Positions 1 to 64,000 of a stretch of 64,000 nucleotides of DNA are shown piece by piece (position 1 is the stretch's first letter; each line of letters opens with the position of its first letter). Source of the stretch: Blasia pusilla (Eukaryota). The stretch spans positions 2,418,001 to 2,482,000 of the forward strand of contig CM114271.1 in assembly GCA_050084515.1 (NCBI GenBank). Reading direction: 5' to 3'. The position numbers and the translations under genes are program-made. The notes under the pieces were generated by a model, which ran no database searches, was not told the DNA's origin, and worked only from the letters and a program-made list of their open reading frames with translations.

Positions 1-106
1 GGCAACATGAATTAGTTGGTGATCACGGTCAGCAATGTGGCGGTTGATCTGCGTAGTAGTATGCTTATGACAGATTTTGACTCGGTTCATGTACATGCTT
101 TTACAG

Positions 107-2096
107 CGCTTGCACTTCAGCTACCATTACTGCGTCCAGTTCTTGGTAGCTTCCACTTCCAATATGCCAATGGAGCAAATTTTGCCGCATCGGGGTCAAC
201 TGCTACGGTTGCTACTGTCGTATCTCCAATGTATCTTGCCGTCCAGATCGACCAATTCAAAGTATTCAAGCGTCAGAAAATGGCACTTTTTAGCCCAGAC
301 AGACGAGAAGATGAGGGTAAGGCATTTGCAGCAGGGTGTCTTTCGAATCCAGTCGCTCCTAACCATTTGAGTTTCAACTTGCATAAATCTACATATATTT
401 TTGGGCAAACCGAGTCCGTGGTTACCGTTTGTTGTACATCCGTCATACATCTCAATACCGAAATGCAGTAGAATTGTTACGTTGGCACCTGGATGACCCT
501 CACACTCTCCGACCAAATAGTCGGAGGAGTGTGAGTTCTCTTCTTGAGTTGCTCTCAGAGATAATGTTGGTCAGGGGCACCTTGATCTACACTAGAAGAA
601 TCTCTTTTTTAGTGTAGAAAAAGTAGTTTGTGTAATCTCAGCCATTCACGTGTGCAGGTTCTCCTAGTTCGATACCGGATCTAGACGCGTACTTCACAGA
701 CAGTCTATATATCATAGCAATCGGTGGCAATGACTTCAACCGGTTTGCAAGCATGAACTTGACGGTTGAAGAGTTTGCGGGACGTGTACCGGAGATAAGC
801 GACGCGATCGTACGAGGCGTAGAGGTGCGCATCTGCCCAGACTTACGATAGCAGGAGTTCTCGGATTTGTGCAGTCAAGCACGATGAGGATTTTGCCTCT
901 CGATGGCACTCACGTGTCCAGTTGTATCGTAGCAATAATGCAGAACTTTGTTTTACTTGGTTTGTTCATGAGCAGAGCAACGTAATATCATCTGCACGTT
1001 TGTTCTTTCTTTTACTTTACCAGTGCTGAATCGTGAACCGCTGGGATTCGCAGGAACTCTACGCAGAAGGAGCAAGAAGAATTCTGGTTGAAGACGTGTA
1101 CCCGGCAGGTTGCCTCGGAAGCGTTGTGTTTTCCCCGGGAACCTTCAAAGATTCTATAGACTCTACAGGTTGTCTGACAACCATGAATGCTATGGTGCAA
1201 TTGCACAACGTTATTTTGAAAAAGAAGATCGCGGATCTGGCACAACGCCTCCCGGACGCCTCCATTTCAGTTGTCGAAACTTATAGCATACGATATGACA
1301 TGATGATGAACCCTCGGAAATATGGTACGTCTGGCTTTCTCAAAAACCTCTTACTTCGGAATCATCGTCACCGCATTCACTACTTTTGACAGAAGTCTCG
1401 TATTCTCGTTGATTCACGTTTCTCAGACAAGAGTACAACTCTGTGTTGTCTACTTTCAACTTTCAATTCTCGACATAACTTCTACGTAGCCGATTGAAGC
1501 TCCCCAAACTTTTCGTGAAATGAAACTCTCTTAGCCGGTTCACATGGAACCTCCCCACTTTCATAAAAAAGTTTTGGGAGACGGAGCAATCCGTTTGAGG
1601 GCGACATTGAGGCACTGCAGCACGGCAGCCCTCCGTAGCATCCGTTTGGACCGAGCCCGAACGGAAATAGCATATCCCGTCCGACATGCCTCCAAACGGA
1701 AGCGTATCGGCCTCTTGAAATTTTGTTGGTCCTAGAAATTCGTGACACGAATGACGTGATTCAGTCCACGACTCAGTCGTTTCCAGTCTAGAACTCCGTG
1801 TCAGTCTGGATGTGGCCCCTGTTGCAGGTTTCAAGGAAGGGATCCGGGTGTGCTGCGGATTCGGAGGAGGTCAATACAACTTTCAAAAGAACGTTATGTG
1901 CTCCCACAGCATCACCGTCGACGGTCAAGTGTTAACAGCCAAAGCCTGCGACAATGTTTCGGAGCACGTCGTTTGGGATGGCATTCACTACACAGATGCA
2001 GCCAATCGTGTCGTCATGAAAGCTATCCTTTCAGGACAACACTTTTCGCCCCCCTTTCAACTCGTTCGCGGATCCTGCAGCCTCTCCCCCATCTGA
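107..2096 (+). CDS. GDSL/SGNH esterase-lipase, 3' exons 107-316, 658-824, 1054-1324, 1828-2096; the first exon with the GDSL motif lies upstream of the window
   Basis: GT-AG introns with compatible phases. Translation gives GANFAASGS (block II), LYIIAIGGNDF (block III), ELYAEGARR, CCGFGGGQYNF and WDGIHYT (block V DxxH). Stop TGA ends at 2096. Confidence 0.93.
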
Positions 2097-3066
2097 TAGC
2101 CTAGACCTGTCATATGCACAGACAGGTCCTAGTCCGTACAAGTTCTCGCTGTTTTTTCCTTGCCATCTAGAGTGTCCTCTACACGTATTACTTTCTTCTC
2201 CGCCCTTACATGTCTCAAAGGAGAAGGTCTGCTTTTAACATCATGGCGAGCTAGCACAAGTGCCTTCTTCGAGTTCCATTGCAACCTTATGGCTTCAACT
2301 TCAAGCCCCAGCATGGCAGTGCGCAAAGTCATTAAATCTGCGAATCCAAGGTGATAAGGTGCGTCGCATTTGGAAATCTGAATTGTTGGAAGGCGCCATG
2401 GCAACTTTTGCTACCTAGCTCCCCGAGCTCCATGCGTAAGGGCATGTCATAACATCATGCTTCGCCGCTAGGGGGGAACGAGATCCGGCAGGGACGGGCG
2501 CATGCGATGGCATCATTGGGCCGTTTGGAAGAAGGGTAGAGGGTGCCCCTTTTCTTTTTCCGGGCTGGTTGTGACCTTCACGTCCTTGACTCTTAAAGTC
2601 CCTTCTTTTTCCGTATTTCCTATGGTTTATCTATCACCCATTTTTATTTTTTTGAGGTTTTCTTCATTTTAACATCATGTGTGCCAGGAGGAGATGATTC
2701 TGCAATGGTTGAAGTGGTTCTAGAACCGTGACATAGTGCAAGTGCAACACTTTTTTTTGTTGTGCACCCCATAATGCAGATATGCCATTCAACCGGGAAT
2801 AAAAGTTTATTGTCTTCTTTCATGCATTGTTTCTTAGGGACATTAGACCGAATAATTAGCATGCTCAGGGAAGCACACGAAAATTATTTTTTAATAATGT
2901 AGAATTATTTTTCATTTCAAAATTTAAGTGTAAGTTCCACTTTTTAAATCTTAAAAGATTGATAACATTTCATTTTAAAATATTGCCCAACTTCCCAAAA
3001 TGATTTCATTCTTCCTTAAAAGTTTGAATAATATTTATTCGAATTTCTTTTCTATTTTTCCCTAAG

Positions 3067-4373
3067 TGTAAACCTGCAATCACAAAGCAACACCACAAGC
3101 ACAACTACAAGCTGCAACAATTCACCACTCAAAATCCCGGCGCACCACCAAACCTCTCAGAGTTTGGCTCCGGTTCTAACCACTCACACTCTCTGATTTC
3201 TGATCACAAGGGCAGTTACACTGAACTCCTGCCAGGTTTTGAGGCTGCGCGGCGTTTCGGCTCCTTCACGCCCCGCAACGAAGACGTACTCCCATACCTC
3301 ATCTCATGTCCGGATCTGAGTACCCCTCGTACTCACATCGGTCCACCTGCTCTTGGCTCCCCTCACTCAGCCTACACGATTTCGGCTACCACGATGCGGT
3401 TTGGGGCGTCGACGCCCCGTGCGGCGGTTTTGCCGGCCGCCCTAGTTAGCGCTGCGCCAACTCTATTTGGAACACCGCTGACTCTCAACTAGTACGGTTG
3501 CAGCCTACACCTTGTACAACTGCAACCTAGACCTTTCCGCATGGCTGACTCAAGGTGGCGTTTCTCCTGGTGATCTCGTCATAGCCCGGTTCAAGGAAGC
3601 AATGATGATCAGAGATACCTGTTGGCGGCGTATTTGGGTTCGCAGGTTCGGAACATACTTCGCGACACTCTCCCCAATAAGAAAAAGATCTCGACCTCGA
3701 GATGGGAAGATCCTCCATTCCACCACCTGCAATCACCACGTTGTTTAGGAGCAAGTGTCCATGATGGGGGGCATTCCATAACCTGCCCGCCATTGGAGCA
3801 CTCCATCCTCCTTGCAACGCTCACAAGCACAGGTTAGTAAGGCCCTGACCTTCACCACCAAGCTCTGGCTTTAGGTGGGAATCAGGTCATCGGGACTGGT
3901 TACCTTCTTGACCTTGGGGATCATCGGCACTGGTTACCTTCCTGATCACAGGATCATCCAGACTGGCTACCTTCGTGATCCGTGGTACTCCTTTGATCGG
4001 GAGTCTTGGTCATCCGAGGCTGGTTACTCACAAAAACGGCGCTTTTCTCCTTCTAGCGTCAGGGTCAAATCGTCATTCGAACCAGCCAACCTTCACACAT
4101 CTAGGACATGGTTGCCCAGGAAATTCTTCCGGGTCCCTAAGTTCCGAGACGTAGGCACGTGATCAGTGGGTGATAGGATGGGCCGTATACAGGCGAGTCT
4201 ACAGCTATGTGAGGTCAAGCTGATCAGGCTGCCCCATTGCACTGGTCATCAACACCAAGATTTCCTGCACCACAGGCCTCCACCGACCACCGTCCGAAAT
4301 TCGTTAGCGTTCAACATTGGTCTGCCGCGCTCTTGGACTCAATCTCTTCTGGTCCACTTACGCTTGGTTTACA
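3067..4373 (-). repeat. Putative 3' LTR of the 3067-7250 Gypsy element
   Basis: Bounded by the 8-bp inverted termini TGTAAACC (3067) and GGTTTACA (4366-4373), directly after the chromodomain region. There is no second copy to confirm it. Confidence 0.5.
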
Positions 4374-7250
4374 ACCAGCGGTTGAGTGGAATACTCATTT
4401 GATTCCAAGGGAGCGCCTTCATCAGTTGCCAAGGAGCCTCCGCCCCACCGGAGCGGCCCATCGGCATAAAAACTCTCGCTGAAACCGACCTTCACGATCC
4501 GCGACCACGCGCTCCTTGAGTATCTCCTCCACTCGAATGCCTTGCAATTCTGGTAATGCCTCCAAAATAGGGTGCCACTTTTGTTCTCGAGCCGAGAATC
4601 GGTCAAAATCATCCACAAACTCTTTTAACAATGAAACATGGAAGACTGGATGATAATTTTTCATAGTGGCAGGAAATTGCAACTCATACGCCACTTTGGG
4701 ACTCGCCTCAAAATAGTGTAAGGTCCTGCCGAGCGGGGTACTAACTTCCGCACATGGCCCGCGGGGAAATGAAAATTCTTTGTTTTCAGCCAAACCTTGT
4801 TGCTACTCTTATACTCAACATCTCTTCTATGCTGGTTGGCTTGTTTGGCATACCGTTTCTGTGCAAGCGCCATGTTAGCTTTGGCAAGATCCAACACAAA
4901 TCCATTCACATTCAAAAACTCATCAACTTTGGGCATGGCTTGCGCCTTGGGTCGCTCTTCCTCATTCCACATGGACAAGGCTAAGGGTGTTAGCAGCAGT
5001 TGGCCGCCTCAATAAACCACCTCAAATGGAGCTAACCCCGTGGCAAAATGGCGGCTGGAGTTATAGGCAAACTCCTGCAAAGTCAGATGGTTCACCCAAT
5101 CTGTTTGATCACCAACAACATAGTTGTGCAAGCCTTGTTCGAGGACCTGGTTCACGCGTTCGGTTTGGCCGTCCGTTTGCGGGTGATAGGCGGTGCTAAA
5201 CTTAAGATTAGTTCCTAGGCGCATGAACAGTTGCGTTCAGAATTCAGAGGTGAACCTCGCATCTTGGTCACTCACAATGTCTCTTGGGAGTCCATGCAAT
5301 CGAAACATTTGCGTTAGGAACAATTCAGCGGTACCCGCGGCGGTTATGGTTTCCTTGCAAGGTACGAAGTGAGCTTGCTTACTGAATCGATCGCACACTA
5401 CCCAAATGGTGTCACATCCATCAATCATGGGGAGTCCAGCCACCAAATCCATGCTCAATGACTCCCAAATGCCTTCAGGAATAGGAAGTGGGTGAAGTAA
5501 TCCCGCTGGTTTTCTATAATCTGCTCTATGTTGTTGACATGCAACACATGAAGATGCAAAATTGCTCATGTCTGAACTCAGAGTGGGCCACCAGAATTTT
5601 CTTTCAACGTGCTCTAGCGTCCACTCTCTACCTCCATGGGCAGCAAGCCCACAATCATGACATTCTACCAAAATCTGCATTTTAAGCTCATCGGCCAGCA
5701 GATATACCCGGTCTTGTTTAAACAACCAAAGCCTGTCGCTACACTCTAACTTTTTGGCCTTCATATCCCCAGGCGCCAGTAGCCGCCACTCAATGGCTTG
5801 ATGATCTCCCTCGGTGGCCCTGCGAATTTGATTGAGTAGATCTTGTTCCACAGGCCGAGACACCACCAAGTTAACCTTGCGGCTCAAGGCGTCAGCGGGA
5901 ACATGTTCCTTGCCTTTCTTGTAGTGACATATGATATGAAATCGAGAGAGTTATAGCTGCCAACAAACCTATTTTGGAGAGACGTGGTTGGGTTTGGAAG
6001 TAGGTGTTGGCAATGTTATCAGTAACAATAGTGACTTGGCTCGGCAATAAGTAATGTTGCCATCGCCTCAAGCAATAGATAACCGCATACATCTCCTTCT
6101 CATGGGCAGCCCGGCGAGCCTCTACTTTGCTGAGTTTGTGTGATTCATAGGCAACGGGACGGCTATTTTGCATCAATACTCCACCAATCGCCAAGTTTGG
6201 CGCGGCTGTGTGAATCTTGAAGGGTTCACCTAACTCGGGTGGCGCCAACTTAGGTTTGCTGCTAAGGACCTATTTCAATCGGAGAAACATCTGGTCTTGT
6301 TTAGGCGTCCAGAAAAAATGCCACATTCTTCTTGGTGAGTTCATGGAGTGGGCCAACTATTCCAAAAAAACATACTAACATGTTTATGGAATTAGTCGCT
6401 AAATCTAGAAACGACCGCAACTCAGGCACGTTTCAGGGTCCGGGCCACTCAATGAGCGTTTGAATCTTGGCATGATTCGGGTGAACGCCATCTTGATCTA
6501 TGAGACACTCTAGAAACAAGACATTCTGTTGTCCAAAAGAACACTCGCTCTTCTTGACATAAAGTCTCTCCTTTTGAAGTCTTCTCATAACCTCTTCGAC
6601 ATCCAGGAGGTGTTGCGCCCATGTTGGTGAGAACACTATGATATCATCCAAATAGACAATCACGCATACATCCAAAAAACCCTAAACACGTCATTCATGA
6701 GCGTGAAAAATGTGGTGGGGCCGTTAGTCAAGCCGAAAGGTAACACCACGTACTCATAAAGACCATAACGATTTCTCATCGCCGTCTTGAACTCGTCTCC
6801 TTCAACAATACGAATCTGATGGTAGCCCGATCTGAGATCGAGTTTTGTGAAGCACCTCCCTATGGCGAGCCTATCCATAGTCTCATCCATCAGCGGGAGT
6901 GGATAGTGGTTCTTGATAGTCATCTTGTTAAGAGCGCGATAGTCGCCGCACATTCAAAGCGTCCCATCCTTCTTCGCCGCAAATAGAATTGGGATGGCAT
7001 ATGGAGACACACTTGGTCGAATGTGATTCTTGTTCAATAGATCATTCAGCTGGGCTTTGAGTTCTTCCATCTCGGTGCACATCATGCGCCGACCTTGCCC
7101 CATGCTAGAGATATCAGCGCCCGGCTGAATCTTGATCTTGTGATCAAGGGCGCGCCTAGGCGGCAGTTCAGGAGGGAGCTATTTGGGCATTATATCAGCG
7201 TTTTGCTCAAGAAAGGCTTGCATATCATGTTGAGTCAGGGCGTCCTACGG
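3067..7250 (-). mobile_element. 5'-truncated, degenerate Ty3/Gypsy chromovirus-type LTR retrotransposon (RT-RNaseH-INT-chromodomain plus putative 3' LTR)
   Basis: [26 protein letters not shown] (6953-6433). RNase H: VAYESHKL, HEKEMYAV (6248-5892). Integrase: HDCGLAAHGG...[23 protein letters not shown] (5887-5009). Chromodomain-like VEEILKER...EFLCRW (~4530-4440). Multiple frameshifts; no gag or protease seen. Confidence 0.9.
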
Positions 7251-7733
7251 TTTTGAGTGAGGGCGTTTAGGTTTCGTAGGGGCTTGTCACAGCAGAACCG
7301 TCCAAGCCTCCTCGGCAATTTTTATCAATTTGTCAAACTGACCCGCGGAGCAAACCTGGTGGGTTACTCGCACTTCACTGAATGGATTCGCGAAGGGAGG
7401 TTGAGGGTTCGGGTTGAAGAATTTGGCAAGGGTGTTCCAGTTTTCAGAGCTCCATCTCTAATTCTGGATCCTCCGAGATCCTCCGAAGCTACTCGAGAAC
7501 GATCATCGGCGAAGCTCTTGAAAATTGTGAGTATCTCGATATGTGCACCTTGCTCCTTATCTTCGATAGGTAGAAATTTCTCAGGTCCCATTCTTGCATT
7601 TTGTTCGTTGAAACGCTCTTTTTTTTTATGGCCTTCCTTTTTTCCATCCTGGATGCAGCAGATCGAAAGTCGACAACGACGGGCTATTATATTCGAGAAG
7701 TACACTCGACTGTTTGAAGCTTGTAGACATCAA

Positions 7734-7947
<214 letters not shown>

Positions 7948-10299
7948 AAGTCTTATCACGATACAATTGATACCGCTGATAAGACTTCTGGCGCAGAGAT
8001 TGCTGGTGAGCAATAGACACTCCGGGAACTTTCTCATGGGATGATTCGTGAACATGAGCAATTGTCAGCATCATGCTTTTGCGATGCGGGGATGCCCATG
8101 CCATGGATTTCTTGAGACAATGATGAACTCACCGGCCAAATGCCGCCAGTGTGTTCTAAACAGTTGAAAGAACTACGGCCCCTCCTGAAAAATTGAGAGG
8201 CATGTATGATGGCTAGCTGGCTAGCGAAAATCAAACTCATTGCAAGTGTTGAAAGGTTGCAACGATCTCGAGATGGATTCCTTGAGCAGACTGAGTGGTC
8301 AAACAAGCCGAGCGAGCATTCTTTGTTTAAAGCCCGGCAACCTTGAGGTGATCATGAGTTGACCAAATAGTTCCCATTACAACTGTATTCCGGAGACTGC
8401 ATCGGGCTCAGAAATCTGGAGGCCTGCAAACACATGTACATCTTGAAGGGTGAGATTGCTCAAGTTTGGGTTGTTGTATTGATTCATAATTTCAGCAGAT
8501 TTTGGTGCAGATTGGATCGCGGGAGGGGTGAGTTTTGGAGTTTAGGGATTTTTGGATCTAAGGAACATTTATTTGTGTGGATTGCAGGTTCTAAGATTCA
8601 TAGTTTCACCTGCCAATCCTAAGTCGTGAGGGTTATCTTCTTATGTGGAGTTAGACATTTTGTTACAAGGTGAGTATATTTCTCTTAGGCCATCAAATAT
8701 GGTAGTGGATCCTTGGGATCGGTTCATACCACAAGTCATTCCGCGTTGAGAGTTTCAGAATTTTACCCTCTCTTACTTGGAAATCCTTACCTCTAGACGT
8801 ATCCTCTTTGTTTTGTTATGAAGACTCCATTTTCAAAGGTGCTCCATGGCCATGGGTGAACCCAAAGTGGTGCTACAACTACAAAGGCACATTTACTTTA
8901 CTCGGAAGGATTAGACACCAAAGAGACAGTGTTGATGTGGCTTAGTGTAGAAGGATTAGTGTTGAAGTGTACGATGCATATATGCCATGACGGAGAGGGC
9001 AAACAAAGAGGCCGGTATACACAGTCGAGAAATGCATCATTGTATTGGTCAGATTTTAGAGGTCATTGTTGCTTCTGATGGTAGGACTAAACTCTCCATT
9101 AAGTTTTGTCATGTTGGACTTCCTAAGGATTTAGGAAAATTTATGTGCCCAAGACAGAGGAGAGGACACTTTTTCAATGAATTGAGATGTCCTTCCTGCT
9201 GGAGCGAGTGCGAAGATAAGGGAGTGTGGACAAGACAACATACCTAGGTTGAGGTTACATGTTAGACCATTGTATAAAGAAGAAGATAAGGAATAGGCCA
9301 AACTTGTTATATAGTTCATCTAAATTGCCAAGAGAAAATATCACGGTTTTGAAGTTTGAGGAGTTTCGTAGGCTATTAGGCCAGAAACATAACAAAAACT
9401 CATTAATGGACATAAGTCCTTGTAGTAGGCTTATTTAGGTAGCATATGCCATATTGTTTGTATTTTCAATTTGGGCCATGTGGATGGGTGTGATTGTAAT
9501 GACTGCATATGTATGAATTGACTTGTAGGACAACAATTGTTGAGATATTATGGGACATCACGATAGTCAGCAAGAATCTTTGTCCATTGTTACAAACAAA
9601 ATCAAACATATGTCAAACCCGGTTGACAATAGCGCTAGTGTTGAAGGCACCCATTAAGTTTCTCCTTGATGCCACCCTCACCTAGTTCAAACAATTGATA
9701 GATAAGAAAATCTTTTGAGGGTAGAGGATGGGGGTTTTGGGATTCTGAGTTTGATATTCTTGTGGATGAAAGTATGGAATCCATCATGCAAGTGAGTGAT
9801 TTTCTTAGTAGTGGAATAATCATGATTGAGAAACGCCATGTAGAAGGATTTGTGGAGGGTCATGTTGAGAGTCAAGGTAGCAAAGCAAAGTCCACTCTTG
9901 AGAGTGATCTCAATATCTTAGTAGAGGTTGATGATTTAGGATCAATTCAACCAGCACAATCAGAACCCAATACCCCCATATCTTCACTTCACGTGATATC
10001 AAAGTGTATATCCATACCTCTTGGTATCCCCACTATTCCTAAAGAGAGAACACTTTTGAAGTCTTCTCTCTTGTCCCGTGAAATATTGGAGGTCTGGAAA
10101 TGAGTAATTGTGAAGCTTGAGACTTGGGCTACAAAATTTGGTTGGGAAGATCATCGATGGAGAGTGTTGACATGGGATGAGGGGGATCTTCCTCAAGGTG
10201 GCCTTGAGTGTATAGATTGGTAATGGAAGGCAGGGACTGTAGAGGGAACATTGTCAAAGAGTTGTATTATCAACCTCTTCTTGAATCATAGTTGTGGTG

Positions 10300-13200
10300 G
10301 ATATGAAGCAAATGGAGGAAGAGACACTCGATATAACATTACACAATCAACTACGAACCAGTACCACACACAATCACAAGGTGGTGATGATGGAAACCGT
10401 TGGGATCGAGGTCAGCAGGAGAGGGTGCTTGGATCTTGCAATTATTGTGGGATAAAGGGTCACTATGCAATCTTTTGCTTCAAGAAGAAGGTAGATATAA
10501 GAATAGGAGCCTTACAACAACAAAACTATGTGGAGCAACAACACCAAGAGCAGTACCAAGAACAAGAGCATTCATAAACGGAGCATCTCTTGGTCATGAC
10601 TCATCATATGGGAGCAATGGTCAAGAAAGACTCGATAGCAGATTGGTACATTGACTCTGGTGCATCAAATCACATAACCTCACAAGCTAAATGGTTCAGT
10701 AGTTTGGAGCCGGTGAAAGATCTTGCAATTATGCTCACAGGAGATGACACTCAACATTATAGCACGCATACCTGTAAAGTTCCAATAGCATCAGATGGCC
10801 TTTGTGCTCTAGGAAATGTTCTCTATGTTCCTACCATTGCAAGAAACCTAATCTCTATATGAAAGATAGTAGAACAGGATTATCAAGTGAAGTTTAACGC
10901 ATATGGTTGTTTCATTGAAAAAATGGATGACCAGACTACGACAGACAAAGGAACTAGATCTAGCAGAATGTTCAAATTAGATGTTTCTATACCAAAGATT
11001 CAAACAGCAATATATGGTCAAACATGCCAACAAGTCACAGATCTAAATGTGTGGCATAAAAGAATTGGACATATAAATCTTCAAAGAATATAGAGTCTTT
11101 CATCATCTAATATAGTAATAGGATTCCCTAAATTAGCGAGTCGTACTACGTTAGAGCTATGTCATGTCTGCCAATTTGGAAAACAAACTAGATTTCCTTT
11201 TCCAAAGCAAGGTAGAAGAGCATCTAGGATATTAGAGTTGATCCACATTGATGTGTGGACATCATCACAACATAGTCTTAGTGGTTGCCAGTACTTTGTT
11301 TCATTTATTGATGACTTCTCTAGATATATATGGGTATACTTTTTGAAAGCTAAGTTAGAGGTATTCTCAGTGTTCCAAACATTCAGAATTCTAGTAGAGA
11401 AACAGACTAGAGAACACATTATGAAATTACGTCGTGATGGAGGAGGAGAGTATCTTTCAATAGAGTTTGATGACTATTTACGTCAGAATGGCATCCAACG
11501 TCAAATGACTTGCTGTTACATTCCACAATAAAATGGAGTGACTGAGAGGAAGAATCGACATATTGTTGAAGCGGCACGAGCTATCCTGAATGAGAAGAAC
11601 ATGCCTAAGATCTATAAAGCAGAGGCTATAGCATGTAGAGTCTTCTTAATCAACCAAACTCCAATAGCATGAGTTCATGATAAAACTCCATTCGAGGTCT
11701 TCATAGGAGGTAAACTTGATTTTTCCTTCTTGAAAGTATTTGGCAATATTTGTTATGCTCATGTTCCTTCTGAGAGACGTCAGAAATTAGACCCCAAGTC
11801 TGAAAGATGTATCTTCATTGGCTATGTTGATGGAACTGAGGGGTATAAGTGCTACATTCCATCCTCTAGGCAGCTTATTATTAGCCGGGATGTTATCTTT
11901 GATGAGCTAAAGTCATGGTATGCTCCATCTGAGCCTATTCCACCTCTAAACTTGTTTGTTGAGGGGGAGAATATGACTGTAAAGCAATAGACATTGTCTT
12001 CAACTTCACCAAGTACTAGTGCAGGATTAGGAGAGATCCTAGATTCATCAGTAAAATTTTTGAGTCCATGGACGGTAAGAGTACGTATTCAGTCTGTTGA
12101 CACTAGTCAGAGCTCGAGTTAGGTGTCAGAAGCATCTACGACTGAACAACAACTTCATAGATCAAGTAGAGTTACACATCTAGTTCATAGATTCATAAAT
12201 GAAGGTTTCCTTGCGGCATATCATGCATATATGATGACTATCCTTCAAGAACAGGAGCCCAATTGTTTTAAAGAAGCTACAAGTAAAGTCGAATGGATTG
12301 AAGCTATGGAGGTATCGCTTGCTGCATTGAGACATCAACAAACATGGGAGCTGGTTGATATACCTTCCGGTAAGGAAGCTATTGGTTGCAAATGGATTTT
12401 CAAAATCAAACGCAATCAAGATGGTATAATTAACAGATACAAAGCGAGATTGGTGGCTAAGGGCTATGCACAATAATGTGCTATCAATTATGAGGAAACA
12501 TTTAGCCATGTTGCAAAGATGCCCACTACGAGAATAGTGGTTGCAATTGTAGTAAGTAAGAAGTGGAGATTACATCACATGGATGTCAAGAATGCCTTAT
12601 TGAATGGAGATCTATACGAGGAGGTATATATGACTCAACCACTTGGATACGAGCATCCCAAGTTTCTATTTTGGTATGCAGGTTGAAGAAAGCTTTATAC
12701 GGGCTCAAACAAGTTCCAAGAGCTTGGTATGGCAAGGTTACATACGTCCTACAAGAGTTGGGTTTTAGGATATATGATTCTGACTCTTCATTATATGTCT
12801 TGAGAGGACAAGATCATATGGTTCTTATTGTGTTGTATATTGACGATCTCATGATTGCTGGGAGTACTGAAGAAATGGTACAACAAGTCAAGCTTAAGTT
12901 ACAAGCAGAATTTGATATGAAGGACTTGGGAGAACTCAAGTACTTCCTTGAGTTTATCAAGGTTGGAGAGAGCATGTGATTATTACAATGATAATATGCT
13001 CTTCATATACTTTCAAAATATGGTATGACGGTTTGTAAGCCAATCTCTACACCGTTGGACCAGAGTGTGAAGCTAAGAGTGGATGAAGGAGAGTTGCTTG
13101 CAGATTCTAATATGTAGAGGTGCATGGTTGGAAGTTTGATCTATCTAACTATAACCAGACTAGATTTGAGTTATGGTGTTTGCCTAATGAGTCGGTTTAT

Positions 13201-14137
13201 CCAAGCATCTCAAAACCTCACCTTGAAACTATGAGGAGGATTATGCGGTATGTGAAATTGTCTATTCAATTCGGGCTTCAATTTAAACCTTCTATGAGTT
13301 TTCAATTACAGGGATTCATTGATGCTGATTGGGCAAGAAGCGTGTTCGATCGGCACTCCACATTTGGTTATTCATTTACTTTGGGAAGCGCAACTATAAG
13401 TTGAGCTTCAAAGAAGCAACCTATAGTTGCTTTATCTTCAATAGAGGCTGAGTAGAGAGGAGCAACCAATGCAGCATATGAGGCGGTGTGGCTTCATCAA
13501 TTACTTGTTAATATTGGTATTAGTAACTTAGGACCTAGTGTAATATATACAGACAATATTAGTAGCATCAAGCTTGCTAATAATCCTTTGTTTCATGCTT
13601 GTACAAAGCATGTTGAGGTGCACTATCATTTTATCAGAGAGAAAGTACTTGCAGGAGAAATAGATCTTGTGTATATAGGTATAGATCAGCAAATTGTTGA
13701 CATCTTTACAAAGGCATTGTCGAGAGATAAGTTTGAGATGTTTAGAAATGATTTAGACGTTAGAGATATCGATATGAGCTTGAGGGGGAGTATTGAAGAT
13801 TGAGTTACAATCAAACTCATGAGACACCTGAATTGCTACATTTGGTACTCACACAAAGTAGGGAAGCTTAAGCTTGGTTAGTCAGTTAAGCACGATTATC
13901 TTAACTAAGGTTAGTTAATCACAATTAGTCTAACTTGAGACTAAGGTTACGGTTAGGGTTACTTGTACATACCCTATATAATTGAGAAGGGGACGAGCCT
14001 CCACTCATTCTCTCATTGCAAATTTTGTTCTCCATGGTAGTGTGTGTGTGTATGAGAGTCGTTTTCCACCAATTATGCTTGTTTAGTAGTTTTCCACACC
14101 TCCATGTGTATTAGGGTTATGATAATCATCTACAATA
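10300..14137 (+). mobile_element. Degenerate Ty1/Copia LTR retrotransposon, 5' part missing
   Basis: Zn knuckle CNYCGIKGHYAIFC, protease WYIDSGASNH, WHKRIGH, integrase IHIDVW/FIDDFSR/DGGGEY, RT YKARLVAKG/LYIDDL, RNase H DADWA and IVDIFTKAL ending at 13803. PPT GAGGGGGAG at 13782-13790. Many stops and frameshifts. The left boundary is approximate. Confidence 0.92.
13791..14137 (+). repeat. 3' LTR of the 10300-14137 Copia element
   Basis: Starts right after the PPT with TATTG and has the complementary CAATA at 14133-14137. Contains a TATA-like CTATATAA. Confidence 0.55.
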
Positions 14138-17100
14138 TGTCACTCAAAATGTTGAAATAAGCCCTTTCATACCATGAAAGGGTTAAGCCATGTGAAGGCT
14201 TGAATTCTCCTAAAATACATACCATATGTGGAAATTTTGGATGAAATCAGCCAAATTGATGGTGTCTATTGCATCCAAAAAGTGCCATTTTCCCCACAGC
14301 TCTATAGGATTCTTTCATGGTTTGTGATCTGTCCACTAAATTATTGTCCAATGATGATGTTATAGGCATAGATGAAGATATGGGTGGTTCCTCACTTGAA
14401 ACCCCTCGAAGCCTGACTCCACTCCTTCACTATTGCTCCAACTAACCCATTCTTCCAAACCATTAAAGAATGTCTTGATGACATGGCTCCTCATATGCAC
14501 ACTCAAACACTTAGGCTCATTCTAGACCTTTCACACTTCTCAATAGCTCACATGAGCAAATAACAACATAAATCATAAACTTGTCTCATGCACTCCAACA
14601 CTTGTGCTCAACCTAAGCTTCCCATACTCCTCACTAGATCCCCTAAGTTGGCAACATTGGGTTATAAATAAGATCCCTAATCAAGGAACCTACAAAAGCA
14701 CGCTACCCACATAAAGTGTCTACACTCAACACCTTTGAAATTGTACTTGGCTGTCACAACTCCACTCATACTCATCGTCTCCACAAGGCATATCGCAAGT
14801 TCAACCTAATCCCTATCAACCTCCATGAAAAGAGACAAGTGCACGAACAAATTTTGAAGAAATAACCTAAACACGTGAGCCATCACTTCTCTATTCAATC
14901 AACCTTGATTTCTCTAGTGCAGCAACCTCCGAGGTACAACAATATTCTTGAACTTGAAATAAAATCTCTAATGTATGGATATAGAAAACCAATTGGAATT
15001 GATATGTGTTTCATCACCTCTACCACTCAGTTATAGATAGTATGCTTGGAACCCTCATATCAATATGTGTTAGCCTTGTACTAGACAAGAGTAACTTGTT
15101 CTAAAAAGACTAGGAAAAGTGATAGAAAACTTCTCAAAAATTGTACCTTTGGAAAACCAAAAATTATGGATTTTAACTTCAACTCCTCCTCACTATACTA
15201 CAAAGAGATCTCGACACCTTGAGACTTGTGAGCAAAAGTCTTCCTTTGAGTCTTAAAAACCCAATGGGTCACGTATTTTGTAGGTAGCCAAGTAGTTTCC
15301 AAATGCTAAATGGTTCCAAATCCCCTTAGGTGGATGTCATCTCCATAGGAAGCCTCTTACCCAAGTGTCAACCAATTTCCTCAAATCACTCACCTAAATT
15401 ATAGTGTGGCGATCATTTCCTCATGGCGAGTCTCGAACGGTTCCTTAGCTCAAACAAAAAACATAGTTAATTTCTTTTTCCAAGACTTGAGTTGATAGGC
15501 AAGAAGAGGGGCCCCCCCTCTAAGTACTTATAGGGTTCTTAAGGGGAATCTGATTTTTACCATCATCCACCCAAATGTGGCTAGAACTCGGGGATGTCAT
15601 AGTACATATGCCCATATACCACGTGCGGCTAGGCCCCTATTTAACCCTCCCTATTTTCAGTCGACGTAATTAAAATATGCTTATGAAAAAATACCCTTCA
15701 ATAACCTTTTCGCTACTTTTTCCCCTATTTGACCCTCTCTTTCTTAATTAACTTTTTCAATAATCCAAAAAACCATGTGAAGCATAAGTATTTAACATCT
15801 ATTACAAAAATTACGGATTGTTATGGGTGGGCACTCTCCAAATGCCCACCCAAACATTGAATTAAAAATGGAAGACCAAAAATATGATCTTGGATTTTTA
15901 GTCATATTTTGGGGTCAAGATTAGCGAATCCAATCCGTCCAAGTGTGAGATTACATTACCAGGACCAAGCCTATCAAGTTTCATTCCAATCCAATGGTGG
16001 AAACAAATCTTGGTCATAAATGAAGGAGAATAGTGAAAAGAAGCTCAATGAATCCCCACTCCAAGCCACTATCTCCTTCCTTTCTTGGCCTTCATTTTTA
16101 GTCACAAGCTCAAAAATCATGAAACTTTGTGAAATGATATTCCTTGACTTTTGCAACATAGGAAGAAAAACAGATTCTCCAAATGCTTACCTAGAGATTG
16201 AATTAAAAATGGAAGACCACAAATATGATCTTGGATTTGTAATTACATCCTGGAGGGCCTTGCTTACATTGACTTCATATTTTTAATTTCCCTCTCCTTT
16301 GTGTAAGTTTGAAGAAATTCCAAAAAAAAATTGTAGGCAATTAAAAATACCCTGAAGTTTGACGTACGTTGTTACCAACATTTTTTTCAGTGACGCCCTG
16401 GGGCTAGGTTAGCAACTCACCAACTTGTGTTTGTCTAGTTAATCCTCATAGAGGTCATGCCTAAATAACTACCATAGAGTTTTGCTTTTATATTCTCCCC
16501 AAATATATTTTGGTGGGTTGCCTTGAAAGTTCATTGTGATTATGCATTGTTTATCTCATGATTCTGATACATGTGCGTGACTTGGAAAATTTCGCACATC
16601 CTGACTTCCCCAAACTCATCTTGGAAGTTTACCCCACATTTTTGTCTAATGGCTAGTATCGATCTTGATTCTCTCCATTGGCATCTCATAGTTGTCTTGT
16701 TGCCCTTCTTGGTTTGTGACTAGTCTTATGGCATCTTGTCCTTCTTGACTACCCTCAACTTCCTTGCTACTTGGTCTTAATTTGGAAATCAGATTAAGGG
16801 TATTACACCTTTCTTGCCTTCCTTGATCATCCTTACCAGTGGTAATACCTTTCCTACTAAAGTTTGTCTCAAGGTTTGTGCTCGTTTTCACTGGCGTTAG
16901 TCACAAGACCAATTCCACCCGTCTTCTAGTCTTGGTTGGTACTCTAATAGATCACACCATATTCTCGCTTTCTTTGATCCATGATTGTGACTCGCTACTT
17001 GATACCTTGATAGCTTGAACGTCATAGACTTAGCTATTGGCGATGCCAACCAAGAAAGGTTAGGGAAATTTAATGATGAAAAATCATTGTTAGAAGAGTC

Positions 17101-20100
17101 TTGCAGGAAAATTTTATTGTGGCCAAATTCTTTTGAAACATGAACCTCTCTCAAGCTACAATGTAGTGCTCCTATATGCTTACATTGCTACCCTAGAAAT
17201 CCATGTCTTTCTCCAAGGGACTCGGAATAGATTTTTTCCCCCATTTTTTATTTTTTCATCTATTTTTTTATTTTTTCATCTATTTTCAATTTTTCATCTC
17301 CTCTCAATTTTTTGTTGGCTTTGCACTTGAGATTAGTATTTTTGTCCCCACAGTTATGCTACTACTCCTAAATAGATTGTCACTAGCAAATCATATAGAA
17401 AGAATGGGCAACGCTTCCGTGCAAAATCATTTGAAAAACGAAAGAAACAATAAACTACTAGAAATATCCACACTAAGGCTCTCCAACGGGCCAATTCAAA
17501 TTCTCATCTACACACAACAAATTCCCCTTTTCCTACTCACATCTTTCTCGTATGAAATTGTGGTAATGACAAAGTTATAGTTGATCATCTTATTAATTTC
17601 CTACATCGTTGATGTGGTATAATTTTAATCGGTGACCAAGGTAGAAAAAGATAGACATCCTTTTTCTACCTTTTATATTTGAGTTCAATTTTCTCAAGTA
17701 AAGATTGGGTTTGGCCTAAATACTTTTCAAGATAATAAAACTAAGGCATCATGGATTGGATAATTGAAGAAATATTTTTAATATGAACATATGAAAATTT
17801 CTTTGAATGTTTTCCAACTTTAAGTGTGCTATGGATATTTAGAGACTTTCATTCTTCACAAAATTTGTTAGAAACGCTCCTTACTAAGATTCCAATTTCT
17901 TAGACAAATGGTAGGAGAAAAAGTGGGCAACATAGATTAACTTCACGCAATTAAGACTTTATAATGATGATTTCAAGTACAAATAAATGAATGATAAACT
18001 TATGATAACCAACATAAACACAATGATTAGTTCTCGATTCGTTAAAGCCAAAAATATTCACATGTGTATAAATCAATGGGTTTTGAATTAAGCACTTAAA
18101 AATGGTTGAAGACATGGTTAAAGCATGAGCACATATTTCTAATAGGAAAGGAAAAAGAACTTAAAGCAATAGAAAATGTGTAGGATATGAGTAAAGGGAC
18201 GGTCATACACTCCCCCAAAATTTCCATGTGATGTACACTTATTATTTAAGAAAAATATGAAAATAATTTTTTTCTAGAAAATTAGAAGTGATATGTTGTC
18301 ACTTACATAAAAAAATTATTCTCTTTCAATCAAACTTATTAAGGGAGGACGGATTCTTGATTTGCAAACATGTGTCTTATTTAAATATAGGAGAGGGGCA
18401 ACAAGAGAATGTTTTCATCGTTTTGGGGGCAAGAAAAAATATTTGTTTGGATTTTTGCAAACATAATTATTGTTTTGATCATAGCCTCTATATCATTCTT
18501 TGTTATTCTCATTTTAAAAAATTTGGATTTTTTTTCCTTTTCTCCGTTTAAAATTTCCCAAACATACCTCCCTCACCTTTTTCCAATGGTATCTACTATT
18601 TTTCATGTCTTCTAATATGTGAGAAAGTCTAATTTAAGAGGTGGCATGGGGGGAGACATCCACGTAAATATCATCCAACTCCAAAATTTAATTGTAAAAA
18701 AATCAATCTTGGGAGATTCTATAATTAAAAAGTAGTAAAAAGTGGTATAACGTTACTACATAGCATAGGCATGTTAGTACTTGTCTTATTGCATGGATCT
18801 ACTAATATAAAATCCATGCTATACATCAAGGGAAGTTTGAAAAGTGCTTGTAAATTTCTTTCCTATTGTGAATTGACGTGTGTCAAGTCTAGAGGCATCC
18901 AATATTAAAAGTATGTCAAATAAAAAACTCTTGGAAAAAACCCCATCCACTCTTAATGTGAAAGGGACAGGAATCACGCTCCTTGATATTTGAAAAAGTG
19001 AAAAAACTTATGCCTTGATTCAAAATGTTTGTTTTGCTCGTCATGCTTATGCATCTTTAGTTAGTACTCCATTTTACTATGAAACCTAAAAAGAGGACAA
19101 AGAAAGACAACATCATCCCAAAGAGGGAAAGATAATCTAGAATCTATATTATTTTGGTAGAGGGCCCTCTTGATTTTAAACCATCTCTCAAATAATAGGA
19201 TTGCTCGAAGTTAATTTAAGAGGTTACTTAAGTTATTAGTCATATTTTTACCATATTTATGGGTAGTTTGAATTATCCATCATTAACCTATGCATAGCAC
19301 AAATGCCCACTAGTAAACTATTATTAGAATACAAATACCAAGAGTCTATAAGACTATCCATTTGCGTTGTTAAAGTTATAAGGTGAAGCTTTAACTTATG
19401 AGAAAGTCCGTAAAGGATACAATATGGCCAAATGCCTTTGCATGGTGGTCATAGAACTCCAAAATTGGATTGTAAAAAAAAAAAACAGCGTCTTGAGGCG
19501 ACTTGAAAATAAGAATAGGGCAATGCAACATCAAGGCCTTAGATTCACATGTTTATTATTACTAGTCTTACCATGGGAATCCAATAGTGCAAAACCCATG
19601 CTATCCACTTGATATTAATCAGTCGGATTTTGAACATTGCTTGCCAAAAATATTCTTATTTATCTACGTGATATGTGGCAAAGCAAAGCCCTTGATAAAA
19701 AGAAATCCATTAACTTTAATAGATTATTACTAGTATTATGAGTATTATTATTTGAAGCGCCCAACATATAGTGAACTCTCTAATCTTACCAATTGTCTTA
19801 GGTTTCATAAGAAATTCATGAAGATGTGTTATTTATTGAGTAAAGGAGAGAAAGGGAAAACTTCTCAAATGAATGGAAGAAAAAAATAGATATTTTAAAG
19901 AAAATAAGACCTTCAAAGATTTTCTCAAGGGTTAATTTTTAACAAGGGAGGGGAAGATAGGAAAGGGAAAATTTTCCAAACGAGGTTTTAAAAGGTGTTT
20001 AATTTTGAGATAAAAACACAGGTATAATTTTAAAAAGGACGAGGAAGGTAGAAAGAGATAAATTTTCAACAAGAAGGGGTTTAATAATATTTTTTTTTAA

Positions 20101-20895
20101 ATGTTAAATTTTCAAGAGGAGATGGAAGGAGAGATAGGGATAAATTTTCAAGAAGAGATGAATTTATGGATAATTGTTTTGAAGAGATTTAATTTTCAAT
20201 AAAAGAGATGACGTGAGAAGAGTTCAATTTTCATAAGGGGATAGGAAGAGAAAGGGACAAATTTACAGCAAAGGAGAATGTTCATAAGGAATTTTCAATT
20301 GTTAAGGTTCCTCTATACAAAGAGGAGGACTTTTTGTCCCTTTCATAGCAAAGATTTTGGACAACTCTTTGCGGAAGGGATGTCCGTTTTCCTCTAGCCC
20401 AATATATTACACAAACACAAAAGCACTTGGCACCTTGTACCAAACGATCAAAGTGGCCTGAATGGGATGGCACCACAATCACCTAAGACGAGAGGTCTAG
20501 TGTATAATAAGGACAAGGTCCCATGGGGTCAAGGTTGCAACAATCCGACCTGACTATGATTGGGAGGATGCAGTTGGAGAGACACTCTTTTATAACCAAA
20601 TACCGTTCAAAACAAGTTGGTACAAGAAGGTAATACCGTCGCAATGACTCGAGCCCTACTTTTCTCCGGTGGAGACCTTCGTCATAGTCCCATTTGCACG
20701 CTAAGTCATGCATCCTTAGATTCAATCAATCTTGGAAGTCCCCACAACTTTAGTACCCACAAGACCGCATCCAAAGTCACACACATACAACCAATTGAAA
20801 CCCAAGTCCAATAAATAAAGTCCAAACTAGTCTGCAGCCCTTTTCAGAGGGGTGGGAGAGAAAGTAATTAGTGAACATGTGTGGAGGATAGGTGG

Positions 20896-21010
20896 ATAGC
20901 CTAGATAGAGAGGGAAAAAAAGAGGAGTGTCTATAGGGGCCGTAGTAATAAATAACTAAACACAGCCCCTACAAGCACTCTCAATTTTTTCCCCTCTCCA
21001 TCTAACCTAT
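20896..21010. repeat. Imperfect inverted repeat (MITE-like hairpin)
   Basis: ATAGCCTAGATAGAGAGGGAAAAAAAGAGGAGTGTCTATAGGGGCCGT pairs imperfectly with ACAGCCCCTACAAGCACTCTCAATTTTTTCCCCTCTCCATCTAACCTAT around a short AT-rich loop. Confidence 0.55.
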
Positions 21011-21978
21011 GCCTTGTGCCTATTCATTCTCGAGTTAGTTGAAAGTCGAGTTAAACGGGGAGAGACACTTAGGCAAAACTAAACACCCAGGTGTGTCCAA
21101 GCGGATTTGAACACACATCCTACCATTTTGCAGAGATGGTGGTTATCCATTTAGCGATAATCTCCTGCAAACTAACAAGGAGAACATAACATCCTTTCGG
21201 AAAAGGACCAAGGTTAACTAACTCAACCATGACTTAAGCTAATATGACGATGACTAGGCGAACTAACTCAACCTCAACTTAAGCTAATCCAAGGGTGAAT
21301 AGGTGCGAGGAACCCATGTATCTACGCGTCCCAATAATTAATTTCTCCCCCTCCCCACCTTCTCCAAACCCCATTAAACTAGTAAAAAAAAAGAAAATGT
21401 AAAGGCTCATTAAACTGGTAAAAGAAAAGAAAATGAAAGAAGAACCCTAAAGAAAACCCAAACAAAGCTCTCTCCCATCATGCGCTACATATGATGCTAT
21501 TTCCCATATAAGCTCTCTCGCCATATCCGCTCGAGGACTCCCCGTTCCTCATGAGGTGCCACCTCTCGGGGCAGGAGCGCATGGGCCGCAGAGTAGAACT
21601 ACTGAAGACGAAGTCGCGGGAGAGGAGGAGGAGGTCGACGTAATCGGAGAGCAGGAGAGAGAAAGAATCACGAGAGAGGGGCAGAAACATGGAAGGAATG
21701 GGTGTGAACAGTTGAAGAGGAAGAGGAAGAGGAAAGAAAGAAATGAAACTGTTGAGAGGAGGAGGGGTGTTTTGGAGTGGAGTGGGAAGAGAAGAGGGAG
21801 GGACGGGAGATTGGAGTTGGGAATGAAGGCATTTTGGTTCGCGTGCACGAAAAGTGGTCTGGTTGTAGAGAAGAAGAGCCTTCAAGTAGATCAGCAGCAG
21901 GAGCAGGAAGGACAACAGATTAGTACGCAGAAGAGGCAACAGGTTGTTCCCCCTGCTCCCCTGCCGGTGGACAGCGCC

Positions 21979-22053
21979 ATGATTCTGCTGCCGGGAGCCT
22001 CGAGGGTTTTGCAACAGGTTCTTCTCTCTCGCCTCCGATCGTATGTGACCTGT

Positions 22054-22106
<53 letters not shown>

Positions 22107-25100
22107 AGCTTGAAACCGTGTCGTAAATGGTGCTGGCAGATGCGATGCAAAAACATGCAACGAATGGGTCTCGTGGGCCTTTGGTAGTCCTGGGGACTAG
22201 AAAGTCTTCTCAGCCCAAAGAACGCTCTGTGATCTCTGATTTTGAATTTCACGCACTTGCGGATTGGGGAATCCAGAACATCGGGATTTCACGTCTGCTT
22301 CCATCCAATGCTGAGATTGTTTACAGCTGGTGTCAGGCGATGAGTCCTTATCTCGCTCAGGAAAATTGCGGAGGAGGCACTGGGTCGTCCTGTAGTGATG
22401 GCGATGGGAGGGGAGTTCTGGATGCGATGAACTTCTTTCGCTAGGTTTCTATGATACTCAGATTTTGGAGATCATATTGGAGATTTTTCTGGTTGTGGAC
22501 GATTCTAGTTTTTCGTTTTTTCGCCTGATCCATGCGGATACATGCTGTGAAGGCGCAGCGATGGAAGTGGGGCTGGGGGGGATCGGCCTACAGGCTATGG
22601 ACGAGCTGAACTATTAGGTTACGTAGCTGTATGTTTCAAACGCAGGTGGATGTAGATTAAGCGTGTATCGGTTTTGTGGCCTGGCTTTATCCAGTCCTAG
22701 GAGTGTAACCACATTGGTCGTATGGAGATGCTCTCATCTGGGGGTCACAGCTAGACCTAATATTTCTCTCAATATGTGTACTAGTTCATACGTATAGTCA
22801 TATCCGTATGAACTAGTACACATTTGGGGGTCACAGCTAGACCTAACATTTCCTTCAATAGAGAACGGATATGACTAGACGTCATTGAAGAATGAGCTCA
22901 TTCTTCAATGACGTCTAGTCATATCCGTTCTCCAGGCCTAGATTTAAAAAAGTTTAGAGACGAGGTATTTGTGCTCCCCTGGCCACACTTATCTTTCTAC
23001 CATTCCTGAGTTTTGGTCGAATCTGAATTTTTGTACTCCAAACGTAACAGCACCTTTAGGTTATAAATTGACCACAAGGCAAGTTGATTGGAAGAATAGG
23101 GAAGTGGCCTGGTGATCGAGAATCTTCACATTACCTCAGCCATGGGGTTTGAACCCGTACATTCTGTTCTTTGCACATGTGAGAACTTGTGTATTGTCAG
23201 CAATTTCATTATCAAACAAGAGAGGCTACTGGAGATGATAGAATTTGGTGAGCTGAGGAAGTATCATGGCCAACTACGTAGAATTTCTTACTGAAGCATA
23301 TGATGTCTACTTGTCTTGACTCCTATTCATACGTTTTTGTCATAAGTGGCCATTTCACATCGTACTTTAGTGCTGAACCTACTTTCTCTGTGTTTGTGCT
23401 GTTGCAGGACAGAGAAGCCCGGGGAGGTCGATTTCCATTTGACTGAGTTTGATGATATCCGGTATCATATCAAAGTACGTGAAATCTTCTCCTTCAAATT
23501 TCCTGTCTTACCATGTTTCCCTGATATCAAGAAGACTAAGGACCCAATTCTTAACTACAATTTGAATTTTCGAACCTTGTGTATCTGTGGGAGTGAAAAA
23601 CTTTGTGCCCAGGAGATGTACTTTGCAACTGTTTCTTATGTTCCTCTGTACTTCCACCTTGATGTGATGCGGTGAATATTGGCATGTGCAGGCATCAGCC
23701 AAGGACCCGAAGAAAATAACACTGTCAATCTCACTTCCGCAGTCGCCTCCGGAGACTGTTTTATCCGCTGGCCTTCCTTTTGGTGCGATTGAGGCTGTCA
23801 GGGGAGCATATGGATCAATTGCTCAAGTTGTTGACCCACCCGAGACTGATTATCACCTCACACTCAATCTCGACGTACAGAGCATTCCTGAGGATGAAGG
23901 TACCAGCTTTACTTCACCTGATATGTAGAAAGCGAGTTTGCTTGTGGTGAAACAAGCTTTCGCCACTTTCTACTTCACATCAAGAGATTGCAGGTTTAAT
24001 TTATGCTGGATTGAGGAGCATATGAGTTCTCCTTTTGTTTGTGCATGGTCAGGCACAAGAAAGAGATTGTTAATATGAAGAGCTGGGTTGTGGCCTGTTC
24101 AGTTTTCTGATGGACCGAGTGGTAGTTCCAGTCTCAAATATTTTTTTCTACGTCACAGGATGACTTGAAAGTTAATTCATGAAAGTTCATGAATGTTGTT
24201 TGGGTTGAGTTCCGGTATCTAACATGAAACCTTCAACAGCAATTGCAGAGCAGCTTATTACGAAAGTTGCCTCTTTGCGCTCTATTGTTCTTGGAGCACC
24301 GTTAAGAGAGATTTTGAAGCACCTGGCCACCAAGACAGTTGCCCCAGATGCAGATCGCCTCGTGGCTCTCATGCACAGGCCGAAAGAGTCCTATTTTGTC
24401 ATTCCCCAGGTATGAGTGTCTGTGCTGCTGAGCCTACTTCAGAATTCAATTAAAGTTTGCTATGCATTTTAGGTTTATGTATTTATTGAGTGGTCTCTGC
24501 TGGTAGTGATGTGAAAGGGTCATTTTTTCATCATTCTGTTTGTATTTTATCTCATAAAGTCTTCATTTGTGATGAAGTAAGGGATACTGGGAATGTTGCT
24601 GCATGTCTCCCTTCGTTTTACTGGTTTTCAAGAAAATTCTAAAATTCTGAAGGATTGTGCCCATTGCAGCCTGAGAAGGTAACAGTTGTTTTTCCCATGC
24701 GGTTCAAGGACAGTAACGATGTGATTCTTGGCACCTCTTTTCTGCAGGTCAGAGATACCACTTACTCTTGGATCTAGAAAGCATGAGTCAATTTACTTCA
24801 GTTAGACAATTATCTCCAATTGTATCTAGCAGCCTTTTTTTCAGGCCACTTTCATTTATGTGGGTCCAATCTGTTGAAAATCCAATTTTCTAGTGACATT
24901 CCAGCTAGTTGTGGCAAGTACTTGACAGCTGAGATGAACAGGTCTCCGCAAGTTCATCACAGTGCTCATGGCACAAAGATACGTCTAGCTACTGCATAAT
25001 GGAACACAAAGATTCTTGTATTGCACCTGGCTTGATGGGTTGTTCCTCAAAGTGCAGGAATTTATGGAGGCAAGACGCTCACCCGGGTTGAGCACAGCAC

Positions 25101-26470
25101 CACCGTGTGTCTGGTCTCCTGCTCCACCGCTAGAGTTGAAAGGAGCACCTGGCCAGGCTCTTGATGCAAATGCTGGATTTGTATCTTTTGGTATGTATTG
25201 AGGTGAAGAACTCCCAATATTACGATATCATGGGACAGTCACATTCCTTTGTTGGGATGGTTTTTCTGGTTGAGTCTTTTTGTTCAGGTAAACCTAACCT
25301 TGGGCATTATGGTGCCTGGAGTAGGAGTGCTTGTCTATTCAGACCAATGTTCACTTCAGTTCTTGGGGGAGCTTATCATAGTATGTTGTTTCATTGTTTA
25401 GCACTGGGTCCCTTATTTACCTTGAAACATGCTTCTGGCAGTAATTTTCCCACGGCATGTGGAGGGCGATAAATTGGACAAAGTGGTTTGGATTTTGTCA
25501 ACATTTTATGCCTACGTCAGCTATCATATCAAGGTGCTTGAGCCTTACTTGAATTGCAAAGTTGGATTGGAGTCAGTCATTCTCTGTATGTGGCTTTCGT
25601 TACTAGCCAAGCCTTTTTCTGTGAACTTTTTTTTTCCCTGGTCTAGGAGTTTGGAATAATTGCCAAGTACTGGAACTTGGTGGCAATAAAAAATGTTCCA
25701 TTGTTTGATGGTTGGTCTAGGCTCTCACAGTTTTTGTGTATTTAAAGTTTTTGTGGGAATATCAATTGTACTCAGGAATTCAGTCCTAGATTATTCTGAA
25801 CTTTATTTGGTCGTTTGTAACTGCCACCTGGGAGAAGTTGGTGCAGCAAGGAACTTTGTATGCTGTTGCATAGTGGTGCTTCCCCTCAATGCTCAGTGAC
25901 CTTCTGGGCCTGGATACTCTTTTCTTGATGGGATCTTCCCTTGATGCCAGTTTCCCATAGGCGTTTTGTTAAGTGTCCTTGGCCAATTCGTCCTGGTTGG
26001 AAAGGATGTGGAGAATCTTTCTTGGTATCGTGGAAGATATTCAACCTTACCTATATTACAGAAATTGAGCCCTTCCTCCTTTGTTTAATTGTTGAGGTTA
26101 GCTTTCACTCATACCTTGGGCCCTTGAGAAAATTAGAGAAGGTAGATTGTGTTTATGTGATTGGATTTCTGTAAAAAACAGTTAAGTACAAGTTTGCTTC
26201 ATGTGTTGACAGTGTTCAAAGGCATTCATGCACACGCGGATGAGAAGGCGAGTGGAGACACTCATACAGGTGCTTACCAAGCCCAGGCATGATTGGCTCA
26301 ATTGGACTTTTGAAGTTATGAAAGTTTTGTTGAAATGCTGCAGGTGATCTTGATTGAAATGGCTTGGTGAGTCAAATGCATTGCTTGTGCAGGTGCTCAA
26401 CCGAGCAAAACCTGAAACAGAAAAAGAGAAAAAGAGCATGTCTGGCCGGAGCTTCAAACGTTCGGTATAG
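21979..26470 (+). CDS. ARPC2: Actin-related protein 2/3 complex subunit 2 (p34-Arc); exons 21979-22040, 23408-23474, 23692-23899, 24240-24409, 24670-24747, 25058-25190, 25442-25533, 26213-26269, 26393-26470 (945 nt, 314 aa)
   Basis: All introns are GT-AG and phase-consistent. The translation MILLPGASRVL...EFDDIRYHI...GAPLREILKHLA...VTVVFPMRFKD...EFMEARR...IFPRHVEG...[34 protein letters not shown] matches plant ARPC2 (Arabidopsis ARPC2A/DIS2) throughout. Confidence 0.96.
22057..22104. repeat. (TC)24 microsatellite at the start of ARPC2 intron 1
   Basis: Pure dinucleotide run. Confidence 0.95.
22739..22932. repeat. Direct repeat-hairpin-direct repeat-palindrome cassette in ARPC2 intron 1
   Basis: 36-bp direct repeats at 22739-22774 and 22825-22860 (33/36 identical), a 19-bp stem 22774-22792/22805-22823, and a perfect 72-bp palindrome at 22861-22932. 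Confidence 0.9.
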
Positions 26471-27983
26471 CTGTTTATGCCATCAAGATTCATTGCAATC
26501 ACGGAATTGATGGTGTCCGCCTGCGGTATGAGATACTCACTGGCACAGTTCAGAACTGGGGAGAAACAGGATTCTCCTAAATGAATCAAGGTAAAACTGC
26601 TTATTGAAGTGTAGAAATGAGGAGAGGTATCCATTGGGTTAGCTTAACTGGTTCCTCATACGATCAAACCTTTCCTAGGGAAACCATGGGCCTCTGAGTG
26701 TAGTAGGGAATTTTGTTTGGTAACCTAGATTCTCAGAAATCATGGGAATAACAGAGTTCCTGGAATGTGAGTGCACAGTGAAATAACCCCTCATTTTTTT
26801 TGTCTTCCAAGTGTACTTCACGGAGGGCCTTCTACACTCTCGGGAAACATCATGATGTTGTGTAGTTATGGCTGGAGGGCTTCAGCTATCAGAATGAAGA
26901 AAACGGCGATGAGAAAGCTACATTTTAACATTTTAATGTTAAAATGGTAAATTACCCATTTTTATCATCACAAACAGAAGAAAATGTTCGCCGTGGTCAA
27001 AAAATGTGCATATCATCCCTCAAATTTCAGCAGGACTTGACTGCTACTGACCTGCGTCGGTCTGACAGTGGCTGATGGGGTGGTATGGTAGCCAAGAACT
27101 ATTAAAGTTGTATTCATCCAATGCAACGTCAGGCTTCTGCTGAGTTTGATCAATTGGATTGATTGAAGAGTGAAGGGATTTTTGAGGATTGTGTTACGGT
27201 GGCATCTAGGTGTAATGGATGAAAAAGTTTCTGTGCAAGATGATTCCATGAACAAAATCAATGTATGGTGGATGATATGTGAAGGTTTAGAGAAACATGA
27301 TATGTGAAAGTTTAGGTTGATGGCACTTAAATTCTACAGTAGTACACTTTGGAATGAAACCCAATCAGCGCTGGAGTGGAGAGTTCGTAGATTCCTTGCA
27401 AACATAGAATTTGCAGTGCGCATATGTGGAATCACCATTCAATCGTCGTGTTCTTGAATACTCAATACTAGAAAAATAAACCATTGCCATTGCCTATTAC
27501 AAGTTTCAAACAGAGTTGCATTCCATTATAGACTGAGAATGTACTGTGTCCTACTAGGCCCTATCTGAACACTTCAGGATCCACTGTCCGCAACCAGGTA
27601 AATACTGGTCTGACCTAGATGGGCCAGGAGCATCTTGTATTCTTCAAAAGGTGGTATCTGGATTACAATATTTAGTATTCTTCTCCAGCAGCAATCCTCT
27701 TTGTTTTCACCACGAAGACCAATCTACGACTCTGGAGTATGTAATACTCCTTGCTAATCCTGCTAATTTCAGCTTGATTCACTGTCCATTTCCGACTGGA
27801 GACCCACCTATGGAATGAACTCACCCGGACTAATCGTATCGTGAGAGCAGTGGTACTTGCAATGCACACCTGTGGAGGCCAATATGGATGGCATATTTGC
27901 AGCCACGGTTCCAGTGTCTGCCAGTACCTTCCTCTGACAACACCCTGCATTGTTTCGGGTGGGCCATAATTCCATTGCCACCC

Positions 27984-32008
<4,025 letters not shown>

Positions 32009-32180
32009 CTGCGAATGACCAAAAAATTCAAATCAAGAAGTATTCAAATCACAGATCATCAACACTAATAACTTGAATAAGAAGTCACTTATTTTTATTT
32101 TATGAAATAGAATTCCCATCTAGAAAAAAAAGATTATGTATCAAGACAAATGAGTGCAAGATTTGTCCAAAGATCTAAAT

Positions 32181-33150
32181 TGTTGCAAGATCCGGCCAAG
32201 GGGTGAGAACCGGACTTGGGACGCAGCTATATAGCGTTTGGAGTTTCCAACTGTACTTTTGACCATAACTTTTAGTTCCAAGATGCATTTGGGACGACTA
32301 AAGTAGCGTTGGAAAGCTTATGCAGAGCCACTTCCAACACACAAAGATTTTGGCAAAAACTTAAGCAGAAGCCGAGATATGGGCCAAGGTAGGGGGACCC
32401 CGGGGATTCCCAGAAGTACTAGTAAGGGAAAAAATATACACTTTAATAGAAACTGGGATGGAAAACCCATCGGGATAGAAAGGAGGGGGGACATATAGAG
32501 CCAAAAAACCTGCCGGCCGAAATCGGCCCTAAAGAGACAGAAGGGGGCCTCCCCCCCCTAATGACTAAAATCACCAATAACAGAGACAATATCAACAACA
32601 TCAATAGAACTATGGCTACTACTAAGTGGGCCTCTAGCATTAGCGTCTCTAGTAAGGGGGAAGGTCTCCAAGGGTGCTTGAGACCCGAACCCCACTTTGG
32701 GCGCCACGGGGCGACTCAAGGACAAGGAATGGATTGGCAGTTTTGGCATTGGGATTTAAACCCCAAACCAAGTCCAATAGAGTGGATTTTGGAGGTCCCT
32801 ATTAGATTCCAACTCGCTATTGATATTTTTGAGTCTCGGTTGGGGGCTCATGCGAGGACCATTGGACAGTTATTACTGCTAGGTGCGCACATGCCGTTTT
32901 AGGTCCTTGGACTAATGAGAAAGTCTGTCCCAAGTCTCGCAAGACTGGCCTCTGTTAGGAACCTAGGAATGAGGGAAGGTTGAGCTTCATGAGGTGCCGA
33001 GTCGAGGACTTGGTGGGTTGGAAGGCTGCTTGACCCAATCTAGACTAACGTGAGTGTGTTTGGCTGCAGGTCGGCGATGAGAGCGTGTCCTACTCAACGT
33101 ACGCTTCCGCAACTATATGATTGATGTTCAAGAAGAGTAGGCATACGACA
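32181..33150 (+). repeat. 5' LTR of Gypsy A
   Basis: Homologous to 53971-54768; termini TGTTG...CGACA; followed by the PBS. Confidence 0.8.
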
Positions 33151-36100
33151 TGTGGTATCAAAGCTAATCCTTGGTGAGCAAGAACTTGGGGTCGTGGGAG
33201 CAACCGGATGCTTGGGGAGCGGAGCGCAAGAAACAAGGAGGAGATCTGAGTGTGGCGGCTTGAAGATGGCAACCGAGGGAGATGAACCACACAAATTCCG
33301 AATCAAGTGGCGTGAACCGGAAGACAAACCGATGCCGGATTGGGAGCCAGTGGAGGAGACGCCGACTCTTGAGGTACCAAACACCATACATGAGGGTGTC
33401 CCAAACACAGACTCTCCCGTAGAGCCAATGGCTCCAAACTCAAGTGAACCGGGCATTCTATGCCTTAATGATGAACAATATGAAGATGATGACTGAGCAA
33501 GTGTTCCTGCAAAGCAAGCGGATTCTAGAGCTCGAGTCGGACCTAGCTTCAAGTTCCGGTAAAAAGCTTTGCAAGATGAATCTGCCCACGCCTTTCACTA
33601 GAGTGGGGCGGTCTTGCAAGGTGAAAGATTCCCTTATGGAGATGGAATACTACTTTGAGGCGCAAAGGGAAATAGAACAGGATAAGGTGGCAGTGGCTAT
33701 CACCTTCCTAAAGGATCATGCGCTACAATGGTGGACAATGCAGCGAGAAGAACATCTGACCGGTGGTTCACCTCTGAGTTGGGAGGAGTTCAAGATGCTG
33801 ATTGATGACCAATTCATCCCAGAGTACCAAGAGATCCACGATAAGGTAGAGCTCGTGCAACTACTGCAGACTCGGTCCCTTAGCGCTTATGTGAGGGAGT
33901 TTAGCGCGAAGTTAAACTCCATCCCTAAAATTGATTAGGCATCTGAGATAGCGATCTTCATTGGTGAACTCAAACCAAGTGAGGAGAAGGCCTTGTACAG
34001 AATGCCGGAGTTGCCAAACATTTGCGTGGAGCTTTTGAGGCTCGCAGAGCGATTGGGGATGATGAGGTCCAAACACCGAAGCCCTTCGAGACGAAAAGTT
34101 TTTCCAAGAGTTTGAAAAACAAAGGGGCACCCAAGAGAGCCTGGAGTGGGGTTGAGCAAGACAAAGGAGAGTCTCTCAACCCAGCAACAAAGTGACATGA
34201 ACGCCATGCTAAGCCAAAGGGAGTGCAACATCTGAAGTGAGGAAACGGCAAGGTGATATGCTACAACTGTGGCAAACTTGGGCACATGGGGAAGGGATGC
34301 TCCAAACCGAAGGTTAGTAATGGTAGTATGATTGCATTAGCTGCTAAGCACTTATCGGCGAGAGGTCTAGAGACCTCCCTTCAAGTCACCAAGAGGACGC
34401 CCAACTTGGTGTACCTAAGATCCAAGATTGCTAATTGTGATGTGATGTTGCTTGTGGACAAAGGCCATTGAGGTTGCTATAGGTGCTTCGCACTCCTTCC
34501 TAAGCCCAAGAATCATGAAGGAGTTGGGTTTGTCAACCTCTAAGGCGGACGAGCCCATTTGAGTAGGTTTTTCCAAAGGCAAGTCTCATCAAACTTCCAA
34601 GTTGGTGTTGGGTTTGACGATAAGATGTGGAGTATTCAAGTTGAAGGAGAATTTTACAGTGTGCGAGATGGATGGCATTGACGGAGTCTTGAGGAACACA
34701 TTCCTAGATGCGTATGAGGTGGAGGTGAGACAAAATCCATTGAGGTTGAGCATCTTAGTAAAAGGAAAACGGTTGTAGGTGAGATTGGTTTGCGAGATGC
34801 CCGTGAGAAAGGAGTTGGTCAACGCCATTACGAGGAGGAGTCTAATTGAGTTGGAAGACGGGTTCCTTTGCTTACTTAATGAGACAAGTTCAGGACATCA
34901 CAAGTGACAAGTGCAGAGATCAAGATGCGACTTCGAGGGGAATCCTAGGGCTGCTACAAAGAGTAGTCAGGGAGTTTGGTAATATCTTGACACGTGAGCT
35001 TCTGAACGAGTTCCCACCGCATAGGGCAGTCGATTATACGATAGAGGCCATTCCTAGATCTCAACCATCTAAGGTCCATCTTCCAAGGCCCCACACATAT
35101 TGTACCAAGAGGAGCTTGCACAGTTGAAAAAGCAGATAAGTGAGCTCTTACAGTAGAGCTACATCAGAACCAGCAAGTTACCATATGAAGGAGGTTGTTC
35201 TCTTTGTGAAGAAGAAGGATGGAAAGATGAGACTCTGTGTGGATTACTGTGCGTTGAATAAGATGACGGTGAGAAAAAATTACCCTCTTCTGAGGATCGA
35301 TGACCACTTTGATAGATTGTTAGGGGCAAAGTACTTCAATAGGATAGACTTGAAGTCAAGATATTACCAAATTCGGATTGCTGAAGCGGATGTGGAAAAG
35401 ACTGTGTATGGAACAAGATATGGCTCGTTTGAGTTTGTGGTGATGCCCTTTGGTTTATGTAATACACCTCCGATGTTCACCACATTGATGAACTCCATTT
35501 TTCACAAGGAGATGGATGAGTATGTGATCATTTAGATAGATGATATACTCATCTATTCGAAGTCACTAAAGGAGCACACTCGACACTTGAGAGAGGTGTT
35601 GTCGAAACTAAGGGTGAAGAAGCTATACATGAATATGGAAAAGAGTGAGTTTGGGTTCCGCAAGATCATGTTCTTGGATCATGTGCTTGCGAAGATTGAG
35701 TTAGTCCAAATATATACAAGATGAAAGCCATCGCCGAGTGGAAACCACCTTCCAGAATGAAGGGAATGAGGAGGTTGATTGGTGCGGTGCAGTTCTAGTG
35801 TTCTACCGGACCTATATGAAGAATTTTTTTGGGGATTGTGAGACCTCTCACAGATTGGACCGCAAAATATGCTAACAAAACTTGGACCCAAGAAGTGAAT
35901 GATACGTTCAATCGAGTCAAGGAGATCCTATCGCATGAGCCAGTGCTGAAGTTTCCGCAGTTTGGCATGTCATTCGAGGTGCATACTGATGCTAGGGATT
36001 TTGCGATTGCAGGAATGTCGGTTTAGGGTTTAGGAAGGAAGACCTATAGAGTAAGAGAGCAAGAAGCTCAGCAACACTGTGACGAGGTGGCCTCTCATGA

Positions 36101-38272
36101 GAAAGAGTTGTTCGCGGTGGTCCATTGCTTGAGGAATTGGCGTCACTATTTGGGACTCCACACGACTCGAGTCTTCACCGATAACGTATCACTCAAGTAT
36201 TTTGAGACCCAAGATCGAGTGACACCGAAACAATTGCGATGGCATGATACCTTGCGCAATGATGAATGTGGAACTGATCCACAAGCCAAGGAAGGATAAT
36301 ATCATTCCAGATGCGTTGAGTCTCAAGGATGAGGACATGCCATCGACAACACAAGTCTTGAGAGCAATGTTCACTAAGGAAACAAATGTGGAAAGAAGGA
36401 TTCGTGAGGGATACATGAAAGACACCTACGCAAGCGATTACGTAAAGAAGTTGAAGCAAGGCGAGAAGGTGGACAACATAAGTTTGAGGCATGGTTTGCT
36501 AAGGTTTAAGCAAAGCAGGATCTATGTGGGCGAAGGCAGGTTGCAAACCAAGGTGTTAGTGGAATGTCATGACGGGCCCTTGTCAGGGCATAAAAGAGAG
36601 AAATCCACGCTAGCTATTCTGGAAAAGAGGTTCTTCTAGCCCAACATGAAGGAAGATGTTGCTCAATATGTAAAGACTTGTGTAACCTGCCAGCAGAACA
36701 AAGTTTCTTATGCGAAGAAACAGGGCTTGGTGCACCCTTTTCCGATTCTGGACGGACCCTTTCAAAGTGTGAGTATGGAATTCATAACAAGTCTTCTAGA
36801 GTCTGAGATATACAATGCTATACTTGTGATAGTTGATCGGTTCAGTAAGTTGGGGAGATTCATGCCGACGGTGGATTCCGCGACGGCCTACACCACTTCT
36901 GAACTCTTCCTAGAAAGTTGGTGGCGCGCGCATAGGTTGCCTAGGAGTATTGTTTCAGATCAGGATCCAAAGTTTACCAATGCATTTTGGAAACACTTGT
37001 TGAGGAGGTTCAAGACCAAGCTGAATTTCAGCACGGCCTTCCATCCGTAGACGGATGGGCAGACGGAAAAGAAAAATTCCCTTGTGAACCAGTACTTAAG
37101 GAATTACGTGAGCGTAGACCAGCGAGATTGGTTAAAGTGGCTGGGTATGGCTGAGTTTTGTTACAACTCAACCAGACATTCTGCAATTGGAGAATCTCCG
37201 TTTCTCTTGGCTTATGCACGTAAACCATAAGGGCCTCTTGACCTGGCCCTTCAAAGGGCATTACATCGGCACAGACCCGAAAAGCAACGACACAAGGTTT
37301 GTTAGCGGAGATGCGAGAATGGGAGGAGCTAGTAAGAAGAAACCTTGCAAAGGCTCAATTGAGGTATGTGAAGCATGCTGACAAGAGCAGGCACAAAGTA
37401 AGATTCCGAGTTGGGGAACAAGTGTGGTTGAGTGTGAAGAATCTTACTCTTATGAAGGAGTTGTCCGCGAAGCTATCTGCCAAGTATGTGATTAAGGCAA
37501 ACCTGTTCAAGCACGTGTATACATTGGAGCTAGCAGAAGAGTTCAAGATATATCCCACTTTCTATCTGTCATTGTTGAAGAAGTATCTTCAGGATAATGA
37601 GCGTCCCGAGCGAAGACAAATGGTAAGACTGCAGCCGATAATTGTGAATGAAGAACCAAAGTTTGAGATGGAGACCATCTTGCGTTCGAGGCGTAGGGCC
37701 AACAAGTTGTCATGTCTTTTAGGATAGATTGGTGAGATCTAGTAGAGTGCATTCTCGAGTAATGGAGGACAAGCTCAAGAGGTTGAGGATGACCTGTTGA
37801 GGCCTCGGGAAACCTGAGAGAGTAGGTTTCCCCTTCGTTTCGGCTCATTTGGAGCCATATTAAGGAACTTACTATTTTAGATAAGTACCAATTTGAGTAT
37901 ATGGCCGACTTTATATTTTTGGTATGTGGCCCTTGACCTCCTACATCAAGTCAAGAGCCAAGTAGGTAACTTGGGAGCATAGGTTACCATGGAGAGAGTT
38001 TGGGAGAGGGGAGGGGTATACCTCAAGGAGAGAGAGAGAGAACTTGAGAGCTCATTCTTTCTTTGTTGAACCTCTTGGCATGAGGCGGAGGAGCTATGGT
38101 CTTGCTTGCCTTATGTGTGTAACCCAAGCCTATGATGAGGAGAGTGGGTTTGGTTTGACATTGAGAGAGATATGTGAGAGTGCACTCATTTGAGAGCTAT
38201 GGTGTTGAGAGAGATTGGATCTTGATTTACAAAGAGAGAATGAGATTAATGAGAGACCTTCATGGGGGAGCG

Positions 38273-41200
38273 TGTGAGAAAACAAAAAGTGACGAAATCA
38301 CTGAAATCTTTACAAAACTTAGAGATACAAAGTGGCCTAGTCCGTCCATGCGCTCATAGAAGAGCTTTGATGGAATCTGACCTGGGAGATAACTCGACAT
38401 ACGAGAATGCGCTACCGCTGCGGCTCCCGACTATTTGACTACTCGGGAAAACTAGGGTTTTTACCTATTTTTCTTCGTTTCTATTAATAGAAAAATTTTG
38501 TAACCCTATATTGCATCAGAGTGCCCCGCACCTTGATGCAATATAGGGTTAGATAAACCTAGAAACGCTACTCCTAAAACCACCTACGTCATATTATTAT
38601 GACTCCTTCGACGTCTAAGTCGGAACCATCAATCTAGGCTTCTCCTCATACAAGGGGGCCGATCAGATTAATGGTGCTTAGAGAAGTGGATGTTGAGAAT
38701 CCAACACCCCCCCTCAATATCCACTCTCATGTGGACTACAGTCTTGGACCTATGCCAAAACCCTTCAGATGTCGGTGAAGCTGATCTCCGCACAAAGCTT
38801 TCGTGAAGATGTCTGCACGGTTATCCTCTGTTGGACAATAGACTAACTTCAAAACCTCTCTCTCGATCAATTCACGAACAAAGTGATATTGGATCTCTAT
38901 GTGCTTCGTATGAGCATGAAACACAGGATTATGTGCTATGGCAATGCAACTCTGATTGTCACACCACATTACAGTAGCACTTTCTGGTGCTTCTCCTATG
39001 TCCTCCAATATCCATCTCAACCATACTGCTTCACAAGAAGCATAACAAGCCGCAGTGTACTGTGCCTTGGTAGAAGAAAGATCCATTGTAGGTTGCTTCT
39101 TGCTAACCCATGACACCACATCTGATCCTACCGAGAAGCAATAACCCGAAACAGATCTTCGAGAATCTGAATATCTTGTCCAATCCGAGTCACAAAAACC
39201 TGTCATTTCCGTCCCTGCTCCATAGGTGATGCCAAACTCGATAGTGCCTTTGATGTACTTCAACACACGCATCCCTGCCTTCCAATGGTTCTCACGAGGC
39301 TTAGTTGAGAACCTACTCAACACTCTCACATCGAAGCTAATGTTTGGTCTACTGTTACACAAAAATATCAAACTGCCTACAAGCTTTCTGTACAACTTTT
39401 CATCTACCAATGGTGAAACATCCTCCATCGAGAGTTTCAACTCTACCTCCATTGGCGAGACCAGTGCCTTACACTCGGTCATCCCGAATGCCTTCAACAT
39501 TTCTCTAGCATACTTCTATTGAGAGAGAAAAATAGAATCTGATTGTTGCCAAATTTCTAGCCCCATAAAGTAGTGTAGAAGACCTAAATCTGACATTTCA
39601 AACTCAGATTTCAACACTCCCTTCATTTCCTCTATTTTCTTACTGTGGTCTCCTGTGATGATCAGATCATCCACATACAGGACTATCAACATATACATCC
39701 CATCTTCGCAAAACACATACAAATTTGCTTCTGACGAACTCTTGATGAGACCCTTCTCTCGAAAGAATGTATCTATTCGTTCGTTGATACCATACCTTGG
39801 GCTTGCTTCAACCTATACAATGCTCGATGAAGTAAACAAACTTTCTCTTCTGATCCGGGTGTCTCAAAGCTTGGTGGTTGAGAAACATATACCTCCTCCT
39901 TGAGACTCCCATTGAGAAAGGCAGACTTCACATCGTATTGGTATACAGGCCAATGTCTTGTTCCTCCAACTGCTAGAACCATTCGAATGGTTGTCATCCT
40001 TGCAGTAGGAGCAAAAGTCTCATAAGGTCAAAACCTTTGATTTGTGAGCATTCTTGTGCAACCAACCTCGCTTTGAATTTATCCAATGTACCGTCCAACT
40101 TGTACTTGGTCTTGTTCACCCACTTGGTGCGTATTATCTTCCTGTCCTTTGGCTTTTCAACCAAAGTCCAAGTTTCATTCCTCTGAATAGCGTCCATCTC
40201 CATCTGCATGGCCTCTCTACATTGAGGATGAGCAAGGGCCTCATCGAAGCATGATGGCTCTTCCACCTTCAAGACCTCTGTCATCAAGGCCATGTTGACG
40301 AGATGTGCGGAAGCTCTATTCTGCTCCTCTAGTCTCTTGGATCTCCTTGGATGTGTAACAACTTCATCAGTTGTTGGTGGATCCTTACCATCCAAGAGCT
40401 GCTTTATCCACTTAGGGTATGACGACCGTAGTGGAAGAGCAGGTTGCTCTTTGTAATCATCACCAAATTCTTCTTCTTGATGATCTGGTTTAAACATTTA
40501 TGGTGTGCTCTGGTGGATTATCTCTTCGTTTGATGATAATGTGGACGGACCACTGATATCCGCCACTTGACGAGGCTATTCCTGGAACACCACATCACGA
40601 CTCACAAGCATCTTCTTTTCCTCAGGACACCAAGGGCGATAAGCTTTAGACTCATCACTGTATCCCATAAAGATGCACTTCCTACTCTTGGACTCCAGCT
40701 TGGTCCCAGATGCTTCAGGAATATGTACAAAACACTCACTACCAAAAGTCCTGAAATGTTGGACTGATGGTACCTTAACTGAGTATGATTGATGAGGAGT
40801 CATGCCTTGCACTGACTTGGTAGCACTTCTATTTAGAATTTATACGATAGTATTAACAACTTCAGCCCAAAATCCTTCTGTCACACCTTTTGCTTTCATC
40901 ATACATCTTGCCATCTCCACCACTGTACAATTTCAATGCTCAACAACTCCATTTTGTTGTGGTGTATGTGCCGTGGTTAACTGTCGCTTGATTCCATGCT
41001 CCCCCAAATATTTGTTGAATTCTGTTGATAAGAATTCTCCTCCTCGATCAGTGCGATGCTTTTGTACCTTCTTTCCTGTCTCATTCTCAACCAACTTGTG
41101 CCATACTTTAAATTTTCCAAAAGCACTTGCCTTATCACGAAGGAAATACACCCACATCTTCCTACTATAATCGTCGACAACTAAAAAGAAGTAGGAAGAA

Positions 41201-43251
41201 CCACCTAATGCCACTGTTCTCATTTTACCACAGAGCTCAGCATGTATCAACTCTAGAGGAGCCTTTGCCCTATTGCTGGACTCTTGTGGAAATGGTTGTC
41301 GGTGTTGCTTGCCCATCATACAAGCTTCACAAGTATCCGACACTCCAGAAATTGTTGGTAAATCAAAGCAACCATGCCAGATTTCTGATCATCGACTTAG
41401 TAAGGGAAAGCTTAGGTGACCAAATCTTTCATGCCACAACTTACTGCTACTAAGATCTATACCTACACTTGTCGTGAAAGCATACAACTCGTAGATATTT
41501 CCACGTCGTATAACTTCACCCACTACTTTCCCATTGGCATCCTCAATGACTGCTCCAGTTTTCTTGAAACGAATTTCTAGGTCACGATCACATAATACTG
41601 CCACTGAAATCAAATTTTGCTTCAACTCTGGTACGTACAGTACATCAGTTAACTTCTTTTCATCTCCTTTTTGTGAGACTAAAGAAATTGTCTCTTTCCC
41701 TTCTACAGGGCACTTTGCATTATTCCCAACAGTAACAACGATGGGCTCCTGTAGAGGCTGTAAGGAGCTATACCAATCCTTATGATTGGTCATACGCCTA
41801 GATGCTCCACTATCGAGCACCCATGCATCTTCACTCTTTGACTTCGTGGAATGTTCTGCCTGTGTGCAAAACTCTTCTATTGCTACCCAAGCATCTACTT
41901 CATGTTCTCCTAGTTCTCTGCAATTTCGGACTCCTTCTTAGGTCTTAAACAACCGTTCTTCTCATCCTGACTCCTCTTTCTACAATCTTTGATAAGATGA
42001 CCTAGCTTACCACAATAAAAGCATTTGAAGGCTTTTCTTGGAAATTTCTTCTTGACATTTGAACTGTAATCCTGATTTCTACCTCTCTGTACGTTGGCAG
42101 TAAATGCTGCATCATTTCCCTCTCTTGCTTTGAAGCGCATTTCCTCTTCTACCAACATTACACTAAATTGTTTAAAAGTAAGCAGCATGGGTCTTACTTG
42201 AGTATTGATCTGATGACAAACTGTCGTACCTTGGAGGCAAAATCCTTATGCACCGACGTGCCAAATCTTCGCTAGACTTTGAAATTCCCACGGACGCCAT
42301 CTGATCTTGAAGATTCTTGATCCTTGTCAAAAATTGCTCCGCGCTTTCTCCTTCTGAAAATTTCTCGGACGTAAGGTGATTCTCCAGATTCAAAATCCGA
42401 GTCTCATTCCTCGTTTCATACTGATTCTTCAAAATGTTCCACGCCTTAGCAGCAGTGGTTGTATGTTGAATGAGAGTCATGACAGAATCAGTTACATTGT
42501 GACAATCGCATATAGAGCATCAGCGTTTCTGCGTCTCCATGCCAACAATACAACAGGATCGATATCCCCAGATGAAGATGAACATGCAGAACTCAAACTA
42601 GCTTGTGGATTTGAATCGACCCCTGTGGCCGTTTCCCAGATCTCAAATGATTCGAGGACAGTTCTCATTTTGAACTTCCACAACGTATAGTTAGACCCAT
42701 CTAACTTCCCTTCACCCAGGGGAGGAGGGCGAGCACGAACTGACGAAGAAGTAGCCATCTCTCAAGATTTTGTGCAAACACACTAGATCGCCAGATACAA
42801 AATACTGGAAAACCTACTGCTTTGATACCATGTGAGAAAACAGAAAGTGACGAAATCACTGAAATCTTTACAAAACTTAGAGATACAAAGTGGCCTAGTC
42901 CGTCCGTGCGCTCACAGAAGAACTTCAATGGAACCTGAAGTGGGAGATAACTCGACATACGAGAATGCGCTACCGCTGCGGCTCCTGACTATTTAACAAC
43001 TCGGGAAAACTAGGGTTTTTACCTATTTTTCTTTGTTTCTATTAATAGAAAATTTTTGTATCAGGGTGCCCCGCACCCTAATGCAAAATTGGGTTAGATA
43101 AACCTAGTAACGCTTCTCCTAAAACCACCTACGTCATATTACTCTGACTCCTTCGACGTCTAAGTCGGAACCATCAATTTAGGCTTCTCCTCATACAAGG
43201 GAGCCGATCAAATTAATGGTGCTTAGAGAAGTGGATGTTGAGAATCCAACA
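38273..43251 (-). mobile_element. Copia element C, full length but mutated, nested in B
   Basis: TG...CA LTRs at 38273-38706 and 42831-43251. PBS TGGTATCAAAGC (plus strand 42819-42830), PPT GAGGGGGGG next to 38706, TSD GAGCG/GAGGG. Coding region gag (KLDGSNYTLWKFKM, CFYCGKLGHLIKDC)-PR (LDSGAS)-INT-RT (YVDD)-RNaseH (ADIFTKAL) runs 42758-38736. Confidence 0.95.
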
Positions 43252-46200
43252 GAGGGTGCTGGTCACTCACTAGTTTTGCAGGTTGGGATCGTATTCCCCA
43301 TTCAACGGTTCATGGAAGTGCTCATTGGAGCTGGAGGCGCTGATTTTTTATGTTTCGTTTGCCAATTTTTCGTTGGGAAGAGTGGCACGCGGAAGCAAGG
43401 ACCCAATTTTTTATAGGAATTGAGTATGGGGGCAGATTGCTCCATGTTGATGCTCTCAAGAGCACCATGTAGCTTTCTGATCTGTGTTCTCAAATATCTT
43501 ACATTTTTGTTGGGAGAAATCAGTGCAGAAGAGTTGCCAAATTTTGTGTAGGAGAGAGAGACGTTGGGCTTTACGACAGTCCTTGTCAATTTTACACGAA
43601 CATCTGATTCAAATAATTTTTTGACGTTGTTGCAGATCATGAAGTTGTTCACGCTGTGCAACAGAAAGTGCACCATTTGGAGTTGCGAGAAAACAGGTAT
43701 GGTCAATCTTGAAAATTTTCAATTGCTAGGCGAGTTTTAGGGTTAAATTTTTCAAACAATAAACCAGCCGCCATGTTTTCACAGTCACCGTCATCGATCC
43801 GCCGTCGATGGTCAACCATCACCATCAATGGTCAAACATCACCGTCAATGGTCCACCATCCACCATCCACCGTCGGCCGCCGCCGCCGCCGCCTAGCATT
43901 GCTCAGAGCCGCGTGTGGTCGTTGTCCACCCTTGGTTGCCATTGCCGCCATTACGGACTGGAGGGTCTTCCACGACGACCTTTGATTCTCTAACTTGCAC
44001 CGCCACCATGTACTTTGTTTTGGCCGTGACCATCATCTCAATTTGTCATCAACTAGTGATGGCAGGTGACCTCGGGTTATGGTGTTTGAGTTTTCATTTC
44101 ATGCTGCTATGTTGTGATTGGTAGCCGCTCGACGACGATCGAGTATCGTGCCGTGAAGTTCGTAGCTGCAACGTGCCACCGATTTTTGCACCATGCCGCT
44201 CGTGGCCGCACTACACCATCTCGATCGCGGAGCCGCTCCTTCACTAAGGAGTAGATCGTGTGAATTTCTGATGGAGGAGGGTATGCCGCCGAGTTCCGCA
44301 CCCCATTCCCGAGTGCCGTGTCGTTTGTGGCCGTTTTGTGCCGCCAGTGCTGCATCGGACCGCTGGACTTGCACCGCACATCGAGGAGGTTTGAGCAGCA
44401 TCAATACAAGAGGAGTACGACTTGTTGATTGGAGGAGTTGTCTTCGCGACCGAGTTGGGGTCGAGATTTGCAGTTTTCGAGGAGCGACATCGACATTATT
44501 ATGAGGTTACCCATCGTGGTCTCTTACCTTGCAAGTGTGAGGGATATCCGGGTATTGGGAAGTTATTTGGGATATTGGGGTTTGTGCTGATGTTGAGAGC
44601 ATCGATGATGTAGGGGACATAGACCTATGTGGGATGTCGAGAATTGAGGATAGTTTGTCGATGAGACGATAGATCAGTTGATTTTCCGAACTGTGCCGCT
44701 AGTTGCCGCACAACACACGTCTTAGTGAGAGAGTGTAGATTGAGTGCTACATGTTTAGTTTTAGTGATTGAGGGATTACTTGCAAGATTGAGAGTGATCG
44801 TGTGAGAGGGGCACAAGGGCCATCATGGCATGCTTTTAGGATTTTGAGATGCGAGGTAGTGGACCTGAGAGTAGCTCTGAAGGGTTTACCTCGAGTGGTG
44901 CGAGGTTTTGAGGGTCTCCACGTGAGAGACCAACTCGATCTCCTTTTGTGTCATCTTCAAACAAGGGGGAGCATGTAGAGGAGTGTGTTAGTAATCCACC
45001 ATACAAATTGAGTGGTCCTACCAGTTGGGCGTACGAGATGGACGACCAGGGTAGAGGACCGCGTAGGTTTTCGGGTGTTGTAGGCACTATAGAGCTACAT
45101 GACTTCATTGCGGAGTTTAGGAGTTGATGTGACTCACAACGGGCTAGGAATTCTAGCAAGTTCAACGTGTTTACAGCATGGAATGATATGTTCCAGCATT
45201 TAGAGGGGACGCCCATGGACAATTACCATGAGTTCTCCCACAGATATGCCCTAGAGATTGAGGCATGGCGACTCTACTATGACCCACACTATGTGTCATG
45301 GACGGAGCCATTCCCAGATGAGGAGGAGAATTCAGGAGAGGCTACTTCCTCTTCCACTAGTGATGTTTTAGGATGGGTCACTCGCACTAGAGCAGTTGCA
45401 CCGTCTAGTTGGGTTTGTCCTAGGTTCAACCCCGTGGTTGAGTTCTTCGATGAGTTAAGGGCAAGCTACCAGGGGGTACGGACGGAGAAGTTGCGGAGCA
45501 TCCACGACTTCTAGAGGTACTCGGGTTAGAGTTTGCATGAGGCTTATACTCGCTTGCGCCGGTTGATCAACGTCATTCACGAGGTGATAGAGGCTCACGC
45601 TATCCACTCAAGTTACGCAATGCTCGACCAAACCCTGCGGACACAGGTGCAGGAGGGGATGCTTCTTATGAACACCTCCCCTATGTTGAGAGATGTTTTT
45701 AGGACCGCCGATAAAATTGAGCATAACATGGTGGAGGAGAGCGTAGCCACCATGGGTTTTCGGCGAGAGTAGTAACGATTGCCTACACCGCCACTGAAGC
45801 AACGTGGACTCCACAGAGGCACCACGAGCTCAAGGAGGATACCGGGAGGCCATGCCACGGAGACCCACGCCTTCATATATGGCTTAGCAGTAGCTACCTT
45901 GAATACTTGTTGGTCATGTGGTGGAGCTCATCATCAGTATGATTGCACTCGTCACGGTCATGGACAGGTGCCTCAGCATGGAGGAGGAGATGGTGTTGCA
46001 CCAGGAGGTTACTAGTGTGACTATTGTCTAAGGTATGGTCACACACGCGCCAGGTGATTCAATTTACACCCTGAGTTACGTCCGGACCAAGGGCTAGACA
46101 CGGCACCACAGCAAGTAGCTGGTTTGGATGGGCCTAGAGATCATGCATCAAGTGGTCCTATTGGGAGACGAGGAGCTGGAGGTTCTCGACAGGGTCGTGG

Positions 46201-47117
46201 AGCTGCCCGTGGAGGAGGTAGAGTCCCACCACCTAGACGCGTCAAGGGAACGCCAGGCATGGGGATGGGATGGTTGCTCAGATACAGTAGCTATAGGAGA
46301 AAATTTCCGCTATGGCATTAAGGTTACCCGATGCTGGATCCGTGGCATCGATATCATATGGAGTAGCAACAAATATGGAGGATCCTGGTTGGATGTGCGG
46401 AGTTGCGCAGATGGAGGCCGCCGCAATTGTGACGTGTGGAGCAGCCGTAGAGTTGGATCCACAACGAGGGAAAGCAAGGAAATAGACCAGGCTTCCTTAC
46501 TCTTTCATGTTGTCCGAGGCGATGAGGACCCCATTGATGGGTTCTGATCAGAGTTCCCGAAGAGTTGGTGATGTTATTGGCGTGCAGGCACGGAGGGCAA
46601 TGGAAGAAACGAGTGCGACGACTCCTATTGGGAGCATGTGTCAAGTACGATGTTGGGGACCGCCACGATGGTGTACCGTGCTCTGCTATTTTTTGCTTTT
46701 GATGTTATGACATTGGGAGGTACGCTCGCCGAGGTGTTTAAGCTGGCGGGTGAACCCAATGTTGATCCCTCCAAAGAGATCCAACACCCAAATACCCTCC
46801 TCTGGGATGCACCACACAATCAAGGTGGTGTCCAAAGGGGTCATAGCAGTACTTCTGCCTACATGGGGTTCCTCTGACTCATCACACTCTGGTGCAAACA
46901 TCTCGCTCCACGCGGTCTCCACATGCTTAGTGGTTAAGCGTCGAAGGTCCTCAATCGAGCCCCAAAGCAGCACCTCTCCTCCATGGACTAATGCGGCTAC
47001 CATGACACTCCTCTCCATAGAAATTTCAGGAACGTGAGTATCCTCTGCATGGACATGTCCCTCAATCAAATCACTAGGCATCTCTCCTATCCGTCGCTCG
47101 ATCACTGCACTTGTGAA

Positions 47118-47609
47118 TCAAACGGGTAATGAGCTAAGAGGCCCATCACCTAACAACCATCTTGGTCTATAGGACGTTGACTCCTCCCAATAATCCAAGG
47201 AAAACCCCATCAGGTATAACACTGCTCCACCAACCAAGACGTCGTAGGACTCTACATCAGTCACTATTGCCTTGGCTCGCACCACAGACTCATCTATAGG
47301 ATGTCTCGGGCGAATCCTCACCACAACCTCCTGTTGGGGGATATATTGTGTGGTACTCGCTCCACCCAAGGATATCTGTATCCAGAATGGATAATGCTCC
47401 ACATCGGCTCTCATCAAGCCCAATCCTTTGAATGACGCTTTCCCCAACATCAGGGGTTGCGCTTCTGAATCCAACAAGACGCGCTGTGGACTTAAAGCTC
47501 TACCTTCAAGACTTACCAACTTAAAGATCTCTCCCCAGTTATCCAGCAACACAATACCAGGAGAAGTTATGGCACGCTCTATCGTGGGTCTAGCGGGCAT
47601 CTCCGCCAT
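47118..47609 (-). pseudogene. Retropepsin-like aspartic protease of Gypsy B, inside the inverted segment
   Basis: RVLLDSEAQPLMLG (degenerate DSG motif) and YDVLVGGAVL. It reads opposite to the flanking gag and RT. Confidence 0.75.
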
Positions 47610-47740
47610 CCTAGCAGCCGCAACCTACCATGAATCTAACGTGGACGGCCTGAGCATCCACTCCAAGGGCTGGTCCATCATCTCCTCTACAATCACCTCT
47701 AATGTGATGTAGGAACTCCAACTACATGCTCACATAGCGT

Positions 47741-48360
47741 ACTGCTATTTTGCATGCAGGAGTGCGCATGCAGCAGTACCTATATGTGGAGATTGATGAT
47801 GTTGAGAGGGGCGCTTCACTTTACCATGTGGCACAGTTACTCCTCCATTTTTCCGACTTGTTGTCTACGTCCGCCATTCAGGGTTACTAGAGTTCCCTAA
47901 CGAGGGACATTTCATTGTTGGGGGCGCTGGACTTGGAGCGCGTAGGGACCATAGACTTGGTCATTGGTGGTTGGCCATGTCAGGGCTATTCGAGTGTTGG
48001 ACGTGGTAGCGGATTGGCTGACTCTCGGTCTAGGTTGTTTTGAGAGATGATGCAGATCTTGAGGTCCCGTGTGGTGACCTATGCACATTAGGTGTGCGCA
48101 TAGATCGGCCCAGCAATTTTGTTGGATGCGGCGAGTGTGGGTTCACAAGCACATCGCCCGCGTCTTTGGTGGACCAACTTGGTACCACACGAGGTGTTGT
48201 GGAGTTCATATGCAAGAGTGGAGCGCCCCTCCAATTTATTGGTGGATTCTATATTGGATCCGGGCTAACGATCACGGGCGGTGAGGCATAATGATCAGAG
48301 GCATCTCAACGTCATGTCTTGGATTAGGCGATGGACCTGAATTGCTGACATGGATTTTTA
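47741..48360 (+). pseudogene. DNMT3-like C5 cytosine DNA methyltransferase domain carried by Gypsy B; motif I lies inverted at 46752-46800
   Basis: One frame from 47741 reads TAILHAGVRMQQYLYVEIDD...RDISLL...IDLVIGGWPCQGYSSVGRGSGLADSRSRLF (PCQ at 47975-47983)...LLDAASVGSQAHRPRLWWTNL (to 48181). QRHVLD*AMDLN (from 48307) follows in a shifted frame. VLDLFGGI is on the minus strand at 46787-46764. In-frame stops are present. Confidence 0.88.
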
Positions 48361-51300
48361 GCTTAGGAGTACCTGAGCAGCGTGGCTAGAGGATGTGACA
48401 GATCACAACAGTTGCATTGGTGATCCCCATGCCTACCGAGACGGTTGAGACAGTGGCTGGGGGCGAGGCCCAAGGAGATCGACACACCAAGGATGATTGG
48501 GAGAGACACCCTTTGATTTCTTGGGATGTTGTGCAAGTACGCCAAGAGATGGTAGCCACAGCATCGAGCGTGGTTTTGGGTATTGCAAATGGAGATTGGA
48601 TTTTGCAGTTGGCTGCAGGGGAGCAATCGAGTTTTGTTTGGTCGGCACGGGGTTGCACCATAACAACCACCGACACCCGCACGGGAGACTTGGGAGCCAG
48701 ATATGGGCCCTAAGTTGACAAGAGGAGAGTGGCGCCGGATACACGAGTTCCTTAGGAGTTATAGGAGTTATTTTGCATTTAGCATGCATGATTTGGATAA
48801 GTTGAAGGGTTCGCGGATCCGCATTGAGTTGTCAAGCGACACGCCGATCTTCTGACGACCCTACATGTAGAGTGATATGGAAAGGGCTCTAATTCAGAGT
48901 AGGAGCCAAGACTTGGTCGGAGCAGGGTTAGTGGAGATGTCGCATGGGGAGTATGCATCTGCCACTATCATGCCTGCCAAGAAGGATGTGCTTGGCGACT
49001 AGACGGATAGGTGGATGTGTGGAGATTATCGACCTATCAATCGACAGACGAAGTCCGATAGGTTTGCCATGCCCACCCTTGAGGAGATCTTGGATGCGAT
49101 TGGGCATGCAAAGGTCTTCAGTTTATTGGATTTGCGAGTGCGAGCCGGATATCATCAACTGACTATCAGATTGGAAGACAAGTAGAAGATGGTAATTTTG
49201 GGGCATCGATCCACACGGGAAGGATTGTTTATACTAGTGGTGGTTCTTACCATTCGGGTTAAAGAACGCCCTGGATGAGTTTCAAAGGGTCTTGGATAGA
49301 ATCTTGGCAGGTCTGGATTTTGCTAGATGTTATATTGATGACATCGTAGTCTTTAGCGCCACGGTTGAGGAGCATGAGCGACATCTAGAGGAGGTGTTTT
49401 GACCATTGCAGTTACATGGGCTAAAGCTACATCCACGCAAGTGCAAGTTCTTCTATGACCCGATTGAGTACTTGGGTCATACAATATACCTAGAGGGCCT
49501 TGGTATGCAAGAGACAAAGATAGAGGCTATTTCACATATTCCACGCCCTATAGATGTGAGTCGAGTTTGTGCATTAATGGGATTGGAGAACTTCTATCGA
49601 TGGTACGTCAAGGGTTTCAGCTCGATTGCAAAGCCACTGACCTTGCTGAACAAGATGAATCAGGAGTGGCACTAGGGGGATGAGCAAGAGAGATCATTTT
49701 AGATGCTCAAGGATAGATTGACGTCCGCGCCCATATTGAGGAGATCGATTAGGGGGTGTCCTTTCCAAATGCACACCGATTGGAGCATATTGGGGCTTGG
49801 AGCCGTGCTCACCCGGCATGATGATGATGGTAGAGAGTTTGTGGTGGCTTTGCTAGTAGCTCGAACAACAATGCATAGGCAAAGTATAGCTCGTATGAGG
49901 GTGAGTGCTTCTTAATCCCTTTACCATCATTATTGATCATCAGCCACTTAAGTGGTTGATGGAGTCCGACAAGCTTATAGGGAAGCTTGCAAGGTGGGCT
50001 CTTTTGTTGCAGGAGTATGACTTCCAAGTAGTGCATAGACCTGGGATGCTCAACCGGGATGTAGATGGTTTGAGCCGTAAGCCATGCCCGAGTCAACGAG
50101 ATGCGATTGGAGCTCGTTGGCATGGTGAGAGTGATGAGGAGTTGGTGCCAGGATGGCATGCGTCAGCCTATTTGGGCTTGTTGGCTATGAAGAGCCCGAT
50201 TGCTGAGACTTCGATGTCGAGGTCTAATAGAGAGTCCTTAGATCCAGAGGCTGATGAGGAGAAGACAGATGGCCGAGACATTCACCACGATGGAGTGGTC
50301 TTGGAGTACCTGCGTACTAGCAGCGTTGCGAGCACAGTGGGTGCTGAAGAGTGGGATCGGATCCTACGGTGAGCCAGACGGTTCTTGTGGGAGGGGACAC
50401 ATGTGTTGCAAGTGTGGGAGGATGGTAGAGTGCGTGTAGTGGCTCATCCTTTGCAAAGAGCACGTTTGGTGCGTCATGTCCACAAGGAGTTGGATCATTT
50501 TGGAGTGAAGCGGACGTACAACTTGCTCCACATTCAGTATTGGTGGCGAGGCATGCAAACTGAAGTTTAGCAATTTGAGCATTGAAACCACAATTTCATC
50601 CACTTCTGATCATGGGTTTAGGTTATAGATGGAATTTGGATCTTGGAGGACCTTTGCCTTTGACGGAGCGCCATATGTTGGTGATGGTCGAGCACTTCTC
50701 GAAGTGGATAGAGTTGGTTGCATTGCCTGGAAAAGTGAGTGAGGGAGTAGCGTATGCCTTCCTAGATCAGGATTTGAGTCATTATGGGACACTAGCTGAG
50801 GTGTTGACAGACCAAGGTACAGAGTTCCGCGGGGAGTTTCAAGCCTTGTATGATGAGGCACTGATCGACTACCGCACTACTTCACGAGATCATCCTGAGG
50901 CGGATGGACTAGCTGAGTGGATTGTGCAAATGGTGAAGCGAGGACTACGCAAGTATGGCTTGGAGAGAGGTCACCTAGGAGATTGGGACCTCCTATTTTC
51001 GTGGTTGGCGATGGGATACAGATTCAGCAGATAGGCATCTTTAGCATCTTTCTTGCCGTACTTGCTTTTGTATGGCCAAGAGCCAGATTTACCTACGGCC
51101 ATTTGTCGAGATGTTGGTGAGGTGTTGAATGAGCCTAATGTATGGATGCGAGCATGTTCTCAGAGTGCTGAGTTATTCCGGAGAGTGATGCCCATGGCGT
51201 TTGAGAACTTGGCGATTGCGCAACATCGAGATACATTGAGGTATGCGACTATTCGGGGAGGTGGTTATCGATCTACTATCCGGAGGTTTCATCATGGAGA

Positions 51301-51520
51301 CTATGTCTACTTACATCAAACGACACCCACGACCTAGGATGTGAGTGTAGGGCCCACCATCTAAAGAGTGCGTGAGGTTTTACCATCCAATGTTCTCTTA
51401 TTGGAGGGACTCGATGGTATGATTTGGAAGGACCATGTGCGTAACTGTGCGCCATGTTATCTTCCGAACATTGATGGTACAGTTGATCCAAGCTTAGCAG
51501 TAGTTCCTGCTGGCTTGCGG

Positions 51521-51661
51521 TGTATGTTGTGTGGTTTCGCCCATGGTGCATCCACTATGCTAGTCTGTGATAGATGTTCGAGAGGATGGCATATGGCATG
51601 TTTGACGCCACCTCTCACCAAGGTTCCTCTGGGACGATGGATGTATCCCACATATACATAG
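51521..51661 (+). pseudogene. PHD finger at the C-terminus of the Gypsy B polyprotein
   Basis: CMLC...MLVCDRCSRGWHMACLTPPLTKVPLGRWMYPTY fits the C4HC3 pattern, with the last two Cys positions read as TAT (Tyr). Confidence 0.88.
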
Positions 51662-51774
51662 CGTCGATAGTTCTACATTCTGACTTGTGTCTATGACATG
51701 GATGACAAGAAGGCAACTAACGATGGGGCCACATGAGCACCTGGCCTTCTTGCTCTTAGCGTCCGAGAGATGTA

Positions 51775-52479
51775 TGTCATGGTAGGTAGGGATAGATGGT
51801 CTTGTTGTTTGGATGCCATGAGTAAGGATGTGTAGAGCGATCCCACATAGATTGGTGAGATCTAGCAGAGCGCCTTCTAGAGTAATGGAGGACAAGCTTA
51901 AGAGGTCGAAGATGACATGTTGAGGCCCCGGGAAACCTGAGAGAGGAGGTTTCCCCTTCGTTTCGGCTCATTTGGAACCATATTGAGGAACTTACTATTT
52001 TAGGTAAGTACTATTTTGAGTATATAGTCGACTTTATATTTTTGGTATGTGGTCTTTGACTTCCTACATTAGGTCAAGAGCCAAGGAGGTGACTTGGGAG
52101 CATAGATTACCATGGAGAGAGCTTGGGGGAGGGGAGGGGTATACCTCAAGGAGAGAGAGCTTGAGAGCTCATTCTCTCTTGGTTGAACCTCTTGGCATGA
52201 GGTAGCGGAGCTATGGTCTTACTTGCCTTGTGTGTGTAACCCAAGCCTCTTATTATGAGAGTGGGTTTGGTTTGACATTGAGAGGGACATGTGAGAGTGC
52301 ACTCATTTGAGAGCTATGGTGTTGGAAGAGATTGGATCTTCATTTAATTGGAGATATTTTGGTACTTCTTGTCTCGTTGTTTGGATGCCATGAGTTAACA
52401 TGGGATCATCCGTGTTTGTGTGTGTGTTCGGTAACAACAATGTATATTGTGTAAGGGTTTAGGGTATATGCGCACGAAA
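51775..52479 (+). repeat. 3' LTR of Gypsy B
   Basis: Starts TGTCATG, ends CACGAAA (probably CACGACA originally), and is homologous to 37708-38229. Confidence 0.85.
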
Positions 52480-52666
52480 AAGTATAAGTACAAGTACTTG
52501 GTCAAGTGCAAGGGCTACCATCAGAAAGAGGCGACTTGGATTGCAGAGGCAGACCTAGAACACGTGCAAGAGGTTTTGCAAGACTTCAAACAGTTGCAAG
52601 GGAAGCACATGCGTTAGTACACGGAGAAGCTAGGACATGACTTATGACCAAAAGACTTGGGCCAAA

Positions 52667-53394
52667 TGTTAGAATCTCAACATCCACTTCTCTGAGCACC
52701 ATTAATCTGATCGCACCGGCCTTTCGCGTGTCCGCGAGAATTTTCGCGGCGCTTCCGACGACACGTCACACGCGTACTGATGGTGTTCATCATTCATGTC
52801 GCAATTTCCCGAGAGAAGAAAGTGGCGAGTTTGCGTGAGTGCTGAGAAATATGTAGGATAGAGATCCACTTCTCTGAGCATCACTAATCTAATCTCCCCT
52901 CTTGTATGAGGAGAAGCCTAGATTGATGGTTCTGACTTAGACGTCGGAGAAGTCATAGTAATATGAGGTAAGTGATTTATAGAGTAGAGTTACTAAGATT
53001 ATCTAACCCTATATTGCATCAAGGTGCGGGGCATCTTGATGCATCGCGGGTATCAGTGGGCGTAGCCCCTAGAATGCCAAGACGACGCCGGGGCATCCTG
53101 ATGCATCGCGGGGATTCGTGGGCGCAACCTCTGGAAAGCCAAGAGGACGCAAGGGTTCAGGGTATAGCCCCCGGAAAAAAATTTCTACTAGTTGAAATAG
53201 GTAAAAAAAATCTAGTTTCCCAATTAGTGAAATAGTTGGGAGCCGCAGGGGTAGCGTATTCTCATATGTCGAGTTATGTCCATGTTCAGGTTCCATCGAA
53301 GCTCTTCTATGAGCGCATGGACAGACTAGGCTACTTTGTATCTCTTAGTTTTTTAAAGATTTCAGTGATTTCGGTCACTTTCTGTTTTCTCACT
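52667..53394 (+). mobile_element. Solo LTR D of the Copia C family
   Basis: Reverse complement of the Copia C LTRs at both ends, with a perfect 5-bp TSD CCAAA at 52662-52666 and 53395-53399. Confidence 0.9.
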
Positions 53395-53424
53395 CCAAAG
53401 GTTGTTGTAACTAGAGCAGGCTAG

Positions 53425-54768
53425 TGTTGCAATAAAGGAATGCATGAATTTGGAGATTTGATGCTTGTGTTATTTGCAATTTACATTGGGTAGTGCATGG
53501 CAATGAGTAGTTCCTCATATGCTTAGGATATAGGTCAAGAGGATAGACAAGAAGTATTTGAGGTAAGAGCTTGTATTTGGATAAGCACCTAGAACAGGAC
53601 CAAGTGTTGGGTAGCTAACACTTGGGCTCGCCCTAGCGTCGGCGGGGCAGATCACTCTATCTTGGGGCTTGGGGTGACCTTACTCGTGAGTGAAGGAGTG
53701 AATTTAGTGATGCGCGTAAGTCAAATATGAGAGTAACACAAAATAACTATGAATTGTGTACTATGTAAACAAGTGAGATGTTTACGAGTTGTGAGCAAGA
53801 GAAGTCTTAGGTAGCAAACTTAGTTAGCTTATTTGATAGGTTACTACAAGGGCGGAAGCAAGCGTGGTGAATATTTAAAGTGTTTCATGCATTTATGGTC
53901 GCGAATAAGGAAACCAAAACCAAACCCAGAACTCAAACTTAAGAGAAGTCGAGTCTTGGACAGAGACGTAGCCAAGAGGTGAGAATTGGAATTGGGACGC
54001 AACTAGCGTTTGGAGTTTCTGAATGTACTTTTGACCATAAATTTTAGTCACAAGATGCGTTTAGGACGAGTAGGATAACGTTGGAAAGCTTATGCATAGC
54101 CAGTTCTAGTGAACAAAGATCTTGGCAAATGCTTAAGCAGAAGCCGAGATATGGTCCAAAACCAACTATACATGGAGTTGGGTTAAGGGCCAAAAAGAGG
54201 GGCCCGTGTGCTCTTTCCTAAAGGTAGGGGGACCCAAGGGATCCCCAGAAGTACTAGTAAGGGGGAAGGTCTCCAAGGGTGATTGGGACTTGAATCCCAC
54301 TCTGGGCGCCGCGGGGTGATTCAAGGGCACGGAATGGATCAAGAGTTTTGGCGTTGGGATTCAAAACCCAAACCAAGTCCAATATAGTGGATTTCGGAGG
54401 TCCCTATTGGATTCCAACTCGTGACTCATATTTTTGAGTCTTGATTGAGGGCTCATGCGAGGTCCATTGGACAGTTGGGACCGCTAAGCCCGCAAACGTA
54501 GTTTTAGATGCCTGGACTAACGAGAAAGTGTGTCCCAACTCTAGGAAGACTTGCCTATGTTGGGAATCTAAGAATGAGAAAAGGTTGAGCTTGATGAAGT
54601 ATTGAGTCGAGGACTTGGTGGGTTGGAAGTGATGAGTCTGGCTTGGGTCAACCCAAGTCAGACTAACGTGAGTGTGTTTGGGTGCAGGTCGACGATGACA
54701 GCGTGTCCTACTGAACGTACGCTTCCATAACTATAATATTGAAGTTCAAGGAGAGTAGATGCACGATA
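53425..54768 (+). repeat. 3' LTR of Gypsy A (start uncertain; clear homology from ~53971)
   Basis: TGTTGCAA at 53425 matches the first 8 bp of the 5' LTR; 53971-54768 aligns with 32192-33150. Confidence 0.65.
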
Positions 54769-55100
54769 AAATATCCTCATACTTACCCTTCGTGTGGTTG
54801 GAAACTATATGCTAGACTATAGATTGGAAAATTTTGACTGGCCATGATTTACTCTCTACTCCATTGAGGGAGATCAAGATCTAAGAACTAAAATTTTAAC
54901 TTATGGTTACAATGATAGATAAATCTAAACTCTAATCTTAGCATTGATATCTTTAATTTCTTTGTGTTCAACATAGTGCAAAACATTGAAAAATCACTAG
55001 TGATGATAAATCAAAGAGTTGACAAAGGGGAAATTTGTCTTATAGATACTAAAATAACTTAAATGGCACCAAAATGGGCATGAGATATAGGAAAACTTAC

Positions 55101-55407
55101 ATGAGCAAAACCAATACTTTGACGCTCGAATAAACCTCCCATTGCTATCAATTGAGGTAGGAATTTTTTTTGCTTCAAGGTAGTCAATTGAACTTGTGAA
55201 AATTGAGGATGAGAATTTTTGTTTAATATCCTCTTTCCCATACAATCGGGATGATTTGTGGAAGGAAATCCCAGATAGTGTTATGTTATCCATATGAATT
55301 AGAGGTTGAGATGGTGCAACTCCTACATTCTCCATGTGTCTTGTAGACTTTTTTGGGGGGGCATCTGATGGCGTAATATGCATGCATTGATGCTTGTAGC
55401 ATGTTTC
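55101..55407 (-). CDS. Candidate upstream exon of the Mid1-like gene
   Basis: Open frame ETCYKHQC...RASKYWFCS ends in a phase-1 GTAAGT donor at 55100. It joins the phase-1 acceptor at 32008 to give FCSSNLINYTA, which resembles the Mid1 FCxxVAY segment. The acceptor position is less certain. Confidence 0.5.
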
Positions 55408-58400
55408 CTATGTTAACCAAATATATTTTATGTTTAGGGTTTGGGATCTAACTTAGAACTAGTAAACAAATTCGCTTAAATTTCTTATTTCTAGGAAATT
55501 GTATGCAATGGAAAGTGGAAATAGTCTAAGTTAAGTCTTTTGGTTCTAATAATAGATTATGTTAATTATTTCCTTTAACCTCTATAGTACAAAAACTTTC
55601 CTTGCTTGTAATCCTAGTGAGTTTATTTTCAAGATTACAATTCAAATAGTTTCAAAAAACTTTAGATTGGACTTAACATACGTACAAAAACTAGTAACGT
55701 CTAACACAAATATGATAAAGTATAATTGATAAAAATTGAGTAAACGCCAGCCTTCCATTGACTTCAAGGAACTTAATATTAAGAGCGAAAAAAAATCCCA
55801 TGAAAGAAAAAACAAGGGAGACCCAATAAGCCAAACACTAATGTTAGCATGAATATATAATTTGATCATAAGTAGTCATATGAGAAGAGAATTAGAACTA
55901 CAATATTATGAGATTGCACTAGTGGGCATGGCCAAGAGATCCCCCAAATAGTCTTAAACAAATTCCCAAACTCTAATTTTTAGAAAATCTAAACTTCCCT
56001 CCCCAATTGTAGTCCCCATGGTTCCCCTTATTTTAAAACCCTCCATTCTTCATTTAGGAAAGTCCTCCATCTCCAATTAAAAAAAAAGGCCCTTTCCATT
56101 ACCTCCTTCTTAAAGAAACAAAACTCTCTATCCCTCAAAACTCTCCTTGCACCTCCTAACTACCAAACTCTAAAATATAAGAAATTATTTAAACATTCAT
56201 TTTCAGCACGAGAAATATATTTATCACAACTACCAAACTCCAAAAATAACAATAATATGAGTGTGAACTAAGGAGTTAAGTTTCTTTAGGGATGTTCAAT
56301 ATAAGCTTAGCTTATTGATTCCAAGGTATCCACTCCAAATGAAAAAGACTCCACAAAATGACTTACTCATGAGTTTTTAGTGGAGTAATTTATTTTATCT
56401 AAAAATTGAGAGTGAAATAATTAGGAAAGAATGAGTGCTTAGGAAAAGTGAGGCAATAAGAAGAAAAAAATATTGGGGAGTCCATACCGTATAAGACTTA
56501 AAAGTGTATTGATCTTTTGAGTCTGTACTAAGAGTGACGTCACAAAGAGCTGGAAGAAGGTGATCACAAATGGGTGATAGTTTCACTTTTCGATCGTTTA
56601 GTTGACCCCGTACAACTGCAATCACCCCATTCAAGGAATAATCCCATATTAGCTCTTCTCTCATTAATTTCTGCATTCAATATTTAAGTAGGAAATAGTA
56701 AACAAAAGAAATGAATCAAAGAGGAAGGAGAATCCAAAAAAAAGTGCAAGAAGGGGGGAATTAGAGAGTTGAGGAATGCCAAAGCGACACTTGGCCAAGG
56801 AAGAATGAAAGAAGAAATCCCCTTAAACCTAACTTCAGTGATACTAGAAAAAATACCAATGAAAATTAAACTAGTGAGGCGGCTCCAAAAGATGGGGTCT
56901 ATGCAATCCGAATAAGCTCATAATACAAACTTATGAGTTGAACTACATGTTTCTTCTTCTTCATGTTTATGTTTTGTGTGAGTGCATGTTGAATGTGAAG
57001 GCGAGTCGATGAAGAGTGTGGGCCTAGGTTCAGAAATTTCTTGTGAGTGCGTCTCTTACCCTATATAGTTTAGTGTCCAAAAATACAATCCCCTCGTTTC
57101 CCTAAGGGCTTTCGTCGTGTTCAGACATTTTCCCTATGGAACAGAGGGGTTCTCCGTGGAATTCAACCCATACCAACTTATGGGTTAAGATATATAAACT
57201 AAACTACATCGGTGCCCATAGTATAATTTTTTTTTAAATATACATATAGATATTATGTAAATGTAAATGTGAAAACATCCTAGGCCTTGAGGGCCATTTT
57301 GGTTGAAAAGTTAAAAAAATAGTGAAAAAAATAGAACGACATACAATAAAATGCTTATATACAGAGAAAATCACTGGCATTGAATAAAAAAAACATATTG
57401 AATATTGAGGGTGCATCCAATAAACCAGATACACAGTACTAATAGCTAACCTTATCCAAAGTGGAAAATTCCATAATAGCTAAACCGATATAGAGTGCAA
57501 CGACGGGCTATAGAATACACGATTCAACACATAGGAAGAGGGAAGAGGAAGACAGACTAAAGGATTCAATACAAGAAGCCAAGTCCATCAGTTACAAAAG
57601 ATTCAATACAAACCCGTGCAGTCATGATACATTAATACAACCAATACATAGTGACGACTAACACGTTGAAAGCATAACCTTACAATTTATTCATCCAATA
57701 ATATTTCTCCACGTCATAGTATGGATTCGCTAGAGGATTTGTAGTGCGACGGAAAAAATTTGTGTTCTACACGCACTTCGGAGGAACCGCAAAGTACGGG
57801 CTCTAAGTTGGGGCCATAACGAGCATGTCTATTGGCCCTACTAATGATTTTTCCCACATCGTCATGCCACTTTAGAAGTAAATTGGCTGGGATCTACAAA
57901 GCATTTAAAGCAATTGGGTCTTATTGTTTATAATATAGGAGCATAATCACAAAAGACAATGCATTCATCGAGCGAAGGAGATGGAGAAATACTTAAGAAG
58001 GACATTAGAATATCTATATCAACTAGGACTTAGTCTTTGAAATTTCTCCATTTATTCTAGCAAGCATTGCAATAGGATATTAATAAAATAATCTTTGATC
58101 TAAGTTCGCTCCAAATATCATAATTTTTCTTTATTTTTATAGAAAAATAAGGTGAGATCATTGGAAATTCTTTGATCTATATTAGCTTTTTCTACCAAAA
58201 AATTCTCTATTTGATCAAACTATATTGGGAGATTAGTCAATTTTTTGTATTCTATGTTATCTCCTCTTCTCGAAAATTTATCTAATCTATAAGATAAGTT
58301 CCATGGGACACTATTTGATCCATGCTAGCTTTTGGTCTCATAAATCACTCTATTCAATAGAACTATATTGGAAGATTCATCACATTCTTAATTTTAACCA

Positions 58401-59199
58401 TATCATCTCTCAGTCCAAAATTTCTCTATTTCTTAGAATCTTAGAGTATGTGATTTTAATGGGATATTCTCAAATTTAATTTTATATCTTGGTCTTAAGA
58501 AAAATTTCTATGTAATGGGATTCATATGGAGATCAATTAAACCCTTTTTCTTTCCTCGATATTAATTTCTAATCTCATTTATAATTTACAAAGTAAGATT
58601 CTTGATTTTCTTAAAATTGCATAGTGCGATTTATCTTAGTATTTTACCTCATAAATTTAACTGTTTACCTGGAATCCACACCAAAGGCTTATCTCCTTAC
58701 TCTAGATGATGATATTGTACAAGGGTCATGTAAACATACACAAGTTACTTTTTGACTTGTAACTCTAAATGATACTTCACTAAACTATAGGAGTTATCTT
58801 CACTCTTAAGCTTGGATATACACAAACATTCCTTCTCAACCTCAACCTTATATCTTTTACACTTAAGTAAAATCTAAATAAATAAGCACATCACTTGGTG
58901 AATATGCCAACCGATTGCAAATCTATGTTAATATATGTAAGCTTTACTTCATTTGCTAAGAGTTTCTCCACAGTATGTTGATGTGCTTTATCGTTACATG
59001 AAATACGAGATTAATTTCTTACCAAATAAATACTATTAATATTATTTGCATATAGGAAAGTTGGATCAAATCAGTTTAACTCTATATCTACATGTAAATT
59101 TTTCAACCAAAGTAATTCGCATGTTAGCATGGTTGCTCCTTGTTCTATAACTTTTGTTGAAGATAAGGCAACCATGAGATGTTTCTTAGAAGTCCAACT

Positions 59200-62100
59200 T
59201 GGACTTGGAAACTAAAGTTAGTTTTTATCATTCGTTGCCCAATCTGTACAAATATATCCATTAAACTACAAAGGCTCAGAGAATGAGCAGTGAAGTCCAA
59301 ATTGAATAGTGAACTTCACATACCTCAAGATTCGTCTCACTTCATCAAGATGGACTTTTTATCGTCATTGACATTAGGTTCCAGCCGGATTGTCCCCATT
59401 TTTTCCTTACTGTTTTATGATTTGGATGACGAGACCCTGATCCAAGAAAGCGGAAGGATTGGTTTATACAAGAGTAAATTTTATCACTCACAATTTACAT
59501 ATTATCACATATTCCCTCAAATGCTACTAGTTTTTGTTTCATAAAATCATCACAAATGAAACTAGTGCTACAATTTCATATAGATAAATTTATCAAAATA
59601 AAATCAGTCTTCATTTTAGAACTAGATTTAACTATAGATAGTTGTAAAAAGTAGCTTTAGCATCTTGATATGACATGTCATTAAGTCATAAATAATGAAA
59701 TTTCATAGTTGAAATCACTTTTAAAACAAGTAGTTAATTCCACCTTTGATCCATTTAGTTCATCTAAGTTGTAAGATACAATTAAAATATGCCGAGCGAT
59801 CATCCTAATATTATCTAGCTACAAAACCAATGCTCTTGGACTTAGTTGAAAATGAAGGTGTTGGAATTGCTTCTTCTGTTACTTCATTTTCTCTCAGCTT
59901 CATACTTTGGTCCAATAACGTCAAGGTGGGCTTGCACGTTGTTATGCCAGACTTAAAAAGCTTTTCAAGATCATAGTGGATAAATTGGATGTTACCTTCT
60001 TCCTCAATATACTTAGCACCAAGAAAGAACTTGATCTATCCAAATTCTTACAATTCAAACTCTACTTGCAATTGAAATTTTCATCTTCTATATCAAGTGC
60101 TAAATGCTCGCTACGACAATTCATAATCAAATCATCGACATAGATAATGATTAGAATCATATATCCTTTAACTCTTTATAAGGAATTTGAAAGAGAAACT
60201 TGAAATCCAAGGTTCTTTTAGAATTTATTGATCTTATCATCCCAAGCTTTAAGAGCTTGTTAGAGTCCACAAGAAGGCTTTCTCATTTTGCATACTAGAG
60301 AAAGATAATTTGGATGCTCATGTGATCATATAGGATTGGACTATGTAGACTTCCTCCTTCAATTATCTATTTAGAAATACATTTTTGAAATCCATGTGAC
60401 GCATTCTCTAAGATTTGCTAGTTGCTAATGAGAATATTGACAATAAAGATAATGTTTCTTATTATCAACATGTTGGTTACAAGACTCAATATCTTATCAT
60501 AGTCCAAGCATATTCCTTTGCTAATAATAAGGCCTTGCGTCTACTAATTATAATAATACCATTGGAATTACACTTCATCTTGAACATCCATTTTCATCAA
60601 ATTTACTTCTAAATTCTTATCTTATGGAAGCTTAACCAACTTCCAATTTTGGTACTTCTTCAAGATTGCAAGCTCTTTAATGCTTCCTCCATAGGACCAT
60701 AGCTTTAACTTACTATGGCATATGAAACTTCCTCTCCAAGAGTTCTCGATTCCTACACTTAAGGAGTCTTTACCATGTATGAATTTGAAGGAGCCATGCA
60801 TGAATCTTTATACGATATAACTTATCTTGTTTGATGTTCTAAGTATAGAAGTCGAATGAGGACTACAATATTTTGCTCCATCATCTTTGAATGATTGATT
60901 ATGCATGGTGCATTGTGATTCCCTATTATGAGCAAGGTTGCATGTGGACAAAGTCCGTGTCCGTGGACATGTCCATGTCCGTCCTGAGGAAGGACTTGTC
61001 CGTATGGGTCGCACCTTTCCCTTCTTTTTCATTCCCCTTGCCTTCGTGTTCCACATTCCCCCATTTCTTCCTCCCTTCACCTCCACTCCCTCCTCCCTCA
61101 TTGCTCCCCTCATCCTTGCCTTGCCTTCCATCATTGACTAAAAGTGTGGGTCCTACCTCTTGGAACCCATGTCAATCACAAACGACTAGCCCAACACTTG
61201 CAACTAATAAAACCTCAAATATAAATTCCCCTTTTTCCTCCATAATTACTTCAAATTTTTTTTTCCTCTCAACTATTCGAGACTCATTTGCTTACTTTGA
61301 AACTAGTTTAGTTCTATAATAGAGTTAATTCTTCAGAGTTTTGGGATAAGAAAATTTTTTAATGTTGAAGGAGATGTAGATAAGTGAGGTTCATGACAAT
61401 AAATGTTTTTTTCCAAAATTATTGTTTTTAAACTATAAGCAATGAATGAGAAAAACAGAAGCATAGCTATCCCAAGGAGTAAGTTGGAAGTAGCGCAACC
61501 TTTTGAAGTGAAAAGACCACTTCTTGCAGGAACTTTGTGAGTGCAAAAAACTACTACTTTGACTTGTTATTTTTAGTCATTTTGTATGATTTCTTTATGA
61601 CTTTTTTGTAAGCTTTCTACAAGGGAGTTGTGGGTATAAAAATGACTTTGTAGATTGGAAAAATCTCATGATAGACTTGTAAAGATACGAGTAGGTTGCA
61701 AGCCACCTACTGTTGAATAACAAGTGTAAAAAAATGACACTTCCGATTTGCATCATGCTCACAAACTATGAGCCGATTTTTTTCTTCTATAGTGGAAGCT
61801 TACGATGAGTGAAGAACTTGTAAGCTTGCGATCACATTTTAAGAAAGTTGTGAATAATATAAGACTCCAAAATTGACTAAAAATATACTGGTGATTTTTT
61901 TTCATACCTTCAATTCATTTCATCAAACACCCTATCTCTACCATTGCAAAATTTCTTAGTAGAAGGATTATACCATCTATAATTGTTAAAATCTACAGCA
62001 TATCCCAGTAAAATTCATCTTTCTTCTCTTCTATCTAACTTATTAAGCTTTTCACTTGGAATATGAAAAAAGAAAATATAAGCAAATCTCTTAAGGAAGG

Positions 62101-63500
62101 AAAGATTAGGCTTGTTTTATACAGAGAGATCTTGTACTATCTTTGTATGCAATATTGCCATGGATATTCTCTATATGGGATATAGAGTACATGCAAGTGC
62201 TTTTGCCCAATATTCCTTAGGTATGTTCTTCTCATTCAACATAGCTCTTGATTTTTTTGCTATTTTTTTATTCTTTCTCTTCGCTAATCCATTTTCCTTT
62301 AGAGAATAAGTACTAATAAGTTGCCTTGGAATGCTATGTTTTAGGAAGGCATTAAACTCTCCAGAGATAAACTCATCTCGTTGATTGGAGAATGCCATGT
62401 CTAAATTTCTTTTCAACTAGATTCTTTAAATTATAGAACATGTGAAATAATTATGTTTTTTCTTCCATAAGGGATATCGATGACTTTCTAAAGAAATCAT
62501 TAATGAATGATATAAAGCCTAAGATGGCCATGGGGCATGGCGTAGAGTGCGGCATAATGCATAGCACATAGGATTTTTCATATTGTATAAATTTTGACTA
62601 CCACTCAAATTGAGTGGTAGTGAACATTTGAGATATTTGTGCATACAAGCTCTAGTATTTTAGTTGCAGGTTTACCTTTTCTTAGATTTAGTATCTTTGA
62701 TTGCTTGCCAAAATTGAAAATAAGTATAGACTCGTGAATGAGTACTAGAGGAAGTGAAAGATGGTACTCATATCAAAATATTAGAGTTTGCCAAACTCTT
62801 CAATCTCTAAGAGTTAAATATGTCCTATCTTCTTAAACCAAGTCTCCAAAACTCCAAATCTTCTTCATGTGGATTAAGTTTTCTATCCATTGTTGCTTCC
62901 ATTCTAATTATCGTAGCATCTTATTTGAATATTCTACTAGATCTACTTTCGGAAATTTTGTTGCTTGGCTTTGTATGTTGAGATGGATCAAGATTGATTA
63001 TCCATACATCTATCATAGATGCATAAATGATAATTGTAATGTAATAAACTACCTACCTTTCCCTCTTGTTCCACACTTTGACCTTTAGGTTGTTGAGTCT
63101 CATGTGGGATTTGGGTTGTCAAGGATGATAAAATTTCTAGAGTTTGGGACTGATAAGTAAGTTCTTGACGTAGTCATTATCTAGGGGGAGGGATTTAGGT
63201 CACTTGAACCTTCATAAGTCATTTTCTAACTTGTCACTTTGAATGTCGTTGTAGTGAACTACATGAATAGTATTAAAATTGGACATATATGAGTATTATA
63301 TTGTGAGATTACATGGGCACTCTTTAACCCTTGTTAGATCCTAGTTTCAAATATTTTTACCCCTTACCCTTGTTGGATCCTCATATAATTTGGTATCCAT
63401 TGGAACTCTATTATGAGTTGAATGGGACATCCTTTGATTCATGTCAAATTTTACTCTTGAAATATTTGCATTTAAAGAACAGTGGAAAAATCAATAGGAA
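59200..63500 (-). mobile_element. Highly decayed Ty1/Copia remnant
   Basis: Minus-strand residual motifs LIIIYVDD (~60130-60152), HMDFKNVFLN (~60370-60400) and integrase-like QLISTYSLKENGLAKRKN/YWAKA (62171-62416). Boundaries are approximate. Confidence 0.7.
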
Positions 63501-64000
63501 ACCTTTAGATCCATATTATAATTCCATACACTATATTTCAAAATCAATGATTCAAACTATGATGGAAGATCAATGGGATTAGAAGATCTTATTTATGTTA
63601 CCTACTATTTTCCTAACTTTTCTTTGGTCACTCTAGAAGCAAATGTATTCTGCTATATTAGTGGATTTCTATTTATTCTCTATTCCCTCTAGCCCTCATG
63701 GATTTCTATGTGCATAAGATCTAAAAAAAAAACTCCATGGGACATCCTTTGCATTCATTAGGCTCTTGTCCCCTCTTATAGATTCTTTCCATCAAATGTT
63801 AGTTTTTGCACATATGAGAATCACCAAAGTGAAAGATATGGGATACTCTTTGATCATATGAATGTGTGGATTACTTCATGTTCTATAAGGATCAAACAAT
63901 TTTATATGCATTGTGAAAGTGATTAGACATTTTTAAATCTTGGGAGCTACTTCGATGATTTATGTATGCTTCTGAAGAATCTATAACCAAATAAGAGCTA

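Follow-up and report, generated by a model that had tools for sequence, protein, structure and literature searches.

A decayed Ty3/gypsy-type retrotransposon of the Gypsy-DNMT3 kind in a Blasia pusilla assembly and the high-copy, transcribed family to which it points

Introduction

Does a heavily mutated coding stretch in the Blasia pusilla assembly represent a retrotransposon equipped with its own DNA methyltransferase, and is that enzyme a property of the family or an accident of one copy? Cytosine methylation is the host's chief weapon against transposons, and a transposon that carries a methylation writer is therefore a paradox. DNA methyltransferases (DNMTs) borne by transposable elements (TEs) have so far been described from one charophyte alga and from dinoflagellates (PMC5890265), the algal case being KnitGypsy-Dnmt3 of Klebsormidium nitens, a Gypsy element with a DNMT3 (de Mendoza et al. 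2018, PMC5890265). As far as the later papers go, they name only 'streptophytes (Gypsy-DNMT3)'. The window analysed here comprises 64,000 nt of Blasia pusilla (GCA_050084515.1, CM114271.1 2,418,001-2,482,000, forward strand), in which a preliminary description, made from the letters alone, had placed a gypsy element with a DNMT3-like domain.

Results

Structure of the element

The feature is very probably a decayed Ty3/gypsy-type retrotransposon of the Gypsy-DNMT3 kind, with the family anatomy collected in Table 1. It spans approximately 37707-52477, with 9.8 kb belonging to the element itself and a nested copia element accounting for another 5 kb, and once 46752-47740 is flipped its order reads gag-protease-DNMT, a stop, and then RT-RNase H-integrase-PHD.

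Table 1. Features of the element, with positions in the window, strand and basis of assignment
Feature	Position	Strand	Basis or remark
Repeat A1, 5' terminal repeat	37707-38229	+	Homology to A2 from 37724
Nested Ty1/copia element	38273-43251	-	Foreign to the DNMT element; sits in leader, flanks GAGCG / GAGGG
Leader	43252-45034	+	Continuous with 38230-38272 before copia entry; upstream of gag match
gag and poorly conserved linker to left inversion breakpoint	45035-46751	+	tblastn with P0006 (see text) and, from 45035, P0189
Inverted segment: protease, linker, DNMT N-terminus with motif I	46752-47740	-	Alignment to relatives, read joints, RNA strand
DNMT3-type C5 methyltransferase (predicted), motifs II-VIII and X remnant	47741-48345	+	PF00145, PDB matches, alignment to intact P0005
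ORF1 C-terminal tail	48339-48660	+	P0006 residues 1188-1245 align to 48339-48536
Conserved in-frame stop TAA, then CAA CCA	48661-48663	+	Separates ORF1 from ORF2 (RT-RH-INT-PHD)
Reverse transcriptase and RNase H	48685-50411	+	tblastn; ~10 in-frame stops, frame changes
Integrase and C-terminal PHD finger	50457-51661	+	rve 50579-51034; PHD within 51365-51661; tblastn P0190, L038
Repeat B1 remnant, mostly deleted	51799-51846	+	25 bases recur at 52371-52395; limits approximate
Repeat A2	51847-52346	+	90.3% identical to 37724-38229 over 506 bases (self-BLAST)
Repeat B2, element 3' end	52347-52477	+	Homologous to post-tract repeat start of L038/L009/L027; limits approximate

The gag part contains a zinc-knuckle-like CWSCGGAHHQYDC at 45908-45946, together with 10 in-frame stops and one frame change. 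A Pfam scan returned no family in the zinc-knuckle ORF or in the window protease piece, both the knuckle and the protease having been identified through alignment to relatives only. The RT-RNase H part was aligned by tblastn with residues 696-1190 of P0171 at 48-68% identity and with ORF2 of locus L006 at 58-72%, while the integrase part matched the Pfam families rve (E=2.7e-08) and PHD (E=1.4e-08). The tblastn alignments and the rve match uphold the assignment to Ty3/gypsy made in the preliminary description, and the order gag-PR-DNMT-RT-RH-INT-PHD that it had proposed is reproduced in the alignments with relatives.

The element itself lacks a chromodomain and has a PHD finger in that place, and so does not class as a chromovirus. 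A Chromo match at 52435-52617 (profile positions 10-52 of 53) had been considered as the element's own; Pfam and the split of the domain assign it to an outer element that was interrupted by the insertion. The window copy entered this older chromovirus within its chromodomain coding sequence and afterwards gained a 989-base inversion, two deletions in the DNMT, approximately 35 in-frame stops and the copia insertion. The last has an LTR pair (38273-38706 and 42831-43251) of 91% identity and copia-type ORFs on the minus strand, and the whole region is a stack of nested elements. The CpG observed/expected ratio was 0.70 in the element and 0.58 in the window, a measure that does not discriminate.

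With its stops, the nested copia and the loss of motifs VI and IX from the DNMT, the window copy is dead, as had been recognised at the outset. It is unable to encode any protein and is therefore silent on function.

The methyltransferase domain

The stretch 47741-48340 (plus strand), with stops read as X for the profile search, matched PF00145 DNA_methylase at E=2e-08 (34.5 bits, above the cutoff of 22), and the best solved relatives of the window piece in the PDB were DNMT3B and DNMT3A. The reading frame between 47741 and 48345 is broken by 5-6 in-frame stops and shifts near 48295. Together with the end of the inverted segment, the copy retains what we take to be, by name and number, motifs I, II, III, IV (GGWPCQG), V, VIII (AHRPRLWWTNL) and a remnant of X (VLD*AMDLN). 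This is the set listed in the preliminary description, which left unmentioned two deletions, one of 24 codons with motif VI (ILENVP in relatives) and one of approximately 60 codons with the target-recognition part and motif IX (ERERAMGF in relatives). The window copy, keeping I, IV and VIII and having lost VI, is not a working enzyme; judged by motifs, the family would qualify as a C5 methyltransferase because intact relatives hold I, IV, VI and VIII.

Intact relative P0005 matched DNMT3A in the PDB at 3.6e-11, and its residues 349-655 run collinear with DNMT3A residues 7-268 in the non-permuted order I-X, an order also seen in the window once the inverted piece is flipped. All of the first relatives (9/9) match PF00145. 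A family profile was compared with the PDB and scored DNMT3A at 2.4e-17, followed by M.HaeIII as the next non-DNMT3 entry (3.3e-09), tobacco DRM (2.5e-08) and DNMT2 (0.001). With an AlphaFold model of the L006 domain (pLDDT 92.2), every chain that Foldseek listed down to rank 50 was DNMT3A, 3B or 3C (top E=1.9e-20, TM 0.73/0.81), at only ~21% residue identity to solved DNMT3 chains. A protein atlas lookup gave generic methylase clusters only. By profile and predicted fold the domain is probably of DNMT3 type, as opposed to DRM, DNMT1, DNMT2 or bacterial. The claim that a DNMT3-like domain of non-permuted order lies between protease and RT is thus sustained by the PF00145 match, the collinear relatives and the DNMT3 best matches.

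Comparison of L001 and L017 with L006 gave dN/dS values of 0.16-0.17, and that of L001 with its close copy L017 gave 0.88; the sub-lineage values are rough because dS between the compared sub-lineages is ~1.7, near saturation, and all describe metagenome loci, not the window's own genome. The DNMT appears to be under purifying selection between sub-lineages.

That the family enzyme methylates the element's own new DNA is plausible, and we advance it tentatively. DNMT activity has been shown for no Gypsy-DNMT3 enzyme in the literature at hand, the published test being that of KnitGypsy-Dnmt3 from K. nitens, which gave no DNA methylation in yeast and which its authors considered inconclusive (PMC5890265). 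That outcome would also fit a family that keeps the DNMT fold for a role outside DNA methylation, for instance in RNA m5C or in non-catalytic DNA binding, and RNA methylation is raised for another TE-borne DNMT in the discussion of the same paper (PMC5890265). Such a role is nevertheless unlikely, given that the catalytic PCQ, ENV and RxR, like the SAM-binding motif I, have been kept in 20 diverse domains with dN/dS of ~0.17, that the closest folds among the best 50 listed are DNA-bound DNMT3A and 3B, and that the RNA enzyme DNMT2 scores only E=0.001.

The inverted segment

Marchantia ORF1 protein P0006 aligned with the window by tblastn in three blocks, residues 9-488 at 45053-46539 (plus), residues 553-899 at 47726-46737 (minus) and residues 896-1113 at 47744-48325 (plus), and intact relatives are collinear with the window only after flipping ~46752-47740. 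A retropepsin-type protease lies within the segment at ~47118-47624, reading LLDSEAQPLMLG where relatives carry LLDSGAQPLMLG. Motif I, VLDLFGGINIGF, closes the minus-strand piece at 46752 and TAILHAGV... resumes at 47741. The re-inversion put forward in the preliminary description was thus confirmed, by the P0006 alignment as by motif I continuing into 47741. In the RNA the strand bias changes sign in precisely the inverted bins (46644-47859), and the uninverted junction is documented by 241 DNA reads from other copies, which link 46753 with 47742/47748, and 46738 with 47741, across opposite strands. The breakpoints therefore lie within 1-2 bases of 46752 and 47740.

To judge from these alignments, the 989-base inversion is real in the assembly. 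An assembly error, with the genomic copy collinear, would agree with the fact that every read joint seen fits the collinear form and that no read or contig is shown spanning the inverted junctions of the window copy itself. However, the joint reads are mostly <95% alike and so derive from other copies, reads at least 99% alike numbering 625 of 165,024 (DNA run X11), and the breakpoints are clean to the base within an otherwise collinear alignment; we consider such an error quite improbable.

The end of ORF1

The DNMT is the C-terminal domain of ORF1 (gag-PR-DNMT), ahead of a conserved in-frame stop. Marchantia ORF1 proteins terminate at the place homologous to the window ORF1 end, and the homologous stop in the 29 loci compared was TAG in 21 and TAA in 8, with CAA next in 28/29. 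Downstream of the stop a CUUGGG...CCCAAG stem is conserved, overlapping conserved ETWEP coding; a compensatory change was found in only 1/20 pairs, and the hairpin 3' of the stop had no covariation support.

Copies and relatives of the family

Related metagenome loci carried the DNMT flanked by gag/PR and/or RT in 40/45 cases, the remaining 5 holding the DNMT alone, and an intact DNMT reading frame was present in only 3/45 of these loci, which we term architecture A. In a second lineage, architecture B, the DNMT lies between RNase H and integrase. A protein search gave 62 matches, with 15 in Marchantia polymorpha, 1 in Calypogeia (fissa) and 1 in Sphagnum (fallax), and a further search added K. 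nitens GAQ93235.1 and five Closterium proteins. The order CCHC-PR-DNMT was confirmed in the K. nitens protein (CCHC 297-313, PR 598-691, DNMT from 833), and CCHC-PR-DNMT(-RT) in two of the Closterium proteins. On this protein evidence, liverworts, a moss and streptophyte algae all have related copies.

DNA reads from runs with the same species label were matched at a likeness of at least 80%, giving 165,024 reads and a depth of ~1,590 over the DNMT, ~2,000 over gag and ~2,700 over RT-INT (read depth 1,100-4,400), where depth pools all copies at least 80% alike and the RT and INT bins may include related families. Over the leader the DNA depth was 645-1,574 with directions summed (319-797 per direction per bin), with sense RNA. 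Stranded RNA reads cover every bin. The family is high-copy and sense-transcribed in the organism that shares the species label of the runs, and its other copies are not inverted.

The window domain is fragmentary and has lost motifs VI and IX, as might a single-copy capture of a host DNMT3 fragment by a family otherwise without a methyltransferase. This is hardly credible against the gag-PR-DNMT-RT order in 40/45 related loci and the proteins of six named genera, a DNMT-bin depth at 75-80% of gag depth in the same-species-label runs, and the retention of all motifs by intact relatives. That the stretch is a host DNMT3 pseudogene adjoining transposon sequence, as the heap of nested elements might allow, can be dismissed as scarcely conceivable, since other species have single ORF1 proteins to which it aligns collinearly and in frame, from gag through to the stop that ends ORF1, with no introns seen and no PWWP or ADD domains among the relatives. 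The preliminary description had staked its reading as a family trait on a DNA_methylase profile match and on other copies holding the domain; the match exists, and other loci, proteins of other species and same-species-label reads all carry the domain.

Terminal repeats

The terminal repeats follow a DIRS-like A-coding-B-A-B order. The 17 bases ahead of 37724 are the usual unit start in other copies, the RNA loose ends at 51847 carrying these 17 bases in front of the unit. At B1 most other copies have a purine-rich tract of ~42 bases and a full B unit, and the joint 51799->52347 was found in 785 DNA and 109 RNA reads, plus loose ends. The 25-base B1/B2 repeat gave 2 matches against 0 expected by chance, and the B1 region also aligned with L038/L009/L027. 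Locus L038 has A at 1676-2017 and 10350-10691, and B at 10238-10350 and 10693-10805.

A reading of the 506-base repeats as plain LTRs, with insertion dating from their 90.3% identity, was dropped because the joint, the 25-base repeat and L038 all point to A-coding-B-A-B. The 3' unit was also considered as a foreign solo LTR, against which the chromodomain split and the alignment with L038/L009/L027 argue. The outer chromovirus resumes after B2, and the 3' end, placed from the chromodomain split, is good to a few bases. An approximate putative target-site duplication, ACAAG (37702-37706) and AAAAG (52478-52482), matches at 4/5 bases.

Discussion

A possible scheme for the family can be drawn from its anatomy. 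Judged by its context, the leaky-looking stop (UAG/UAA-CAA-CCN) might be read through to make ORF2, in which case the methyltransferase, as part of Gag-PR-DNMT, would be made in amounts like those of Gag. This protein could be carried into the particle, or the methyltransferase released there, and the enzyme would methylate the element's new DNA, as cDNA or as a fresh insertion, while the PHD finger on the integrase may steer integration via chromatin marks. In the broadest account, an old Gypsy-DNMT3 lineage known from streptophyte algae (Klebsormidium, Closterium) would have been carried over into land plants, in at least one of which it is still abundant and transcribed. Its DNMT3-type enzyme, made as the tail of the abundant Gag-protease product in front of a leaky stop, would methylate newly made DNA of the element, so that a transposon would supply de novo methylation alongside the host enzymes. 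Taken whole, this account is doubtful.

The preliminary description had regarded such elements as not recognised in land plants. Among the papers searched, none was found that describes Gypsy-DNMT3 elements in land plants, and to that extent the statement stands; but unnamed copies are present among the public proteins of Marchantia polymorpha, Calypogeia fissa and Sphagnum fallax. A land-plant-type genome is now seen to contain this kind of element, with hundreds to thousands of copies and sense transcripts. The window copy is a fossil, of value only as a pointer, and it points to intact copies in M. polymorpha, a model plant that can be transformed and whose methylomes have been mapped, so that the activity and target of the enzyme become testable. 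The anatomy is testable likewise, with the DNMT fused to Gag-protease before a conserved stop, an integrase that bears a PHD finger, and DIRS-like repeats.

Comparison with known systems

The window element belongs to the known Gypsy-DNMT3 kind, first described in a freshwater alga. It shares with KnitGypsy-Dnmt3, as far as described, the Ty3/gypsy domains, a DNMT3-type domain that lies within the coding region and is neither permuted nor interrupted by introns, purifying selection on the DNMT and, per the figure legends, A-coding-B-A-B repeats (PMC5890265). The CCHC-PR-DNMT order is that of K. nitens GAQ93235.1, the protein through which the comparison was made and which is not equated with the published copies. 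The K. nitens DNMT falls on the window's side of a tree split with 99.6 support, although the window clade is not sister to it; the K. nitens TE copies were placed in a divergent Dnmt3-related clade (PMC5890265). The two differ in host, the window family residing in a land-plant-type genome with liverworts and a moss as its closest named relatives, and in copy number, which is very high here against 'fewer copies' in K. nitens (PMC5890265). The account of KnitGypsy-Dnmt3 considered here mentions neither a conserved stop after ORF1 nor a PHD finger, two features of the window family, 'PHD' having 0 occurrences in its main text (PMC5890265). For a PHD finger in the algal Chlamyvir clade no support was found, with 0 occurrences of PHD in the papers searched on it.

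SymbioDIRS-Dnmt3 and SymbioLINE-Dnmt of Symbiodinium are also retrotransposons with a C5 methyltransferase, and the former resembles the window family in its DNMT3 type and A-coding-B-A-B repeats (PMC5890265). They carry a tyrosine recombinase or an endonuclease, in contrast to the DDE integrase of the gypsy kind, and are described as unrelated RT lineages with independent DNMT acquisitions, whose enzymes showed CG methylation activity in yeast (PMC5890265).

Architecture-B elements (RT-RH-DNMT-INT-PHD, including the 'pol' of Scenedesmus sp. PABB004), of which no description was found in the literature searched, have a related DNMT3-type domain at ~40% identity and, like the window family, a PHD finger after the integrase. 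They form a separate clade of 76 rows with a support of 99, and their loci are mostly intact (10/13 fetched).

Host DNMT3A/3B/3C and plant DRM have the same catalytic fold and motif set as the element domain. Unlike host DNMT3, however, the element domain is without PWWP or ADD readers and is fused to Gag-protease, and while DRM is circularly permuted, the element domain is not.

The methyltransferase domain and its inverted neighbour

The 200 residues translated from window 47741-48340 on the plus strand, with stops read as X (P0001), matched the Pfam family DNA_methylase above its cutoff of 22 bits, with 34.5 bits and E=2e-08, and DNMT3B (3.4e-05), followed by DNMT3A, headed the solved structures nearest to them. 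The C5 DNA methyltransferase (DNMT) domain proposed in the preliminary description was recovered. The adjoining piece on the minus strand (P0002, 46752-47738), which matched no Pfam family, reads as a retropepsin-like protease, then a linker and then ...VLDLFGGINIGF. Intact relatives, among them the Marchantia ORF1 protein P0006, aligned with the window by tblastn in pieces on the plus, minus and plus strands (Table), collinear only when the middle is flipped. This piecewise alignment shows a single gene with its middle part flipped, in agreement with the inversion originally placed at 46752-47740.

That the copy is dead, as first suggested, was evident from some 35 in-frame stops (20 in the ORF1 part, gag-protease-DNMT, and ~15 in the ORF2 part, RT-RNase H-integrase-PHD, counting aligned stretches only) and several frame changes in those stretches. 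Alignment to the intact relative P0005 revealed that motif VI (ILENVP) had been lost with 24 codons, and the target-recognition part with motif IX through the absence of ~60 codons. The protease active site, at 47440-47475 on the minus strand, reads LLDSEAQPLMLG, with the catalytic-loop glycine substituted; every intact relative aligned has LLDS/TGAQPLMLG at this site.

Other copies in sequencing reads

Sequences carrying the same species label (a raw WGS run, a contig set and two raw runs of stranded RNA) were compared with 43300-52400 at a likeness of at least 80%. From ~1% of the WGS run 165,024 DNA reads aligned, 625 of them at >=99% likeness, 4,254 at 95-99%, 34,009 at 90-95% and 126,136 below 90%. 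Summed depth was ~2,000 over gag, 2,240-2,450 over the protease, ~1,590 in the DNMT bins and 2,100-3,200 from RT to integrase, and the family probably numbers hundreds to thousands of copies, an exact figure depending on genome size. Reads joining opposite strands of the window at 46753 and 47742 (68 reads), 46753 and 47748 (137) and 46738 and 47741 (36) showed that other copies of the element are collinear. In RNA, the first mate lay mostly on the minus strand outside the inverted bins (for example 152 against 16), and this bias was reversed only in bins 46644-47859 (for example 74 against 9), a pattern expected if sense transcripts derive from uninverted copies. RNA depth in the DNMT bins was 15-50, similar to gag. 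As only 7 and 6 RNA reads in the two runs reached >=99% likeness, at most a weak contribution to the RNA comes from this copy.

Distribution and two architectures

Of 1,978 candidates in a word-seeded search with P0001, 9 proteins matched (Marchantia polymorpha 5, Calypogeia fissa 1, others 3), all carrying PF00145, and an exhaustive search gave 1,097 representatives at E<=0.001, 221 of them at E<=1e-10. With the intact Marchantia domain as query, 62 of 8,000 scored candidates matched, including 15 from Marchantia, 1 from Calypogeia, 1 from Sphagnum fallax and 1 labelled as a Spirochaetia MAG. The last, P0218, combines integrase and PHD with part of a DNMT, and probably stems from a eukaryotic contig binned among bacteria. 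Look-up added Klebsormidium nitens GAQ93235.1, five Closterium proteins and a 'pol' of Scenedesmus sp.; the Pfam domain order was CCHC-protease-DNMT in the K. nitens protein and CCHC-protease-DNMT(-RT) in two of those from Closterium.

Among the 223 proteins in which a DNMT was matched, 49 had architecture A, gag/PR-DNMT(-RT...), 74 had architecture B, (RT-)RH-DNMT-INT(-PHD), and 100 contained the DNMT alone. A metagenome scan gave 302 pattern matches; 100 passed confirmation, and the 80 best loci among these were used. In 40 of the first 45 loci the DNMT had gag/PR upstream of it, RT downstream of it, or both (it stood alone in 5), and the full gag-PR-DNMT-RT-RH-INT-PHD order was seen in L009 and L038. 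Architecture B was found in 13 further loci; in its members (loci L046-L059; P0190, P0025 and P0023), which include the 'pol' of the chlorophyte Scenedesmus sp. PABB004, a DNMT3-type domain lies between RNase H and integrase and a PHD finger comes last. The DNMT was intact in 10 of 13 B loci compared with 3 of 45 A loci. Locus L046 also contains a 3.5-kb direct duplication (1-3498 and 6557-10057, 99.9% identity) that includes the RT-RNase H of a B element, and may represent tandem elements or an assembly repeat.

An unrooted tree was built, without host DNMT3, from 107 non-redundant full-length DNMT domains and the window piece (224 matched domains, of which 129 were full-length, less rows at least 80% identical to one kept). 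All 56 B rows fell inside one 76-row clade (support 99), and the branch between them and the 26 A rows, the window included, had an SH-aLRT of 99.6. The window grouped with Marchantia, Calypogeia, Sphagnum and two further proteins (support 99); K. nitens was placed elsewhere among A rows, weakly resolved. The four lines of evidence given first (word-seeded search, exhaustive search, search with the intact Marchantia domain, and look-up) concur that the DNMT is a trait of the element family and not a one-off capture. The original observation was real, and its interpretation largely right.

A conserved stop behind the DNMT

Of the 31 loci with motif X as well as the start of RT, 29 had an in-frame stop (RT frame) upstream of the RT start, by 51 bases in 28 and by 60 in L025, although many are near-copies and therefore do not count as 29 independent events; in the exceptions, L040 and L041, the RT match begins late. 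The stop was TAG in 21 and TAA in 8 of the 29, was followed directly by CAA in 28, and was also the first stop of the DNMT frame in 13. It is common to three clearly different lineages, the L001 type, the L006/L043 type and the window, which reads TAA CAA CCA at 48661 with flanking peptides matching the loci (...AP * QP...ETWEPD). Marchantia ORF1 models terminate at the homologous position, and models reaching the RT skip that stretch. The conserved stop and the end of the Marchantia ORF1 together make the DNMT the C-terminal domain of Gag-PR-DNMT. The stop-CAA-CCN context is one that we take to resemble the tobamovirus-type leaky context. P0063, a protein of architecture A, is a single ORF from CCHC through integrase with no interrupting stop.

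DNMT3 type and selection

The motif order in the window element and its intact relative was not permuted, and both profile and fold placed the domain nearest DNMT3, as had been proposed. The family profile scored DNMT3A at 2.4e-17, M.HaeIII at 3.3e-09, DRM at 2.5e-08 and DNMT2 at 0.001. For the intact L006 domain, modelled with AlphaFold on a 20-row alignment (pLDDT 92.2, pTM 0.91), every Foldseek chain listed down to rank 50 was DNMT3A, 3B or 3C (top E=1.9e-20). The close copies L001 and L017 gave a dN/dS ratio of 0.88 with each other and of 0.16-0.17 against L006 (dS ~1.7), a pattern of constraint that holds between lineages, with copies decaying neutrally once inserted. L006 321-6809 is the most intact architecture-A copy, in one frame with only two stops, one of them the conserved stop that ends ORF1. 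It has a CpG observed/expected of 0.28, far under the 0.56-0.70 of other copies.

Terminal repeats, surroundings and relation to known elements

The DNMT element is inserted inside the chromodomain of an older chromovirus, and carries a copia element in its own leader (Table). Locus L035, from another organism, shares this neighbourhood, with a chromovirus integrase and chromodomain (480-1744) ~1.6 kb upstream of DNMT-element gag (3390-4635); chance and insertion preference are both possible.

Table. Features of the window around the DNMT element
Feature	Position	Remarks
Chromovirus-type gypsy element (older, outer)	32195-37706 + 52478-54758	gag from 33423, RT from 35140, integrase from 36640
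Outer repeats of chromovirus	32195-33140 / 53971-54758	83% identity
Chromodomain parts of chromovirus	~37690 / 52435-52617	first strand / Pfam Chromo positions 10-52
Pentamers flanking DNMT element		ACAAG / AAAAG
Repeats of DNMT element	37724-38229 / 51847-52346	506 bases, 90.3% identical
Full copia element nested in leader	38273-43251	LTRs 91% alike
P0006 residues 9-488	45053-46539 (+)	tblastn
P0006 residues 553-899	47726-46737 (-)	tblastn
P0006 residues 896-1113	47744-48325 (+)	tblastn
Solo LTR of nested copia's family	52667-53393	reversed, rearranged; just downstream of DNMT element
Long (CT/GA)n runs	7737-7942, 22057-22105, 31644-31827	two oppositely oriented

Reads of most copies pass from 51799 through a ~42-base tract to the sequence at 52347 (785 DNA and 109 RNA reads), and a 25-base repeat was found at 51799 and at 52371. 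The sequence from 52347 on has its homologue in L038, L009 and L027, where it follows this conserved tract. In L038 the terminal repeat units, termed A and B, are arranged around the coding part as A-coding-B-A-B.

In the literature, nothing was found on DNMT-bearing retrotransposons beyond de Mendoza et al. 2018 (PMC5890265), on Marchantia gene ids, or describing the architecture B lineage, and supplementary lists may contain bryophyte copies; a 2025 MBE paper and a 2026 preprint mention TE DNMT3 in 'streptophytes'. The feature is the fossil of one Gypsy-DNMT3 element, a kind already known, and extends its host range. Four points are added to the anatomy: the DNMT forms the tail of ORF1 and is followed by a conserved stop, the integrase bears a PHD finger, the repeats run A-coding-B-A-B, and there is a sister architecture B. 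The repeat order is that of the DIRS-type repeats which the figure legends of de Mendoza et al. 2018 (PMC5890265) ascribe to the K. nitens element, KnitGypsy-Dnmt3.
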